Shown here: piece after piece, positions 1 to 64,000 of the stretch
Numbering within the stretch: position 1 is the first letter of the stretch
How the letters are laid out: every line of letters begins with the position of its first letter
Translations under genes and position numbers: made by a program
Source: Blasia pusilla
Lineage: Eukaryota
Length of the DNA: 64,000 nt
Direction: 5' to 3'
Assembly: GCA_050084515.1 (NCBI GenBank)
Contig: CM114271.1
Span: forward strand, 15,748,001-15,812,000
The notes under the pieces: generated by a model
The model's input: the letters and a program-made list of their open reading frames with translations, nothing else
Databases searched by the model: none
What the model was told of the DNA's origin: nothing

Positions 1-3000
1 CTCCTCCACGCACTGATGCGGCTACTATGACACTCCTCTGCATAGAAATGTCAGGAACGGGAGTATCCTAAGCATAGACTATGCCAAGGACCTCCTGTCG
101 GGTGATATATCTCAATCAAATCACTAGGCCAAGTGATGGCACTGCTAAATGCTGCTAAGGTCAGCATCTCTCCTAGCCTTTGCTCGATCACTCCACCAGT
201 GAATCGAACGGGTAATGAGCTAAGGCGCCCATCAAGACTCTACATCAGTCACTATTGCCTTGGCTCGCACTACGGACTCATCTGTAGGATGTCCCGGGCG
301 AATCCTTGCCACGACCTCCTGTCGGGTGATATACTATGTGGTACTTGCTCCACCCAAGATGTCTATATCCGGAATGGACAATGCTCCATATCGGCTCTCG
401 ACAAGCCCAATCCTCTGAATGACGCTTTCCCCAACATCAAGGGTTTTGCTCCTGAATCCAACAAGATGCGATGCGGACTAAAAGCTCTACCTCCGGGACT
501 CACCAACTAGAAGACCTCTCCCTGGTTATCCAGCAACACAACACTAGGAGAAACCATGGCACGCCCTATCGCGGGTCCAGCCATCCTAGCAACCTAGCGT
601 TGCCATGAATCTGACGTGGATGGCCCGAGCATCCGCTCCAAGGGCAGGTCCATCACCTCCTCTGCAATCACCTCTGAACGTGATGCAGGAACTCCAACTC
701 CACGCTCACATAGCATAGCGGCCAACCGAAAAACCTCGGCGGGTGTACCTCCCAACGTCATAACATTGGAAGCAAAAAATAAAGAAGTGCGATACACAAC
801 GGTGGCCACGCCAACAACATCCTCGACACATGCCCCTCGTAAGCACCAACAATAGAAGTCGTCACACTCGCTTCTCCCATCGCCCTCCGCGCCTGCACAC
901 CAACAACATCACAAACTCTACAGGAACTCTCATCAAGACCCATCGATGGGGTCCTCATCGCTTCGGACAACGTGAAAGACTGAGGAAGCCTAGTCTATTT
1001 CTTGGCTTCCCCTCACTGTGGATCCAACTTTGCGGCTGCTCCACGCGTCACAATTGCGGCGGCCTCCATCTAGGCAACTCCGCATATCCAACCAGGATCC
1101 TCCATATCTCTGGCTGCTCCATATGATGTTGATGCCACGGATCCGGCATCGGGTAACCTCAATGCCATAGCGGCAATCTGCTCCAGTAGTTGCTGTATCT
1201 GAGCAGCCATCCCAGCCTCATGTTTGGCGTCTCCCTCGATGCGTCTAGGTGGTGGGACTCTACCTCCTCCATGGGAAGCTCCACCACTCTGTCGGGCAAC
1301 TCCAGCTCCTCGTCCCCCAACGAGACCACCTGGTGCACGATCTCTAGCCCACCCCGACCGGCTACTCGCTCTGGTGCCATCTTTGGCCCTCGGTCCGGAC
1401 GTAGCTCAGGGTGTAAGCTGAAACACCTGAGACGTGTATGACCATACCTCTAACAATAGTCAAATTGATAACCTCCTGTTCCAGCACTATCTCCTCCTTC
1501 ATGTTGAGGCACACGTCCATGACCTTGATGAATGCAATCGCGCTCATGATGGGCTCCACCACATGACCAACAAGTAATCGTAGGCAGCTGCTGTTGAGCC
1601 GCATATGAAGGTGCAAGTCTCTGTGGCATGGCCTCGTGGTATGCTCCTTGAGCTTCAGGTGCCACAGTCGACCTATCTTGGAGTCCACGTTGCTACATTG
1701 GTGATGCAGAAAATCGTGATTGCTCTCGCCCAGAACCCATGGTGGCTTCACTCTCCTCCGCCATGTTCCGCTCAATGTTCTCGGCGGTCCTTAAAACATC
1801 TCTCAACATAGAGGTGTTCATAAGGAGCACCCCCTCCCGCACCCGTGTCCGCAGGGTCCGATCCAGCATCGCGTACCATGACTGGATAGCCTGAGCCACT
1901 ATCACCCCCTGAGTGACATTGATCAACCGCCGCAAGCCAGTGTAAGCCTTATGCAAACTCTCACCCGGGCGCCTGTGGAAGTCGTGGATGCTCCGCAACT
2001 TCTCCGTCTCACGCTGCAATGTTCGGACTTTGGAGAGGCGTTTAGAAAGGTCTCTTGGAAAAGTCCAAGAGACGAAACAAGGAACATAGTTGTGCATTTC
2101 ATGCATTAGTGGTCGTGACCACAAAACCTAGACCAAATGCGAGCCAAGACTTGAGATGAGTTGAGTCTTGGAAGATCTTGAGACGCTTCCAATGCACAAA
2201 GATCTCAAAAAATGCATAAGTAAAGACTAAGATATTGGCTGAAAACGACTATAAGAGAGCAATCGGAGGGCCAATTGAGGGCCAATTGGAGAGGCCTGAG
2301 TGTCTTTCCCTAAATGTAGGGAATCTCGGAGATCCCCATACGTACTAGTAAGGGAGGAGTTTCTCCACGATGTCTTGGAACACGAATCCCCATTTTGAGC
2401 ACTAAATGGCGTCTTAGAGGCACGGGATGGAATGGGAGTTTGGCATTGGAACTTGAAACCCAAACCTAATCAAAGGGAGTGGACTTTGTACGCCACACTT
2501 GGATTCCAACCCCAGATTCACTTGGTGCGAGTCTCGGTTAGGGACTCATTGGACAATTAGAACCGCCAGGCGCGAAACACCGTTTGAGGTTCCTGAACCG
2601 ACCAGGAAGTTTGTCCCAAGTCTTTCAAGACTTGCCCGTGTTGTAAACCGCGAAACTAGGAAGGTTGAGCTTGATGAGAGATGAGATGAGAGCTCGGAAA
2701 GTTAGCCCGCTCATTGATCCAAGACCCGACTAACCAGAGTGCGTGCTTGGATGCAGATCAGCGTTGAGAGCGTGACCTACTGAACGCACGCTTCCACAAC
2801 AACAAGATTAACATTCAAGGAGAGTAGGCGCACAACACTGGTAGCTTGCCCTCAACTCAGCGAAGAACTCAACCATGGGGTTGAACCTGGGATGAACCCG
2901 ACTAGACGGTGCAACTGCTCTAGTGAGAGTGGCCCTTCCTAAAACATCACTACTGGAAGAGGAAGTAGCCTCTCTTGACTCCTCCTCCTTATCTCGGAAC

Positions 3001-5656
3001 GGCTCCGTCCATGAGACATAGTGTGGGTCATAGTAGAGTTGCCATGCCTCAATCTCCTAGGTATATCAATGAGAGAACTCATGATAATCTTCCATGGGCC
3101 TCCCCTCTAAATGTTGGAACATATCGTTCCATGTTGTAAACGAGTTGAACTCTCTAGAGTTCTTAGCCCGCTGTGAGTCATACCAACTCCTAAACTCTGC
3201 AATGAAGTCGTGTAGCTCTATAGTGCCTACAACACCCGAAAACCTACGCGATCCTCTACCCCGGTCGTCCATCTCGTACGCCCAACTGGTAGGACCACTC
3301 AATGTGTACGGTAGATCACTAACACACTCCTCTATATGCTCCCCTCGTTTGAAGACGACACAGAAGGAGATCGAGGTGGTCTCTCACGTGGAGACCCTCG
3401 AAACCTCGCACCACTCCGGGTAAACCCTCTAGAGCTACTCTTAGGTCCACTACCTCGCCTCTCAAAATCCCAAAAGGACGCCGTAATGCCCTCGTGCCTC
3501 TCTCACACGATCACTCTCAATCTGGTGAGTAATCCCTCAATCACTCAAACTAAACATGCGGCACTCAATCTACACTCTCTCACTGAGACGGTGTTGTGCG
3601 GCAACAAGCACCGTGGTGCGGAAAATCAACCAATCTATTGTCTCATCGAAAAACCATCCTCAACTTTGGACATCCCACACAGGTCTATGTCCCCTAAACC
3701 CATACATCATCGATGCTCCTAGCATCAACACGAAATCCAATATCCCAAATAACTTTCCAATATCAGGAAATTCCTCACACGTGCAGGGTAAGAGACCAGA
3801 ATGGATAACCTGACAATAATGTCGATGTCACTCCTCGGCAACTGCAAATCTTGACCCCAACTCGGTTGTGAAGACAACTTCTCCAATTAGCAAGTCGTAC
3901 TCCTCTCGTACGCACGCTGCTCAAACCTCCTCGATGTGCGGTGCAAGTCCTGCGGTCCAGTGCAGCACTGGCGGCACGGAACGGCTACAAACGGCATGGC
4001 ACTCGGCGGCATACCCTCCTCAATCAGCAATTCACATGCTCTGCACCTTAGTGAAAGGATCGAAGTGAAGGTGGCTCCGCGATTTAGTGAAGGAGTGGCT
4101 GCGAAGCGAGTGCGGTCGCGAGCGCCGGCACGCAATCGGCGGCGCGTTGCGGCTACGGGCATCACGGCATGGTACTGGATCATCATCGAGTGGCTACCAA
4201 TCCCAACATAGCAATATAAAATGAAAACTCAAACATTGTAATCCGAGGTTACCTTCCATCACAGGTTGATGAAGAAACTGCGATGACGGTGGCGGCCAAA
4301 CCAAAGTACGTGGTGGCGGCGCAAGTCAGAGAATCAGCGGTGGTCATCGGAGACCCTCCACTCCGTAATGGCGAAAATGGCAACCAAAGGGTGGACAATG
4401 GCGGAACGCGGCTGTGAGCAGCACTAGGCGATGGCCGCGGGCGACGATGGACCGTGGCCGTTGACGGTGACAGTTGACCGTTGATGGTGACGGATGATGG
4501 TTGATCGTCAATGGTGATGGTTGACCGTCAATGGTGGACCGCTGACGATGACTATGACTATGACGGCCGCCGCTGGCATGGCGGCTGGTTTAGGGTTTGA
4601 ACAATTTAACCCTAAAAATCGCCTAGCAATGGCAGTTTTGCAAGATTGACTATAACTTTCTGCTTGCAACTCCAAATTCTGCACCATTTGTTGCACAACG
4701 TGCACAACTTCATGATCTATGATAGCGTCAAAAATTATTTGGAATCAGACATTTTTGTAAGAACTGACGGGTATTTCCGTAAAGCCCAATTTCTCTTTTA
4801 CTCCTACAAAAAATTTGGCGGCGCTTCCGCGCTGATTTCTCCCAACGAAAATGTAAACATGTGAGAACACAAATCAGCAAGCTGCATGATGCTCCCAAGA
4901 GCACCAGCATGGGGCAATCCTCCCCCATACTAAATCCCTATCCGAAATTGGGCAGCGCTTCCACGCGCCACTCTTCCACACGAAAAATCGGGAAAGGAAA
5001 CATCAGAAGTAAACGGCTCTTGCTGCGGTGAGCACTCCCATGAACCGCTGAAAGGGAAATACGATCCCTTACCTGCAAAACCTGCAAGCGACCAGCAAGC
5101 TCCCCCCTGAAGCCCTCTCACTCACTCATTCTCTCTTTGTAAAATAAGATCCAATCTCTCTCACAACACTACAATTCTCACATGTGTGCACTCTCACATG
5201 TCTCTCTCAATTTCAAACCAAACCCACTCTCCTAAGGAGAGGCTTGGGTTACACACACAAGGCAAACAAGACCATAGCTCCGCCACCTCATGCCAAGAGG
5301 TTCAACAAAGAGAGAATGAGCTCTCAAGCTCTCTCTCCTTGAGGTATACCCCTCCCTCTCCCAAACTCTTTCCATGGTAACCTATGCTCCCAAGTCACCT
5401 CCTTGGCTCTTGACCTGATGTAGGAAGTCAAGGGCCACTTTCCCAAAATATAAAATCAATCATATACTCAAAATGGTACTTACCTAAAATAGTAAGTTCC
5501 TCAATATGGCTCCAAATGAGCTGAAACGAAGGGGAAACCTGCTCTCTCAGGTTTCCCGGGGCCTCAGCAAGTCATCCTCAACCTACTGAGCATGTCCTCC
5601 ACTACTAATGAAGGTGCTCTACTAGATCTCACGGATCTATCATAAAAGACGTGATA
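1..5656 (-). mobile_element. Ty3/Gypsy retrotransposon copy A (5' part: terminal repeat A, leader, gag, protease; runs off the window's left edge just before the DNMT domain), degenerate
   Basis: The reverse complement is collinear with copy B. The 5' terminus at 5656 matches TGTCATGTCTTTTAGGATAGATCC at 13412. The gag knuckle TCWSCGGAHHERDC is in ORF 1450-1665, and the protease motif ILLDSGAKPLM is near 440-470. Bases 1-130 match B 18400-18510. Confidence 0.9.
2015..2837. mobile_element. ~820-bp insertion in gag of copy A, probably an unrelated solo LTR
   Basis: The segment is absent from copy B, where the two flanks are contiguous at ~16405-16420. It can be drawn with TG...CA ends, but boundaries and TSD are ambiguous. 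Confidence 0.6.
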
Positions 5657-8600
5657 CAACAAGCGGCTGGCCATTTCACCCGACCCACTGCTAGTATAAA
5701 GCCTCATCAGTTTCAGGAACTACGAGTCATCATGAAGCTCCCTATCGACATGCTAGTGGATCTGAATTCAGCAAAGGCATCTCATCTTCTTGCTCGACTC
5801 AAAACTGCACGAGAAGACGAAACTATATCTGAAGTACCAGACACCGACTAGCATAGCACTGCCAATGCAATCCATAGTCCACGCAGAGGATCCAATTCTG
5901 GGGTTGCCACATGAAGTAGGTCTAGTTTAGTGCACTTTCAGACAAACAGTGTATCTTTCTATGGCCCACCACTCCCAAAATCTCCCAACAAGCAAAAATG
6001 TACATGATGTTATTAACTCTAGTACAATGTTGCCACCAACCTTCACCATTGTATTCTATTTGCTCTTGTGTATTGCTGCCAATTCTTATTTACCGAGTGT
6101 TATTTATGTTATCCTTGTGATGAGTAGGTACTTTGCTGCTGAGTATCGACTTTAGTGCAATTGGAGCCAGCCACTGAATGTACTAGTCCAATACTCAGTT
6201 CTGCGCATGCCATTCAAACTACCGCATTTAACTATATGTTATAGATCGCAATATTGTGCACATACTAAGTTCTACCAACCTGATAGTTTGTGCCACAGTA
6301 GCATCTTGGCCACTCTATATCTGTACTTTCACTCAGTTACAAGTATAGGTCTACACCAACGCTATATAGCGTGATTTGTGTGTCGGCACTTATGTTTATG
6401 TTATCTCGTGCATATTTTTCAACAACAACATATTTTTCATGTCTGCTGATGCATGTAAAGTTTATTTGTGAGCAAGAATTCATCTTTTCATATGTTTCTC
6501 AAGACATGTGTATTCCACAATAATATAAGCCCGCTTCTGCCAAGTTGTTCACATGTCTGCGTGCAAATGTTTTTGTTTGACAACTCATTTCATTCTGGTT
6601 ATTCAATTCCATACAGTACTGGTTTTGCAACTCTTATAAATATTACATCGTGTTCTTTTTTGTATTGTGTAGAAAAAGAAGCGCGCTGTACTCCTGCAAA
6701 GCAACTTCATGCTTCTGTTAGCAAACAGTGTGGAAGAAGCAAAGTTCCTGCAACTCTGACTTTTGTGGAGCGCGTCAACCATGCTGGAACAAGTCACCTA
6801 CCCACTGTTAGTGTCCAAATACTTGATGAAACTGTTCGTGCCATTGCTACTACTACAACCCAACCTCGCAAGTCTGAGTCACGATACATGGCATTACATG
6901 CTGTGTTAACTAAGCTTGACAACCGAGACTAGGACTACATTGTTGCACTATTAGAGGTGCATCAATGCAGTGATAGCAACGTAGCTAAGCTTCTCAATTT
7001 AAGTGAATATGCTGCTGAAAATTATTTGAAGGGCGCATCTCTTGCTGAGAAGATTTCACAGATGCAAAAACTAATCCAGATGCCAAAACCTACTTAGTTC
7101 ATGGCTCTTACAGTCGTCGCAGGCTCTTTCATGTTGAACGAATGTTTTAGCTAGCTTGTACTGTTCAGACACACCATGTGCCAACCATATACATTATTGG
7201 GAAGTTTTACAATTCTGCCAATATTTGTTTCCAGGATGTTGCTCTAAAGCATGAGCTATTTATGCATATCGTTCACTTAAATACTTCCTACAATGTTCTA
7301 CTATTACTAATTGCTATTGCTTCCCGCGGCTGATTTCTGTCAAATTACGTTTGCATAACCGTTTGTTGTGATTTCTAACTCATAAAGTTATTTCCATATT
7401 CTCCTTTTATCACTTTTCAGTCTACCAACACTACGATTGGGGGTTCCTTGTTACACACCAAACGCACCTTGTTAAGCAGAAATTTAATTTGTTACTATGC
7501 TTACTGAACTCCATTCCGTTTGCCTTGTAGAAGCTATTAGCTTTTTTTCTCTTCCGTTCACACCATAGGTTTGTTATTCACATTCACAACCTTGCATAAT
7601 AAAAAACAAAAAATGTATAGTTATTTCGACAAACTTTCGACCATAAACCCACAACCATCCTAAATTTCTACCACTCCATTTCGCATACTACGCTGTGTTA
7701 CTTACAACACATTACAATCAAGAGCCAAAGTAAATGTTGTCATTGTTACTCTCACCAACAACTTTCTCTCTTAATTACTACAATTATGGCGATATTGCTT
7801 TTATTACATTGCAACATCGTCATACCAATTGAATTACATCTTATGAAAAATGTTTGAAAAATTAAATATACCCAGTGGGAATTAATTATTGATGTTGATA
7901 TAAATTCAAATTTCTTTTCAACGGACTAATAATAACCCGCTGCATAGGAAGTTCGTGAGGAAGTTTGACTCGGATTCAAACAAGCCAAAATCGTAGGGAA
8001 CCTCGTTTAGATAAGCCACTTTCCATCCGCAGTAAAGGTGTGTCTTCATTTTGTGCCGGGTTTCGTTTGGATCTGTCATATGGAGGGCCGGTCAGTAGAG
8101 AGAGGGCTAAGTGTTCTCTAGGTATGTATTCTGTCTTTCGCATTTTCCCACGTTTGCCTTTTCGGCCAAGGCCCACCTCCTCATTTTCGGAAGAATTTGA
8201 TTACGTTTCTCCTGAGACGTTCGGACTTATCTCGTTAGAATTGGTCCCAACATTCAACGGACGAAGTCCAATGGGGACGACAATGATGTGAGATTACAAA
8301 TCTCTGTGTCGATTTGACATTTGAGAACAATGAATAGAGTTTATCAAAGTCTCAGCGGGAATTGAATATCCATACCTGAGTCATATCCACACGGACAAGA
8401 GAAAGAGTAATCAAGCATTTCATGAAAGATAAGCAAAATCGTCGACTTCGTTACGCGTCTATAGCTATAAGTACAATGTCCGCAAGAAGCTGTACCGTTT
8501 GGAAAGAGAGATAATGTCTTAATAGGCCCATCCGCAAAGTGTTGATGTATCCACAACCGGCTCCAGAATTTACATATGAGTATAACACAAATACATCAAA

Positions 8601-10931
8601 GATCAATCTCCAAGAAAGATCTGAGACAGTTCTCGGGTGATCGAACAAACGTGAGATCTCTGGACACTGATGGTTCTGTTCTCGTCGGAAAATACACGAT
8701 GGGTCGTCGATAGGGGAGGTTGACGCAATCACCTCCGCGACTTATGTACACTACGTGTAACTTCAACATTCATACTTGATCAAAGAAGCAACAGAAGGTT
8801 CCCGACTCAAAAAACATTTCCGCGGCGCTTACAGACCAGCCAGTCCTTTCGAAAAGTGAACTCCTGGTTTAATAGGTCCTGACTCTAGCTAAAGAGGATC
8901 ACTCTCGCTATGGTGACCTGTCATGCACTCAGCCTGTATGGCGTTGCAATTGAGTACCAAAATTAGACTTGAAACCTTGGTGATTGGCTGTGGCTGCAAT
9001 GTGGCATCGCCTCCACACGAACGCCATTTCATGATTCAAATTCCACCTGGTGCTCGTTGTCACCATATATCTACATCGTCCTCTGCAGAACAAAGATTCC
9101 GCACGTACACTAATGAGAAACCACTGGTTTGCCGCGTCAGACTTGATCTTTCCTCGACTGGCTGGGAGTATTAATTAAGGGAGAGCCATTCGACGGCGTA
9201 AGAAAAAGTAAGCCTAAATCGTCGCAGGGAAAGAAATAATACATCTGCTATCCTTGGAATATTCAGTTCGCGACTTGCGGAACTACTATCCGGAGAGGGC
9301 GGCAGTAGAATCGTTTGGTCGAGGCGGATTCATAACCTCTTCACGGTCGAGTTCTCTGTAGGTATCATCTTCCAAGCTGCAGAAAAGCTGAGGAACTGTT
9401 TGCCCACTCTTCATAGTTTGTATCAATGTTGCTAATTCCTCCATTAACGTCACAGTTAGGTCGTTGGCGTCCCCTGCGGAGTTTCTAAAGTCCCGTTTTG
9501 GCCCGCTGGATTCGGAATCAAGACTCTCATCATATAAGCACTGGAGATTGCCACTGGACGAAGAAATGCTTGAAGCAAACGAACTCTGCTGCCCAAAATT
9601 CTGCACCGATACTGACCGAAACATACCAGTCCGAAATTTCTTCGCGATCTGCACATGACATTTGGACAAGCCAGATTCCATCAATCGCTGCGATCCCTGG
9701 TGGAGAGAGCAGCCGCAGTGGCGATGGTAAGGTCCTTGATTCGAGCACGACGCGCAGCACGCACTCGATGCCAACTGCGCACTCCAACTCGCGTACGTGC
9801 CACTCCAAATGCCACCACTCGAACTCATTTCATCCCTTTTAGTTCGCCCTCAAATCAAGAAAGCCTTGAAAAACTCTCGTGCAGAGCTTTATCCTAAATG
9901 ATCCTTCGTCCGCATCAACCCCGCCGTCTCGTCAACCAGCATGAATGGCGGTTCCTGACTTCAATCTCCATCACAGAATTATAAAACTGTGTCTGCGTAC
10001 TAGCTCTACGTCAAAGGCGAGCCGTCTTCGGTGAAAAGAAGGCTGCTTATCTGAGGTGGTTCATTGTACTCGGATACACCTTCTTCCTGCTCTTTCCATA
10101 GCGAATCCCTCATGCATCAATATCCAAATGTCAACGACATCGCGACCAGCTACGATACTGCCTGGCCAGCGTCGGAACAGTCATGAGTCGTGACACGATA
10201 CTACCATTTAAAGACAGTGAATCTGGAATCTGGATCCTTCGTATGACCAAAAGTCCTGGGGAACCTCACGCTCCGAATCTACCTCAGAGACTTCCAATCC
10301 TAGTAACGTAGCTGTCCAAATTTGGATTCATTCCCCTTGCCCGTGCTCCGTTGGAACGCTCCCCGTTTCCAACGGACCACAGCGCTCGGCACCCCCGCGT
10401 CCAGCTTGCGCCGTACACGTGGCCTAGTTGAAAAAGATGCCACAAGTTCACAGGGGGTCGTAACATCCCGTCAATGCGTCTACGATATTGGGTGCTACTG
10501 TTGATACGGAATTAAAAGGTTTTATATTTATATTGGACGGAGTTTAAGAGATCCCCCTTGACAGTTACGCTGCGCGCTACACGTAATCCTGTCATCTGTG
10601 CTGAAAGATACCGGCGATTATAACGAGGGCAAGATCAGCGCGCTACAGATGAACGAGAGACGAGAAAGGCAGACGCGTGTGATGGAACTAGTGAATAACT
10701 CACGAAACTTCTTTCCAAAGTAACGATGGCAAACGTTTCATTACGATCAACTCTGAAGGCCAACAAAAAAATACTTTCGTCACCGGAACGCAGGTCACAT
10801 CTATGCTTGTCTCGGTGCCGTATGATATACGTCTGCCTCCCTCACATACTTGATTTCCCGATCCCACTAAAAGTTGGCTTTGGAGGAGCGAGTTTGTGGT
10901 GGGCTAGCGGCGCACGCATAATGGTCACAAG

Positions 10932-11430
10932 TGTCACTGACTGAATAGTGATCATTTCCCAATTACTAGAGACATGTGTAAGCACGTGTGCTCTTGCTAT
11001 TTTAGGAAAAGAAGGTGAGGCTAGGAAACTTGTTCACTCCCGGCTTTGAGGAGAGCTAAACCCCCTTCTTTCTGCTTCGGGACGATTCTGGCCTCTCGAG
11101 GTCTTCCTTTTTTTCTCTCTTTGCCCCCTCATTTGTATCTTGATGGGTTCCCCATCCTTTTTTATACATATTTGATATTTCTTTTCGTTTTGAGGAGAGT
11201 AGGACTAAGTAGGTTGCACATAAAAGGGTTTCTTTCTTCCAGTGGAGGTGATTCCGAAGTTTCTAAAGGAGGTCCGTGCTAGTTTGTGGCTTAGCAAGTC
11301 ATAGAAGATCTCTTACAGCAATGAGATTCGAGAGTTGGAGCTTAGGAAGATATGGAGGATGCATGAGAAGAAATCTAAACTCTAGAGTTAGTAATTCTCT
11401 TTTGATTTTTGCAATGTTTTAGAGCAAGTG
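10932..11430 (+). mobile_element. Copia-like solo LTR remnant
   Basis: Shares blocks (aatagtgatcattt, gtgtgctctt..tattt, gctagtttgtgg, cttagcaagtcata) with 27134-27450, which directly follows a Copia RNase H and purine tract. Confidence 0.55.
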
Positions 11431-11602
11431 TTTTTTTTTTCACTCCATTTTTCCAAATCTTTTCTTGCATTTATAGAGAAGAAGAGTTTTGGAAGTTCTT
11501 TATTACTGGCTAGTAGACAATATTGTAGCAACAAGTATATGGTTTCCTTGCAATACAAATATGGCTTTGTCATCCATCAATGAGTAACATATCTATTGGT
11601 AG

Positions 11603-12168
11603 TGTCGTACGCATACACATCGCTACACAACATACATTGCTCTCACCGAGCACACACATAAACACGCACGATCCCATGCTAACTCATGGGAACTTTGTTG
11701 AGCCTCTTGGCATGAGGTGGCGGAGCTATGGTCCTCCTTACCTTGTGTGTGTAACCCAAACCTTTCATTAGAAAAGTGGGTTTAGTTTGACATAAGAGAG
11801 AGTTCACACCATGGAGAGCTTGGTGTGAGATGTGTTGAGAGATCTACTTGATTTATAAAGAGAGAATGAACTCTCAAACTCTCTCTCTTGGAGGTATATC
11901 CCCTTCCTTCTCCAAAGCTCTCTCCTCGGTAACCTATGCTCGCAGGTCATCTCCTTGGCTCTTGACCTGTTGTAGTGGGTCAATGGCCATTTTCCAAAGT
12001 GGAAAGTCAACTATACTCCAAATGGAAATGAGCCGAAATGAACGGGAAACCTACTCTCGCAGGTTACCCGTGGCCTCAGTAGGTCATCCTTGACCTTCTG
12101 AGGCTATCCTCCAGTATCTCTGAAGGTACTCTACTAGATCTTGCCCATCTATCCTAAAAGATGCGACA
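11603..12168 (-). mobile_element. Short A+B terminal-repeat-only derivative (solo unit) of the copy A/B subfamily
   Basis: On the minus strand it starts TGTCGCATCTTTTAGGATAGAT (matches the 13412 terminus) and ends TGTGTATGCGTACGACA (matches 22591-22607). There is no coding DNA and no clear TSD. Confidence 0.85.
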
Positions 12169-12540
12169 ATCGTTACAAACTATGGCACATGGGTTTCATT
12201 ATGGAGTATCACATATAGTCAAGGAACTTCTTTAACTATATTGAGAATTTGGAAGGTGGGGAGGATTTGATTAGTGACGTTCTTCTGAAGAGGAAATTTG
12301 AGGATATGGAGGCACATTACAAAAATACGCTTAATATGAAGCCATCACAACATATACATATAAAAAATTGATAAAAAGTGCAAGTGAGAACATAAGTTGT
12401 CATTGGTCAATGCTAGGAGACAAGCACCAAAAGAAGAATGTTACTTTCATCTACTTGAGGCATAACTTATGTCGGCTTCGCTATGTAGATGGATCTTCCA
12501 AGAATATTTCTTGCTAGAAATATTTGAGTTATGTGATGAG

Positions 12541-12832
12541 CAAGGCTGCACAGAAACGGACATGTCCACAAATCTCCCCAGCCTGCACCCGAGCCTGCTC
12601 AGAGCCTACCATGTGGACTCGGGCTCATAGAGCCCGCACCCATTGTGTGGCCCGCATGGTGGGTTGGGGACCCGCGTAGGGCATGAGGTTGTGAGCAGAC
12701 TCTAAGGTGTGGGCTTTGGGCGGGCTCGGATGCAGGCTACAGGTCCCGGACCTCGCATGGACATGTCCGTCCATAGGACAAACATAAGTTTGTGCGCAAC
12801 CTTGCACACAAGTTTATTTTTGTGCAACCTTG
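12541..12832. mobile_element. MITE-like non-autonomous DNA transposon (CAAGGTTGCAC...GTGCAACCTTG TIRs)
   Basis: Terminal inverted repeats caaggctgcac / gtgcaaccttg and internal GGACATGTCC palindromic motifs, shared with 49400-49690, 52739-53536 and 13260-13410. Confidence 0.7.
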
Positions 12833-15759
12833 CTCACAAGGTATTAAGAATTTGGGAAATATCTAAACTTTCATGGAAAAGAAAACTCTCCTTCATAGGA
12901 CTCTTTAAAAAAATATTTGAAATCTAAGTCATAGGGCTCCAGTGGTAAGCTTGTTGAATTTGGATTGTAGATGATAGGCCGGTAAGGGATGCATGTTTTT
13001 CTTTCATTGTCCTCTTAATATTACTCGATTGTAGGAAATCCCAAATTCAAGCTGAGGCTTTTGGATCACTTAACAAAGAGGATGCTACAAAGGACTTGGT
13101 AATTTGTGAAATTTGTTCTTCTACAATAGAAGGAGTGGAGGGAGGGAAAACATCCATCTTCCTTTAAAGCAACTCTCATTATTCAATCTTAGGGAAGAAT
13201 TGTCCCTACAATTGCAAAGAAGAGGAAATGCAAGTTTGATAAGTTAAAAAGTCCTTGTAGGGCATGTGGAGTGTAGTTGCACAAAAATAAAAAGTCCATC
13301 CCTAAGATGGACATGGACGGAAAAGTCTAGGGATGTCCATTAACATGGAGTGTAAGAGGTGTGGCCCACATTTATTGCTCATAGTGGGAGGAAGGACAAG
13401 GGCGTACAAGGTGTCATGTCTTTTAGGATAGATCCGCAAGATCTAGTAGAGCATCTTCGGAGATAGTGGAGGTCAGCCTCAAGAGGTCAAGGATGACCTA
13501 TTGAGGCCACGCGTACTGTGAGAGAGCAGGTTTCCCCTTCGTTTCGGCTCATTTGGAGCCATATAGAGAAACTTACTATTTTGGGTAAGTTTCCATTTAA
13601 AGTATAGTTGACTTTCCACTTTGGGAAGTGTCCCTTGACCCGCTACAGCAGGTCAAGAACCAAGGAGGTGACATGCGAGCATAGAGCTTGGGAGAGGGAA
13701 GGGGGTATACCTCAAGGAAAGAGAGCTTGAGAGCTCATTCTCTCTTTGTTGAACCTCTTGGCATGAGGCGGCGGAGCTATGGTCCCTTGCCTTGTGAGTG
13801 TAACCCAAGCCTCTCATTAGGAGAGTGAGTTTGGTTTGACATTGAGAGAGACATGTGAGAGTGCACACATTTGAGAGCTATGCTGTTGAGAGAGATTGGA
13901 TCCTATTTTACAAAGAGAGAATGAGCTCTCAAGCCCTCTCTCTTGGAGGTATACTCCCTTGATTTACAAAGAAGGATGAGTGAGTGAGAGAGCTTCATGG
14001 GAGAGCTCGCTGGTCACTTGATGTTTTTGCAGGTTGGGATCGTATTTCTTGTTCAGCGGTTCATGGGAGTGCTCATCGGAGCAAGAGCCGCTTACTTTTG
14101 ATGTTTCCTTTGCCGATTTTTCGTGTGGAAGAGACGCGCGGAAGCGCAGCCCAATTTTTTTTATAGGGATTGAGTATGGGGGCAGGTTTCCCCATGGTGG
14201 TGCTCTCGATAGCATCATATAGATTTCTGATTTGTATTTTCAGAGGTTTTACATTTTTGTTGGGAGAAATCAGCGCGGACGTGCTCCCAAATTTTGCGTA
14301 GGAAAAAAAGACATTAGGCTGCACGACAGTCCCGTCAATTTTTGGTGAAAAATAAAATGGAGAAACCAATTTGACAAGGTTGTAGATCAGGAAGTGGTGT
14401 AGGATGCTGAAAAAACAGTGCACAATTTGAAGATTGGAGCATAGAGTTATGATCATTTTTGTTGGGCTGCCATAGTCACCGTTCCAAGATATGAGTGAAA
14501 TTTCAAAAATTTTGGGTAGAAATTCTTTCTTGAGAGGTAGAAAAAAAAATCAGTTTATTGGGTGGATAGGACAATTGAATTCAGCTATTTGGAGGTAGGA
14601 TGAGTAGATCCCATTTTTGGGGGCTGTTGACCCTCAATCTTAGGAGGCATTTGTGATAAGGCATTCAATTTGTAGACCGGTCAGGAAGGAGGTTGCCAAG
14701 TAAGGAAAGATAGTGGGGATCCAATTTTCCCCAGGGGTTATTCTAGTTAAAAAAATTAAAATAAAAAAATTGGCGCGGGACAACTTCTGTCCTACCATGT
14801 CCTAGCCGACTGTCCCGGAGACGCGCAAACCGGCTGTGCACTTGCTACGCCGTTGTATGCTGTGTGGTCCGTCGACACTTCAAGGCCGCTACTTGGTTGT
14901 CGGACTTCCTAGTGCAGAAAAAATTCTGAGCCGCCGTGCAACTGTGCATTGCTCTGTCCGACCCTATGTTACTGCTACCTCTAGAGCCAAGCGTCTAAAT
15001 CTCTATCCCAGACTGCCGCGGCTATCTATGTTTGTGGCCGACCGTTCCGTCCGCTTTGTTATGCCGTGATTTGTAGCCGCTCAAGGACGATCGAGTACCG
15101 TGCCGTGACGTCTATAGCCACAACGTGCCTCCGCTTGTGCCCGCACCGCACCGTCTCGATCACCGAGCCGCACCATCACTAGAGAGCACAATGTGTATTG
15201 CTGTTGAGGAGGGTATACTACTGAGAGCTGCACCCTATTATCGAGTGCCGTGTTGTTTGTAGCCGTTCCGTGCCGCGAGTGCCACACCATACGGTTGGAC
15301 CCGCACCGCACATGGAGGAGATTTGAGTATCGTCAATACCAGAGGAGTACACAACTTGCTCCTTAGAGGAGTTGTCTTCACAACCGAGTTGAGGTCGAGG
15401 TTTTTCAATTGCTGAGGCGTAACATCGACACTTGTTGTCGGGTTACCCATTTAGGTCTTTTGCCTTGCATGTGTTAGGGATTTCCAGGTATTGGGCAATT
15501 ATTTGGGATGTTGGGTTTCGTGTTGATGTTAAGAGCATCATTGATGTATGGGTTAGGGGACATAGACCTATGTGGGATGTCTAGAGCTCAGGGTGTGTCT
15601 TATCGATGAGATGATAGGACAGTAGACGATTTGCTACACCACGCCGCTTGTTGCCGCACAACACACGTCTTAGTGAGAGAGTGTGGATTTAGTGTCGTCT
15701 GTTTAGTTGAGTGATTACTTGTGAGGTCGAGAGTAATCGTGTGAGGGGGGCACAAGGAT

Positions 15760-18700
15760 CATCACGGCGTCCTTTTGGGACTTTGAGCGGCGAGGTGGTG
15801 GACCTGAGAGTAGCTCTAGAGGGTTGATCCGGATTGGTGCAAGGTTTTGAGAGTCTCCATGTGAGAGACCACCTCGATCTCTTTCTGTGTCGTCTTCAAA
15901 CAAGGGGGAGAGTATAGAGGAGTGTGCTAATGATCCACCTTATACATTGAGTGGTCCTAAGAGTTGGGCGTACGAGATGGACGACCGAGATAGAGGACCT
16001 GGTAGGTTTTTGGATGCTATAGGCACTACAGAGCTACACGACTTCATCGTGGAGTTTAGGAGTTGGTATGACTCACAACGGGCTAGGAACTCCAGAGAGT
16101 TCAACCGGCTTACAGCATGGAACGGAATGTTCTAGCACTTAGAGGGAGCACCCATGGACGATTACCATAAGTTCTTGCAGAGATATACCCATGAGATTGA
16201 GGCCTGGAGACTCTACTATGACCCACACTATGTGTCATGGACTGAGACGTTTCCCGATGAGGAGGAGGAGTCAAGAGAGGCTTCTTCCTCTTTCGTGAGT
16301 GATGTGGTAGGAGGGATGACTCGCACTAGAGCAGTTGCACCGTCTAGTCAGGTCCGTCCCAAGTTCAACCCCGTGGTTGAGTTCTTTGCGGAGTTGAGGA
16401 CGGGCTACCAAGGGTACGGACGGAGAAGTTGCGGAGCATCCACGACTTCCAGAGGCACCCAGGTGAGAGTTTGCATAAGGCCTATACCCGCTTGCACAGG
16501 TTGATTAATGTCACTTAGGAGGCGATAGAGGCTCAGACTATCCAGTCATGATACGCGATGCTAGACTAGACCCTGCGGACACGGGTGAGGGAGGGGGTGC
16601 TTCTTATGAACACCTCCCCTATGTTGAGAGGTGTTTTAGGACCGCCAAGAACATTGAGCGGAACATGGCGGAGGAGACCGTAGCCACCATGGGTTTAAGG
16701 CTAGAGCAATCACGATTGCCTGCACCACGAGTGCATCAACGTGGATTCCGAGATAGGTATGAGGCACCACAAGCTTAGGGAGGATATCGGGAGACCCTGC
16801 CATAGAGACGTGCTCCTTCATATGCGGCTCAGCAGCAGCCCCCTATGATTATTTGTTGGTCATGTGGTGAAGCCCATCATCAACGCGATTGCACTCGTCA
16901 GGGTCATGGACGCGTGCCTCTCCACGGAGGAGGAGATGATGCTACACCAAGAGGTTATCAGTGTGACTATTGTCAAAGGTACACTTACACATGCGTTAGG
17001 TGTTTCAGATTGCACCTTGATTTTCGTCCGGACCGAGAGCCAGAGAGCACACTAGAGCGAGTTGCAGGTCCGGGTGGGCCTAGAGGTGGTGCATCAGAAG
17101 GCCCCGTTGGGTGACGAGGAGTTGGATTCGCCCAAGGGGGTGGTGGAGTTTCCCGTGGAGGAGGTAGAGTCCCACCACCTAGACACGTCGAGGGAAACGC
17201 CGGACGTGAGGCTTGGATAGCTGCTCAGATACAGCAACTACAATAGTAGATTGCAACTATGGCATTGAGGTTACCCGATGCCGGATCCGTGGCATCGACG
17301 TCTTATGGAGCTACCAGAGATATGGAGGATCTTGGTTGGATGTGGGGGGTTGCCCAAATATAATTCATCATAGTTGTTACACGTGGAGCAGTCGTAGAGT
17401 TGGATCCACACCAAGGAGGAGCCAGGAAATAGATCAGGCTTTCTCAATCCTTCACGTTGTCTGAGGCGATGAGAACCCCATCGATGGGTCCTGATCAGAG
17501 TTCCCAGAGAGTGGGTGATGTTGTTGGTGTGCAAGCACGAAGGGCGATGGGAGAAGCAAGTGCGACGACTCCTATTGTTGATGCTAAGGAGGAGCATGTG
17601 TCGAGCACGTTGTTGGGGGCGGCCATTGTTGTGTACCGCGCTCCTTTATTTTCTGCTTCCGATGTTATGACTTTGGGAGGTACGTCCGCTGAGGTTTTTT
17701 GGCTGGCCGCTATGCTTTGTGAGCGTGGAGTTGGAGTTCTTGCATCACGTTTAGAGGTGATTGCAGAGGAGGTGATGGATCTGCCCTTGGAGCTGATGTT
17801 TGGGCCATCCACGTCAGATTCATGGTAGGCTGCAGCTGCTAGGATGGCGGAGATGCCCACTAGACCCGCGATAGAGCGTGCCATGGCTTCTCCTGGTGTT
17901 GTTTTGCTGGATAACTGGGGGAGGAGGTCTTCCATATGGTGAGTCCATGAGGTAGAGCTTTTAGTCCGCAGCGCGTCTTGTTGGATTCAGGAGCACAATC
18001 CCTGATGTTGGGGAAAGCGACATCAAGAGGTTTGGGCCTGATAAGAGGCAATGTGGAGCGTTGTCCATTCCAGATACAAACATCCTTGGGTGGACTGAGT
18101 ACCACACAGTATATTACCCGACAGGAGATTGTGGTGAGGATTCGCCTAGGACATCCTATAGATGAGTCCGTGGTGCGAGCGAAGGCGATAGTGATTGATG
18201 GAGAGTCCTACGACGTCTTGGTTGGTAGAGCTGTGTTGTACCCAATGGAGTTTTCCCTGGATTATTGGGAGGAGTCAGCGTCCTACAGAAAAGGATGGCA
18301 TTCAAGTGATGGGCAACTTAGCTCATTACCCGATTGATTCCCAAGTGCACTGATCGAGCACCGGCCAGGAGAGATGGCGACCTTAGTAGCATTTAGCAAC
18401 GCCATCACTTGGCCTAGTGATTTGATTGAGGGACACGTCCATGTAGAGGACACTCCTGTTCCTGAAATTTCTATGGAGAGGAGTGTCATGGTAGCCCCAT
18501 CAGTCCATGGAGGAGATATGCCGCTTTGGGGCTCGATTGAGGAGTTTCGACACTTAGCCATTGACCATGTGGAGACCGCATGGAGGGAGACGTTTACACC
18601 AGAGCGTGACGGGTCAGAGGAACCCAAGGTAGCCGAGAGTGCTATGATGACCCCTTTGGACACCACCCCAATTGTATGGTGCATCCTAGAGGAGGATATT

Positions 18701-21700
18701 CGGGTGTTGAATCTCTTTGGAGGGATCATCACTGGGTTAGCTATTTTTTTGCAGGCAGAAGTACGCGTGCAGCAGTACCTATATGTGGAGATTGATGATG
18801 TTGCGAGGCACACTTCACTTCACCATGTGGCACAGTTATGCCTCCGTTTTCCCAACTTGTTGTCTGCGCCCCCTGTCCAGGGATACTAGAGTTTCCTACC
18901 GAGGGATATTTTATTGTGGGGGGCGCAGTACTTGGAGCGGGTAGAAACCATAGACTTGGTCATTGCTGATTGGCCATGTCAAGGCCACTCGAATGCTAGA
19001 TGGAGTAGCAGATTAGTTGACTCGCGGTCCTTGTTGTTATGGGGGATGATGCGGATCTTGCGATATTCATAGGAGCATTAGTCTCGTTCTCCAGCATACA
19101 TTCTAGAGAATGTGTCGCTTTTGGGCGATTCGAGGTCCCGCGTGGTGACGAGTGCACATCAGGTGCGTGCATGGATAGGCCCGGAAGTGTTGTTGGATGC
19201 GGCAAGTATAGGTTCACGAGCACATTGCCCGCGTCTTTGGTGGACCAACTTGGTGCCACATGAGGTTTTGCGAAGGGCGCATGCGAGAGTGGAGCGTCCC
19301 TTCCATTTGTTGGTGGATTCTATTGTGGATGCACATCGTCGATCACACACAGTGAGGTACGATGATCAACCGCCATTGGCTATGGTCAATAGGATTGGCA
19401 TGCCGCGAGCAGACTTTCCCACATTGGTGAGTTTTCCCGCTTCCTATGCATTCAAGAAGGCCGCGCCAGGCTTGGTTTGGGATGACTAGGTGCAGCGGTT
19501 GGTAGAACCCAACACTGATAAGGGAGAGCGAGTGATGGGATTCCCCACAGGAGTGACGGCAATATCATCACTATCAGAGGCATCACAACGTCATGTCTTT
19601 GGTCACGCAATGGACCTGAACTTCTTGACATGGATTTTCAGCTTAGGAGTAGTTGAGAAATGTCGTTTGAGGTTGCAACAGATTACAGCTGTTGCGTTTG
19701 TGAGCCCCATGCCTACCAAGATGGTTGAGGAAGTGGCTAGGGATGAGACGCGAGGAGATCGACACACCAAGGATGATTGGGAGAGACACCCTTGGACTTC
19801 TTGGGATTTTTTGCAGGTAGGCCAGGAGATGGTAGCCACAACATTGAGCGTGGTTCCGAGTACTGCATATAAAGATGAGATTTTGCAGTTAGCTGCAGGA
19901 GAGCAGTCGAGTTCTGTTTCCCGAGACAGGGTTGCACCATAGCAGCCACCTATACCCGCGCCCGAGAGTCCTACCTTAGTCACAATGGAGACTTGGGAGC
20001 GAGACATGGGCTCTAAGTTGACAGGAGGAGAGCGGCGCCAAATACATCAATTCCTAAGGAGTTATAGGAGTTGTTTTTCATTTAGCATGCAAGAATGGGG
20101 TAAGCTGAAGGGTCTAGGGATCCGCATTGAGTTGTCGAGTGACACGCTGATCTTCCGACGATCCTACAGGTACAACGACATGGAGAAGGCTCTGATTCAG
20201 AGTAGGAGCCAAGACTTGGTTGGAGCAAGACTAGTGGAGATGTCGCATGGAGAGTATGCATCTGCCACTGTCATGCCCGCCAAGAAGGATGTGCATGGAA
20301 ACTGGACAGATAGGCGGATGTGTGGAGATTACAGACCTATTAATCGGTAGACAAAGTCCGATAGGTATGCCATGCTCACCCCTTAGGAGATCTTTGATGC
20401 CATTGGGTATGCAAAGGTCTTCAATTCATTGGATTTGCGAGCCAGATACCATCAGCTTCTTATTAGATTGGAGGACATGCAGAAGAGGGTATTTTGGGGC
20501 ATCGATTCTCATGAGAAGGATTATTTGTACCAATGACGGTTCTTACCATTCAGGTTAAAGAACATCCTGGTTGAGTTTCAGAGGGTTATGGATAGGATCT
20601 TGGCAGGTTTGGATTTTGCTAGGTGTTATATTGATGACATCGTAGTCTTTAGCGCCACGGTTCAGGAGCATGAGCGACATCTAGAGGAGGTGTTCCGATG
20701 ATTGCAGTGACATGGGCTAAAGCTACATTCAAGAAAGTGCAAATTCTTCTACAACCAGATTGAGAACTTGGGTCATACGATATACCTAGAGGGCCTTGGG
20801 TGCAGGAGACAAAGGTAGAGGCTATTTCACGCATTCCACGCCCTACAGATGTGAGTATAGTTCGTGCATTCATGGGATTGGCGAACTTCTATAGACGGTG
20901 CGTCAAGGATTTCAGTTTGATTTCGAAGCCGCTAACCTTGTTGACCAAGGTGGATCAAGAGTGGCACTGGGGGGATGAGGAGGAGAGAGCATTTCAGCTG
21001 CTCAAGGATAAATTGACGTCCGCGCCCATATTGAAGAGACCGATCAGGGGGGATCCTTTCTAGTTGCATATTTATTGGAGCATGTAGGGCTTGGAGTTGT
21101 GCTCCTCCAAGATGATGATGATGGTAGAGAGCTCGTGGTGGAGTCACTTGAACAACGCTGTAGAGGCAAAGTATGGCTCGTATGAGGGTGAGTGCTTGGC
21201 TGCCATGTGGGCTGTCGTACATTTAAGGTGTTATTTATTCGGAGTCCCCTTGACCATCATTACTGATCATCAGCCATTTAAGTGGTTGATGGAGTCCGAC
21301 AAGCTTACAGGGAAGCTTGCGAGGTGGGCTCTTTTATTGCAAGAGTATAACTTCCAGGTGGTGCAAGACCTGGGATGCTCAACCAGGATCTAGATGGTTT
21401 GAGCCGTAAGCCATGCCTGAGTGAGCGAGATGCAAGGGTTTAGGGTTGATGAGGAGTTGGCATGGTGAGAGTGATGAGGATTTGGTGCTAGGATGGCACG
21501 CGTCAACCTATTTGGGTTTGTTGGCTATGGAGAGCCAAATTTCTGAGACTTCGATGGCGAGGTCTAATGGAGAGTCCTTAGATCCAGAGGCCAGTGAGGA
21601 AACGACAAGTGGCCGAGATATTCATGACGATGGAGTGGTCTTGGAGTACCTGCGTACTGGTATGCGTCGCAAGCACAATGGGTGCTAGACAACGGGATCG

Positions 21701-22320
21701 GATCCTAAAGCAAGCGAGACGGTTCCGGTGGGAGAGGACACATGTGTTGCGAGTTTGGGAGGATGGTAGAGTGCGTGTAGTGCCTCATCCTTTGTAGAGA
21801 GCACATTTGATGTGTCATGCCCTCGAGGAGTTGGGTCATTTTGGAGTGAAGCGGATATACAACCTGCTCCAAATACATTATTAGTGATGAGGCATGCAAA
21901 CTAACGTTCAGCAGTTTGTTGCCACGTGCATGGTGTAATCGGGTCCGAGCATCGTTCAATGCTCGACTCCACAGTTGCATCCACTTCCAATCATGGGTTT
22001 AGGTTATAGATGGAGTTTGGATTTTGCAGGACCTTTGCCTTTGATAGAGTGCCATAGTTGTTAAGTGTTGGTGATGGTCGAGCACTTCTCGAAGTGATAG
22101 AGTTCGTTGCATTGCGTGACAAAGCAAGTGAGGGAGTAGCGTATGCCTTTCTAGATTGACAGTTAAGTCATTACGGCACATCAACTCGACTGACCAATGT
22201 ACAGAGTTTCGCGGGGAGTTTCAGGCCTTGTGTGATCAGACACTAATTGACCACCGCATCACTTGGACAGATTGACGACCGTACCACTTGGACAGATTTG
22301 GCGAGATCATCCTAATTCTG
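15760..22320 (+). pseudogene. gag-pol polyprotein of copy B (multiple stops and frameshifts; integrase C-terminus/PHD deleted)
   Basis: ORF fragments from 15887 to ~22260 reconstruct the Gypsy domain order with an extra methyltransferase. Homology to copy C breaks after the DHRTT..DHP motif (~22260-22310). Confidence 0.9.
18698..19650 (+). pseudogene. DNMT3-like C5 cytosine DNA methyltransferase domain inside the retrotransposon pol (copy B)
   Basis: In-frame motifs, reading through stops: I IRVLNLFGGI; II YVEID; IV IDLVIADWPCQGHS (PCQ at 18974-18982); VI YILENV; VIII LDAASIGSRAHCPRLWWTN; IX-X ERVMGFPTGVT...RHVFGHAMD. Confidence 0.9.
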
Positions 22321-22633
22321 ACTTGTGTCTATGACATGGATGACAAGAAGGCGACTAACGATGGGGCCACATGAGCACCCAAACTTTCTGCTCTTAGCGT
22401 CCGAGAGATGTATGTCATGGTAGGTAGGGATAGATGGCTATCTGGAGTTAGAGGGACCTAACCACCAGCTAGGGGGCCGATTGGAGATATTTTGGTACTT
22501 CTCGTCTCGTTGTTTGGATGCCATGAGTTAGCATGGGATCGTGCGTATTTATGTGTATGTTTGGTGACAACGATGTATATTGTATTGCGATGTGTATGCG
22601 CACGATAATGATTTTTAGTTCAACTTAAGTGGG

Positions 22634-23231
22634 AAGGGTGGGAATTGGATTCTTCCTAATCGAGAAGTTTTATCCCATGGAATAAAACTTCTCGATTAGG
22701 AAGAATCCAATTCCCACCCTTATAACTTATAAGCAGGAAAAGCATAACTTATGCTATGTGAAATTAAGGAATATCGTGATCTTATAGCGGGTACTTATAT
22801 GGTCAAGCTTTGGCACCATGCACCTTGCCCATGCATCTCAAGAGAAAAATTAGGAAGAAGAAATTTTTGGTATTGTGAAGGGTCTTTAGATCAGGGGCGA
22901 CGAACAATCTACTCCATAAATCATAAATTTCTCGGAAGGCTTAACTTAAGGATTCTTCCTAATTCTTCTCGATTAGGAAGAATCCAATTGCTTATAAGTT
23001 ATAAGATCACGATATTCCTTAATTTCACATAGCATAACTTATGCTATGTGAAATTAAGGAATATCGTGATCTTATAGCGGGTACTTGTATGGTCAAGCTT
23101 TGGCACCATGCACCTTGCCCATGCATCTCAAGAGAAAAATTAGGAAGAAGAAATTTTTGGTATTGTGAAGGGTCTTTAGATCAGGGGCGACGAACAATCT
23201 ATTCCATAAATCATAAATTTCTCGGAAGGCT
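22634..23231. repeat. Palindrome/duplication cluster
   Basis: An 88-bp near-perfect palindrome (22634-22721), a perfect 38-bp-arm palindrome (23000-23076) and a ~200-bp direct duplication (22741-22941 / 23031-23231). The duplication explains the twin MLCEIKEY ORFs. Confidence 0.9.
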
Positions 23232-24224
23232 TATCATTTTCATTTTCCAAATATTATGCACAACAACACAACGATGATAAATCTATCTTTGAAGATTTTA
23301 CCTCTAATCTTGGCTGCTCACACACACCAAGTTCTAGTGGAGCGCAGTAGCTTCGGATTGGATCAATAATTTTTCTTGATATGTCAGCTCGACTTTTAGG
23401 TGGAAGAGAGATCAAATTCTTTCTGCCTATAAAGTATAGAAGATAGAAGCACAACGTTGAATAAATAGAAAGGTAAAGATGTTTCTCATAGATCAAGGAT
23501 TTGAATTCCCAAACGAGGAGCTTAGCTCATAGTTCAAAGCATAAGGTGTGCGCAATGTATATATACATAACTAACTCTTCATTTTCTCATGATATTGTTT
23601 GCATAGTGGGAGGGAAGATTCATTCTATCTTTTAAGGAGTTCTCACACTGAGTCCTTGAAGATGCAAAGCTCAACCATAGATATTAGGCTTATAGTGCAA
23701 AGCATGTTATGTAGATCTAAATTGAAGAAGTTTACATATCCATAATTAATCAAGAGGTAAAACTCCCCATGAAGCATTCTTAAAATCTTAAGAATGAAGC
23801 CTAATCTAGCTTTTTCCTCTCTATTCGGATGTCTAATATGATTTTATATTCCAAAAGTAAAAAAAGGAATATTTTGTTGGCTACCTTGGAACCTTTTTCT
23901 GTACAAAAATTTCCTCCCTAAGAGCCAAAGTATTACAGCTAGTAAGGATGTGATCTTCCTCTGAAATAAGAATTAGAGTAACTTAGCAACTCCAATTTCA
24001 TAATTAACTATCATCATGGAACCAAATAGTGTTGTGAAGTAAAATTATCCACTATGTATATTGCACTTCTAGTAGTGTTAGAAGGAGTCTTATAAGTATT
24101 AAGTATATTAGCTTAGAAAAATAAAATTTCATGTTTAAACCTCTTTAGGATGCCTCATTTTTTTTGCCCAATTTTAAGAGAAGAAGTAATAAAGGAGACA
24201 TAAGAAATATAAAAGTTAAATAGT

Positions 24225-24700
24225 ATATTAGTGTTTTAATGAAAACAAAGCCAAAGTAGTCTTAATTTGTGAAGAAATCAAGACTATGATAGTTGGGATA
24301 GTTGGGTTGATTTGAAGTCCTGAGTCCTAACATGATGGGATAATCCACTCTAATTGGAAGAGCAAACAAGTCTAATGCCATCCACTCAAGAGTGGCAAGA
24401 GAAACTTAAAAAATGAAATACAAAATGATGAACCTTTGAAGGTCCACCCTCTTTATTTACTCATAAGAGATCCACAAGAATACAAAATAAGGCTAATCTT
24501 ATCTTATGCCACATGACTTCTTCTCAAGGCTTGGCTAATCCCATTTTGACACAAGTAAATTACTTTTTATCTCCTCCTAAAATATCTTCATAAACCCATT
24601 TCATATCCTCCCAACTTTCCCAACCACCATAGTCTTGATTTCTTCACAATCCAAGACTATACATATACTATAGTCTTGGTTTCATTTAAAGACCAATCTA
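24225..24700. repeat. Degenerate inverted repeat / MITE-like fold-back
   Basis: tgtgaagaaatcaagactatgatagttggg (~24268) is the reverse complement of cccaaccaccatagtcttgatttcttcaca (~24620). Confidence 0.55.
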
Positions 24701-26559
24701 CTACTTTACCTTCATATTTCTCCTAAAATTTTGAAGAATAGACCATGGGCAAATCACTCTCCTTAGGAGAATAATCCACTCTTAGGACTATGACGGGATA
24801 ATCCAATACTAGTGACTTGCCTGTGGTCTATTCTTCAAGAGTTGTGAGAGTCTAATATGTGTAAAAATAATTATTTGGAGAGAATTGTTATCTTAGGACA
24901 ATTCCCTTGGTCATTCTACGAAGAACGGATGGATTTGGACTTATAACTTTGCCAATGAGAGTGGACTATCTCTCTTGGGAAATCAACTCCATCATATCCC
25001 ATTCTTGAGAAGTTCAAGATTATCAAGTGTAGGCTGACTTGGGGAAGCTTATCTTCCATGAATCTGAGGGAAGGTATGTACCAATTTATCCATAATCTAA
25101 ATTTGTGTAGGGGATGAGAGGAGAATAGAGGATATTCGTTAATCATTGATAGTGATGGAGCGCGTTTTGTACCTAATTTTCCTTTTCTTAACCCAAACCA
25201 CCTAAATTTCTTGTTTGTAGATAGTAACTAGTTCACTCATTATCTAGTCTACCAATTTAGAGAGGCATTCATGAACCATATTATATAATCATCAACTCCT
25301 ATTATCACGTACGGAAGGACTTGGAATTATGCTTTGTATGTCCTTATTTAGTGATCTATGGATATAAATAGATTTGTTTGAGTAGGATTCAATACTAGTT
25401 AGTTGTATTATTTTTCTTGTGTATAAGCGTAAAGTAGTTTAGAAAGATTTTATTATTATGAATTTTAGGGTTAGATGTTATGAAGAAGTGGTCACCTCGG
25501 CACTACCATTTGTGATTTTTGTTGTGAGAGAATGGAGAGTGAATGTAGTAATTCTATACTGAATAAGAGAAATTATTAGAGAATTCACCTTGCACGAATG
25601 ATTGCTTCAGTTAGAAGGTTAGCCCTTACTCGAAGAAAAGCTCTCAACATGACAACGTAGAAGAGCCAAGTATGACGAAGGCATTAAATTAAAATCGTAA
25701 TACTTAGGGTTTTTGATTACATTGAAGAATATAAGCTTGATGCATGAGCCAAATCTAGTCTGAGAGAAAATTTTGCACATTTTTAAAACCACAACTTAAG
25801 GATACCTTGTAACTGCCTCTCTAAATATTGATGAGGAGGGTGAGTTGAATCTAGAAGTACCTTTGCTATATATATCTCAAAGGTAAAGAGGTGGCATTGA
25901 TCCAAAGAAATTATTAGTGGTCCTTGTCAATCCCATGCTCCATGGAAAGAAGTGAATGGCTTCATTAGTTATGATGACTATTTTCCATTGAAGATAACTT
26001 TGATAAAAAATATCTCTAGTTGTATGAATCATAAGCCCAAGATAGTGTAAGAGACACTAAAGTTCATGTTGAGAATGTAAAGCTTAACTTATGGTCACTG
26101 GTTTCTTAAATTCTTATAGGTGCAAAACTATCTTTGTGTTGAATCAAGTCGGTTGTGGATATATAGGTTCTTGCACATCAAAGACTCTACCTTGACTCTT
26201 GACTCAGATATTGAGTCCTAGTTAGAGACATGTTTGAGGTCTATTGGGTAGTTGGGACCGCTAGGTATACTAGCATTGTTTCAAGTCCCTAGAATAGCAA
26301 GGAAGTATGTCTCGAGTCTTTAACTACTTGCATGTGTTGGGGAGTAAGGGTTAGGTTAACGTTGGTATCTGGCCCTTGTCTAGATTGGTTAAGCTTGAAG
26401 GGTGATTCGAGATCCATACCTAGGAGACGCAAGGTTGGTTGATCCAAACCGTGGATCTGTATGCATATCATGTAGATTAATAAGGAGAGCGTGTCTTACA
26501 ATCACTTACTTAACGCAAAATTTTATGACACACAAGACTAACTTTTAAGAGAGTAGGTG

Positions 26560-28000
26560 CATGCATAATACATGTCCTCATGCATGGCATTAGAAGGGAG
26601 GTAGTCAAACGAATTTTTGGATAGCTACAAGATGCCAAGGATCTTGTCTTATACATGAAGAATATAATGCAAGCTTGAACCTTGTTTGGTATAGTGATGT
26701 AGATTGGGATGGATGCTAGGAGAAACTTTGCTCACTAGGAGGATTTGCATTCCTTCTAGATGGTGTGGCTATATCTTGGTGAGGTAAGAGGTAGTTATAG
26801 AATTTTTTGTCTCTCTCTTCTACAAATGATGCAACGGAGGAGGTTTTTTGGCTAGGAAAAGCCTTATAAGATCATGGCATTCCTCAACCACTTGTTTTCC
26901 TCATTTACAAGGAAAATTGGTCATATATTGCAAAAGTACAGATCGAGCAAATCTTGGCCCTATAAAGCACTTTTGATGTAAAATATCAATTTTTGAGATT
27001 GTGAATAAAGATGAGAGAGATCAAGATAGAGGACTATCCTATGTAGTTCATGCCTGCTGATATTTTTACCAAGACTCTTGGAAGAGTGTGCTTGGCCTCA
27101 TAGAGAGACATATTCCTTTTATGGAGGAGGAATTACTCAATAGTGATCATTTTCCATTACGAGCAATAAGCATGTGTGCTCTTTTTATTTTGGGAAAAGG
27201 TGGTCAAGCAAGGAAATATACGTACTCCCTACTCTTAGGATAGTAGGAAGGATATAAAAGGTATGTTTACTCTAGTGGAGATGATTCCAAAATTTCTCTC
27301 ATGCTAGTTTGTGGGCCAAAATTTTGGCTTAGCAAGTCATAAGAGGAGATCTGTTGGAGACCATGGAGAGAATGAGCTTGTGAAGACGGTGGAAGAAGCA
27401 TATAGAGAATTTTAAAATTTGAAACTCTTCTTTAATCTTTGCATATTAACTTTTTATATGCTCAAAAAGCCATCTGGGTCCGCATCAGTCATAACAATTC
27501 TGAAGGTTGCTTTACATTGTCTTGTACAGCTCGTTAAGAGCTTTCCAACATATCCAAAATTGCTCAATTTTGACACTTTAAGCTCATGCAGTAGCAACTT
27601 CAGTGTAGGAAAGTGCAATTAGTAAAAGAATGTTATGCAATTTGCTATTTACAAGCCAATTTCGACTATTTCTTCCATACAGTTGGTCAATTTTGGAAAA
27701 TTCCAGATCAGTTTTTGTGTAGAAGTGGTCCATGGTTCAAATGGAGCAGTGGAGAGCCTCAAATTATGTTTTTGTGAGTGAAATCATTCGTCATGGAGTA
27801 TTCCTCAACAACAATCACAAGCGAGAAGCTAGATAAGCAAAATTAGAATGTTTGGAAATTTCCCATGAAAAAAAATTTCATGGTCAAGAACTATGGGAGC
27901 TTGTTACAAGTGATGAGGCCAAGCCACAAGGTGACTCAACAAAATTGAATGTTTGCGTTTGGAACAAAGGCGCAAGGCAAGTAATCCACTACATTTCAAT
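26560..28000 (+). mobile_element. Ty1/Copia remnant: RNase H end, LTR-like segment, then start of another gag
   Basis: KHFDVKYQFLR...PADIFTKTLG (26965-27085) is the Copia RNase H signature. It is followed by a purine tract (ggaggagg), LTR-like 27134-27450 and FHGQELWELVTSDEAKP (~27877), which resembles a Copia gag N-terminus. Confidence 0.7.
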
Positions 28001-30840
28001 TACGATGTGATCGCCAATGATAGGAACTCTAATCATCATTCTTATTGTCTTTGCTCATTGAATGTACTCATGTCATTGCATGGATGCAAACTCAATCCTC
28101 TAGCCATGATTTTCATTATGTGAAGTCATTGAATGTACATGCATATATCATTGTATATTCATCCTCTTAAGCATGGAGATGGTGTCAATTGTGAGAAAGA
28201 CACTTGCATGTCATGTTTGGATGTAGATTAGGAAAGTCAAGTAGCACTTAGAGCCCCTAAAAAACTTGATCCATATAATATATTTCAGGGATTTGAAAAG
28301 GGGGAGATTCATGAGTGAAATGGATCCATGCATTGGATGAGATTTGATAATCCTAGCACTAGTGAATAGTATTAAAGCCAATATATTAGATACTCCAATC
28401 ACACAAGACGAATGATGCAAAAAAAGAATATCTATATGTATGTACAAGATTTGTATAAAATGGACACTCAGTTTTGTACATATTTTGCAAATCTATCTTA
28501 TATTACTAGCATGCATCTAATGTGTGATATATGCATATTTCGAAGCTTTAACTCATTATCTCTTAGGATTTGAAGGACTTCTCATAGATGATTTATATGC
28601 TCCTCTATGGTGTAACTATAGACTAAGATATCATCTAAGAATACAATGACAGACTTTTCTAAATATGGACAAAAGATATCATTCATTAGGCCCATAAAGG
28701 TTGCAGTTGCATTAGTAAGACCAAATGGCATGACTAAGTATTCAAAGTGTCCATACCTAGTACGAAAAGCAGTCTTATGTATATCTTCATCCGCAATCCA
28801 AATTTGGTTGTAGCCGCTTCTAAGATCAAGTTTGGTGAAGTATTTTGCTCCTTGTAGCTGGTCGAACAAATCATCCATTCTTGGTAATGGATATTTTTTT
28901 TGACTATTTGTTGATTCAATGCTCGATAATCGATACACAGTCGCATGCTTCCATCCTTCTTTTTCACAAAAAGTACAGGGGCTCCATATGGCGAGACGCT
29001 TGGTTAGATGAAGCCTTTTTGCAACATCTCCTCCACTTTGGCTTTGCATTCTTCTAATTCCCTTGGAGCTAAGCAAGAAGGAGCCGTATATGGTGGTGTG
29101 CTTCATAGAAGGACCTCAATCTTGTGGTCTACTCTCTATTTGGATGGTAACCCTGATGGTAAATCATTTGGGAATTCATCTTTATATTCCTCTAATAGTT
29201 CTCTCAATTTGTGTGGTACCTCTGAATATTTTTTCAAACCATCAACACTTATTAAACCTAGGAAATATAAATCTTGATGTTTGATGGCGGTTTCTCTTAT
29301 TACATATAGGGGTAGGATTCTCGGACGTGATCTGACTCTATCTCTGTAAAGCTTCCACTCTCGGGTCTTCACAATCTTTTTCCTCCAATCTATCTCTAGA
29401 TTATACTATTTTATCCAAGGCATTCCCAAGATAACATCATAATGTGCTAATCTAATGACCTTCATCTCCAACTCTTCTTGATACTTTCCTATCCTCAACT
29501 CTACCCTTCGAGGAAGCTTCTCAATCTTTTCTGTTTGCCCGTTTGGAAATTCTACCTCTTTTTTTATCCCTCTCTAAAGCTAAGCCCAATTTCATTGGTA
29601 TGGCTCTTGAAAGGAAGTTTTCTGTTGCCCCAGGATCAATCAACACTCTAACTTGGGATCCTTCTACTTCCCCATCTATAACAATGAGATGTGTTTCTCC
29701 TCTCTTCAAACCATTTAGCTCCATATTTTCGTCTCAACCCTCGTATTTCCTCTTTTTGTTAAAACCAGTATATCTGCGAGACGCAATTAGTGGTGGTTGG
29801 ATTTTCCCTAAGGTCCGCCTTCTTCGTCATCTTCTTGCATGTATCTTCCTTCAAGATGATTAAGAGGGCGACGATATGGCCTATTTTTTACCCTAAGAAG
29901 ACGATAATTAGTGGCAATATGACCATATCTACCACGCTCAAAATATTGGCGTGTATTTCTTCGGACTTGGAATTCTCTCCCTCCTCTAGGAACCCTCAAC
30001 CCATCAGTTCAAGGAGCAATCCCTTGTATGTCGGAGTTCCAATCTCTCTCCATTGGCAGCCTTCCATTATACCTTGGCGGTGCATAACCATCTCGTTCTT
30101 GAAGGTTATCCAACTCCATGGATGTAGATCCGTAGTGATTGTTCATGGAAGCAACCACCTCTCCTCCTCCTTCGTACACACTTGCCATACGTTGGCCACA
30201 TGGGATTGCTTCATTGACATCTTTTGGGTTGTCTCAAATCACCTCTTGACGCACCTTCCTCTTCAAACCTTTCTTGAACACATCGAGAGCTTCTGGCCCA
30301 CTCATGTTGCGGATCTGTATCTCCAAGTCACGAAACTCTTTGATGTATTCCTCCACAATACCTTTATGCTCCAGTGGCCATAATTTTATTCTAGGAGTGA
30401 AGATTGGATCCACAGCTTGGAAATTGGATCCACAAGATTGGACCCACAGCAAGGATAGCAGCCCTTGCTTCATTCCGCTCCATGTGATTTGTTGAGTTGT
30501 TTCAATCAAGGATCTTTTCCATCCTTGATACCATGTCAATGCTCAATCGGTTAACAAAGATCTTATGAACATCCGTGCAATATGATCATCAATATTGAAA
30601 AGGGATAAATGGATTTCTATCTGAGTGATCCAACCCTCTAATACCCCCATTGCTTGACTTCCTTTGTACGGTTCTACTTTGCATGCTTTGATCATTTTCA
30701 ATATCAATGATGCTTGGACATTCATCTCCATCAATCTTTATGTTGTTTGGGCCTGCAATACTCGTGCCCTTAACATTTTGTCACTCTCCCCACTCACAAG
30801 TCACAACACTCATGGTTTCCATCTCCATCCCACCTATCAT

Positions 30841-30943
<103 letters not shown>

Positions 30944-31678
30944 ATATTTTTAACCGAAGCAACTTCTTGGGCTAAGTTTTGGACTTGGTTTTGACTTTGA
31001 TCAAATAAAACTCTCAACCCTCTTAATTCACAAATCATGTCCATCAAATTTTCTTCCATGATCGCTCCGACTTTCCCCTGACCCTTTACTATCACTCTAA
31101 TATAAGATCAAGATATACATCTGCCAATTTCGCACAATAGGGAATACAAAAGGCAATGTTGATGCAATGACTTCATCATAATACTCTTGGCCAAACTTCC
31201 TCACCATAAATTCTCTATATGCTCTCTTAAGTTGACAAACCATATGGACTATACATTGAGTGTCAAAAAATGCTTGTGGGGGCCCATTCAAATCCATTCC
31301 CCATATCTTATCTAAAACAATATATAAATAGTGCAATCCCACACACAATCATATGTAACAATAGGAAGGATCACCGGGAAGCGAGACTCCATCACTTGCG
31401 TCATGAAAACTTCACCAAAGTGATATACGAGGGATCTCGTGAACCAGTGTCTATCTAAATATAAGAGTTTGATGGTGAACGGATTAAGAAACAAAAAATT
31501 AGGAGCCACTCTTGCTCCCCCCTCCATCCATTACCTACAAAAAAACCCTTCACCCTTACTCTACTTGCAACTCAATAGCCACTGCCAACCTATAACAACC
31601 TATCTACTCTCGATAGTGTATCATTACTTGGTTATCCTTCCAAGAAGGGTAATCCACTTTCGTTGGAAGAACAACCTT

Positions 31679-31690
31679 GCTTTGATACCA
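31679..31690 (-). promoter_or_regulatory. Primer-binding site (initiator tRNA-Met type)
   Basis: TGGTATCAAAGC on the minus strand, 1 nt after the LTR-terminal CA at 31692. Confidence 0.8.
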
Positions 31691-32035
31691 TTGTAACTCT
31701 CGAGCTCAGAGAACCACTCTAGAGTTGCTCAAAGGTAGAATGCCCCACGAAGCCTCTCCTCTTCCTTTGTATACTTAGAAATAGATACAATGAAGACAAA
31801 TTAGCTCTAGCTATCCTTATGCCACGTGTCCTACTCTCATAGCATGAGAGGATCTCCTTTGGACTCTAATGTCCCAACCTCATCTTCCTCAACCTCATCC
31901 TTATCTTCCTTTTCATCAACCTATGGCCCCACTCTCATCTTTATCTCATATATCTTGCCTTTTCTCTTTTTGGTTGATTCTTTCCCACTTATGTGCTTCA
32001 GGTCATAGATTCTAACTTAAATATGACTAACAAAG

Positions 32036-32537
32036 GATGGTTACAGGTTGTTGCCTCTCGTTTGGAGGTGATTGTTGAGGAGGTGGTGGACCTACCCTTG
32101 AAGCATGTGCTCGGGATGTCCTTCACATAGTCATGGTATGTTGCAGCAGAAAAGTTGGTAGATATCCTAGCTAGGCCAGCAATAGGGTATAAGAGTGAGA
32201 GAGATGGCTTTCTCAAGCCATCTTTCTCATGTTAAGCCATAGGAACCCCTCTTTTCCATAGACGTATGTGAGTGTGTAGGAGTTAGGGTGCTAGCATCCG
32301 GATTTCCTCATAGTAGAGGATGGATGTGGTTCGATATGCCGATGCAGATTCAAGAGTGGAGTTTTAGGCCGGGTGAGCCAATTTTACTAATCTGATTTTG
32401 TTATGGGGTCTCAATGTATATGTGTGAGTTTGTTTGGTTTATGGATGGATCGACCCGTGTGTTGGGAAGATCGGTGTTGTGTGGTGTGTAGATATGACCA
32501 TCAATGTGGTTGTGTAGCAATGTGTATACGCACGACA
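32036..32537 (+). mobile_element. Internally deleted fragment of the DNMT-Gypsy family (gag-pol scrap plus partial A and complete B repeat)
   Basis: 32036-32185 matches B ~17745-17880. 32195-32537 matches the reverse complement of copy C's A and B repeats and ends TGTGTATACGCACGACA. Confidence 0.8.
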
Positions 32538-33599
32538 TAGGAGGGGGATATGGCCGAGTATTTTCTTAATACTCAAGAGCCTCAAACCATGAGGAGTTTG
32601 GGAGAATTGATGATAGAGTGAATTTTTTAGGAAGCATACCAATGGAGGAAATTATCCAAACTCATCAAAGATAGAAAATTGATTTTTATATGAATGTGTG
32701 ATAGGTTAGGGACTTAGTGAAATTATAGATATAAATTATCACTTAGGTTGTAATAAAAATATAGAATTCTTACGCATGCGCATTGTCTTATGTCTCTCAC
32801 TCTACATCGTAATGTACTATATCCATTTTTTGCAAAGGCTATGTACTCCTATGCATGAATGTCACAATATACTTTCAATATAGAAGGGATGAGTGATTGA
32901 TGTAGAAACACAACTCCATTTCTAGGAGAAAGAAAAAGGGTTCAAAATTCTCTCTATCGTTGTGTTGGTGGAATCAAATGTCCATCTAAATATACCACAA
33001 TCATCCATGGTCATGAAAGGCCTTTGGCCTTGAAGGAATATTTGATAGCATCAATAGTGCAAAAAAATTTCTTCGAAGGTGTAGAGGTCCAACTTTAATA
33101 CCTCCTCCAATACTCCAAAATTATATAGAAGATATCTCATTAAAATATTTTTATCTTGTCTGGATGCTCGTGACTCTTAATTAAAAGTGCAATAAATACT
33201 ATACTATCTTTGAGTCCATGTATATTGCTCATCCAAATTGAATATCTTGACTTGAAATTCCAACCATCCCCTTGTAACTATGTGAACTTAGTAAGAGTGC
33301 TGATGACTTTTTCCACAAAATCAAGGTCCAATGCAAGGTAATCTACCATGTTCTATCCAAGAGGGCGTCATTGAACAAGATTTAATATATATATGAGTCA
33401 TGTAGCTTCTGAACCAGGAAAATCACGATTCTATGGAGCATGCATCCCTCTCTTGGTCATAGTGACCTAACCACTCAATCATGCATAATTAAGTTGTTCA
33501 TAAGAAAAAATGTGTGTGCTTAGGAGCGGCGTGTCTCTGTAAAATATACCCTTTTATAGACCTCGTATGGTTTCTTCTCATCGAATCATCATCATCATC

Positions 33600-33900
33600 C
33601 AAAGTGCCTGTAGCACGGGTCCAGCAATGAAGAAGACCCAACAACTCAGATGTGTAAAACATGACCTTGTGATGATCTTATCATATCATATCATGGGAGG
33701 TTGTTTATTCACCACCATATGCACATTGAGGAATGTGGATACCCTTTGAATCAATGGGCTCCTTACAAATACAATTAGGTCTACCTAAGTGAGAAGGGTA
33801 GGAAAGTTGAGTGTATAATCCTAGATTTTTTGGGAATATACTCTCTAGAAGTCTTAGACAAAATGGAAGAATAAGGAGATTTGCACCAAGCCATGCCTCA
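33600..33900 (+). repeat. Degenerate dispersed repeat (unclassified TE remnant) also at ~51400-51670
   Basis: atgtggataccctttgaatcaatgggctccttacaaatacaattagg matches catggataccctttgcgttaatgagctccttacataaacaattagac. Confidence 0.55.
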
Positions 33901-33985
33901 GATGGACTTAAAGAGCGTCAAAGGATGCCTTAATTTTCTAGATAATTTGATTTGGTGAAAATTCTTAGAGATAAGCTCTTGAAGT

Positions 33986-34123
33986 TGTCGTGCGCATACA
34001 TATCGCTACACAACATACATCGCTGGACACATCTCCACCACACAACACCGATCTTCCCCACACACGGGTCGATCCACACATGTACAAAAATCAACGCATA
34101 CATATACATGGAGATCATACAAC
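33986..34123 (-). repeat. Terminal repeat B2 of copy C (138 bp)
   Basis: Direct repeat of 34606-34743 with about 11 mismatches. Confidence 0.9.
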
Positions 34124-34603
34124 AAAAATAAAGAGTAGTAAAAATGGCACACCCGGCCTAAAACTCCACTCCTCAATCTACATCGGCATATCGAGCCTCG
34201 TCCATCCTGTGCTATCAAGAAATCCGGACGCTAGCACCCTAGTCCTATCTCATACACATACAAGAGAGGTGCTCCAACGGCCCAACATGAGAAAGATGGC
34301 TTAGGAAAGCCATCTTCCTCTCTTATATAGGGTTGGGAAGAGCCAAAAGGCTCTTCCCCCAAAAATAGCCCTCCCCTTGGTAACCTACGCGCACAGGTTA
34401 CCAAGGGCGGGTGACCTTGGCAACAAGTCACCTGGATGTGAAAGACCTCAACATGAAAGTTGTCGGAAATGACATTCTTGACACAATGGACCTATCCTCA
34501 ACCTCACCCGAAACCATGGGATAAAGTTACACTCAAGATAGTCGGCTGGCTCCTACGCCCTATCCACGATAGATCTCAGCCTATCGGCTACTCAGATGTG
34601 ATA
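34124..34603 (-). repeat. Repeat A2 of copy C (~480 bp)
   Basis: Direct repeat of 43285-43758. Confidence 0.9.
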
Positions 34604-34605
34604 GC

Positions 34606-34743
34606 TGTCGTGCGCATACACATCGCTACACAACATACATCCCTGGTCATATCTACACCACAAAACACCAATCTTCCCCACACACAGGTCGATCCACACA
34701 TGTACAAAAATCAACTCATACACATACATGGAGATCACACAAC
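34606..34743 (-). repeat. Repeat B1 of copy C, immediately downstream of the purine tract
   Basis: On the minus strand it follows CCAGCTAGGGGGGCA (34744-34758) and matches B2. Confidence 0.9.
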
Positions 34744-34819
34744 TGCCCCCCTAGCTGGCAGTTGGATCCTTCCAACTCCAGATAGAAAATATCATATCTC
34801 TATGACATGACCTACTACC

Positions 34820-34966
34820 CTATACACATCTCAGACACATCCATCGTCCCGTGGGAACCACATCACGAAGGAGGGTCAGACATGACATATGCCACCCTGG
34901 AGAAAAACCATCACATACCAACATGGTGGCTGCATCCCTCGCAAATCCGCACAACATACATCTCAA
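34820..34966 (-). other. PHD finger (C4-H-C3) at the integrase C-terminus of copy C
   Basis: RCMLCGFARDAATMLVCDGFSPGWHMSCLTLLRDVVPTGRWMCLRCV matches PHD spacing (one Cys mutated to Phe), including the MLxCDxC..xH..C and P.G.W.C..C hallmarks. Confidence 0.85.
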
Positions 34967-37900
34967 GCCTGCAAATACCACTGCCAAGCTCGGATCCACC
35001 ATTCCGTCTACGTTCGGAAGATGACATGGCGCACGATTGCGCACATGATCCTTCCAAACCATACCATCCCGTCCCTCCAACATGAGGACTCCGGTCGGTA
35101 ATATCTCGCGCACACGTAGGATCGTGCGCCTTGTAGTGACATCTAGCGTCGTGGGTGTCGCCTGCTGTAAATACACGTAATCTCTAGGATGAAACCTCAT
35201 AATCCTTGGACGATAATCTCCTCCACAAATGGTCGCGTACCTCAATGTATCTCTATGTTGAGCAATAGCTAAGTTCTCAAAGGCCATAGGCATAACTCTA
35301 CGAAAAACCTCCGCCCTCTGAGAACATGCTTGTACCCACACATCTGGATCATCAAGATCTAACACCTCCGCCATGTCACGTCGAATCGCTGCAGGTAAAT
35401 TTGGCTCTCTCCCAAAGAGCAAAAATTGTGGTGAAAATGATGCCAAGGATGCCTACCGACTAAAGCGATAACCCATAGCCAACCATGGCAAGTGTAGATC
35501 CCACTCCCTCAACTGTCCTCGCTGCAAGCCATACTTGCGCAATCCTCTCTTCACCGTCCGTACCACTCTCTCCGCCAACCCATCCGCCTCAGGATGATCT
35601 CTGGACGTGGTGCTGTGATCTATCAACGCTTGATCACACAAGGCCTCAAACTCTCCCCTGAACTCGGTACCCTGGTCAGTCAATACCTCCGCCGGTGCAC
35701 CAAAGTGACTAAGCACATGATCTAGAAAAGCATAAGTTGTTCCCTTGCTCGCCTTGTCTAGTAGTGCCACCAACTCTATCCACTTGGAGAAATGCTCCAC
35801 CATGACCAACACGTACCTATGATGACGCCCCGTAAATGGCAAAGGTCCCGCAAAGTTTAAACTCCACCGATAACCTAAACCCATAATAGGCAACGGATGT
35901 AACTGCGAAGTGGGAGCATTGAAGGATGCTCGCACTCTATCACATACTATACATCTGGCCACAAACTGTTGTACCCCAGTATGCATGTCGTGCCACCAAT
36001 ATTGAATCTGGAGTAAGCTATAAGTACGCTTCAGTCCAAAATGTCCCAACTTCTCATGGGCATGTCGCACTACACGTGCTCGTTGGGAAGGATGAGGTAC
36101 CACTCGTATCCTACCATCTCCCCATACCCGCAAAATGTGAGTCCCTTCCCACCTGAACCTCCTAGCTCTCTGTAGGATCCAATCCCGCTCCCTAGCACTC
36201 ACTATGCTCGCTATGACGCCAGTGTGCAAGAACTCCACAACCTCCACGTCATCATGGATATCATGACCACCTGTCGCCTCCTCACTGACCTCCGGATCCA
36301 AAGACTCATCATCCAACCCCACCACTAGAGTCATCACCCGTGGTTGACCTGCCATAGTCAACCAACAAAGATAGGGAGATGCATGCCAATCGGGCACCAT
36401 CTCCTCATCACTCTCTCCGTGCCATCGAGCTCATGTTTCGTCTCTCTGACTTGGACATGGATTATGACTCAACCCATCCGTATCCTGGTTTATACGACTT
36501 GGCTTAGGAACCACCTCAAACTCATACTCCTGTAGTAATAGAGCCCATCTGGCAAGCTTTTCCGTAAGCTTGTCAGACTCCATCAACCACCTGAACGGCT
36601 AATGATCACTGATAAGTGTGAAAGGGTTGCCGAATAAATAGCACCTGAAATGTGTCACGGCCCACACTGCAGCCAAGCACTCTCCCTCGTAGGAGCTGTA
36701 CTTTGCCTCTGCAATGTTGTTTGATCGGCTTGCGTAAGCCACAACAAACTCCCTCTCCTCGTCATCCCTCTGAGTAAGCACTACTCCTAGACCCAACATG
36801 CTCCAATCCGTATGTAACTAGAATGGGCGACCCCTAACCAGTCTCTGTAAAATGGGTGAGGACGTCAACCTATCCTTGAGCTCTTGAAATGCTCGCTCTT
36901 GATCATCTCCCCACAACCAAACCTGATCAAGTCTCGCCAACAAGGTCAAAGACTTTGCGATCGCACTAAAATCCTTGACATACCGTCGATAGAAGTTTGC
37001 CAGTCCAAGAAATGCTCGGACTCGACTCACATCTGTAGGACGTGGAATCTGTGCAAAAGCCTCTACCTTTGTCTGCTGAACGCCTAACCCACTCGGGTAT
37101 ATGGTGTGTCCCAAGTACTCAATCTGCTCTTGAAAGAATCTGCACTTGCCTGGATGTAACTTCAGTCCATGAAAGTTCAATCGCCGAAATACCTCCTCCA
37201 GGTGTCGCTTGTGCTCCTCAAGTGTGGAATTGAAGATAAGAATATCATCTATGTAACATCGTACAAACTCCAAGCCAGCCAGAATCCTATCCATCACTCT
37301 CTAAAACTCTGCAAGCGCGTTCTTCAACCCAAATGGTAAGAACCGCCACTAATACAAGAAATCTCTCCCGAACCGATCTATCCCCCAGAATGTTGTCTTC
37401 TCCTTGTCCTCCAACCTGATAGGAAGCTGATGATAGCCAGCATGGAGATCTAAAGTACTGAAGATCTTTGCATGCCCTACCGCATCAAAGATCTCCTCAG
37501 GAGTAGGCATGGCATACCGATATGACCTCGTCTGTCGGTTGATAGGACGGTAATCTCCACACATCCGCCTATCCGTCCAATTGCCATACATATCCTTCTT
37601 TGCCGGCATGACTCTGGCATATGCATACTCCCCATGTGATAACTCCACAACAAGTCCTAACTCGTGCTCTGAATCAAGGCTCGCTCCATATCGGAATACC
37701 TATAGGGTCGACCAAAGATCGGCGTATCACTAGCCAACTCAATCCGTATTCCGGGACCCTTCAGCGTACTTGGCCAAGTCTCTCATACTGAAGGCAAAAC
37801 AACTGACATGCCCTCTCAAAAACCTATGAACTCGCCCTCACTCTCCTCCTATCAACTTGAGACCTATCACAGGTTCCCAAGTTTCCATCGTGACCTCACT

Positions 37901-38189
37901 CGGAGAGGACGCAACCTCCGGCTTTGGTTGCTATGTAGCAACCCTAGCCACCTCCGCAACAGCCACTCCACTCTGATCTCCTACACCATGCTCCACATCC
38001 AAAAAAATGAACATGTACTACTCTGGCCGCCTTGGCACTCTCTACTCGAACGACGTCCCAAGAAGTCCATGGGTGCCTATCTCTCCTCGCCTACCAATGC
38101 CTGACCAATGCACTGTCAGACCACTGAGGCAATGGTCTAACTCGTGGACATGACGGCGTGGATGACACTTGCATCCGTCTCTACTCAGG

Positions 38190-39040
38190 CTGACTATCCA
38201 CGTGAGACAGTTGAGGTCCATCGCATGCCCCAACACCTATCTCTGGGATGCCTCACTAATCCCTGACACCGCCGTAGTACCGGTAGCAAATCCCATGGCG
38301 GGCTTGCGCTCATCTGCTGTAGGCTCCTCCAATGCTCCGGTCACCTCATCCCAAATCATGCATGGCCCTCCTTGACGAAAGGCATGGGATGCTGGGAAGC
38401 TCACCAACGTAGGTAAGGCTGCCCTCAACTCCCCCACCCTATTGGCCATGGCCAACGGTGGTCTATCATCCCGTGTCACCACGTGAGATTGTCGCCTTGA
38501 GCCCAAAATAGCATCCACTATGAGATGTGGTGCTCTGTGGACTCCATCGTATGCTCGACTCAGTACCTCTGATGGTATCAGGTTCGTCCACCACAGTCGT
38601 GGATGATGGGCACGTGATCCAACTCTCGCCGCATCTAGCAACACAGTAGGTCCCAACCAGGATCTCACTTGATGCACACTCGTCATCACACGTGCACAAG
38701 TGTCTCCCAATAATGGCACGTTCTCTAAAATGTACGTTGGAGAACATGTCTGACTCTCCTGCAAGTGTCATACTACTCGCAGCATCTCCCAAAACATCCC
38801 TGACCTTGGATCCTGCAATCCAAATCCTTGGCCAGCTGATGAATGACCCTAACATGGCCATCCAGAAATCACCAAATGAATGGTGCCAACTCTATCCAGA
38901 TCCTACACCGCCACCAAAGAGATGTCGGCAGGTAGTGTATGCTGATATCCCCATACTGGAGATATCGGCAACAACTCAGGATACCTCTGGACCAATCTCG
39001 CCGGTGCTAATCCCTCCGAAGAGATCTAACACCCTAACAC
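38190..39040 (-). pseudogene. DNMT3-like C5 cytosine methyltransferase domain of copy C
   Basis: VRVLDLFGGISTG; IHLVISGWPC*GHSSAG..GLQDPRSGMFWE (GWPC at 38852-38863); YILENV; LDAARVGSRAHHPRLWWTN; ERKPAMGFATGTT..LGHAMD. About 100 bp covering motif II is deleted. Confidence 0.9.
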
Positions 39041-42000
39041 CCTCCTTTGGGCACTGCCACACAACGGGTGTGGTATCTAGTGGGGTCAACGTCTCCACTC
39101 CAAGAACCCGATCGCCACGTGACTCTCGCTGCTCCGGGATAAAGGCATGACTCCAGGCCTGCCTCACGAGGTTGTTGGCACTCCTCTGTAGCTCTCGAGT
39201 TGTACCCCACAATGGTGAAGAGGTATCGCCAATATGGGAATAGACACCCGCCATGGCCTGTCTCTCCGTGGGACTATCCGCTACTGGGACATCCTCCGCA
39301 TGTGTTTTCCCCTCCAACAACTCTCCAGGCTAGCTAACACTACCTGTGAAAGATGCCGACGTGGTCACAGACTCGCCTCGTGATCGACCATCTCGTCCCG
39401 TAAACTGCACAGGTAATTGACTCATCCGCCCGTCACCTGACCGCCATCCTAGCCGATAAGCAACGGTCTCCTCCCAAAAGTCAAGGATGAATCCTAGAGG
39501 ATATAACACTGTACTCCCCACCAACATATCGTACGACTCAGCTGGTGTCGTAATCGCACGTGTGCCCACCATAGCACTATCCGTCGCATGCTCCGGCTGG
39601 ACTCTAACAACTATCTCCTGTCAAGTCATATACTACGTGAGTGACACGCCCCCAATCGAGGTCTCTATCTGGAAGGGACAGGGCTCAATGTCGGCCTTTC
39701 GTAACCCCAACGCTAAACACGCCGCCTTCCCTAACATCAAGGGTTGCGCTCCCGAATCAAGTAGGACGCGATGCAGGTGGTATACTGTCCTCGTCGGACT
39801 AACCAAGCAAAATACTCCAGCTTGGTTATCCAGTAACACTACTCCAGGTGTCACCATTGCTCATTCTATGGCCGGTCGAGCTGGCATATCTACCAACTTA
39901 CCCGCCGCCGCATGCCATGACTCTGTGGGGAATGTCCCAAGCACCGACTCTGAGGGCAAGTCCACCACCTCCTCAACTACCTCTAAACAAGAAGCACTCA
40001 TCTCTCCATGCTCACACAATATGGCGGCCAACCGGAACACCTCAGTTGGTCCAACTCCCAACGTCGCCAACTCTATGGCGGAAAATAGTGGAGTCTGACT
40101 CACTCTGGTGGCCACCTCCAACACTATGGTCGACAGTGACTCCACTCGAGCCGCAATAGGAGTTGTCACTCCAACTCCTCATGACGTCGACGCACCTGCC
40201 TGAGCTATAGGCACCGTTGGTCGTCGAGGCACCATCAATGGTGTGTGTAGTTCCTCCGATAATGTGAATGATTGTGGAACCCTGGCCTGCCACCCATCGG
40301 TCCCCTCTGGTGGGTCAATCTCAACTCCACCTCTCCATGGCTCGGTGCCGCTTGCAGCACCCCGAGTCACCACTGCAGCTGCCTCAACCTGGGTTGCACT
40401 ACACTTAAACCCCATACTGGCAAGATCCTCACCCGGATCAGGGTAAGAGGTAGAAGGTGGAGGCACACTAGCTGCTCGCGGCTCCGTGCCTTCCCTAAGC
40501 TGCATCATCATCATCATGGCAGCAATCCTCTCCTCCAACTAATCGATGCGTGAGAGAAGTGCCGACTCTGGTGCTCCTGCTCCATCTCCTCTGCCAGGTG
40601 GTGGTCCTCTACCACCACGTCTAGCACGACCGCCCCCAGGCCCTCGGCCTACCCCTAGACGTGCCTCTCGGCGAAGGTCAAAACACCTATCCCTAGTGTG
40701 ACCATATCTGTGGCAATAGTCAACCTGGTGCTGTGGTGGGGCCATCCTCTGTGGATCTTGAGCAATCGGAGGCGCTCGTAGTCCTCTCCCATGCTGTGGG
40801 CAGTCTCTCTGCCTATGGGCCTCTCCACACGTCCAACAAGACCACATCGGTCCCTGTTGGGCAACATATGTAGGTACGGGTCGTTGCCTCATAGGCTCAC
40901 GGTACCCGCCCTGCTCTCTGGGCACACCAGCCCGCTCCCGTGGTACTGGTGCTCGTTGTGGCATGTGTGGGGTCACCCGCACTCGTGGACCCATCGACTC
41001 TCGAGAAAATCCAGCGGTCACTACTTGCTCCTCACTCATGTTGAGCTCAATATGCTCAGACAACTCAAAGACCACCTTCAATGTGGGCTTCGCAGCGTGA
41101 ATCAGTACCGCATCTCGGACTCTCCTCTGTAGTTCTCGATCTAGAACAGCCGTACCAATACTGGACTGACTGCGCCTCAGTCACTACATACGTAGCAATG
41201 ATCATCCTCCTTATCCGTGTGAATGCCTCTCTCAGACTCTCACCCGATCGTCGCTGAAAATCCTATAGACTCTTCATCTTGTCGGTGCGTACGGCCTGGT
41301 AGCTCTTCCCCAACTGTTGTAAGAACTCCACTGTGGGGCTAAAGCTGGGTGGCCCTCTACCACCAAAGGTCTCTGCCATATCGCTTGTCTCATTGCCCTC
41401 CTCTCCATCTAGCCCCTCCAGGCTGATGGTGTGGGTCTCTCTCCTCTCACAATCCCATCATATGCCTCGCGACTATTAGTGGACACATACCTTGGAGCCC
41501 AATACATCCTCCAGGCATCGATCTCTACTGAATATAGTGATCGAAACTCCATGTAGTCATCCATCGGAGGACCCTCTAAGTGCTAGAACAACCCCTTCCA
41601 TGCCATGAAAGGGTTGAATCGTGTCGAGGTCCGTATCTCCTGGAAAGTCGCACCACGTGTCAAACTCCTGGATAAAATCATCTAAGTTCGATGGTGCCCA
41701 CTGCACCCGAGAAATGACGCATGCCCCAATGGCCCATGTCGTCCATCTCCTGCCAAGTACTACTATCTCTGTCTGCGATCTCGTCACCAGACCCAGTGTC
41801 TAGTGATGACGATCCAACCACGGATGGATGTCGAGGTAGCTCCTCACTGGTAACCCCTCGGTATCTCACTCTACTCCGTGTCACACCACTACCACTGCTC
41901 GCACTACCCCGTTCTTCCGAACCCTGGAAGAACGCCGCGATGACAAACCTTGTCTCACCCGCTCAAGCACTCAGACTCACTGAGAGTCTCCCACACTCCT

Positions 42001-43284
42001 CACTAGCTCACCTATGCTAACATCAATCCCGTGATGACATACCCGGCCTCACGTACACTCAACACTCGGGCTCACCATGAGCCTCCTAAATGACTCACCT
42101 AACCTAGCGACACTCTCCTGTCATACATGCGACCCCTACGCGGAAACCGTTGTATAGCCACCAACATGCTACACATGAAAAGAGTCTACACTCGTCACCA
42201 TCACTACACCCACCTAGCACCAGCTACTACCCGATACCCAACACTCTCAATCACACACGACAAGTGCGGGAAAAGGGACTCGAATGGGTAACTTGATCAC
42301 GCCCTCCAACCTACTGCACCGTCAACACTCACTCCTCCATGTGGTACGGAAACCTCTGCAACACGACACTCTCCTCGACCAACACGTCGATCCTCCCGTC
42401 GGCAGATGCAAGCTACCCATCAACATCACCACGTGCATCTCTACCTCTCGCATTCCATCGCAACTCTTGGCGCAAATCACTCATCTTGACACATGTTGCC
42501 AAAGTAGTAGCAATTCAACCTCTGTCAATGACTTTCAAGCTAGCAAATCCCGCCATGAATCACACTCTCGTCTCTAAACCACCAAGTGCCCAAAATTTCT
42601 CCCATTACGTAACCCAAATCAACTACGTATCTCCCCCAACCACGTATAACTCTACCACGTTGGTCCTAACTACGCTCATCCAACTTACTACGTCGGCCCT
42701 CTCTCTTGCTCCCCGACGTCTCTCCATCTGCCAGATTTCCCATCTCCCGGCCTTCTCATCTGCCTATGGCTTACGGTCCCTGCTTCCTAGTTCTGACTGA
42801 GCGTTCCTTCCTCCGCGCCAGTCCCACTAACCCTAGGTACTCCTTTCCTCCCGCTTTCCCTGCACGCTGCCTTCTGTAGCTTCCCACTTACATCTTGACC
42901 CGTTTCCCTATGCAAGGATGTTGCCCTTACTCCCTTGATCCTTCCACCTACACGCATCCCTATGCGCGTGGGTGCCCCATGGGCGTGGCTTAACCGTCCT
43001 TGATAATCCTTCTCACTAACTCCCAGGTCCGACTTCTCCATCCACGTACCTTCTCTCCTCAAGCGCGCATCCCTATGGACGTGACCCCGCTCTTACCCCC
43101 TTTTGTCTTGGCTGGCAGCTCTTGGGCCCGCGTCTCCCTAGAGCATGCGCGTGGCTCCTTCTGACTCTCCCATCCGGAGCCATCCCCTGGAGACACGTGT
43201 CTCCAGGGGCTCCGGACCAAGGCAACTCGCTTGCCTATCTGCAAACAAGCAATTCCCACTAGCCCCCTAACATCATTCTCATGT

Positions 43285-43758
43285 AAAAATAAAGAGTAGT
43301 AAAAACGGCACACCCGGCCTAAAACTCCACTCTTCAATCTACATCGGCATATCAAACCTCGTCCACCCTATGCTATCAAGGAATCCGGACGCTAGCACCC
43401 TAGTCCTATCTCACACACATACAAGAGAGGTGCTCCAACGGCCCAACATGAGAAAGATGGCTTAGGAAAGCCATCTTCCTCTCTTATACAGGATTGGGAA
43501 GAGCCAAAAGCCTCTTCCCCCAAAAATAGCCCTCCCCTTGGTAACCTACGCGCACAGGTTACCAAGGGCGGGTGACCTGGTCAACAAGTCACCCGGCTGT
43601 GAAAGATCTCAACATGAAAGTTATCAGAAACGACGTGTCTGACACAATGGACCTATCTTCAACCTCATCCCACACTGTGGGACAAAGTTACACTCAAGAT
43701 AGTCCGATGGCTCCTACGCCCTATCCACGATAGACCTATCAGCTACTCAGATGTGACA
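43285..43758 (-). repeat. 5' terminal repeat A1 of copy C (~474 bp)
   Basis: Matches 34124-34603 and is not accompanied by a B repeat. Confidence 0.9.
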
Positions 43759-46700
43759 AAGTGGATCAAGCCCTTTCTTTAATCAATTGATTGAAAGGGG
43801 GAAGAGGAGCCTAAAAATGTTTGGTTTTTGTTGGAAAATTATTAGCTGGTTGGTTGAATAATGCAGCCTCCCATGAAGAAGATCATACACAAGAATATCA
43901 TTTACTAGGTTTAACTTTAAGATATAAGATAGGGTCTCTCCACAAAATAGGTGTAAGTAGGAACCATTTGAGACGAAGGACCTCTAATATGGGTCTAGGC
44001 CATAGAAGGGAAGAGACAAGATGAAAATGGTTGGAATAATATTTGAAGGGCGCAAAAATTGAAATGGCAAAAAGTAGGAAACCCATGGGATGATCTTGAC
44101 ATGTGCCACATAATTCTCTATTACTATTGCAAAGTGTCTCTTCTTTCAAACTCTTCTCTTCTTGGCATCCCGTGTCTCCTAAGCCAAAAAGATCACTCGC
44201 TCTCTCAACCAATAGGATCACTCAAGATCAATAAAAGAGGAGAGAGGTATGTTAAATCCTTAATCACATTTTTTCAAGGGCACCTAATACTAGTTACTAT
44301 TAGGATGATGTATTTCCATATGTTTCTACAACATATGATATGACATCTCATATTTCATTTTTAAAACACATTCGAGAATATTTATTCACGTAGTAACTCA
44401 TTTTCAATCAATAATATAAATTTTCCACAAAGTTGGGGTAAAAATTTTATGATGCTTCACGGCATCATAAAATTTTCAAATTTTAACACTAGAAAAGGAT
44501 TTAGCTCTCACATACCTTTTTGGGGTACACGTCCGATCACAAAATCCAATCGATCGCATGCATTGGTATTAGCCTATTGTAATTTAAATTTCAACTTGTG
44601 TAAGAGGTGTAAGTATAAACACGTAATTCCGAAAGCGAAGTTTCCGTTTAGTATTATTGTGTGGCGATCGTCGTGGGGTGGGTAGGATGTCATCGACTAC
44701 TTTCATGCATGGCTATGGCACACTCCGGGGGTCGCTGTAAATATCCTTAGCAGTTAGTTGCATAGCATATTAAGGTACGTACGTCTCCACATGCTACACA
44801 TCAAGTCATTCCACAAGAGATGGGAGAAATGGAACCCTCGAAATAGGTCAGGCCACGTGGTCCCCATCCAAGATTGCCGAAGGAAACGGTAAGCAAATGC
44901 TTGCAAACAAGGTTCTTGTGACTGCCTTCCTTCCAGAATTAGACAGGATTTAATTCATGAAAGAGAATTTATGTTCAGACAGAAAATGCTTGAAAAAGTC
45001 GTGAGCTGGATGCAGGAAACACAAATGTTCCTAAAATGTGTACATCTCAACGGTGTTGTTTAGCGATTAACGCGCATTCGACGAATTTATTTCGATTGAG
45101 GGACGGCGGAACTCGTGGAGTAACAAATCCCCTCTATCGGAAGAAACTCGTGGAGTTTGATTTGATTCGACTTTTCATGTATGAGAAATCTAGATCGTAA
45201 TCTTTCGGCCGAGCCTGACATTCTGCTTCAGGCGTTGCACGGATTCCACTACGACCACTTCAAGTTGGGACGGGTCCTTGGTCGAACTCAAGTGGAAGAT
45301 TAATTAACTGCAGTTCAAGTGCAAGCAAGCGGGTGGTGCAAGCACTAGGGTGGTCCTGAGATCCGCGTTCATTAGCCACTGAAAAGATCGAGATCTGCAG
45401 CGGGGGTGCGGGGCCAAGCATTTTAGGATCGAGATCAAGGAGTTGGAACTCGAGGACGCTGGAAAGCTGATCGATGACTTCCATGTGGTATGGGCACTGA
45501 GGGTGGAGGTGGAGGCAGTTAAGAGAGACGAAGACAACTGCTCCAGACCTTTCTCTCTCCAAATTAAGCTTTATTTGAGAGGCCGTGCGCGAGTGCAGGG
45601 ATCCAGGACCTGCCGATGCAGCAGGAAAGCGGCCTGCATGACGAGAGTTGGACTGCTGTAGGTCTAGAGCGGGCTACCTACACAGGCGACTGGCTGCATC
45701 AATCCACGCGTTGTAGTTCACCTTACTTTTGGATTCAGATTTCCCTGGTGATCCGTGCCCTACCAACATCACGTGGACACAGTGGCTCTCGTCTTCAGAC
45801 TCGGTTCAAGACTCGACTGTTGGCAGGTATGTGGCAAAGCAAGCACGAATTTGGCACAGGCACCAGTTCGCATGAGCTCAGCGCTGAATCGATACACTCC
45901 ACCAACCAAAGCTCATTGGCATGCTGCTTTATCCCAGTAGTCTGGAATAGCAAGACTTTCTCCGTGGGACAACTAGGACCGGTCATGAAGTGGATTCTCC
46001 TGCGAGTATCGTTCCATGCAGTTAGTTACTCCAAATCAAAAGTCCTTAATTAGCCTTCCAATCGACCGACATAGACCTACGCTAAGCCCCGTCCGCTCAG
46101 CTTTTATCACTAGGAATTAACTTTCAGGCTTCCCCCATAAGCCCCCATATGTTCTAAAATCAAGAACTTCCTCTCAAGATTGACATTTTCGGGACGTTAA
46201 GCGTCGGTAAGAACTCTTTGGACTCGTTAATTTCGTGGGCAGACCCAGTCCTTCAATGATTACAACGTACGTACAAACGTTAACTTATCCGGTTGCGTCC
46301 CATCCATGGCCCGAGAAATTTGTCGAGCTCTTGGCAAAATTAGTCTTCGAGATTTAGGAATGTGTTGAAGATTAAGATTGAAATCTTGAAGTGTGCAGCT
46401 CTCCAGGGATCGAGAACCAAAACACCCAAGTACCAGAACATACCACTCGATCCGAAATAACTAAGTTGATCTCACTGCGTAGACATCCATCCGAAGGTCA
46501 AGGACATATGTAGGCCTCGGGGTTCTTAATTTTTTAATCTACATTTCTAGATCTGTAGAGCTATTACTAAGAGGAAACGATCGCGGAAGAGGCGTTTTTG
46601 AGCGATGACGGAAATACGTTGGGCACGTGGGTTATCCACCATGGGAACTTCACAACTGATTCAGAACTCTTGGCAACGTTTCACGAAGGTATCTGTGCAT

Positions 46701-48109
46701 AAGAAAAACAAGCAGTTCAAACAAACTGCAAGAACGGGATCGGATTCCTTTTCTCACCGGTTTTTGTTGCGTATTTCTGGAATCCAAACGATCATGTCGC
46801 TAAGCTGGGTCTAAACTTCGCTAAACCAGCCTCTCCATGAATTCTGAATTTCACCGCTCGATCAAGACGCTACTGCTTCTTAGCGGCAAACTTTGTCGAT
46901 TTCGTCGTTTCAGAGGTCGATTTACAGAGAACATTTGGACTGATGTGTTATTCTTGACGACAGGGCTTTGTACAGTCGTGATAACGCCGACGGAAATCTC
47001 GATCGTTCCATATCAACTCGATGACCTGAAAACTACAGGTTAGACCTTTCGATGTCGAGAGACTCGAGACACAGACACCATCCTGGAGTCCTGGTCCCCT
47101 GGACATGAGCGATGATTCAATTTACCCGGGGATACGTGCGTGCGTTCCCGCTGGAATTGTAGGGTTGTGACCGTTGTCTGCCAGAACCATATCTAGAATC
47201 TTGACTCTTGAGACGTCTAAACTTCTAAGGCCTAGCTATGCTAGTTATCTTAGTTACTAGTAGCTAGATCGGAATCATCGGACACGGAGCATTTGGAATG
47301 TGCTCGTCGCCGCAGCTACCTAGGCCTACGGATCTGGCGGCGTCCGAGCAGACGAACTTCGGAATTGATGGAGCGATAACTCTCCATCAATTCCGAATCT
47401 CACCGAAGAGGCGTGAAAAGCGATAACTGGCGATCAGGTGTCGCCGAGTAGTGACCACTATCGCCATAACCACATGCACAGGATACGTCTCTCCCTCAGA
47501 TTTCCATGTCTGGTCCCGACAATTCATCGATTTTCCTTTCCTCGTTTACTTTGAGGACCTTCCGCGTTTCTGGGCTCGCGGAAACATGAACTCTGCCCAT
47601 CGAATCTCCTCTACTCGCCATAACTAATCTCCAGCCGTAAGGACCATATCAGCTCGACGCTAGCCGTCGGGCCGGCAAGCGGACTAACGCAGAAGTTGCT
47701 GTAGACGTGAAAGTTGCTGTAGACGTGAAAAGGACTAACGCAGAAGAGAGATGTACGGTATGTCTGCAGATCCAGCGGTCAGTTCGGAGTTTCTGGCTGA
47801 TATTTGCATGCGTTGGCATGCAAAATTATACTCTGGTTCGAAGTTGGAACCCGTTGCGGGCCGCTAATTCGTTGATAACCATGCAACATTCCAAAAGTAT
47901 TGAGTGAACCGGATAGGGCCAGTCGTTATGACCTGGGTAGTTACCGTGCAATCTAATGTCCGAAACTGGAAACGGAGCTCCGCTTTCATCGGCCCACCGG
48001 AATGAATTTATTTATTTTATCTTACGGTCGAGAATTTCTTGCAGAATGTCAGTGTATAGATGTCAGGACTGTATCGGGAAAAGAATGTTCATGCAAACGA
48101 CAGCTGTGG

Positions 48110-48300
48110 AGCAATGTCCGGGGATAACCGGGGTTACGCGCTGAGCTGGCCTGCAGAGATTTTAAATTACCGATTGAGTTTTTCAATTACTGGCCAACGG
48201 AATGCATGTACTCGACTAGAATCAGGAAAATTCTAAAATCTACCCTTCTCTTTTTTTACAGACCCGAAATATACGGGTTCTCACGAAAACTACCCGGCCT
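48110..48300 (+). repeat. ~190-bp diverged repeat, copy 1 (copy 2 at 62630-62845)
   Basis: caatgtccgggga.aaccggggttacg.g.tgagctggc ... gacc.gaaa..tac.ggtt.tcacgaaaa is present in both copies. Confidence 0.7.
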
Positions 48301-49399
48301 GCTGCTGGTATGGAGCGTCGGACCTGTCACTAGAGTTTGGAAGGCTGAGCAACAAACCCCAATCAATACTTTCCACGTGCTGGAATGTGTCCCACCGACT
48401 CCCACGTTCCAGCTGCTCAGTAACACGGGGCAGTGCCACTAAACTAATCTGGAATCCAAGGGGACACTTAGAGTTTTGGAAAGATTACATGTAAACGATA
48501 TATGTATATTAGTATGATACCCTTAATTAGCCTTTTAGTTTAATTATTTTTTAAATTTAAGAAGAAGCTTTCAAAAGATAGGTGTCAACTTGGGAGACTG
48601 TGTTTCTAACACCATCCTTTTAATAATATAGATTAGTATATGATGTTTCCATATCATATTTTAATAAGTTACCCGTGTTACTAAACAAGGGATATTATTT
48701 CTGTAACTTAGTTCTTTTATATTTTAATTTAAATATTTTTAAATTTAATTTTTCAAAATGATATATGTTAATGGAAAAAAAGAGGAGGGATTTCGGATCT
48801 TGTGAATTCAGCCTCTGTCAATAGATTAAGATTATAAGGAAGTGTTCTTTTTTGAATTTGTGAATACATGAATGTTTGAGCATGAGGTAGCAAGAATCTT
48901 ATGAAATGAAATTTTTTCAATGACTTAATTATATGCTGGTCACAATTGGATGGTGAAAATGAATAGAATTTCGAGAACTTAGAAATAGCCAATCTATTAT
49001 ACTATTCAACCTCTAATTACACACACTAGTGGATGCTTTTGCCATGCACTAGCTAATGACGAGACACATATCCTCTAAGGTGTTTGTTGTTGAGAGGCCT
49101 ATCTCTAATAATAACTTAAATTCAATGTCTAGTCTTGGGCCCTAGGTCATTGATATACTCATTGTTGTATTCTTCGACCAAACAATAGCTATGGTAAGGA
49201 GAGTAAATATTTTCTTCCCTTATAATTTCAGGTTGTGAAGGCAAGGCTTCAGGATAGGCTTAGTGGAGCATTTAGAATATTTTTAAGTAAAATAATAAAA
49301 AATAACTCATGGTATATGTATAATTTGGTCTCAAGAAGAAGTTTGAAGAACTAAAAATGTAAATAAGAAGAATTAAGATTTCTATTCTCATATTTATAT

Positions 49400-49690
49400 G
49401 CACGGCCCGCACGGCGGGTAGGGGGCAGGCATATCGGGTCATGTGGGGTCCTCTAGCCCGCCATGCAGGCCCTACGCAGCCTAAGCCCGTCCAATGGGGG
49501 CCAAGCCCACCTTGCGGACCTGGTTGCGGACCACTCAACGGGTGCGGGCTCCCTTAGCCCGGGTCTACGGACCAGCTTGGGTGCGGGCCGTGGGTACCCG
49601 AGCCCGCATGGACATGTCCGTCCATAGGACAGATATAAGTCCGTGGACATGGACATGTCCACGAACAAAAAAATTTCTGTGTGCAACCCT
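49400..49690. mobile_element. MITE-like element, partial (same family as 12541-12832)
   Basis: cgcatggacatgtccgtccataggaca and terminal tgtgcaaccctg. Confidence 0.65.
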
Positions 49691-52600
49691 GTGTGTTCAT
49701 AAATAATACAACCGCACTCTAAAGAGTCCAAACCTCCATAAATTTATGATTTTTTATACCTACTTAAGAAGTGATATGGCCACCAATAAAGGGCCCCAAT
49801 ACAGAATAAAAGAAGCCCCCAATTCCCTCTATAAAGTCAATCTTGTACTCAATCTTGCCCCAAATTTGGCTCCAATCTCCACTACAACATCACTATGTGT
49901 ATCCATAGTCTCTCCTTCTCTTCTCTCTTTCTTCTCCTCTAGGGCAGTCTCAACCCCAATTTGAACATAATTGAATTTATATATTATTTATCGCTAAATT
50001 GAGATACACGAATTTGAACATAATTGAAAATTTCTTTTAAATTTTCAATTTTCATCTAAAATTTTAAATGGGAAAATAGAAAAATCAAAATAAAATCACT
50101 TTCTTTGATCCTTTTTTCTTTCTTTCAAAATATAGGTTAAACTTCCCTCCCAACCAAGCTTAAAATTTTGAAATAATTTCTTCAGAAGAAAATAATATTT
50201 TTCCCAAGATAATATTAAATTTTCTACTCAAAATAGAATTGATAATAAAAATTTAGCCATTAATTATAAATATTTTTAAAAAATTAAATTTTAAGCTTTT
50301 AAAATGGGAAAAAACAATGAACATGAGTAAGACGTAGGAACACTAAATGAAAATTGGGAATTTTTTATAAAATATGAATGAAATTTTCTTGAAAGCTTTT
50401 TTAATATAACTATCCAAACCTTTTTCCGCAATCCCCATTCTACTTATAATTTAATATATGGTAAGATTCAAAATAAATTCAAGAGACCTGATCAGCTTAA
50501 TACATAATGTTCATTCTTAATTGAGTGAACTAAAATAAAAAATATGGTATTTAAATTTTTTTAATTAGTTAATATAGATTTTTTTTGGAAAATAAATGAG
50601 TTTTTCCATCATTAAATTTGGAAATTTCAAATGAATTCCATGATATCTTTCATGAAAGTTATAAATTTATTTATGATATTTAAATTAAATTTAGCAAACT
50701 TCCGATTTTTTTTATTCAAAATTTCTTAAGTGTAAGTATTTAGTGCATTTCATTGAATGTGAAATGCTTTATGAGTAGGGTTTTTTTTTTTAAACTCTCA
50801 AGGAAATACGAAAGCATTCCCTAAAAGGGAAGGAGGCAAGAAAGGTAAAAAGAATTTGGCAAGAAGCCAACACAAAAACCAACTCAGCGAGCTATACCAC
50901 TAATCTCTTAAAAAAATTAGACACAAATGAGAGTGGTTGGTCATAAATGAACGACGAGATGAGTGGCTACCATCCACTATGGCTTCAATCGCTTGACATA
51001 TCATTATCAATGCTTGTGCACGTTATAATACTACTCAAATGTATTATAAAAAAATAAGTAGTGACAACAAAGAGAAAAGGACTACAAGAAGGGGTGAGAT
51101 AGTAATTCTCAAGGGAATAGTGACTACATTTTTCAAGAAAGTATTAAAAAAACCCTTAAGTGTCCAAAAACTTCCACTACAAATTCAAGGAATAAATCCA
51201 CCGGTCAAATATCTTGCACCATAACTTAACTCATTGATTCTTGATGTTGTATTGGCCGCGGAACCATGACTATGTACAACCTGAATTTATCCAATACACC
51301 AAGTCAGAGCATTCGGATCAATTACCACTAGACCCAAAAGCCACCTTGGTTAATAATATAGTTAACTCATTGATGAAAGTTTTCTTGTATAATTGAAGGA
51401 CAAACAAGTGGATGTTCTTGCCCAATGATGCACCTTACAACATAAGCCACTCATACTATTGCCTCTTTGATCATAATATGGGTCATCATTCATTCTCCAT
51501 CATGTGCATATCAGAGAACATGGATACCCTTTGCGTTAATGAGCTCCTTACATAAACAATTAGACGCATCTAGAAGTGAAAAATAAGGAACTCCATAATG
51601 CAAGCTATCAAGAATACACTCCATAAAAGAAAAAATAGAAGGATAAGAGGATTTTCAATCAGCCAAGCCCCCACTCTTATACACGCATATGAACGAGCAT
51701 ATGAACACACACGGGCTCAATGAGTAACAGAGATTGCCTCAGGGAGTGTTGGAAAATTTTATTTGGCTCCAAAAACCATGCTTGATAACCCATATGTTGA
51801 TGAGCATGGAGTACAAAGAAAATGCTCTCGTAAAGATCCCCGTGTCAAGTTTTTAGTCAAATCCATTAAATAGTCTTCCACAAAAGATTGTGTATTACCA
51901 CTTGAAGAATGGTGAAGAGCTTCTAAGACTGCCATTGTATCAGGACTTAGAATTTCTAGTCCAAGAGAAAGACGTGCAAATCCTTGAGCTACTTATGAAA
52001 ACTCTCCAATTTGCCCCAAAATTACACATATGGAGGATGTTAGTAAATTTAAGATCATCTACGATTGGCATGCTAAATGGGATGAGTCATTGCCAAGACC
52101 TATGTTGCTTGAAGTAAATGTTTATTTTGAAGATTCTCCCATATTGAATGCTCAAACATGTGCGTTAAATACAAAGAAGGTTTTGTTATGAGTGGATGAC
52201 GGATTGCACCTTTCTTTGGAGTGAGAACTAAAACCCATTCGTGAAAGATTAATAAAATATATCAAGTATTGATGTTTGTGGGATCACGCAATAACCTCTC
52301 TAATAGGAAAAAAATGCTTCTTGGCTTATGGGATGAAGAGCATTGGGAATAAATATGCATAATATAGGACAAGGGAGATGAAAATGGAATGAGTGAAGGA
52401 GATCGATTTGACTTAACCATATCGGATTCCACATAATTATCAGAGTCATCGCTATAACTTCGAATAAGGGAGGGGGTGTATCAAGCTAGAGATTGAAGGC
52501 CTTTACATGGATGAACAATAATACTAAAATCTTTTGATCCTAGTAGGAGAAAAAATTTACCACATGGTATGCGAGGAATCTTATGTAGAAGAAGAAGGAT

Positions 52601-52738
52601 TACATATAATAGGAAGAAAAGGGAGGTGATAATAGATCACAATGTGAATAAAGTGAGTTAGGGAAGGACGTGGGAGGAGGAAGAAAATAAGGGTTAAAGG
52701 TAGAAAAGATGAGAGTTGGAAGCAAGTGTTTAGATGAG

Positions 52739-53536
52739 CAAGGTTGCACGGAAATAGGCATGTCTGTCCATGTAGCGAACATGCCCAACGGGTTCTTTTC
52801 CCGGGTTTTTTTTTGTACCCCAATGGCCCGCGCAGGCTCGAGATGCGGGAATGGGTGCGGGCTGATATTAAGGGAGACAAGCATGAATCAATGCATACGT
52901 AGCCTGCACCGCCCGCCTTAAGTTTGCACTGGCTCGCATAAGGCCCACGACCAGGCCCACAAGGCAAGCTTGGTCCTGGGCCCTATGAGGGTGTGCTCCA
53001 AGCCAATGGAGGCTTAGGGCGGGTCAGTGCGGGCTACAAAACAGGTTGCAAGAATTAGCAACGGGTTCGTAGACAAGCTGCGGGTGGGCCAAGCCTGGAT
53101 CTATGTTGTGGGAGAGGTGTATTCAGGTGTACGCCACCAAGGTTGCATGTGGACAAAGTCCGTGTCCATGGACTTATGCCCGTCATATGGAAGGACTTGT
53201 CCGTTTAGGGCCCAGCTTTCCCTTTTTTCTCATTCCCCTTACTTGCCTTTGTGTTCCATACTCCCCCATTTCTTCCTCCCTCCATCTCCACTCCCTCCTC
53301 CCTCATTCTTCCTGTCATCCTTGCTTTGCCTTCTATCGTGGACTAAAATTATGGGTCCCACCTCTTGGAACCCTTGTCCGTCCATGTCCGTCCTAGGGAA
53401 GGACTCGTCCATTTTTGTGCAACCATGCACGCCATGGATATCCAGGCCCATACAGACATGTACGTCCTAGGGATGGCGATAAGTCCACGGACATGGACAT
53501 GTCCAAGGACACGGACTTTCTTCATGTGCAACCTTG
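52739..53536. mobile_element. MITE-like element (CAAGGTTGCAC TIRs), possibly composite
   Basis: caaggttgcac at 52739, gtgcaaccttg ending at 53536, a third TIR copy at ~53138 and GGACATGTCC motifs. Confidence 0.7.
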
Positions 53537-56500
53537 CAAGTGATATATGTTAAAATGGAAAAGTAGTAGGATTGAGTAGTAATGGATAGAGATTATGATT
53601 AGGGGGATGTGATGGAGAGAGGACGAGAGCAAGAAATATAGAGAGCAAAATGAGTGTATCAATATCAAGAGGAAAATAGCAAGATCTACGATGAGGAGAT
53701 AGAGAAAGCACGGGAAGACGTTTGGGCTGAACTTTTGAAGGAGGGCATATAAAACTAGGTTAGTAAGAAGATGGATTTAGATGTAACTAGATATATATAT
53801 TTGATTCAAGACAATTGGAAACATAATAAAGTGAAAGTATTAGGATAAGAACTACAATGAGAGGAGTGGGATCCATAAAGAACAAATTTAGATGAAAAAA
53901 ATTATTGTCATAAAAAAGTAGAAGTAAATCATATTAAGAAGAATAAAAAGCAATTAAACTTGCAAAAAAGAGAATCATCCTATATTGTATCAAAATTATG
54001 ACTTTAAAATATTAATCTAGACTTCCTTCAAAGACATTAAGTGTTGATAAACTAAAAAAGACGTGTGAGAGGAATTAACGTAAAAAAAAACTCATACACT
54101 TTCACGTATAATGAAGAAAAAATTACCCAAAAATCCACTTAAAATGATAAGAATCAACTTACCAAGAAAATCCTAACAAGAGTAAAAAGACCAATTACAC
54201 CCAAAACTTATAAAAAAAATAACCAAAGAAATTGGAAATTCCAAAAAAGGATGTGAGAGTAGAAAATGAAGTTTGTCCACCCGATCATTAATATAAAGGA
54301 ATAAGATCATTAATAGTTAGGCTCGACATATAACAAAAGATTTCGAAAAGTAAGAGGAACTTTTTGATGTCATTGAACCTTTAGTCGCACTATGGAAAGT
54401 GCACACTACATGAATTTGCCGTTAGGAACCAGGTCCTATATGAGTATATTCACTATACGAGGATATCCAAAGATTTTGATAACTTTCAAAGTGGCAAATT
54501 CAAACATAAGCGGAAAAAGTATAAAATTAAAACTTGAAAGATGAACAAATTGAATGTAGGATTTAAAAGATTAGAATAAGAATGGAAAAGATACTAGCAA
54601 TACAATCTACTATTTTTTTCCAATGTTCCCTTCCTCCCCACAAAGTACCTTCCATGTTATTAAAAGTATCAACGTTTCTAATACAATTTTTTCTCATTTG
54701 TATTTTTCATATGATCCTATTTTATTCTCTTAAATATTTTTTAAGATCATTAATTTTTTGAATGAGATAATAAAAATTCACATTTAACTTTTTTCTTAAA
54801 AATGGTTTCGCCTTTTATCATCAAATTTAATTATTCTACGAGAAAAAAAATTAACGTAATTTTTTAAAAAAATTACTTTCTTATTTTTTTTTCTTTTTTA
54901 AATTACTGCGTGAATGAGTGGGATATTGTCGTAAGAAGAGGTGCCAAGCGAGGGTTTAGGGTAGAGGTGCCAAGCGAGGGTTTCTGTAAATGACGACAGC
55001 TTCGTGGAGTAACCAGAAATGAAATGAAATCACTGCTGTTATCGCTCGGACCTTTCCTCGCGGTCAAACTGTACACTCGGAAGAATCTCCTGACAGTCTT
55101 GGTTCTTCTGTAGTGCTGTGTCGCATGGAACTCTGGAACATTCAACTACGGTACTCGAGATGCATAAAGGGACTTGCATCATGAATTCAGGTCGATTAAG
55201 GATCAGAACCATCGATATCACTTACCTTTCAAAAGAAAATGCCATTGAGAGAGGAAAAGTTCGAGCAGCGCTCGGAGAAAATGTCAAAAGTGCAATGGTT
55301 CTGAACCGAAGTTTGAAATCCCATTTGTGAATATCGTCACATTAAAGCGTTTCTGAAGTTCGAAAGTCCTTTTTTTCTCTGGCCGGATGCGTCGTTCCTC
55401 TAATTGAAATGATACATAACCAAGCAGACCGACCTCAATTCTAGAATTAATCTCAAGCGATTTTACTCGAAGAATCTTGGCAAAGGTGTGCTAAAATGGC
55501 CGTGTTCTGAAAATTATTTTGGGATAACCCCCGAATAGGCTTCAATTATCATTAAATTCTATTTTCAACAGCCAGGGTACTATAGTGAAGTATTCACTCA
55601 TTTGAACTAAACAGAAACCTCCACTTCATGATTTTGCGTAGATACCACAAGAAAAAAAACACTGGACGTCCCGATCAGATTCCCCAAGGCATAATTAACC
55701 ACGTACAGCTGCAGGCACATCCAATCCGCAAGACAACACTCGTCGAGTACTCTAGGACTGGAGGATACAGACTTGTATAGCACCCAAACAAGTTTTATTG
55801 ATCTGCCATTTCAGTACAAGACGATTGTCAATCGCATGCCTCATATGTCAGTTTCCAAGGCAGAATTTATTGAATCTATTCGAGATGTAATGCAATCATC
55901 TCATCCCGGCGAACAGGATCTTCGTAAATCTTGCCGCTTCTAACGTGCGTGAAGCTCGTCCGATCCTACTGGGAAATCACCACCCGTTGAATCAGATAAT
56001 CTCGTCTACCTCTCAACAAATACCTTCCGTAAATGCAGGTCGACCTGTACAGTGAAATTAGAACTGGTGGTGTGCGATACTTCCTCCAGCTGATTTCTAG
56101 CTTCAATGAATCCCCAGCGCTTTCTCTGTCATCTTCATCTGTCTCAGGGCAGCATCGAGACCTCTCCGTTACAAAGAAGAATCATAATCGGCAATGTGGG
56201 CCGCAAAACTGCTTCCCTCTCAGCTGCCACTTCTCAGTCTTAGACTTGCAAGAAGAACAGCAAATATCTACCCAGATTTAATTGAATGCCTCTCCAATCT
56301 CCTCCAGGTTCACACAAAGAAAACAGAAATTCTAGCTTCAAAATTGTAGGGTTGATAGATTCGGGGTCTCGTTTCCTTGCACCGTTCGTTTTCTGGAGGA
56401 TTCTGAGTGTCAAGATTCTCACATCTATCCCGCAAAAATGCCTGCACTGTCTGCGTCGCAATAAGCCTCGGTCCCAATTTCCTTTGTTTCATTTTTAAAA

Positions 56501-56605
56501 AAATGGAACTGGCCAGAGCTTTTTGATGTTCAGTGCTTACAAAGGGCCTATTATAACACATATATTAAATATACACGTATGGAAAGAACGTGAATTGCTA
56601 CTCAA

Positions 56606-59532
56606 TCATGAACAAGTGCTAATTGGGTAAGGCAAGGAGAGGGTGTTGAAGGGGCTTATGCCAGAATCCAAAAGGGGGACTCCCTGGTCCGTCATTTCTT
56701 GTGGCGTAGGATTTATTGGGAGATACGGAAACGTAATATCTGAGTGGAAGAACATCCGATCCAAATTGGAAGCGGTTCCGAAGGTGAGATCTTCAGGCTG
56801 ATCGACAATAAGCATCTCCTGATGATCAAAAACTTTTCTCACTTCTTCCTGGAAACTTAATTCGCATTGCTCGTGTTTCACGTCGATCAAGTCCATCGGA
56901 ATATCAGGAATTTGATCCATGATTCGCTCATTCGTACTTCCTGATCCGGGGCACGATGCTCTCTCTAGCATCTGCTTGAACATTGATGATTGAAGCAAAA
57001 GACCAAGGGCTGTTGGGGTAGCGGAGCTCTTAGCCTGACCAGCAGCATTTGCAAGTTGATTGTAACCTTGATCAGGACCACATGCTTGAGACGTCGACGT
57101 ATCCCAAACTGTACTCTGGAGGGACTGGTCCTTGTCAGTGCCTGCTGGAGGAAACCGGTGAAGAGAATCTGACAAATGAGGTAATGAAGTAGCTTTCTGG
57201 TCCACACTGGAGGCGATAATCCCCAGACTTGAGGTCTGATCAGGATTGAAAACGTTTGAGCCTGCTGCGTGTGGTTGCCCGGGACGTAGCCAGCGTATAT
57301 AGCGACTCAGATCAAAGTTTGTCACAGCGTTCAGGCCCCGGTATTCGATAGCTGCCATATCATAAGCCGCAGCCGCCTCTTCCTGTGTGCCTACGTGAAA
57401 TGAAATGCTCGACGTTACCAAATAATTCAGAAGTCGTATCACTCAATTTTTATTCCATTATGTAAATACGCGATGTAGGGTCTTTGTTAAGGTGGTACAT
57501 ATTCACACAATCTCGGCTGAAAATCATTACTTGAATACAAAAAGTTAATCACGCCTATGATTGATTCGACCATCACGCCTATCATTGATCGGGATCTTAC
57601 TGTAGGTGCCGAGGTACAGATATTTATTGCCGAATATGCGCCCTATGCGTGCTTCCCACCGTCCATTGTGGTGATGTCTGGAGAAATACAAGAACTGTCA
57701 GATCTGCATACTGGAACTGTAGCATCGTAATTTGAGCAGTTTTGACAATCAACAGATCCCGGGATTGCATTGACTGTTCAATGCATTTCTCAGGGAATTG
57801 ACGGGATGTCCATTGCAGGCATCTCACCTCGCGACACCACGGTACTTGGATACTCCCCGAGAAAATCCGCTACTTTTCCTGCACAATTGGAGGCAAAAGA
57901 AGATTGCAAAGGAGTCTCAGGCGCACGAACACTGGAGAAAATCGATACAAAGGATCTAGGAGAAAGCCTACAGTTCACCAAATTGACGTTTCTTCTATAG
58001 ATAGTGTACCTTCGGAGCGACGCGAGGTACTCTTCTTTCGACACATCTCTCATGGTCTCCAACTCTTTGGTATAGTCCGACACCTTCATGACCAACGTAC
58101 TTGATCAGGTTAGGTCACGCAATGATAAATCTAGCAGTAAGAGGTGCGATTCTTGACGATTCAAAACATGATGAGAACCCAACGACTGCCTTCATGACCT
58201 TATTCTGACCTAGTCGTCGTCGAGTTTCTTTTGACTAGGAGAAAAACTTCAGCAATTGAACTTACAGGAAAATTGATGATGGTCCCAGGTCCCCAGTACT
58301 TCAGTGCAGCCAAGTCGTAGGCACGGGCTGCGGCTTCCTCTTCATCATATGCACCTGAACCATGATCCATACAATTGCCAGGTCAGTTATATATGTTGAA
58401 GTGCGCGCAAAACCCACGCTGCATACGTTGATGCGGGAGTCTGAAATAAATATCAAACAACATTTTCATCGACTATGGTGCACGCGGAAAATAGTACGTG
58501 TCAGAAACTCACCAAGATAAACTGATAAAACCGAAGGAGTAGACATAGGCAGAACATCGGCCACCCCATATGTGTGCGCAAATGTGGAAACCAGAATTCA
58601 AGTTAGAGACTGTTCATATGCACTACTCCAGAGAACCCGCGGAATTGAAAGGGGTTAGCTCTTGCTCAAGACGCCTCTATCGCTTGTTTGGAACACTAGT
58701 GCCAAGTACCCTAGGTAATTAAGAAGCTGCAAGATGGATGGACTTTCGACTAGTTTACATAGCCCGAGAGGTCTAGAGAGCATAGCACAGCGCTGATGAC
58801 TAAATGCTGCCGCGAGTGTAACTTCATCAACAATACCTTGCCTGCCTTTCTTCATCTGAGTTTGATTCCAACAGCTCTTGTCCCATAAGTGTGCTTCATA
58901 TCTTCCAGTCCATCTATGCCTGTCGACCATTAGATGACCATGATATCAGTCTTGTGACAACCACCAACTGTTGAACCCGATTCCCCAGATTTGTCGACCA
59001 TGTATGCATTCAGTGCACAAGACTTCCAGATTACTTTGAAATGTTGTGAAGAACTCGGTATAGCTCAAGACACTACGTTCGAAGTAGATCATATAATAAC
59101 TGCCACACTGCTGAGGTCACGTTCAAACTTAGCCAATATGAAACACACGAGTAAAATAAGGAATACAATGCCGGCGGATGCCTGATCGACCACAAACAGT
59201 ACGAGATTCCAATCCGTTATAGCTTCCAAATGGCATGACTAGCGTGCACCCCAATTTTCAGCTCTGATTTGTGCACCACCTTCCGGTGGTGCATAAATAT
59301 ATACGCCCTGTGAGATACCTGAAACGTACCGTGTGACCCCTCTGTAGATGGAGCTCCGACGGCTTGGAGTGTTTGGTGCCTTATTCGCTCTTTCTTTCGT
59401 TGCGACTCGCCGTGTCCGTCTTCCTTTCTGCACCTCCTGTGGTGCGGGCGCAGGTGTACTTGCAATAATTGTATTTAGATCCGTGCTTGTGCAGTCAATT
59501 TGCAATGCAGGGGCTGCCCGATCTTGAGACAT
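56606..59532 (-). CDS. WRI1-like: AP2-family transcription factor with two AP2 domains, WRINKLED1/basal-ANT-like; exons 59532-59330, 58919-58837, 58521-58513, 58354-58266, 58083-58010, 57878-57828, 57677-57601, 57390-56606 (~456 aa; true start may lie further upstream)
   Basis: All introns are GT-AG and phases are consistent (1371 nt). The spliced protein reads [62 protein letters not shown]...[82 protein letters not shown], with a C-terminal [16 protein letters not shown] motif. Confidence 0.95.
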
Positions 59533-62500
59533 GTTTACGAGTAGAGTTTTCGTTCCTTTCTCTTCTATCAAGGCCCCCTGTTGCGCTGCAGACAGTGTGA
59601 TGTGTGTCCCCAATTCTCCCAATCGAACCCTACCTTCCACCAACTATAATGCGCAAGTGAGAACCGGGCAATTGAGCTTGTTAAAGACCTCTGGAGAGAT
59701 AACTTGTCTTTTCGTTTCAAGTACCTTCCGGGAAAGAAAGTGCACTCGATTTCTCGTCCACTGGAAAGAACTATAACTCTATTTCTCAAAGGGAGGAAAA
59801 AGATCAACCTTCTTCTAGGTAGAGAAAAGAATGCCGTAAATTAGGGAGAGTTCGAATGTGACGAAGCACTGGAATGGGTTTCGGACTGTAGAGTCAAAAC
59901 GGAACTCGAAATCGCACATGCAAAGCTTGATGCCGATGAGGACGTGGCTTAGGTGCGCCACGCTGCGAACTTAAAAATTGGCAGATACGAGACTAAAACA
60001 GCTACTCGTTGAAAGCGATAGCGCATACGAGTAAAGCTAGGTCAAGTCCATTGATCGAGATATCGTTGATATCTACTTTTGATCGAATTGACAGCCAAGC
60101 TACAGCCTCGAGAATATAGAAGTTCTCGCGGTCGAGAAGTCAATTCAAAGTTTGGAAGTACTGTCAAATGCAAATCAATTGATAGGGAGAGCCTCGATCG
60201 AACAACGAACCTTACCAACAAGAATCAGCTCCCCCCCTTCAATTACAAAATCTCCTACGATTACACAGGAATCGTATTTCTTAACGGACTCTCGAAACAC
60301 TAAGAAACCAGTCTTACGGATCGGGTGCTCCAAGTCCCCTAACAGCTCTCCGGACTCTTGATCAAGCAACTCATTCACTGACTCACGAAGTCTTCTTCAA
60401 TACTTTGCGAAAAGAGTAACGTCTACACGAGAACTGACAACCCGCCCCGGAGTAATTCCATGCAAAAGTGGAAACCAAACCCCAGAGAGAATAGCGTCCT
60501 CACTGGTCAAACACTAGAGCAAGAAAAGCTTTCTCCCGGGCGTGGAGCAAGGCTGCGAGTCCTGAACAGGGTGAAAGACCGCACTCCAAGGAGAAGGCCG
60601 GAATGATCACGAGTGGAGATGAGCGGAACGGAGGGTAGACTAGCTCCTGGCAGAGAGATTCAGGAAGATTGGCGCGGAACAGTGATATAGACCGGTCCAC
60701 CGGGATAATGGGAGCCTGCACTACACGACGTACCCCTGTATCACGTACACGATGGTTGTAACACTCGGAAATTAGCGGGCGCTAACTACATCCACGTAAA
60801 TAATCACGGGATTGTCAACTGCGTAGTACTACTTACCCCTCCCAACCAACACTTTACCCACCTTGCATGCATGTACCTACGCCGAACCTAGCTGGGCTCC
60901 AGCACTACCTCACCGTAATTGTAAGGAGCTAGGATGATAGGACATCGTATGGCTCGTATTACTCCACGTGTTATAGGTTATCGCGCATCATGCATACCGT
61001 TGCTTCTACTTTTCAATATACGATCCTCATCACCCAGCTAATAATATTCGATCTTCTTTATCTGGGAAGAAACGATGTAGTTGTAATTCTAACCCAACGT
61101 AGCTCCACTTACGGCTCGTCACTACATTAGGCTATGCTGGGTTATTGTACTGGTTCAAAGCTACGAATCCTCATAGTTTCCTAGATTGTTATCAATTTCA
61201 GTTTGACTTTAGTCACCTCTGGAAACATGCATACTCTTCATAATTACCAATACAGATCGGTTGGAACTTGGAAGCAGAGACCGGGGACGTACACCTACCC
61301 CTTACCGGAGGTCCGAATATGGTCCTCCGTTATTTGTTGGATTTTGGCATCTCTTGGCGGTTTATTGAGGCTCGGGGTTACAAGCACCCATCCCTTCGAG
61401 ACCTTCGGTGCGGGGCCTTCCTCTGATTCCTCGAGTTCTGCGTAAGTACCTACCGCTGCAGGGAACTGGAGCGTGCCAGGCATGGAAGGCACATCGGCAA
61501 TCTATGCATGCGCAACACCATGGAATTGTGGGTCCCAGAATCGGGGTACGTACTACGTGCTCCCGTATCAGACAGTCCCGACTCCCTACCTGTCCCTCCC
61601 CACCACTGTTAGTGAAGCTCTATACTTGAACCGTTACTTGGACGCATGAGACCTCAGAATCAGACAGTCCTTCCCCCGAACATTGACGCCCAGTCCCAAG
61701 AGTCCCAATCATACACACCGGGGACCAGCGGGGCTGCGGGGGAGCCGGGGAACGGGAAAACGGGATGTTAGCTAACGATTACAAAATGTACTCTCCCCCG
61801 CAGTAAATTCACGTGTGTGAGTTTCAGTGCGAGCATGTTCCTGGCCTAACGATCGCTTATTCAAGGCTTGACTGGGACCCATGCGTCGCATTGCAGGCCA
61901 GGCCAGTCCAAGACTCCAACTTACACCGTCTTCCTCACTGCTGGGACCTGAGGGCAGAGATCTTTAATACAGACAATACACAGTCTCGATCACTGGAATA
62001 GCAATTCCTTTTAAGAGGCAGTCCTATCCGTCGGCCCCCGATTTTAAGGTTTCTCGTCTTCGAGGAATAATGAACTTCCATAAAAACGCTTGATGGAAAA
62101 CCCATCAGAGATTAAAAAACCCGGCCCTGAAAAGAAAGAAGGGGCCTTTCTCGTGTTGGAGGAACGATATCATGGGACGTATCCGCCACGGGTTCATAGA
62201 ACCCAGTTTCGAAATAATCATCCCCCTTTTGCAAGTGCATATTATGATCGGCCCCTAAAAGGTGAATTCTATTCAATCACCCCCTAATCTGTCGGTGGTA
62301 AACTCAATCACCCTCCAATCGGCTTATTCCCGTCCGCGTACATTTGGCTATCGTAAGCCATTCTTAAACTGAATTATTGCACGCTACAAGGGGAGTATGG
62401 TTTGATTCAAAATATGCACTATGGAAACCGTCGGGACGTTCTTATTCTCTCCTTCCATTGTTGCGGATAAAATGGAAAAAACTTCGCTATAGATGATACT

Positions 62501-62629
62501 TGCGGATAGGACTGCCATGCACATGACTGGATGAGACGGGTTTGTTTTAAATCAGTTAAATGTGATTAATTAATTAGATAGGACAAGTGTTATAATAGGA
62601 GGCCACCTTAAAAGACCAGTCAACTTGTA

Positions 62630-62845
62630 GCCAATGTCCGGGGAGAACCGGGGTTACGTGTTGAGCTGGCTGGAAGAATTTGAGAATTTCCGATTCAGTT
62701 CGTTACTTACCGGCCAAAAAAGAGGGTTCATGGAGGGTGTCCTTCGTATCCGTGTCTATTTAGCCGGCTGGAATGAAGAAAACTTCGAAAAATGCCTCTT
62801 GGATTTGTAGAGACCGAAAACGTACCGGTTGTCACGAAAAAACTC
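62630..62845 (+). repeat. ~190-bp diverged repeat, copy 2 (copy 1 at 48110-48300)
   Basis: Block-wise identity with 48110-48300. Confidence 0.7.
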
Positions 62846-63460
62846 CCTAGACCCTACTTGTAGCATGATAATCGTTGAGATGCATGTCTCTAAGGATAAT
62901 ATAGGTTCTTCTCAGTTTTCAAACCAGGATATCTATATTGTAATTTGATTTGAGGAGGGGGTATTACTTTATTTAATAGCTCCCTTCCCAAAGAAGTGAA
63001 GCCCTCCTTTAAAAGGAAGTCTCTTTTAAAATAGCATGAACACTTGAAAATAGTGGATGAAATCCACTATCCAAAACTTCGGTAAATAAATCAATGATGA
63101 TGCTCGCCAATCTTTTTTTACGTCTCAAACTTGGTAAATAACCTCTCCTATAATATGTTTTCCAATTCAGTAGTAGTCCAAAGTTCATTCGTACATCGCA
63201 CGGGCACCAGCTAGTAAATATTATTTCAAAATCGTCAAGTGCAAGGAACATGTTGTGCACCTATGTGTGTTCACCTTGACGAGCCTCATAAAAAACTAAC
63301 CCACTTATACAAAATCAAGTGAAGAGGTACCGAACATTAGTGTTCAATTCTAATGGTTAACCATGCTTAAAATATGGGCCCCAGCTCTTGCAAACCATGT
63401 CCGTAGACATGTCCAAACTTGTCTTTCCATATCCGTTCTAGGGACAGACTTGTCTAGTGT

Positions 63461-63726
63461 TTTGCAACCATGTTTCATTTTCCTTTCCCATCTCATCTAT
63501 CTTTATGATCCCTTTCGGACCTCTCCCCTTCATTTCATTTCCATCCCCTTCTCTCTGTGATGTGAGTGTTTGGAGATGTGTCACCACATCTCCAAACGTA
63601 CTCTATCTTGTCTCTTCTCTATCAAGTTACTTACATCACATAGAGAAGGGGATGGAAATGTAACCAAGTGGAGAGGGATCATGAAGATACATGAGATGGA
63701 AAAGGAAAATGAAACATGGTTGCAAA
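63461..63726. repeat. Long fold-back inverted repeat (MITE-derived hairpin)
   Basis: 63461-63513 pairs with 63674-63726, and 63536-63567 with 63629-63660. An inner hairpin lies at 63568-63597. Confidence 0.85.
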
Positions 63727-64000
63727 CTGGGAAGTCATTTATAATTTTTTAGTGAATAATAATGCACAAATATCGTGAGTATTTAAGGTGGTTTCTCCGA
63801 GTTTAAATTTTATATCTCTCCTCCAAAAGAAATTTCTTAAAGAACACCCAATTTTGACATATTTTTGTATAATTTTTTCATATTTCCTTCATAATTCTCA
63901 AATTTTACAATCTGATTTTACAAGAAAATACAGATTATTATGCCTAACCATTTTCCTCTTAAAAAAAAACTAATTCTTTCCCAAACTAAAGTATCAGTCA

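Follow-up and report, generated by a model that had tools for sequence, protein, structure and literature searches.

The stretch of Blasia pusilla DNA analysed here, a 64,000-nucleotide segment of contig CM114271.1 (the window, to which all positions refer), carries at 18692-19639 on the plus strand a DNMT3-type C5 cytosine methyltransferase domain that is in frame with the protease (PR) and reverse transcriptase (RT) of a Ty3/Gypsy element. We regard the identification of this domain as DNMT3-type, within a dead Ty3/Gypsy Pol, as close to certain. The element (copy A) and the motifs of its methyltransferase, the latter all in one frame, are laid out as follows.

13411..22608 (+): copy A, a degenerate Gypsy-DNMT3 element, delimited by homology to copy B from 13411 and to copy C until 22263
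16854..16895 (+): gag zinc knuckle CX2CX4HX4C, read directly from ORF 16806-17114
17951..18337 (+): aspartic protease with DSG motif; weak Pfam matches, 58% identity to copy C
18692..19639 (+): DNMT3-type domain, motifs I-X in canonical order, pseudogene; Pfam, phmmer, family profile, AlphaFold2/Foldseek
18713-18724 (+): LFGG motif
18788-18796 (+): E-I-D motif
18971-18985 (+): WPCQG motif
19106-19114 (+): ENV motif
19196-19249 (+): DA..G..H..R.WWTN motif
19526-19546 (+): ER.MGFP motif
19601-19615 (+): GHAMD motif
20312..20782 (+): reverse transcriptase in the DNMT frame, with 4 in-frame stops; PF00078, E 2.7e-18, 66.8 bits
21088..21393 (+): RNase H; PF17917, E 4.4e-20
21458..22263 (+): 5' part of the integrase, frameshifted; tblastn pieces 50-80% identical to the copy C integrase, changing frames

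Pfam matches on copies A and C, together with the zinc knuckle read from the copy A open reading frame, give the order zinc-knuckle gag, PR, RT, RNase H, integrase, which bears out the Gypsy assignment made in a first-pass annotation of this DNA. Relatives have PF00098 in the corresponding position. The protease matches of copy A (gag-asp_proteas, Asp_protease_2 and RVP_2; E 0.002-0.005) all fall under the Pfam cut-offs, and its identity to the copy C protease extends across 121 aa; the RT match was obtained on a read-through translation of 19943-20815. The methyltransferase shares its frame with both the PR ORF at 17951-18337 and RT, as that annotation had held in placing it between the two. 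In the family as a whole, Pol has the layout gag(zinc knuckle)-protease-DNMT3-type methyltransferase-RT-RNase H-integrase(-PHD finger). Copy A itself is truncated in its 3' part, lacking the integrase C-terminus and the terminal repeats; a B-type repeat remnant persists at 22571-22605, and a search within the window found no paired terminal repeats left.

The C5-methyltransferase motifs noted earlier were all recovered, and motifs I, IV, VI, VIII, IX and X follow one another in canonical, non-permuted order. PF00145, which had been proposed as a check, matched significantly (22.5 bits against a cut-off of 22, E 9e-5) when the query was a read-through with X at the stop positions. In alignments to solved structures, the domain is collinear with DNMT3A residues 7-173 and 239-277, and a phmmer search of such structures returned DNMT3A/B/C in 29 of the 30 matches at E<=1 (best 9.8e-6). 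A 30-domain family profile searched against the same kind of target gave E-values of 1.3e-24 for DNMT3A, 2.9e-13 for DRM, 3.7e-8 for M.HhaI and about 1e-4 for DNMT2, with no row for DNMT1 or CMT at E<=1. An AlphaFold2 model of the copy A domain (pLDDT 90.4, pTM 0.91) was matched by Foldseek to DNMT3A/B/C in all of the best 50 listed (top E 3.3e-18, TM 0.80 by target). Judged from these sequence comparisons and the predicted fold, the domain is of the DNMT3 class, not of the DRM, DNMT1 or bacterial type; of the DNMT3/DRM likeness originally proposed, the DNMT3 half stands on the profile and Foldseek results, and the DRM half gives way to the profile difference. Plant DRM enzymes differ in being circularly permuted, so that the N-half of the family profile alone aligns, to the C-half of DRM chains. 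Cellular DNMT3A/B/C share with the domain the fold, the motif order and an A-H-R-x-R...W-x-N stretch, but their PWWP/ADD reader domains are absent from the element's chain and identity in structural alignment is 17-19%.

Four in-frame TAG stops, which went unmentioned in the first-pass annotation, interrupt the copy A domain (at 18887, 19070, 19079 and 19487), and the PR-DNMT-RT stretch 17951-20815 holds 11 in-frame stops (7 TAG, 4 TGA) and zero frameshifts. Conserved residues have changed as well: the Gly ahead of motif IV, the first of the motif VIII arginines and the motif IX Arg. Because of these stops and lost residues, copy A cannot make the enzyme: it is dead, a pseudogene of a DNMT3-class member.

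Further copies of the family, and a fragment, lie elsewhere in the window.

1..5657 (-): copy B, of the subfamily of copy A; 76-84% nt identity to A
32052..32537 (+): C-type third element fragment, internally deleted; a PR-region piece fused to an A-repeat end, then a B repeat
33983..43756 (-): copy C, a divergent second Gypsy-DNMT3 element with gag, PR, DNMT, RT, RNase H, integrase, PHD finger and terminal repeats
33983..34743 (-): copy C, 3'-terminal part, B1-A2-B2 in element-strand order; from repeat comparison and junction sequences
34743-34603, 34601-34124 and 34123-33983 (-): repeats B1, A2 and B2, respectively, at the copy C 3' end
34826..34960 (-): PHD finger after the copy C integrase; PF00628, E 1.7e-5, 25.2 bits (cut-off 24)
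38186..39095 (-): copy C DNMT domain; 57% aa identity to copy A
43285..43756 (-): repeat A1 at the 5' end of copy C; 91.8% identity to A2 over 478 nt

Copy B is cut by the window start, just short of its DNMT domain. In copy C, the DNMT domain suffers a frameshift or deletion behind motif I, contains 4 in-frame stops (one within motif IV) and has lost a conserved motif VIII Arg; both copies with a DNMT region in the window (A and C) are pseudogenes, so the window offers no example of an open DNMT frame from this genome. The 205 aa around the copy C PHD finger are 40% identical, without gaps, to a relative (P0011; E 2e-46). In place of two identical LTRs with TG...CA ends, copy C has the layout A1...B1-A2-B2, in which A1 and A2 are separated by a K2P distance of 0.074 and B1 and B2 are 91.5% identical across 141 nt. 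TCAC opens its A repeat and a T run closes it, a G-rich, polypurine-like run is found immediately upstream of B1 and not before A2, and inspection by eye revealed no canonical primer binding site after A1. The same A-B 3' end recurs in the fragment, at 32188-32537. Judged against a figure legend in PMC5890265, these terminal repeats are DIRS-like (split direct). An AP2-like host gene is closest to liverwort genes, those of Calypogeia and Riccia.

Public protein representatives match the domain in large numbers: E-value limits of 1e-3, 1e-10 and 1e-30 leave 1010, 520 and 111 of them, respectively, with many polyproteins of 1000-3400 aa. The named relatives come from Marchantia, Calypogeia, Sphagnum, Closterium, Klebsormidium and Scenedesmus, and annotations of Marchantia polymorpha include at least 16 protein clusters. 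A survey of the 112 relatives with a full-length domain found the catalytic Cys kept in 111, the Glu and Asn of the ENV motif in 112 and 107, the motif VIII Arg pair in 110 and 111, and the motif IX Arg-Glu in 105 and 110; the motif I glycine is among the residues kept in 110-112. The DNMT3-specific stretch after motif VIII, A-H-R-x-R-x-(F/Y/W)-W-x-N, is likewise kept. Between copies A and C, 267 DNMT codons gave pN 0.242 and pS 0.729, a ratio not above that of the integrase (0.182/0.600) or of RT-RNase H (0.219/0.517), although the measure is rough because synonymous sites are saturated (pS ~0.7), and some of the RT pieces compared overlapped in wrong frames. On these sequence comparisons, the DNMT domain is a family feature under constraint and not a one-off capture.

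In whole-genome reads of the host, 42,778 reads fell on 17900-20400 at >=80% likeness, from 12.4 million reads (~1% of the run), and only 10 of them were >=99% alike; the copy number of the family in the host is roughly in the thousands. Three RNA runs placed 1534, 1320 and 1715 reads on the segment, covering all 30 bins, and the first mate was almost always on the minus strand, so that the RNA is strand-specific; the strand convention of the library is an assumption. At 19079, the only stop position among the positions listed, a sense-codon letter was present in 1075 of 1299 DNA reads and in 38/38, 40/43 and 41/42 RNA reads. The family is thus abundant and transcribed in its host, the RNA reads being a record of transcription and not of translation or packaging.

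The transposon-borne DNMTs of Klebsormidium (de Mendoza et al., 2018) had been named as a precedent from the outset, and a kinship with them is supported by the K. nitens protein GAQ93235.1 (P0136), a candidate KnitGypsy-Dnmt3 copy, which matches the domain at E 6.8e-29 with 29% identity and has the zinc knuckle-PR-DNMT order of the window element. In a 114-row DNMT tree, GAQ93235.1 and the window lie on the 30-row side of a split with 96% SH-aLRT, and in a 52-row tree it is on the 40-row side with the window (support 99/94), both trees being without a cellular DNMT3 outgroup. Since it has the same order and tree side as the K. nitens protein, we class the element as a land-plant representative of KnitGypsy-Dnmt3 as presented in the consulted portion of PMC5890265; what marks that kind, a DNMT3-type domain in a Gypsy Pol ORF common to several copies, is present here, and the sequences point to an ancestry of the DNMT domain shared with that of the Klebsormidium elements. 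According to that portion of the paper, the two also share a non-rearranged domain inside the Pol of a Gypsy element, DIRS-like repeats (per the legend, which the copy C layout fits) and purifying selection (Ka/Ks<0.2 there, pN/pS ~0.33 here) (PMC5890265). They differ in host, a charophyte there and a land plant here, and in number, few copies being stressed for K. nitens in the text available and very many being present here (PMC5890265). The order Klebsormidium, Closterium, bryophytes in the 52-row tree suggests long persistence, not recent capture.

A second Gypsy group, represented by the Scenedesmus 'pol' KAF8056149.1 and many environmental contigs, has the order RT-RNase H-DNMT-integrase-PHD; we found no description of it in the literature searched. 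Its DNMT domains and those of the present family are mutual nearest relatives and an integrase C-terminus with a PHD finger is common to both (40% identity over 205 aa, E 2e-46), but the methyltransferase stands between RNase H and integrase there and between PR and RT here, and the two orders need one change on the 114-row tree (64 and 8 rows of known order). Chromoviruses, Gypsy elements too, likewise carry a chromatin reader of their own, but what follows their integrase is a chromodomain where this family has a PHD finger. SymbioDIRS-Dnmt3 of Symbiodinium also has a DNMT3-type domain within a retrotransposon Pol, but it is of the DIRS type, has a tyrosine recombinase and resides in dinoflagellates; the available part of the paper treats it as an independent acquisition (PMC5890265). 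Its domains established de novo CG methylation in yeast and are, as far as that part goes, the only such domains so shown (PMC5890265). The 'EpiLTR'/DAM-LTR retrotransposons, as described in the accessible part of a preprint, likewise carry their own DNA methyltransferases, which are of a DNMT4-sister or adenine type and not of the DNMT3 type found here (bioRxiv 10.64898/2026.05.21.726589).

Taken as a whole, the locus is probably best explained as a dead Gypsy-DNMT3 copy of the KnitGypsy-Dnmt3 kind in a land-plant host, intact members of which would methylate their own DNA. In such members, the domain would be translated as part of Pol, act as a SAM-dependent C5 methyltransferase and ride with RT and integrase in the particle, where it could methylate the newly made DNA of the element, or else DNA at the new insertion, such that a new copy would arrive pre-marked like host heterochromatin; the PHD finger of the integrase may guide integration by reading histone tails. 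Like the first-pass annotation, we infer both that the enzyme is packaged and that new cDNA is methylated, and the self-methylation mechanism, which rests on comparative analysis, is advanced tentatively, at somewhat under an even chance. The de novo CG methylation by SymbioDIRS-Dnmt3 domains in yeast serves as its precedent. Points against this explanation include the yeast result given below for the Klebsormidium domain, the unusual motif X (G-x-x-M-D-x-N instead of the usual G-N/R-S type) and the Glu that replaces Pro ahead of the catalytic Cys in 53 of the 112 relatives.

DNMT2 methylates tRNA, and the domain might similarly act on another target: on element RNA, stabilising it or marking it for packaging, or in trans, where chromatin of the host or competing transposons would be methylated and host silencing manipulated. 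We consider this unlikely. Conserved catalytic residues speak for retained catalysis but leave the substrate undefined, and with thousands of copies and steady RNA in the host a leaked enzyme could reach host DNA; set against this, the nearest matches of the domain are enzymes that act on DNA, DNMT3A/B/C (1.3e-24 by profile, 3.3e-18 by structure), DNMT2 scores about 1e-4, and the DNMT3-specific stretch is kept. RNA methylation was raised for a LINE-borne DNMT in the part of PMC5890265 at hand, which also reports that the Klebsormidium domain produced no DNA methylation in yeast, a result its authors call inconclusive because human DNMT3B failed too (PMC5890265). The same yeast result would suit a domain that serves Pol without catalysis, for instance as a scaffold binding DNA or SAM, but in that role there would be no need to retain, as 110-112 of 112 relatives do, the catalytic Cys, the Glu of ENV, the arginines of motif VIII and the glycine of motif I, and we think it quite improbable. 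That a host DNMT3 fragment landed once at a single Gypsy copy, or that a domesticated gene sits amid transposon debris, is refuted and has next to no probability left. No evidence for it was found, and PR, DNMT and RT share one frame; the domain recurs in copy C, where its neighbours have diverged about as much, and in hundreds of relatives among public proteins, with the same order in those from Klebsormidium, Closterium and Marchantia; family domains match one another at E 1e-28 to 1e-81 against ~1e-5 to host-type DNMT3; and ~43,000 genomic reads fall on the segment from 1% of a run.

The literature searched contains no description of Gypsy-DNMT3 elements in land plants. The earlier remark that they are not known to have been characterised there holds in that sense, but related sequences already sit unremarked in Marchantia, Calypogeia and Sphagnum annotations. 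What is new is the description and not the sequence data. It is conceivable, if slightly less than an even bet, that the element is no Klebsormidium oddity and that all belong to one ancient green-lineage Gypsy family, marked by split repeats, a PHD finger on the integrase and a methyltransferase of DNMT3 type, whose methyltransferase shifted once within Pol (between RNase H/integrase and protease/RT, in either direction) and which passed from charophytes (Klebsormidium, Closterium) to land (liverworts, Sphagnum), with thousands of copies in a liverwort-like plant still giving rise to transcripts. Transposon copies can also swell the tally of 'DNMT3 genes' in bryophyte genomes. It has been a puzzle since 2018 that a transposon should bear the enzyme by which its hosts silence transposons. 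Symbiodinium and Klebsormidium, the hosts known for such elements, do not lend themselves to manipulation, whereas Marchantia polymorpha is a genetically tractable model; the abundance and transcription of the element in the present host and the M. polymorpha clusters open the question to tests with methylomes and natural intact domains. If the enzyme works, part of the transposon methylation of bryophytes, Marchantia included, would be written by the transposons themselves.

In the degenerate Ty3/Gypsy element designated copy A (13411-22608, +), the stretch 18338-19942 (+) is a single reading frame that, with X at the stops, translates into a 535-residue protein (P0001). The first-pass annotation had claimed a DNMT3-like methyltransferase between the protease and reverse transcriptase (RT) of a Gypsy Pol, and this placement is borne out: all of its motifs are present in P0001 in canonical order (18713-19615), the PF00145 search it had suggested gives a match on the read-through that is barely over threshold (22.5 bits against a cut-off of 22, E 9e-5; Pfam), and the frame is identical to that of the upstream protease ORF (17951-18337, with weak aspartic protease matches) and is shared by the downstream RT (PF00078, E 2.7e-18). 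A gag zinc knuckle lies upstream of the domain, and an RNase H (PF17917, 4.4e-20) followed by a frameshifted integrase lies downstream. Single-frame read-throughs of 17436-18337 and 21458-22264 were without a Pfam match because both stretches change frame, and a SpeFL match in the RT linker, under its cut-off, was taken as chance. Protein Atlas assigned the domain to a generic methylase cluster.

The enzyme class was approached by searching solved structures. With P0001 as the query, DNMT3A, 3B or 3C made up 29 of the 30 matches at E<=1, the best of which (9.8e-6) was collinear with DNMT3A residues 7-173 and 239-277. A profile built from 30 family domains matched DNMT3A at 1.3e-24 and DNMT3C/3B at about 1e-22; DRM followed at 2.9e-13 to 2e-9, through the N-terminal half of the profile only, aligned to the C-terminal half of DRM, as expected because DRM is permuted, and M.HhaI (3.7e-8) and DNMT2 (about 1e-4) ranked lower. 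The domain of copy A, modelled with AlphaFold2 (X at stops, 30-row alignment), reached a pLDDT of 90.4 and a pTM of 0.91, and in a Foldseek search with this model all of the best 50 matches were DNMT3A/B/C (best 3.3e-18, TM 0.80 on the target). The domain is DNMT3-type, a class call that rests on profile and fold ranking.

When 1.84 billion representative proteins were searched exhaustively with HMMER, 1010 matched at E<=1e-3, of which 520 reached <=1e-10 and 111 reached <=1e-30; many of the matches are polyproteins of 1000-3400 residues, and cellular DNMT3 ranks far lower than the 150 matches listed. Ten representatives, from the side with the order RT-RNase H-DNMT-integrase, are environmental sequences, in addition to the following.

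Named public relatives
Calypogeia fissa: 4 clusters, up to 60% identity
Marchantia polymorpha: 16 clusters at 90% identity, 45-58% identity
Sphagnum: three species
Closterium: five representatives
Klebsormidium nitens: GAQ93235.1
Scenedesmus: a 'pol' protein

Of the 112 relatives whose domain is full-length, 111 retain the catalytic Cys; the Glu and Asn of the ENV motif are retained in 112 and 107, the two motif VIII arginines in 110 and 111, and the Arg and Glu of motif IX in 105 and 110, respectively. Two traits of these relatives are unusual for C5 methyltransferases: the motif IV residue before the catalytic Cys is Glu in 53 and Pro in 51 of the 112, and motif X reads G-x-x-M-D-x-N.

Copy A itself is dead. 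Between 17951 and 20815 it contains 11 in-frame stops (7 TAG, 4 TGA), four of them in the methyltransferase domain, and zero frameshifts. Three residues that relatives keep almost without exception are substituted, namely the Gly preceding motif IV, the first of the two motif VIII arginines and the motif IX Arg. In gag, RNase H and integrase the frame changes several times, and the C-terminal end of the integrase is absent. When same-species reads were compared over 17900-20400, the family had G/C where the window has A/T at 102 + 74 differing positions and the reverse at 41 + 35, with 133 transversions, an excess indicating that copy A decayed mainly via C-to-T type transitions. The 19 window-private transitions readable among the positions listed (5 CG, 2 CHG, 12 CHH) are too few to assign a methylation context, and the CpG observed/expected ratio of 0.66-0.79 in the copies versus 0.83 around the host gene is not a decisive difference. 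No paired LTRs were found for copy A within the window; an 85-nt match between 11605-11689 and 22521-22605 was rejected as a direct repeat, its orientation being inverted. The truncated 3' end of copy A is directly followed, at 22626-23233, by inverted repeats and by tandem ones (about 270-290 nt, 89-99% identical) that are unrelated to the element.

Two further elements of the family lie in the window, and one of them, copy C, retains its ends.

Copies B and C and the terminal features of copy C
1-5657 (-): copy B, 76-84% nucleotide identity to copy A; truncated by the window edge immediately ahead of the DNMT domain
33983-43756 (-): copy C, a diverged subfamily with 72% nucleotide identity to copy A in RT and 57% amino acid identity in DNMT
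43756-43285 (-): terminal repeat A1, 5' end of copy C in element-strand order
34826-34960 (-): PHD finger after the integrase (PF00628, 1.7e-5)
34743-34603 (-): terminal repeat B1, after the internal region
34601-34124 (-): terminal repeat A2, between B1 and B2
34123-33983 (-): terminal repeat B2, 3' end of copy C

Copy C has the domain order of copy A together with a complete integrase that ends in the PHD finger, and its DNMT breaks fall at other places than those of copy A. Between A and C, pN and pS were 0.242 and 0.729 in the DNMT (267 codons), 0.182/0.600 in integrase, 0.219/0.517 in RT-RNase H and 0.311/0.683 in protease plus linker; since synonymous sites are saturated, the comparison says only that the methyltransferase appears constrained about as strongly as the essential Pol enzymes.

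The ends of copy C are split direct repeats (A1...B1-A2-B2) of the DIRS/Ngaro type rather than ordinary LTRs, yet a DDE integrase is present; the A repeat neither starts with TG nor ends with CA. A1 and A2 are 91.8% identical (K2P 0.074) and B1 and B2 91.5%, a G-rich run stands directly ahead of B1, and the same A-B junction terminates a deleted fragment (32052-32537; A-B part 32188-32537). This arrangement fits the figure legend for KnitGypsy-Dnmt3, the DNMT3-bearing Gypsy element of K. nitens, whose repeats are described as 'the same as that of a DIRS retrotransposon' (PMC5890265). Near copy A, the segment 11603-12161 consists of an inverted B-type repeat and then sequence akin (partly inverted) to the 5' end of A and B, and probably marks the end of another element, which would face copy A head to head. 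The PHD finger of copy C occupies the post-integrase place where chromoviruses carry a chromodomain. Both DNMT-order groups have the element backbone in common: the last 205 residues of the integrase, including this finger, are 40% identical, gapless, to a protein of the RT-RNase H-DNMT-integrase type (E 2e-46).

According to de Mendoza et al. (2018; PMC5890265), KnitGypsy-Dnmt3 has an intronless, non-rearranged DNMT3 within a Gypsy Pol with Ka/Ks<0.2. The K. nitens protein GAQ93235.1 shares with copy A the order zinc knuckle, protease, DNMT; a Closterium protein continues this order into RT, two environmental proteins show it in full through integrase, and a Marchantia protein reads DNMT-RT-RNase H. 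The DNMT tree of 114 rows is split by a single branch (SH-aLRT 96) into a 30-row side, comprising the window copies, bryophytes, Closterium and Klebsormidium, with DNMT before RT in 6/6 public rows of known order, and an 84-row side including Scenedesmus, with RT-RNase H-DNMT-integrase in 64/64 rows of known order, in most of which a PHD finger comes next. With the window copies included, a single change of DNMT position is needed on this tree. The large sister group with the order RT-RNase H-DNMT-integrase-PHD includes the public proteins P0011, P0019, P0031 and P0034, among others, and comes from Scenedesmus and environmental contigs. In a 52-row tree rooted on the RT-RNase H-DNMT-integrase side, a Klebsormidium group comes first, followed by Closterium together with environmental rows (82/87), two more environmental rows (99/97) and finally a bryophyte clade (100/100). 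Within this clade A pairs with C (94/95), and the Marchantia rows form a single group (100/100). Sphagnum joins Marchantia rather than falling outside the liverworts, so the fit to host phylogeny is imperfect.

The family is abundant and transcribed in this host. Raw same-species reads were mapped to 17900-20400 at a likeness of at least 80%; in a whole-genome sample of 12.4 million reads (about 1% of the run), 42,778 matched, of which 10 did so at >=99%, 204 at 95-99%, 5102 at 90-95% and 37,462 below 90%. If those 10 are copy A's own, the copy number is on the order of thousands, a rough figure given so small an own-read count and the many reads that fit in part. Three RNA runs contributed 1534, 1320 and 1715 reads, with all 30 bins from protease to RT covered and a depth of 7.6-195 where the first mate maps to the minus strand versus 0-19 on the plus strand; under the usual stranded chemistry this bias indicates sense transcripts, and it excludes contamination by DNA. 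With few exceptions the RNA reads are less than 95% alike to copy A and therefore derive from other copies. An index of sequencing runs listed no RNA run containing the sequence, and the RNA evidence comes from the mapped raw reads. At the single stop position among the 40 differing positions listed, a sense-codon letter occurs in 1075/1299 DNA reads and almost all RNA reads.

Elsewhere in the window lie a host gene and an unrelated Gypsy element.

Other features of the window
56606-57442 and 59239-59643 (-): exons of an AP2/ANT-like transcription factor gene of the host; best matches in Calypogeia (53%), followed by two Riccia species (43-44%) and, lower down, ferns and Selaginella, which makes the host a land plant closest to liverworts among the database entries; Protein Atlas gives 'Streptophyta' only
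28582-29115 (-) and 30234-30542 (-): unrelated Gypsy element; its RT ORF is of the ordinary plant type, and it also has a gag-like ORF
about 30850-30960: long GA/CT microsatellite adjoining that element

This kind of element is already known, and the Blasia family is a member in a new host group. No description of a land-plant Gypsy element with a DNMT, or of the RNase H-DNMT-integrase-PHD sister group or the single move of DNMT, was found in the literature searched, although the supplementary tables of PMC5890265 and PMC12344493 may list such copies, including bryophyte ones; the only wording in the available text of PMC12344493 is 'as previously reported in streptophytes'.

The domain would methylate newly made DNA of its own element, either inside the particle or upon integration; self-methylation of this sort was proposed by de Mendoza et al. 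(PMC5890265), in whose yeast assay methylation by KnitGypsy-Dnmt3 went undetected, a result the authors judged inconclusive. Action on RNA or in trans, instead of on the element's own DNA, is an unlikely alternative that still carries some weight. Retention for a non-catalytic role is considerably less probable, as the conserved catalytic residues argue against it. Capture of the segment by a single Gypsy copy, which the first-pass annotation had named as the case that would undo its claim, is refuted by the DNMT of copy C and the many public relatives, and its probability is practically nil. What the sequences establish is a DNMT3-type domain in frame with Pol, its catalytic residues kept across hundreds of diverged elements; self-methylation would be the use to which these elements put it, and the integrase PHD finger may steer their integration.

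What the first reader, a model, noticed from the sequence alone, without database searches (positions are those of the whole stretch)
33986..43758. DDE-integrase Gypsy element with split direct repeats (A1-internal-B1-A2-B2) instead of two LTRs
Seen: the 5' end has only repeat A (43285-43758). The 3' end has purine tract, B1 (34606-34743), A2 (34124-34603) and B2 (33986-34123). The outer ends are TGTC...GACA with a 4-bp AAGT duplication. Copies A and B also begin with an A-type end lacking B, and copy B has B right after its purine tract. Established: A...BAB split repeats typify tyrosine-recombinase retroelements (Ngaro, PAT/TOC1) that integrate via circles, whereas Gypsy elements have identical LTRs. 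Inference: the replication-defined LTR is B+A (TG after the PPT; A1 ends TTTTTACA), but integration uses ends inside it, as if a two-LTR circle were opened at the B|A junction. LTR-finding tools would mis-annotate such elements.
Basis: partly seen in the sequence, partly recalled or inferred. Interest (0 to 1): 0.85.

Follow-up and report, generated by a model that had tools for sequence, protein, structure and literature searches.

The report
Gypsy retrotransposon with split terminal repeats
A decayed plant Gypsy-type retrotransposon carries its end repeats in the order A–genes–B–A–B instead of two identical LTRs, apparently because its integrase cuts at a palindrome inside the LTR; the layout is real and family-wide, but was already noted once in print for an algal relative.

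Summary
The element (minus strand, 43758..33986) reads A1–internal–purine tract–B1–GC–A2–B2, with TGTC…GACA ends and a 4-bp ACTT duplication. It is a dead Ty3/Gypsy element: gag, protease, C5 DNA methyltransferase, RT, RNase H, DDE integrase, PHD finger. No tyrosine recombinase was found.

The layout is a family trait. In 80 related metagenome loci, all 19 distinct 5' ends start with A alone. Of 22 distinct 3' ends, 5 are B-A-B and 17 are B only. None is conventional. Seven of 10 complete copies have perfect 4-bp duplications.

The replication-defined LTR is B+A: the purine tract abuts B, and the bases just after A complement the presumed RNA 5' end (Tf1-like self-priming, three lineages). The B|A joint is always …ACA-NN-TGTC…, a palindrome holding both integration ends. 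The A|B joint is an exact U5|U3 abutment.

The best reading is that the integrase opens a two-LTR circle, or an equivalent joined cDNA, at the internal palindrome. B-only copies arise at least partly by B1/B2 recombination. The circle step is inferred, not shown.

De Mendoza et al. 2018 noted DIRS-like repeats in the DNMT-bearing Gypsy of Klebsormidium, so this is a new member of a known kind, now with a testable mechanism.

The parts
43759..43762 (-). Target-site duplication, 5' side (ACTT on the element strand)
   Evidence: Read. It matches 33982-33985.
43285..43758 (-). Repeat A1. It starts TGTCACATC and ends ATTTTT. It holds a decayed TATA (TGTATAAG, 43483-43490) and the presumed primer segment (TTCTCATGT, 43446-43454).
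43268..43284 (-). Presumed self-priming primer-binding site (ACATGAGAATGATGTTA), directly after A1
   Evidence: Nine nt are perfectly complementary to A positions 305-313; 18 of 1000 shuffles reach this length. Read by eye, the match extends imperfectly to about 16 of 18. The copy is decayed.
40539..41180 (-). gag fragment with a CCHC zinc knuckle (CWTCGEAHRQRDC)
   Evidence: Translation. Pfam zf-CCHC hits the homologous ORF of L013. There is no Pfam hit for this decayed fragment.
39330..39860 (-). Aspartic protease fragments (VLLDSGAQ)
   Evidence: The homologous part of L077 hits Asp_protease_2, below Pfam's own cut-off.
38237..39329 (-). C5 cytosine DNA methyltransferase in two broken pieces. 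Motif I DLFGGISTG lies in 38976-39329. ENVPLL and RLWWTN lie in 38237-38767.
   Evidence: relatives carry PF00145; L077 PF00145, E 5.4e-12.
36599..37699 (-). Reverse transcriptase and RNase H, broken into three ORFs
   Evidence: Pfam RVT_1, RT_RNaseH and RT_RNaseH_2.
35453..36430 (-). Integrase: H2C2 zinc finger plus the DDE core. The first catalytic D is N here (SLNFAG).
   Evidence: Pfam Integrase_H2C2 at 1.2e-15 and rve at 2.9e-12. Residues read against the Ty3 alignment of L077.
34820..35452 (-). Integrase C-terminal region ending in a PHD finger
   Evidence: Pfam PHD at 1.7e-05. The same domain in L077 scores 4.3e-10.
34744..34756 (-). Polypurine tract region AGCTAGGGGGGCA, directly before B1
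   Evidence: The tract is conserved in E2 (22467-22479) and in 17 metagenome loci.
34606..34743 (-). Repeat B1. It starts GTTGTGTGATC and ends CGCACGACA.
34604..34605 (-). Two-base spacer (GC) between the B end and the A start. It is the centre of the att-like palindrome.
   Evidence: Nine of 9 intact B|A joints have exactly 2 nt here.
34124..34603 (-). Repeat A2. It starts TATCACATC. TATATAAG lies at 34322-34329.
33986..34123 (-). Repeat B2. It starts GTTGTATGATC and ends CGCACGACA. This is the 3' end of the element.
33982..33985 (-). Target-site duplication, 3' side (ACTT on the element strand)
13412..22607 (+). Related copy E2 (73% identical to E1 over the pol region). Parts: A' 13412-13909, primer-binding site 13911-13934, purine tract 22467-22479, B' 22479-22607, then unrelated flank. 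This is the A-int-B form.
   Evidence: (24-nt perfect complement, 0 of 1000 shuffles).
1..5656 (-). Related copy E3, cut by the window edge. Its 5' end is A' alone, followed by a primer-binding site AAGAGAGAATGAG.
11603..12168 (-). Solo A'B' unit. Its last ~215 nt of A' are inverted.
32044..32537 (+). Rearranged fragment of a third subfamily (80% identical to E1): a gag piece joined to the 3' part of A, then B. The A|B joint reads ATTTT|GTTATGG.

Best explanation
WHAT IT IS. The element is a decayed copy of a high-copy bryophyte-type Ty3/Gypsy family. The family encodes gag, protease, a C5 DNA methyltransferase, RT, RNase H, a DDE integrase and a PHD finger. Its integrated form is A-int-B-A-B.

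HOW THE LTR IS DEFINED. Reverse transcription defines an ordinary LTR made of B followed by A.
- The plus strand is primed at the purine tract, so U3 begins with B.
- The minus strand is self-primed, Tf1-like, by the 5' end of the RNA folding back on a primer-binding site just after A. A therefore carries the promoter, R and U5.

HOW IT INTEGRATES. The integrase does not use the outer ends of this LTR. Its two recognition ends (TGTCAYG... and ...CRYGACA) lie back to back, 2 bp apart, as a palindrome at the B|A joint inside U3. The cDNA is first joined U5-end to U3-start, most simply as a two-LTR circle. It is then opened at the palindrome of the LTR that precedes the genes. The resulting linear A-int-B-A-B inserts with a 4-bp duplication.

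WHY THIS FORM PERSISTS. Only this permutation keeps a promoter upstream and a complete B-A (U3-R) downstream, so only it can replicate again. Copies of the form A-int-B arise at least partly by B1/B2 recombination. Some may also come from cutting one-LTR circles, or from cutting both LTRs of linear cDNA.

SHOWN: the layout, ends, duplications, domain content, purine tract and complementarity, and the exact joints.
INFERRED: the transcription start, the self-priming, and the joined or circular precursor.
For: LAYOUT AND ENDS
- Layout and ends of the window element.
- Family-wide: 223 stretches matched, 119 were confirmed, and 80 loci were kept.
- blastn with the A and B of L078 against all 80 loci and flank de-duplication give 19 distinct 5' ends, all TGTCATGACC directly after unrelated flank. 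None has B or A upstream.
- The same analysis gives 22 distinct 3' ends: 5 are purine tract-B-NN-A-B-flank and 17 are purine tract-B-flank.
- L015 shows B|A and then the contig ends. L073 and L074 (one locus) have B fused to A by a deletion.

DUPLICATIONS
- Perfect 4-bp duplications occur in 7 of 10 complete copies: E1, L078, L042, L022, L044, L057 and L079.
- L036 and L040 match 3 of 4 bases. L066 matches 2 of 4.

JOINTS
- The B|A joint is ...ACA-NN-TGTC... with exactly 2 nt in 9 of 9 intact joints. In L078 it is a perfect 16-bp palindrome, CATGACAGCTGTCATG.
- These joints include two further lineages: L077, and a second element in L063.
- The A|B joint is the U5 end abutting G+TTGTG, where G is the last purine-tract base. 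It is exact in E1, the 32.4-kb fragment, L003 and L026. L078 and L075 have A in place of G. L042 has a 20-nt insert.

AGE OF THE REPEAT PAIRS
- The A and B pairs are about equally diverged in two of the three copies: E1 92.1 against 92.0%, L078 92.1 against 93.8%. In L042 A is more diverged than B (85.8 against 91.5%).
- This is as expected if both pairs were made in one replication cycle.

SELF-PRIMING
- The bases directly after A complement A 19-36 nt downstream of the TATA box.
- The perfect matches are 24 nt in E2 (0 of 1000 shuffles), 15-16 nt in L078 (0 of 1000), 10 nt in L079 (6 of 1000) and 9 nt in E1 (18 of 1000).
- The sequences differ between lineages while the pairing is kept.
- RNA folds close the 5' end onto this site, with z -2.7 and -4.85.

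INTEGRASE
- H2C2 and rve domains are present, and D, D, E align to Ty3 in L077.

CONVERSION BETWEEN FORMS
- L075 (B-A-B) and L057 (B only) share a collinear 3' flank, 95-99% identical over 5 kb, and the same joint.

READS
- DNA depth is about 700-1200 on the element against about 2 on the flanks.
- Four DNA reads join 43758 to 33986 with GC between them.
- 34, 60 and 51 RNA reads in three runs run from the B end into an A-type start.

PRECEDENT
- From search listings and abstract starts only: retroviral integrases cleave the palindromic LTR-LTR joint of two-LTR circles (PMC1180852, PMC1905944).
Against: - No circle, circle junction or cleaved intermediate was observed. The four DNA reads joining the two ends with GC are indistinguishable from the B1|A2 joints of other genomic copies.
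- Random opening of a two-LTR circle at either of its two identical palindromes predicts as many A-B-A-int-B insertions as A-int-B-A-B. None of 19 distinct 5' ends is A-B-A, against 5 to 7 B-A(-B) 3' ends. Faster collapse of A-B-A by A/A recombination, or an asymmetric precursor, has to be assumed.
- A-int-B copies outnumber A-int-B-A-B by 17 to 5. This fits direct insertion of A-int-B from linear or one-LTR forms as well as it fits recombination.
- The element interiors of L075 and L057 are only 91.4% identical while the far flank is 98.9% identical. Their identity as one insertion therefore needs faster decay inside the element.
- The transcription start and poly(A) site were not mapped. The folds started at a 5' end that I chose.
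- In E1 the primer-binding-site match is weak (9 nt).
- E2 and the solo unit lack a clean duplication.
- The metagenome loci come from unknown hosts and are mostly one young family.
Confidence: 0.6

Rival explanations
1. Linear route without circles. The integrase cuts the internal palindromes of an ordinary linear BA-int-BA cDNA, so A-int-B is the primary and mostly dead product. The rarer A-int-B-A-B arises when reverse transcriptase runs on from the U5 end to a U3 start (end-to-end template switch, or a tandem-LTR cDNA) before the integrase picks the outermost palindromes.
For: A-int-B is the commonest form: 17 of 22 distinct 3' ends. Five such copies have perfect duplications. No A-B-A-int-B forms are seen among 19 5' ends. 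The A|B joint is mostly exact, as a templated or clamped jump could give.
Against: The route needs the integrase to remove 115 and ~340 nt from the ends rather than 0-2 nt. An extension on the left end would be as likely as one on the right. L075 and L057 show that at least one B-only copy descends from, or shares an insertion with, a B-A-B copy. A-int-B cannot replicate, so every lineage would depend on the rare by-product.
Confidence: 0.22
2. DIRS/Ngaro-like mobility. A tyrosine recombinase, hidden in the element or supplied in trans, integrates a circular cDNA, and the DDE integrase is a relic.
For: A-int-B-A-B is the layout typical of tyrosine-recombinase retroelements, as stated in PMC5890265 for SymbioDIRS.
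Against: No Phage_integrase or other recombinase domain appears in the 46 ORFs of E1 or in the 2476 aa of L077 ORFs. Perfect 4-bp duplications occur in 7 of 10 copies, with TG...CA ends. The integrase of the near-intact copy keeps H2C2 and D, D, E.
Confidence: 0.03
3. Local accident. This would be a conventional element with AB or BA LTRs that suffered a deletion and duplication, a tandem or nested insertion, or a mis-assembly at this locus.
For: The copy is old and broken. Its repeat pairs are 92% identical, it has many stops, and the first integrase D is N.
Against: The same layout, with its own duplications, occurs in independent assemblies (L078, L042) and at five B-A-B 3' ends, and in at least four sequence lineages. 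No conventional end is seen in 19 + 22 distinct ends. The duplication flanks the whole A1...B2 unit. The A and B pairs are equally diverged.
Confidence: 0.02

Closest known systems
KnitGypsy-Dnmt3 of Klebsormidium nitens (de Mendoza et al. 2018, PMC5890265; I read section 9 whole, other passages by search, and one xlsx supplement)
   Same: It is a Gypsy-type pol with a C5 DNA methyltransferase inside the pol ORF. The Fig. 4c legend says its repeats are arranged as in a DIRS element (A-coding-B-A-B) while its domains are those of Gypsy.
   Different: The host is a charophyte alga, whereas the named relatives here are liverworts and Sphagnum. No Klebsormidium-named protein was among the 18 + 42 + 28 hits, and no KnitGypsy sequence was available, so relatedness is untested. 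In the text I read, the paper gives no duplication, palindrome, primer site or mechanism. Its PDF supplements could not be read.
DIRS / Ngaro / PAT / TOC1 tyrosine-recombinase retroelements
   Same: They share the split direct repeats A1-int-B1-A2-B2. The internal B1|A2 joint holds the two termini side by side.
   Different: Those elements encode a tyrosine recombinase, lack a DDE integrase and make no target duplication. This family has the reverse on all three points. The TOC1 and Ngaro details are recalled, not read here.
Retroviral two-LTR circles cut by integrase at the palindromic LTR-LTR joint (foamy virus, HIV-1 in vitro; PMC1180852 and PMC1905944, listings and abstract starts only)
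   Same: A DDE integrase recognises two viral ends placed back to back as a palindrome in a circle and re-linearises it.
   Different: In retroviruses the palindrome is the LTR-LTR joint itself, so cutting restores LTR-int-LTR. Here the palindrome lies 113-157 bp inside U3, so cutting gives a permuted A-int-B-A-B. The spacer is 2 bp here. The retroviral figure of 4 bp (2 + 2) is recalled, not read here.
Tf1/sushi group, including the plant Tcn1 clade (self-priming; Neumann et al. 2019, PMC6317226, passages read)
   Same: The primer-binding site next to the LTR is complementary to the start of the element's own RNA rather than to a tRNA.
   Different: Those elements have ordinary LTRs and a chromodomain. 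This family has split repeats and a PHD finger. Phylogenetic placement was not tested.
Ty3 (solved intasome 7q5b)
   Same: It is the best solved sequence relative of the RT-RNase H and integrase parts (E 7.8e-102). The domain order is the same.
   Different: Ty3 has two identical LTRs, a tRNA primer and 5-bp duplications (recalled), and no methyltransferase or PHD finger.

Membership tests
Ty3/Gypsy LTR retrotransposons | pol order protease - RT - RNase H - integrase | tested here: met
   Pfam on E1 fragments and on the near-intact L077. The best PDB match is Ty3. A methyltransferase is inserted between the protease and RT.
Ty3/Gypsy LTR retrotransposons | DDE integrase with an H2C2 zinc finger | tested here: met
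   Integrase_H2C2 and rve hit E1, L077 and L013. D, D, E align with Ty3 in L077. E1 itself has N for the first D.
Ty3/Gypsy LTR retrotransposons | Two identical LTRs bounding the integrated element | tested here: not met
   The integrated form is A-int-B-A-B or A-int-B. No conventional ends are seen in 19 + 22 distinct ends.
Ty3/Gypsy LTR retrotransposons | TG...CA ends and a short target-site duplication | tested here: met
   The ends are TGTC...GACA. A perfect 4-bp duplication occurs in 7 of 10 complete copies.
Ty3/Gypsy LTR retrotransposons | Purine tract before the 3' LTR and a primer-binding site after the 5' LTR | tested here: met
   The purine tract abuts B1. The site after A1 is complementary to A itself. 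Use as a primer site is inferred.
DIRS/Ngaro/PAT tyrosine-recombinase retroelements | Encodes a tyrosine recombinase | tested here: not met
   No such domain at E <= 0.01 in the 46 ORFs of E1 or the three long ORFs of L077. A six-frame search of the contigs with PF00589 was not possible.
DIRS/Ngaro/PAT tyrosine-recombinase retroelements | Split direct repeats A1-int-B1-A2-B2 | tested here: met
DIRS/Ngaro/PAT tyrosine-recombinase retroelements | Insertion without a target-site duplication | tested here: not met
   4-bp duplications are present.
Gypsy-DNMT3 elements (KnitGypsy-Dnmt3) | C5 DNA methyltransferase domain inside a Gypsy pol | tested here: met
   PF00145 hits relatives and L077. Motifs DLFGGISTG, GWPCQG, ENVPLL and RLWWTN appear in alignment A1. 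The motif numbering is recalled.
Gypsy-DNMT3 elements (KnitGypsy-Dnmt3) | DIRS-like arrangement of the terminal repeats | tested here: met
   The feature is as worded in the Fig. 4c legend.
Gypsy-DNMT3 elements (KnitGypsy-Dnmt3) | Sequence relatedness to the Klebsormidium elements, and a methyltransferase of the Dnmt3 type | tested here: inconclusive
   No hit named Klebsormidium. These were word-limited searches, so this is weak evidence. No KnitGypsy sequence is held in the readable supplement. No methyltransferase phylogeny was made.
Tf1/sushi (Tcn1) self-priming chromoviruses | Primer-binding site complementary to the 5' end of the element's own RNA | tested here: inconclusive
   Complementarity is strong in E2 and L078 and weak in E1, and the folds agree. 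The RNA 5' end itself was not mapped.
Tf1/sushi (Tcn1) self-priming chromoviruses | Chromodomain at the integrase C-terminus | tested here: not met
   A PHD finger is there instead, with no chromodomain hit.

The most novel reading that the evidence does not exclude
This clade of plant Gypsy elements has moved its integrase attachment site from the LTR tips to a palindrome inside U3. It must therefore pass through an end-joined (two-LTR-circle or tandem-LTR) cDNA that the DDE integrase re-opens. That would make it a third integration route for retroelements, beside integrase acting on linear cDNA ends and tyrosine recombinase acting on circles. It would also show that split direct repeats arise by convergence from the geometry of opening a circle, not from the kind of enzyme. 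Circular cDNA, usually regarded as a dead end, would be the obligatory precursor.
Probability: 0.4. Interest if true: 0.8.

Novelty: new member of a known kind. Interest (0 to 1): 0.6.

Why it matters
Split direct repeats are used as a diagnostic of tyrosine-recombinase retroelements. LTR finders also assume two identical terminal repeats. This family breaks both rules while keeping a working-type DDE integrase, so it will be missed, truncated or misclassified by standard annotation. Read depth suggests roughly 350-600 copy-equivalents in the host of the window.

Mechanistically, the family offers a natural case in which unintegrated joined cDNA may be a required intermediate rather than waste. 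It gives a defined palindromic site that can be tested with recombinant integrase.

It also extends the methyltransferase-bearing Gypsy elements, reported from a charophyte, to land-plant-type genomes. Named relatives occur in Marchantia, Calypogeia, Riccia and Sphagnum.

Tried and rejected
- Whole genome of the window: none is held. Family tallies had to come from metagenome contigs of unknown hosts and from one read lay.
- Six-frame search of the contigs behind the loci for PF00589: the records are not held. I relied on ORF scans instead.
- Earlier findings of this scan: nothing by place, words or sequence.
- RNA holders: no RNA holder was listed by the index. The three RNA runs laid were added by species label.
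- Table 6 gave only one weak RNA end in A1 (5 molecules at 43485, inside the TATA region). I do not use it to place the transcription start.
- Read depth over A and B against the interior could not give the ratio of forms. B attracts reads from diverged subfamilies, and A1/A2 and B1/B2 share reads.
- Link to Klebsormidium: three protein searches returned no hit named Klebsormidium. The paper's readable supplement holds no sequences.
- Literature: 'KnitGypsy' and 'Gypsy-DNMT3' occur only in PMC5890265 and in bioRxiv 10.64898/2026.05.21.726589. 'split direct repeats' + gypsy + integrase gave 8 papers. By title and abstract start, none is about a DDE-integrase element with such repeats. No paper holds at least four of the terms LTR retrotransposon, self-priming, Tf1, palindrome and circle junction.
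- I first read the A|B joints as variable, which would suggest imprecise end joining. After fixing the U5 end and U3 start they proved mostly exact, so I dropped that argument.
- Tandem insertion of a solo A-B next to an A-int-B copy was rejected. The duplication flanks the whole unit, the inner spacer is 2 nt rather than 4, and the A and B pairs are equally old.

Full report
THE OBSERVATION

- The repeat finder and blastn of the element against the window pair 43285-43758 with 34124-34601/3 (A1/A2, 92.1% over 479 nt).
- They also pair 34606-34743 with 33986-34123 (B1/B2, 92.0% over 138 nt).

On the minus strand the order is: ACTT | TGTCACATC..A1..ATTTTT | ACATGAGAATG.. internal ..AGCTAGGGGGGCA | GTTGTGTGATC..B1..CGCACGACA | GC | TATCACATC..A2..ATTTTT | GTTGTATGATC..B2..CGCACGACA | ACTT.

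The ends are therefore TGTC...GACA with a 4-bp duplication, as stated.

WHAT THE ELEMENT ENCODES

Stop-to-stop ORFs on the minus strand hit the following Pfam families:
- RVT_1
- RT_RNaseH
- Integrase_H2C2
- rve
- a C-terminal PHD finger

A CCHC knuckle and a protease motif are readable upstream.

Between the protease and RT lie two pieces with C5-methyltransferase motifs.
- The 176-aa piece finds 18 longer proteins, most carrying PF00145. The named ones come from Marchantia, Calypogeia, Riccia (59-66% identity) and Sphagnum (44%).
- Their alignment shows DLFGGISTG, GWPCQG, ENVPLL and RLWWTN.

The copy is dead. It has many stops, and the first catalytic aspartate of the integrase is asparagine.

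None of the 46 ORFs of at least 70 aa on either strand hits a tyrosine recombinase.

OTHER COPIES IN THE WINDOW
- E2 (+, 13412-22607; 73% identical to E1 over the pol region) runs A'-internal-purine tract-B'-flank.
- E3 (-, from ~5656 to the window edge) starts with A' alone.
- A solo A'B' unit lies at 11603-12168.
- A rearranged piece at 32044-32537 ends A-B.
- E2 and the solo unit have no clean duplication (2 of 4 bases).

IS IT A FAMILY TRAIT?

No genome is held for the window. I therefore searched the metagenome contigs with the methyltransferase alignment. 223 stretches matched, 119 were confirmed and 80 were kept.

Self-comparison, reading of the ends and blastn with the A and B of L078 against all 80 loci gave the tally below, after removing loci that share flanks.

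5' ends:
- 21 were seen, 19 of them distinct.
- All begin TGTCATGACC directly after unrelated sequence.
- None has B or a second A beside it.

3' ends:
- 26 were seen, 22 of them distinct.
- 5 are purine tract-B-NN-A-B-flank (L003, L026, L042, L075, L078).
- 17 are purine tract-B-flank.
- L015 shows B|A and then the contig ends.
- L073 and L074 (one locus) have B fused to A by a deletion.

Of 10 complete copies (9 loci plus E1), 7 have perfect 4-bp duplications, 2 match 3 of 4 bases, and 1 matches 2 of 4.

Two more sequence lineages show the same 3' layout:
- The near-intact L077. Its ORFs of 701, 728 and 1047 aa carry protease + PF00145, then RVT_1, RNase H, H2C2, rve and PHD, with no recombinase.
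- A second element inside L063.

WHERE REPLICATION PUTS THE LTR

The purine tract abuts B in every copy. The bases directly after A are complementary to A itself, 19-36 nt downstream of its TATA box. One search gives the following perfect matches:

| Copy | Perfect match | Shuffles of 1000 reaching it |
|---|---|---|
| E2 | 24 nt | 0 |
| L078 | 15-16 nt | 0 |
| L079 | 10 nt | 6 |
| E1 | 9 nt | 18 |

The three lineages use different sequences but keep the pairing. RNA folds from that point close the 5' end onto the post-A site.

This is the architecture of Tf1-type self-priming. Neumann et al. (PMC6317226, passages read) predict self-priming in plants for the Tcn1 clade.

It follows that A ends where U5 ends and B begins where U3 begins. 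The transcription start itself was not mapped.

WHERE INTEGRATION HAPPENS

The integrated ends are the start of A and the end of B. They are inverted repeats (TGTCAYG... and ...CRYGACA) that are conserved across lineages whose methyltransferases are only ~50% identical.

At the internal B|A joint the two ends stand back to back with exactly two bases between them, in 9 of 9 intact joints. The spacers seen are GC, AT, AC and GT. In L078 the joint is a perfect 16-bp palindrome.

The other joint, A|B, is the U5 end abutting the U3 start (G+TTGTG, where G is the last purine-tract base):
- It is exact in E1, the 32.4-kb fragment, L003 and L026.
- L078 and L075 have A in place of G.
- L042 has a 20-nt insert.

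That is what an LTR-LTR joint looks like.

The A and B pairs are about equally diverged in E1 (92.1/92.0%) and L078 (92.1/93.8%). In L042 A is more diverged than B (85.8/91.5%). This fits both pairs being made in one cycle.

MECHANISM

The simplest account has three steps.
1. Ordinary reverse transcription gives BA-int-BA.
2. The ends are joined, as in a two-LTR circle.
3. The integrase makes its usual cuts after the two CA dinucleotides of the palindrome in the LTR that precedes the genes.

A 2-bp spacer means that the same two base pairs supply the 5' overhang of both ends. The linear A-int-B-A-B then inserts with a 4-bp stagger.

Only this permutation keeps the promoter upstream and a full U3-R downstream, so only it can found a lineage.

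There is precedent for integrase cutting the palindromic joint of two-LTR circles in foamy virus and HIV-1 (PMC1180852, PMC1905944; listings and abstract starts only).

B-only copies arise at least sometimes by B1/B2 recombination. L075 (B-A-B) and L057 (B only) share the same joint and a collinear flank that is 95-99% identical over 5 kb. Their interiors, however, are only 91.4% identical.

WHAT SPEAKS AGAINST THE CIRCLE STEP
- No circle was seen.
- Random choice between the two palindromes predicts A-B-A-int-B forms, and none of 19 5' ends shows one.
- B-only copies are the majority.

A linear route is a live rival (0.22). In it, the integrase cuts both internal palindromes to give A-int-B, with occasional run-on from U5 to U3.

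READS

In a raw whole-genome run of the coded host organism:
- The flanks have depth ~2 and the element ~700-1200 at 88% likeness or more. The family therefore has hundreds of copies.
- About 1000 reads leave the B end into diverse sequence.
- Four reads join 43758 to 33986 with GC between them.

Three RNA runs cover the element, mostly in one direction. That direction is sense if the libraries are of the usual stranded type, which I did not verify. In these runs 34, 60 and 51 reads pass from the B end into an A-type start, so the B|A joint is transcribed.

WHAT IS KNOWN

De Mendoza et al. 2018 (PMC5890265; section 9 read whole) describe KnitGypsy-Dnmt3 of Klebsormidium nitens. Their Fig. 4c legend states that its repeats are arranged as in a DIRS element while its domains are those of Gypsy. 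The text I read gives no mechanism, duplication or joint, and the PDF supplements could not be read.

A 2026 preprint (10.64898/2026.05.21.726589, passages read) speaks of 'streptophytes (Gypsy-DNMT3)'.

The term searches found nothing further.

I could not test whether the bryophyte-type elements are related to the Klebsormidium ones.

VERDICT
- The layout is a family trait of a methyltransferase- and PHD-bearing Gypsy clade.
- As a kind it is already in print in one figure legend, so I file it as a new member of a known kind.
- The internal palindromic attachment site, the 4-bp duplications, the exact U5|U3 joint and the self-priming site together give a concrete, testable integration model that I did not find in the literature searched.

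Noticed in passing
window 38237-39329 (-) and 34820-35452 (-); L077 2477-7804: The element carries a C5 cytosine DNA methyltransferase between the protease and RT, and a PHD finger at the integrase C-terminus where chromoviruses carry a chromodomain. Named relatives are in Marchantia, Calypogeia, Riccia and Sphagnum.
   Followed up: partly
window 11603-12168 (-): A solo A'B' unit has the last ~215 nt of A' (R-U5 plus the primer-binding site) inverted relative to E2 and E3. The inverted segment is bounded by the primer and primer-binding-site inverted repeats. This suggests a fold-back product of self-priming, or recombination between those arms.
   Followed up: partly
window 42525-43246: The leader just downstream of A1 is nearly private to this copy. 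DNA read depth is 3.7 (42525-42885) and 74 (42886-43246), against ~700-1200 elsewhere in the element. It holds a long perfect hairpin around 43170-43215.
   Followed up: no
L063 16150-16830: A second Gypsy-like 3' end has unrelated A and B sequences but the same plan: G-run purine tract, B1 (~157 nt), CATGACA-GT-TGTCATG, A2, B2. The first element of L063 is inserted in its RNase H region.
   Followed up: partly
L075 8059-13171 against L057 13370-18896: Divergence between the two versions of one flank falls with distance from the element: 92.7%, then 95.2%, then 98.9% identity. The element interior is 91.4% identical. Read differences on E1 are mostly transitions. This fits methylation-driven decay spreading from the element.
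   Followed up: no
window 22620-23233: Directly after the end of E2 lie a short inverted-repeat (MITE-like) unit at 22620-22720 and a 203-nt segment duplicated at 22741-22943 and 23031-23233 (99% identical), with inverted ends.
   Followed up: no
window 28543-28920 (-) and 30846-30943: There is a weak RT-like fragment of another retroelement (38-47% identity to the E1 RT pieces) and a 6-nt-period microsatellite.
   Followed up: no
L073 6852-7107 = L074 15013-15268: In this copy B and A are fused by a deletion across the palindrome between two similar ATGACNATATGT motifs. One lies near the B end and one near the A start. The two termini therefore share a direct subterminal motif as well as the inverted tips.
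   Followed up: no

Follow-up and report, generated by a model that had tools for sequence, protein, structure and literature searches.

Does a retrotransposon that encodes both a histone-reading finger and a DNA methyltransferase (DNMT) use the first to direct the second? The question is posed by a stretch of 64,000 nt (the window, to which all positions refer), in which the minus-strand translation of 34966–34820 gives a PHD finger followed by a TAG stop. The preliminary description of this sequence had proposed that the finger selects targets by chromatin state and that the element methylates its own new insertion. The finger belongs to a dead element from a large, old, green-lineage Ty3/Gypsy clade with split repeats and a DNMT3-like domain. 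In this branch of the clade, ORF1 encodes gag, protease and DNMT, and reverse transcriptase (RT), RNase H, integrase and PHD lie past an in-frame TAG-CARYYA. From these sequences, the two modules most likely act in sequence, a reading held with moderate confidence: an abundant, ORF1-borne DNMT would work on particle cDNA, and a scarce integrase–PHD would dock on chromatin. Why retrotransposons carry DNMTs has been a question since 2018, and the sole described Gypsy case was an algal family of few copies whose enzyme tested negative in yeast; the present clade brings the question into land plants, including Marchantia polymorpha.

Architecture of the element

The element (copy C) occupies 33986–43758 on the minus strand and comprises 9,773 nt with TG...CA ends. 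It is decayed and approximately 90% identical to its sister copies. A 4-bp target-site duplication, AAGT on the plus strand, flanks it at 43759–43762 on the 5′ side and at 33982–33985 on the 3′ side. Its coding domains are, in order, gag, protease, DNMT, RT, RNase H, integrase and PHD. The gag and aspartic protease region (39000–41725, minus strand), delimited by tblastn with the Marchantia protein P0004, is interrupted by stops and frameshifts; gag has two CCHC knuckles, near 40838 and 40715, the protease motif LLDSGA lies at 39764, and protease Pfam matches were found in relatives of the element. RT and RNase H, with stops, have approximate limits of 36450–37924 on the minus strand (PF00078 and PF17919, with PF17917 in the copy L076). 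The H2C2 zinc domain and DDE core of the integrase follow at 35591–36091 on the same strand (PF17921 and PF00665, both over cut-off).

The terminal repeats are split: an A precedes the internal region, which is followed by B, two bases, and a second A and B. The 5′ terminal repeat A1 (43285–43758, 474 nt) is 91.8% identical to A2 (34124–34603); B1 (34606–34743, 138 nt), which ends in GACA, is separated from A2 by a 2-nt spacer (34604–34605), and B2 (33986–34123) forms the 3′ terminus, all on the minus strand. This DIRS-type arrangement is present in 17 of the 22 copies with both ends in view and likewise in the metagenome loci L101, L115, L128 and L130; the remaining five copies have the short form A–internal–B. 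Across the 22 copies the 4-bp target duplication is exact in 17, has one mismatch in three and is missing from two. The short-form copies (L050, L056, L062, L071 and L076) keep the duplication, four exactly and one with a mismatch; B–B recombination or direct integration could have given rise to them.

The internal junction (34609–34600 in the window) has the palindromic sequence GACA-GC-TGTC or a decayed version of it, and it joins the two end sequences of the element with a 2-nt spacer. A 13-letter pattern of the junction is found without mismatch at 1,574 places in the genome, versus 22 for the reversed control; the palindrome was also found in the metagenome loci L101, L115 and L141, and in decayed form in L128. 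Cuts after CA on both strands of the junction would produce processed integrase ends, a hint that the intermediate may be circular. The junction dinucleotide is AC in 11 cases, GC in nine, GT in four, AT in two, and CC and TC in one each; a mechanism based on a variable dinucleotide was considered and rejected, the counts being better explained by decay of an original GC that stands in a CHG context. Inspection by eye after A1 (43230–43290) gave no obvious tRNA primer-binding site. A short G run precedes B1 (34744–34820).

A PHD finger at the C terminus of the integrase

The finger (34960–34826, minus strand), with its stop at 34822–34820, matches PF00628 with 25.2 bits (E = 1.7e-05) against a cut-off of 24. 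It passes by only 1.2 bits because the copy is damaged: the codon of the fourth Cys is TTT (Phe, 34906–34904), which leaves seven of the eight zinc ligands. The preliminary description had reported a C4HC3 PHD motif ending the integrase of this copy; the PHD itself is borne out, also by the PF00628 search named there as a check, whereas the literal C4HC3 motif is not present here. The finger is in frame with the integrase, and a premature stop at 35455–35453 separates the integrase core from its tail.

In the copies L041 and L076, one open frame spans the integrase core and the PHD, and the PF00628 scores of the finger are 41.8 bits, for an undamaged copy, and 41.3 bits. All eight C4HC3 ligands are kept in 27 of the 29 other best-matching PHD loci, two of these 27 also having a stop inside the finger. 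Copies selected on the DNMT rather than on the PHD carry the finger in 20 of 20 cases, with all eight ligands in 14. ESM features of the finger match PHD clusters (0.95 and 0.90), and its sequence matches 77 PDB sequences, the best matches including KDM5A/B PHD1, PHF21A/BHC80, AIRE, CHD4, DPF and BAZ2. No chromo family was matched in the Pfam search of natural copies, the integrase ending in a PHD instead. The PHD is thus a genuine, family-wide trait rather than a chance insertion, damaged in the window copy. Both an HMM match and the presence of the finger in other family members, on which its earlier identification had been made to depend, are found.

The pairing of PHD and DNMT in one retroelement, also proposed from the window alone, is well supported. 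The DNMT was found in 18 of 20 PHD-anchored copies, which with the DNMT-anchored set gives both domains in 38 of 40 copies; among metagenome loci, of which 80 were fetched on the DNMT, all eight PHD ligands are present in 34 of the 39 with sequence beyond the integrase.

Histone H3-contact residues and insertion sites

According to the KDM5A PHD1 paper, unmodified K4 is read by BHC80, AIRE and KDM5A PHD1. The paper describes D312 and W335 as most important for H3 binding, and single D292A or E305A substitutions cost about six-fold each. In the 20 DNMT-anchored copies, the equivalents of D312 and W335 are Asp in 20 and Trp in 18, and those of L309, P331 and G333 are kept in 19, 19 and 15, respectively. 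The residues of the A1 pocket (L309, P331, G333 and W335) and of the R2 anchor (D312) are therefore retained in the family, as is the P-x-G carbonyl loop, which is kept across the clade. The equivalents of the acidic H3-contact residues D292, E305, D306 and D315, in contrast, are non-acidic in all 20 copies, being Ala, Thr or Ser. A sister family, described below, agrees with the window family at the KDM5A-mapped positions tallied. Among 54 distant PHDs of the clade, the D312 equivalent is Asp in 51 and the W335 equivalent Trp in 53, and the acidic pocket is variable: 16 are acidic at the E305 position, and in 36 the residue immediately preceding the first Cys is acidic.

The H3K4me3 readers that use an aromatic cage have Trp two residues before the His. 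Gly occupies this position in 40 of 40 copies and in 49 of the 54 distant PHDs, so that the cage is absent, and ING, BPTF and TAF3 do not occur among the best 60 of the 77 PDB matches. The near-fixed Asp and Trp beside a variable acidic pocket point to a PHD that, in this branch, would serve as a tether on the H3 N terminus with weak or no reading of K4. The proposal that the finger reads the H3K4 state is accordingly not favoured by its residues: the A1 and R2 anchors are kept, and the K4-pocket equivalents are not acidic.

Crude insertion tests gave no sign of target choice by chromatin state, which had also been suggested. In a weak comparison made on sequence, 6 of 20 insertion sites lay in clade DNA versus 97 of 320 control pieces, and 100 sister-family sites along the contig C1 were indistinguishable from uniform (Kolmogorov–Smirnov P = 0.08, also a weak test).

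It may be asked whether the finger is still a histone reader at all, or now acts as an integrase tail that is stabilised by zinc and whose binding partner is DNA, a different protein or the integrase multimer. The replacement of all four acidic contact residues, two of which matter six-fold each in KDM5A, would fit such a role, as would the net basic core (two acidic and four basic residues) and the lack of insertion bias. We nevertheless consider it unlikely, since the D312 and W335 equivalents and the P-x-G loop are kept both in the family and across the clade.

An in-frame stop separates DNMT from integrase and PHD

Approximately 85 codons past the DNMT, the frame of the window copy reaches TAG CAA CCA (37925–37933, minus strand), which ends ORF1 and fits the UAG-CARYYA readthrough signal. 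The site of the ORF1-end stop was located in 27 of 41 sequences, as TAG in 24 and as TAA, TAC and TAT in one each, and a CARYYA hexamer follows the site in all 27; it follows only 38 of the 4,810 TAGs of the same DNA, ORF1-end sites included. ORF1 proteins of Marchantia terminate about 82 aa beyond the DNMT. In copy B of the window, TAG CAG CCA lies between DNMT and RT at 19940–19948 (plus strand), the two window sites belonging to families 72% apart. In the sister family, CARYYA fits 7 of 13 copies, with CAGCCA in six, and CGACCA is apparently present in five. In seven metagenome loci (L110, L111, L118, L125, L126, L145 and L166), TAG is followed by CAGTTA, CAATCA or CAACTA, which brings the spellings kept to five (CAACCA, CAGCCA, CAGTTA, CAATCA and CAACTA). 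L110 has, in one frame, 1,369 aa with protease and DNMT, a single TAG, and 1,047 aa with RT, RNase H, integrase and PHD. The hexamer has exceptions: in 15 close metagenome loci the context is CAACCC-like, and several of these have TAA.

UAG-CARYYA is described as the type I readthrough signal of plant viruses such as the tobamoviruses, and stop-separated ORFs are described in the retroelements Tca2, SIRE1 and MuLV (PMC5382211 and PMC2194720, in part). The clade shares with the tobamoviruses the in-frame UAG followed by CARYYA, and with these retroelements an in-frame stop between ORFs, which here lies after protease and DNMT and before RT. No report of a CARYYA stop in a Gypsy–DNMT3 element was found in the literature searched, which covered few subscription papers and may show one in figures or supplements. 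On this sequence context, the ORF1-end stop is probably leaky, with readthrough a small part of the time. An ATG 15 codons downstream makes re-initiation possible in place of readthrough. In the branch with the order RT–RNase H–DNMT–integrase, a single in-frame TAG followed by ACAGCC lies between two long ORFs upstream of RT (L154, 2796–2798; L156, 1397–1399), perhaps a different readthrough context.

The position of the stop bears on whether finger and enzyme are coupled, the PHD picking chromatin without H3K4 methylation and bringing the DNMT to methylate the insertion in place, like the ADD domain in animal DNMT3. In the window the two domains are approximately 3.2 kb apart with the TAG between them; the DNMT is in frame with RT but before the conserved stop, and most DNMT molecules would therefore carry no PHD. 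Together with the whole of RT and RNase H, this stop stands against coupling in this branch. So does the Pfam search, which returned no ADD family match next to the DNMT, and the analogy with DNMT3 drawn in the preliminary description is not supported here. In other members of the clade the DNMT lies inside the Pol ORF; its displacement relative to the PHD suggests that fusion is not needed. The steady co-occurrence of the two domains would suit coupled action, as would the acidic residue before the first Cys in the majority of distant PHDs; a readthrough product would also hold both domains until cut, and in many relatives RT–RNase H–DNMT–integrase–PHD is one ORF. Coupling fits better where the DNMT abuts the integrase, and as a general account it is doubtful.

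The DNMT3-like domain

The C5 cytosine methyltransferase domain lies at 38186–39053 on the minus strand, with motifs I at 39029, IV at 38863, VI at 38731, VIII at 38605 and X at 38233, and is broken in the window copy by a deletion of about 90 nt, a frameshift and stops. PF00145 was over cut-off in three of three natural copies tested, and all 29 PDB matches of the domain are to DNMT3A, DNMT3B or DNMT3C. The SAM-binding, catalytic and Arg motifs are conserved across the homologues at approximately 35% identity, with the catalytic Cys in 85 and the motif VI Glu in 88 of 89. An IMG/VR scan returned 62 loci, in all of which the methyltransferase was matched weakly and in part, with E values no better than 8e-9.

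The rates of C-to-T change, taken from 39 copies of this family alone, are 0.089 in CG, 0.090 in CAG, 0.112 in CTG, 0.064 in CCG and 0.021–0.031 in CHH. They fit the CG and CHG pattern that plant hosts write on transposons and are not assignable to the enzyme of the element. This host-like decay, together with the failure of an algal relative's DNMT to methylate in yeast, gives no backing to the proposed self-methylation of new insertions. That the DNMT writes no DNA methylation in vivo, and instead binds or methylates element RNA or binds DNA without marking it, is quite improbable: the inactivity of KnitGypsy-Dnmt3 in yeast, the RNA binding raised by de Mendoza et al. for LINE-borne DNMTs (PMC5890265, in part), production at Gag level, which would suit RNA packaging, and decay with no unusual methylation context would all agree with it, but the catalytic motifs are conserved despite the low identity and, in the same yeast assay, SymbioDIRS-Dnmt3 did methylate CG and human DNMT3B failed too.

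Range and conservation of the clade

The nearest named proteins are from Calypogeia (67% identity) and Marchantia (66%), which suggests a bryophyte host and probably a liverwort. The named relatives, from Marchantia, Calypogeia, Riccia, Sphagnum, Pleodorina and a set labelled Tetstr1, which we take to be Tetraselmis, reach from liverworts and Sphagnum as far as chlorophytes; none of the named matches to the clade carries the name Klebsormidium. Marchantia polymorpha contributes a cluster of 18 close proteins, among them several full-length ORF1 products of 1,278–1,281 aa. A clade DNMT with 47% identity (P0185) is filed under a bacterial metagenome-assembled genome (Obscuribacterales), which is probably eukaryotic contamination.

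Two domain orders occur, DNMT before RT and RT–RNase H–DNMT–integrase–PHD. They are largely separate in a quick integrase tree and in a FastTree DNMT tree, both midpoint-rooted and implying no order of events. Between the window family and the sister family, the PHD has a pN of 0.145 with pS saturated at 0.775, and dN/dS is 0.12 for the integrase, 0.18 for the DNMT and 0.10 for RT, each comparison using one reference copy per domain and the copies not being independent; a noisier pool gave 0.12 (four pairs), 0.36, 0.33 and 0.34. By these sequence comparisons, PHD and DNMT are both conserved between families. A within-family selection test was rejected because differences were near equal at the three codon positions, as in decay after insertion, and the between-family comparisons were used instead.

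Abundance, age and expression

First-look searches of the genome gave 11,345 candidates with the PHD and 11,418 with the DNMT, which are not copy numbers. Across 40 samples of 5 kb taken at even spacing, matches to the clade cover 19.6% of bases (bootstrap 12–29%), a figure that includes protein-level RT matches possibly from other Gypsy elements; the PHD was found in three samples and the DNMT in four. The clade thus fills roughly a fifth of the genome. The A repeats within one copy are 88–97% identical (16 copies). The 150 nearest PHD matches include no intact copy, and their longest open frame is 665 aa.

In three RNA runs from one study, approximately 1,500 reads each match the element, with the first mate nearly always on the plus strand, which for most stranded libraries corresponds to the sense strand of the element. 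Only one or two reads per run are 99% alike and about 70% have loose ends, so that the RNA comes from relatives and not from the window copy. One loose end led to the sister family, which has 594 exact 27-mer matches, is approximately 72% identical and has the same layout. It is likewise decayed, with no intact copy and a longest open frame of 449 aa among 16 stretches. Its stretches L285–L300 lie on C1, and the A repeats are up to 98.9% identical in L298.

A proposed sequence of action

The reading in which the modules act one after the other can be set out as follows. Rare ribosomal readthrough of the stop would place the DNMT at capsid level and the integrase–PHD at enzyme level, a dosage split deduced from the readthrough motif. 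The DNMT would work independently of the PHD, on newly made cDNA inside the particle or shortly afterwards, and copies would arrive pre-methylated; the idea of copies arriving methylated is that of de Mendoza et al., for DIRS elements (PMC5890265, in part). From its residues, the PHD would tether the integration complex to nucleosomes via A1 and R2 of the free H3 N terminus, preferring tails without K4 trimethylation or ignoring K4, for weak and broad targeting. Much DNMT and little integrase–PHD is what the conserved stop predicts, and this separates methylation of cDNA in the particle from methylation at the landing site. Chromatin maps exist for Marchantia polymorpha.

More tentatively, the clade, from chlorophytes to bryophytes, may run a two-tier programme, in which a leaky UAG yields a capsid-level DNMT3-type enzyme that methylates cDNA before landing, and a scarce integrase–PHD docks on K4-unmethylated H3 tails and cuts the GACA-GC-TGTC of a DIRS-style circle. 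We regard this full combination as unlikely. If it were true, bryophyte methylomes could in part be a direct product of such elements.

Relation to known elements

PHDs in Gypsy elements, Gypsy–DNMT3 elements and elements with a chromodomain and a DNMT are already published, and the PHD itself is the least new part. By shared features, set against its published description, KnitGypsy-Dnmt3 of Klebsormidium nitens (de Mendoza et al. 2018, PMC5890265, in part) is a probable relative of the window element. It is described as an acquisition in the K. nitens lineage that has a low copy number and encodes its DNMT within the Pol ORF, and its negative yeast result is called inconclusive by the authors. 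Common to both are the Gypsy domains, a DNMT3-related domain free of introns, and split repeats of the DIRS type. The window clade differs in its thousands of copies, its bryophyte-type host, a DNMT that ends ORF1 before TAG-CARYYA, and the integrase PHD; the main text of PMC5890265 has no occurrence of PHD, which its figure could show.

The EpiLTRs of Cymbomonas and Euglena (bioRxiv 10.64898/2026.05.21.726589, in part) are likewise LTR elements that encode a histone reader together with a cytosine methyltransferase. Their reader is a chromodomain, their enzyme is sister to DNMT4 and they add an adenine methyltransferase, unlike the PHD and DNMT3-like domain seen here; their authors call them distinct from streptophyte Gypsy–DNMT3. 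The Chlamydomonas element Gypsy-7a_cRei (PMC9940879, in part) has a PHD in Gag-Pol, proposed to steer insertion, and its insertions are 2.6-fold enriched between genes. Its listed domains include no DNMT, and the legend places the PHD before the integrase rather than after it. REM1 is another PHD-bearing Chlamydomonas Gypsy element, according to papers that cite it, and PHDs in retrotransposons are described as widespread in the sources consulted. Chromoviruses also have a histone-reader module at the integrase C terminus, a chromodomain in place of the PHD; the text available of the chromovirus paper (Neumann et al. 2019, PMC6317226) has no occurrence of PHD or methyltransferase. No report of a Gypsy element pairing PHD with DNMT3, or of its occurrence in land plants, was found in the literature searched, most subscription papers lying outside it; a PHD could be shown in the figures or supplementary material of PMC5890265 or of the 2026 preprint.

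Other elements in the window

Copies A (1–5660, minus strand) and B (13411–22600, plus strand) belong to a further family of the same clade. Copy B has a DNMT at 18686–19645 and an RT, and its integrase stops near 22272 without a PHD. Isolated fragments of A/B-type terminal repeats at 32187–32537 and 11600–12170 are probably solo repeats or truncated copies. An AT-rich RT fragment at 28543–29115 (minus strand; PF00078, 80.4 bits), 36% identical to the RT of the clade, belongs to another retroelement.

Follow-up and report, generated by a model that had tools for sequence, protein, structure and literature searches.

The window analyzed here, a 64-kb stretch of Blasia pusilla DNA, carries three retrotransposon copies, A, B and C, which we delimited by self-comparison and by tblastn within the window. 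Among the three, tblastn detected a DNMT3-like C5 methyltransferase domain (DNMT) in copies B and C alone; copy A ends before the position of the domain. The features outside the DNMT are as follows.

1..5657, minus strand: copy A, which belongs to the subfamily of copy B and is cut by the window start within the linker between protease (PR) and DNMT
13411..~22640, plus strand: copy B, with leader, gag, PR, linker, DNMT, RT-RNase H (RT-RNH) and integrase (INT); 3′ repeats degraded
15992-17915, plus strand: copy B gag
17927-18409, plus strand: copy B PR
20231-21431, plus strand: copy B RT-RNH
21458-22272, plus strand: copy B INT, C-terminus and PHD finger deleted
43756..33983, minus strand: copy C, a Ty3/Gypsy element of about 9.8 kb
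43285..43756, minus strand: copy C 5′ A repeat, 91.8% identical to 34124-34601
39816..41725, minus strand: copy C gag with CCHC knuckles, aligning to residues 10 to ~620 of the Marchantia ORF1 model P0007
39066..39815, minus strand: aspartic protease region of copy C, with its PR seed matching the part of P0155 covered by PF13650, and PR-DNMT linker
34823..37894, minus strand: copy C RT, RNase H, integrase (HHCC and rve core) and PHD finger, in one frame
34960-34826, minus strand: C-terminal PHD finger of the copy C integrase (PF00628, score 25.2 bits, cut-off 24)
33983..34743, minus strand: copy C 3′ block B-A-B (B 34743-34603, A 34601-34124, B 34123-33983; the B pair is 91.5% identical)

Three Gypsy copies in the window

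Copy C retains the complete Ty3/Gypsy set, consisting of a gag with CCHC knuckles, PR, RT, RNase H and an HHCC and DDE integrase, a set also present in its relatives, and self-comparison of its sense strand gave the repeat plan A-coding-B-A-B. The ORF2-type region of this copy is interrupted by 13 in-frame stops (codons 37945-34820) but stays free of frameshifts throughout its 1042 codons. Pfam detected no tyrosine recombinase (phage-integrase domain) in copy C, the integrase of which matches PF00665 (rve) and PF17921. A chromodomain was not found at the C-terminus of the copy C integrase; the PHD finger occupies that place. The same PHD finger (34826-34960, minus strand) is common to a large clade of Gypsy polyproteins of green-algal and bryophyte type. 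A 3′ A repeat was not found in copy B by blastn, and the 3′ end of this copy is degraded; about 167 nt (22272-22439) are present where copy C has about 813 nt, and the integrase C-terminus and PHD finger have been lost.

Copies A and B are 76-83% identical at the nucleotide level. Between B and C, blastn found a match only in RT-INT (72%), and tblastx aligned the two collinearly from gag through integrase. The first-pass annotation had described copy C as having different A repeats and a different leader, and indeed region 41700-43800 of copy C gave no blastn match (word size 7, E ≤ 0.01) to B 13300-16100 or A 2000-5800. It had also linked the end of copy A to the linker upstream of the DNMT, which agrees with the 77% match of A 1-234 to B 18515-18307, about 64 codons before motif I.

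Several smaller features accompany the three copies. A piece of about 40 nt at the 3′ end of each B repeat (33985-34025, 34606-34641, 22568-22608 and 11603-11641) is 85-97% conserved across subfamilies that are otherwise unalignable, making it a candidate cis-acting signal. A tandem pair (22688-22943 and 22965-23233, 89%) lies downstream of copy B. A short C-like fragment at 32052-32537, about 80% identical, consists of an internal piece matching C 39996-39866 fused to an A-repeat end and a B repeat in opposite orientation. An unrelated RT-like fragment at 28543-28920 on the minus strand, 38-47% identical to the RT of copy C and of P0146, is probably another Gypsy remnant.

The methyltransferase domain of copies B and C

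The DNMT stretches of the two copies, and the motifs within them, are located as follows; motif I, DPRSGMFWE, ENV and RLWWTN of copy C were read from its three-frame translation.

38186..39065, minus strand: degenerate DNMT3-like C5 methyltransferase domain of copy C, recognized by its motifs and by Pfam with stops read as X
39029-39000, minus strand: copy C motif I, LDLFGGISTG
38999..39000, minus strand: copy C deletion site, with about 95 nt missing relative to copy B 18737-18829
38863-38831, minus strand: copy C motif IV, GWPC(stop)GHSSAG, with a TAG at 38851-38849, the codon directly after PC
38812-38786, minus strand: copy C DPRSGMFWE
38725-38717, minus strand: copy C motif VI, ENV
38599-38582, minus strand: copy C RLWWTN
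18665..19645, plus strand: copy B DNMT3-like domain, in one frame interrupted by four TAG stops; motif IV reads DWPCQ
18707-18736, plus strand: copy B motif I, LNLFGGIITG
18968-18997, plus strand: copy B motif IV, DWPCQGHSNA
19106-19114, plus strand: copy B motif VI, ENV
19232-19249, plus strand: copy B RLWWTN

All five motifs that had been quoted for copy C at the orthologous site were recovered by three-frame translation of the minus strand. The replacement of Gln by a stop after GWPC was likewise borne out, although the DNMT contains four in-frame stops (38905, 38851, 38770 and 38239) rather than this one. The loss of about 95 nt directly 3′ of motif I removes 31 codons, comprising the tail of motif I and all of motif II with its acidic residue, and introduces a frameshift; in the alignment the missing segment is retained by copy B and by all 19 bryophyte-type homologues described below. 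Pfam recognized no methylase in the raw DNMT ORF pieces taken separately; a match appeared once stops were read as X (PF00145, 32.3 bits against a cut-off of 22). The domain is 66-68% identical to its counterparts in Calypogeia and Marchantia. With four stops and no motif II, the DNMT of copy C is a pseudogene from which no active enzyme is possible.

The DNMT of copy B is also dead, with four in-frame TAG stops (18887, 19070, 19079 and 19487). Motif IV reads DWPCQ in this copy and GWPCQ in relatives. Treated in the same way, copy B scored 23.8 bits with PF00145, relatives scoring 30-36 bits, and its match to the Calypogeia protein had an E value of 3e-118. Catalytic motifs IV (PC), VI (ENV) and VIII (R.R) are present in both copies, and neither has the AdoMet-binding motifs I-II in an intact ORF. 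The match of each stretch, B and C, to the methyltransferase family is far beyond chance.

A search with the copy B DNMT returned 22 longer proteins, 19 of them of bryophyte type at 39-60% identity (13 from Marchantia polymorpha, one from Calypogeia fissa, two from Sphagnum and three others) and the remaining three distant environmental polyproteins (30-34%). The bryophyte-type proteins contain GWPCQ in 16, ILENV in 19 and RLWWTN in 14 of the 19 cases; RLWWTN is missing from five, each a truncated model or a variant.

Degraded repeats form a mosaic across the window and both DNMT stretches contain stops, so that one might regard the domain as a host DNMT3 pseudogene lying merely inside or beside nested transposon debris. 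This explanation has a negligible probability in our estimation. Stops aside, copy B has one uninterrupted frame from 18050 to 20300, running from the protease side through the DNMT to the RT side, copy C is collinear with it, and self-comparison revealed no repeat boundaries flanking the DNMT. Furthermore, the same fusion, in the order PR-DNMT-RT, is found in Marchantia, Sphagnum, Closterium and environmental polyproteins, and this order also holds for Calypogeia.

Sequence and structure searches agreed on the class of the enzyme. DNMT3A/B/C accounted for 29 of the 30 matches when the copy B DNMT was searched against PDB sequences, and for the 29 best of 48 matches when P0003, an intact close relative, was used, followed by plant DRM and bacterial M.HhaI/HaeIII. 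In alignments to DNMT3 the motifs run from I to VIII and then X, an unpermuted order unlike that of DRM. The AlphaFold model of P0003 had a pLDDT of 84-95 over the DNMT (residues ~305-640), and in a Foldseek search of the PDB with this model all top matches listed were DNMT3A/B/C catalytic domains, with TM scores on the target of 0.79-0.83 for catalytic-domain chains and E values of about 1e-16. The modelled fold thus corresponds to a complete DNMT3 catalytic domain. Animal DNMT3A/3B/3C catalytic domains are therefore the best match by both sequence and fold, with motifs I to X unpermuted. The element domain differs from them in its low identity (22-24%), in being embedded in a retrotransposon polyprotein and in the lack of the N-terminal PWWP/ADD reader families, none of which Pfam detected, whether in pieces of the window or in the seven relatives searched. 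From sequence and predicted fold we assign the domain of B and C to the DNMT3 class of C5 cytosine methyltransferases.

The domain could be retained not for methyltransferase activity but in a non-catalytic role, for example binding DNA or AdoMet or acting as a structural spacer. The Dnmt3-like domain of a Klebsormidium Gypsy element produced no methylation in yeast, a result termed inconclusive by its authors in the available text (PMC5890265), and motif IV is EC instead of PC in the three chlorophycean proteins examined (P0022-P0024). We nevertheless consider such a role unlikely, as the bryophyte-type branch keeps GWPCQ and ILENV at the frequencies given above, the modelled fold is that of a complete catalytic domain, and in an alignment of 25 polyproteins ENV is invariant, with conservation of 90% or more for the Gly of motif I, the Glu of motif II, the catalytic Cys and the Arg of motif VIII.

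Selection on the DNMT was assessed from codon alignments of B and C built from ungapped tblastx pairs, with stop-bearing codons dropped. The DNMT formed one ungapped match of 272 codons with 57% amino acid identity; the 264 codons left after removal of stops are 59% identical in amino acids and 61% identical in nucleotides. The latter figure, together with the restriction of the blastn match to RT-INT, accords with the description of copy C as clearly diverged in nucleotide sequence. Identity at codon positions 1, 2 and 3 was 0.63, 0.80 and 0.42, respectively. The dN was 0.33 and the NG86 dS was undefined, since synonymous sites are saturated; this saturation made NG86 and YN00 unusable on the in-frame DNMT, PR and gag, and we used four-fold sites instead. 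Identity at 25 of 72 such sites in the DNMT corresponds to a distance of 1.5 and a dN/dS of about 0.2 or less. Maximum likelihood gave 0.03, an unreliable value given the accompanying dS of 11. For comparison, dN/dS was 0.13 for RT+RNH and 0.11 for INT, and the same DNA shifted by 1 or 2 bases, an out-of-frame control, gave 0.8-2.8. A DNMT ratio near 1 in this comparison with RT/INT had been named beforehand as grounds for abandoning the idea of a selected domain; the ratio obtained is well away from it. The amino acid rate of the DNMT is about twice that of RT/INT and like that of gag and PR. The DNMT was under purifying selection during the divergence of B and C, and because both copies are pseudogenes, we infer this selection for their active ancestors and not for the window copies themselves.

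Four-fold sites were identical at 60 of 169 positions in gag-PR-DNMT and at 75 of 165 in RT-RNH-INT (Fisher p=0.07), which hints weakly that divergence or codon constraint differs between the two ORFs. The DNMT did not differ significantly from RT+RNH+INT in four-fold divergence (Fisher p=0.24). Neither of these differences being significant, they do not establish separate histories for ORF1 and ORF2.

Relatives and origin of the domain

When the integrase and PHD finger of copy C (P0144) were used as a query, 131 polyproteins were retrieved at E ≤ 1e-10, nearly all with PHD fingers, including proteins from Klebsormidium nitens, Closterium, Chlamydomonas, Pleodorina, Tetrabaena and Monoraphidium and Tetstr1-labelled records. 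The E values for PHD-bearing Gypsy proteins extended to about 1e-43 and those for ordinary Gypsy proteins began at 1e-31. A search with the distant DNMT of P0022 added 171 further proteins, Haematococcus among them. No lycophyte, fern or seed-plant proteins were present among the matches listed by these word-limited searches, which is weak evidence of absence. The relatives in liverworts, Sphagnum, Closterium and many chlorophytes are annotated merely as hypothetical proteins.

Domains were mapped with local HMMs on 247 collected proteins, and the DNMT was located ahead of RT in 22 of them and between RNase H and integrase in 137. The latter arrangement is seen in the chlorophycean and environmental group P0022-P0143, which has a related DNMT at that position. 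Among the 194 proteins with both RT and INT, the DNMT precedes RT in 21, follows it in 131 and is not seen in 42, most of which begin shortly upstream of RT.

Two RT+INT trees and one DNMT tree were built, all without bootstraps and with some long branches flagged. The first RT+INT tree (FastTree) had 99 rows, comprising 62 of the 63 rows without a DNMT after RT (the one left out has no DNMT and has INT before RT), 34 of the 131 DNMT-after-RT rows (12 named and 22 random), P0008, and copies B and C. The second (IQ-TREE quick, mixture model) had 50 hand-picked rows, and the DNMT tree (FastTree) had 59. Both RT+INT trees separated the PHD clade from four ordinary Gypsy outgroups (support 100) and placed the RT-RNH-DNMT-INT form in a single chlorophycean clade (support 100), with the PR-DNMT-RT form distributed across the remaining, earlier-branching groups (Tetstr1, Closterium and bryophyte type). 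Copies B and C are sisters in the RT+INT trees (support 96 and 94), where they adjoin Marchantia (99), and in the DNMT tree (94), where they fall inside the bryophyte-type clade (100). The DNMT tree recovered the same main groups as the RT+INT trees and divided the two architectures by one split (98). The position of the root, and with it the ancestral domain order, is tentative.

Convergent capture, by which each subfamily separately took up a host DNMT3 that landed by chance between protease and RT, has some precedent. DNMTs were gained independently by dinoflagellate and charophyte retrotransposons in the account given in the available text of PMC5890265, and the wider clade studied here has the domain in two different positions. 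Such a history is nonetheless very improbable for B and C. Their linkers are homologous on both sides of the DNMT, a downstream TAG is common to both, their DNMTs are sisters within the fully supported bryophyte-type clade, and the element DNMTs match one another (E 1e-36 to 1e-118) far better than they match solved DNMT3 structures (1e-6 to 1e-10). Because the DNMT tree mirrors the RT+INT tree, one old acquisition followed by inheritance with the element fits best and is the history that we favor from the sequence comparisons. The proposal of the first-pass annotation that the domain is old, stably inherited and selected, and not a chance capture, is in line with its constant position across taxa, the congruent trees and the low dN/dS. 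We conclude that copies B and C are very probably decayed members of two subfamilies of one green-lineage Ty3/Gypsy lineage with an inherited DNMT3 domain. A PHD finger closing the integrase marks this lineage, as do, in copy C, the split direct repeats A-coding-B-A-B.

Elements of this kind have precedents. According to the available text of the 2018 survey, KnitGypsy-Dnmt3 of Klebsormidium nitens has a Dnmt3-like domain in its Gypsy polyprotein (de Mendoza 2018, PMC5890265), repeats in the order A-coding-B-A-B (legend of its Fig. 4c), and a DNMT with Ka/Ks < 0.2 and conserved key catalytic residues. As compared by this published description, the window elements are likewise of LTR/Gypsy type with an unrearranged Dnmt3-like domain under purifying selection and with conserved key catalytic residues, and copy C shares the repeat order. 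Unlike KnitGypsy-Dnmt3, they have liverwort and Sphagnum proteins, not Klebsormidium proteins, as their nearest named relatives. The one Klebsormidium protein retrieved, P0214 with RT, INT and PHD, is 40% identical to the INT-PHD of copy C; its gene model has no DNMT, and the RT+INT trees group it with that half of the clade in which the DNMT precedes RT. The available text of PMC5890265 mentions neither a conserved TAG nor a PHD finger ("PHD" has 0 occurrences), and neither Marchantia nor Sphagnum appears in its species table or in that text.

The same source, in the part available, describes SymbioDIRS-Dnmt3 of Symbiodinium, with a Dnmt3-type domain in Pol, and regards its acquisition as independent (PMC5890265). 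By that description the window elements resemble it in the location of the Dnmt3-type domain within Pol, in their split direct repeats, in purifying selection and in the occurrence of two domain orders per group, and differ from it in that SymbioDIRS-Dnmt3 is a DIRS element with a tyrosine recombinase and they have a DDE integrase (PF00665 and PF17921). In the available portions of two further sources, DNMT3 embedded in retrotransposons is mentioned "as previously reported" (PMC12344493) and "streptophytes (Gypsy-DNMT3)" are named (preprint 10.64898/2026.05.21.726589). In the literature searched, to the extent of the texts available, Gypsy-DNMT3 elements are described from one alga, Klebsormidium, and we found no description of such elements in bryophytes.

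The window elements also resemble chromoviruses in having a Gypsy integrase with a C-terminal chromatin-reader module, the reader being a PHD finger (PF00628) and not a chromodomain. Chromoviruses are not known to carry a DNMT.

Gypsy-DNMT3 is thus already known in kind; copies B and C are new, decayed members with bryophytes as their nearest named relatives, and the present survey suggests that the kind is much wider than one alga.

Conserved stop codon, expression and biological meaning

An in-frame TAG is found at a homologous position between the DNMT and RT of both copies.

37931..37933, minus strand: in-frame TAG in the DNMT-RT interval of copy C, in the context ..GGGTTGCTACA TAG CAA CCA..
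19940..19942, plus strand: in-frame TAG in copy B, homologous to C 37933-37931, in the context ..GGGTTGCACCA TAG CAG CCA..

The two stops occupy the homologous codon in the same frame, 19 codons upstream of a METWE motif, and in both copies CAR CCA follows directly 3′ of the TAG. The ORF1 models of Marchantia, Calypogeia and others stop 60-90 residues past the DNMT, and the ORF2-type proteins P0145-P0152 start shortly upstream of a "TWEP" motif. The TAG is therefore a putative boundary between two ORFs that share one frame, ORF1 (Gag-PR-DNMT) and ORF2 (RT-RNH-INT-PHD). We take its TAG CAR CCA context to be a leaky-stop motif, and the conserved TAG looks like a programmed boundary in such a context. 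Gammaretroviruses use a Gag-UAG-Pol read-through design, and plant viruses use a UAG-CAR-YYA leaky context. Copies B and C resemble these viruses in having an in-frame UAG between polyprotein parts followed by CAA or CAG and CCA, with the difference from gammaretroviral Gag-UAG-Pol that their stop is located past PR and DNMT, not past Gag.

A possible mode of action follows this layout. ORF1 would end at the conserved UAG in its CAR-CCA context, and occasional read-through, as the conservation and context of this stop suggest, would extend the product by RT-RNH-INT-PHD. This arrangement would yield the DNMT at Gag-like levels, and the protease of the element would either release it or leave it fused. 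Using AdoMet, the DNMT could then methylate cytosines in the cDNA of the element itself or in the new insertion, and the PHD finger of the integrase may steer integration by reading histone H3 tails.

Two raw RNA-seq runs with the same species label contained 1543 and 1498 reads on 34750-43280 at a likeness of at least 85%. Only three of these 3041 reads (two and one, respectively) were at least 99% alike to copy C, and hence the transcripts stem from other copies. The first mates were nearly all on the plus strand, so that the family RNA is apparently in sense (minus strand), assuming the usual stranded-library convention. RNA depth was 17-55 over ORF2 and 1-12 over both ORF1 and the DNMT; the higher ORF2 depth could reflect a separate ORF2 transcript or mapping bias. 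For 38100-39400, the stretch around the copy C DNMT, an index of sequencing runs listed no RNA run. In DNA contig runs, 9200 and 100714 pieces matched copy C, and summed word depths ran into the thousands. In the host species the family is abundant and is transcribed, and the window copies are inactive. Part of the copy C leader (42445-43014) had a DNA depth of only about 1-7 as against thousands elsewhere, and no RNA reads covered it in the two runs; this stretch is private to copy C or to a very small subfamily.

The 55 in-frame stops in A, B and C comprise 35 TAG, 18 TGA and two TAA codons, and 25 of them lie where the homologue has Gln, Arg or Trp. Compared with the family reads and contigs, copy C has T/A for C/G more often than the reverse, at 299 as against 160 places in the comparison X1. 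This pattern of stops and substitutions is one of C-to-T decay and fits deamination of methylated cytosines.

A more far-reaching history is possible, and as a whole we hold it to be doubtful. It envisages a PHD-finger Gypsy family spanning the green lineage, with a single DNMT3 gain before the chlorophyte-streptophyte split in the order PR-DNMT-RT. As part of this joint scenario, one chlorophycean branch would have moved the DNMT to give RT-RNH-DNMT-INT, and in land plants the bryophyte-type enzyme would end a Gag-PR-DNMT ORF upstream of the conserved leaky UAG.

Cytosine methylation is the main weapon of the host against transposons, which makes a transposon with its own de novo methyltransferase counter-intuitive, and selection has maintained this DNMT over a deep divergence. 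Handles on the dosage of the enzyme and on the landing site of the element are offered by the conserved stop and by the PHD finger of the integrase. Should the more far-reaching history hold, an abundant, transcribed family would be supplying a de novo methyltransferase at Gag levels, which could mark the methylome of the host.
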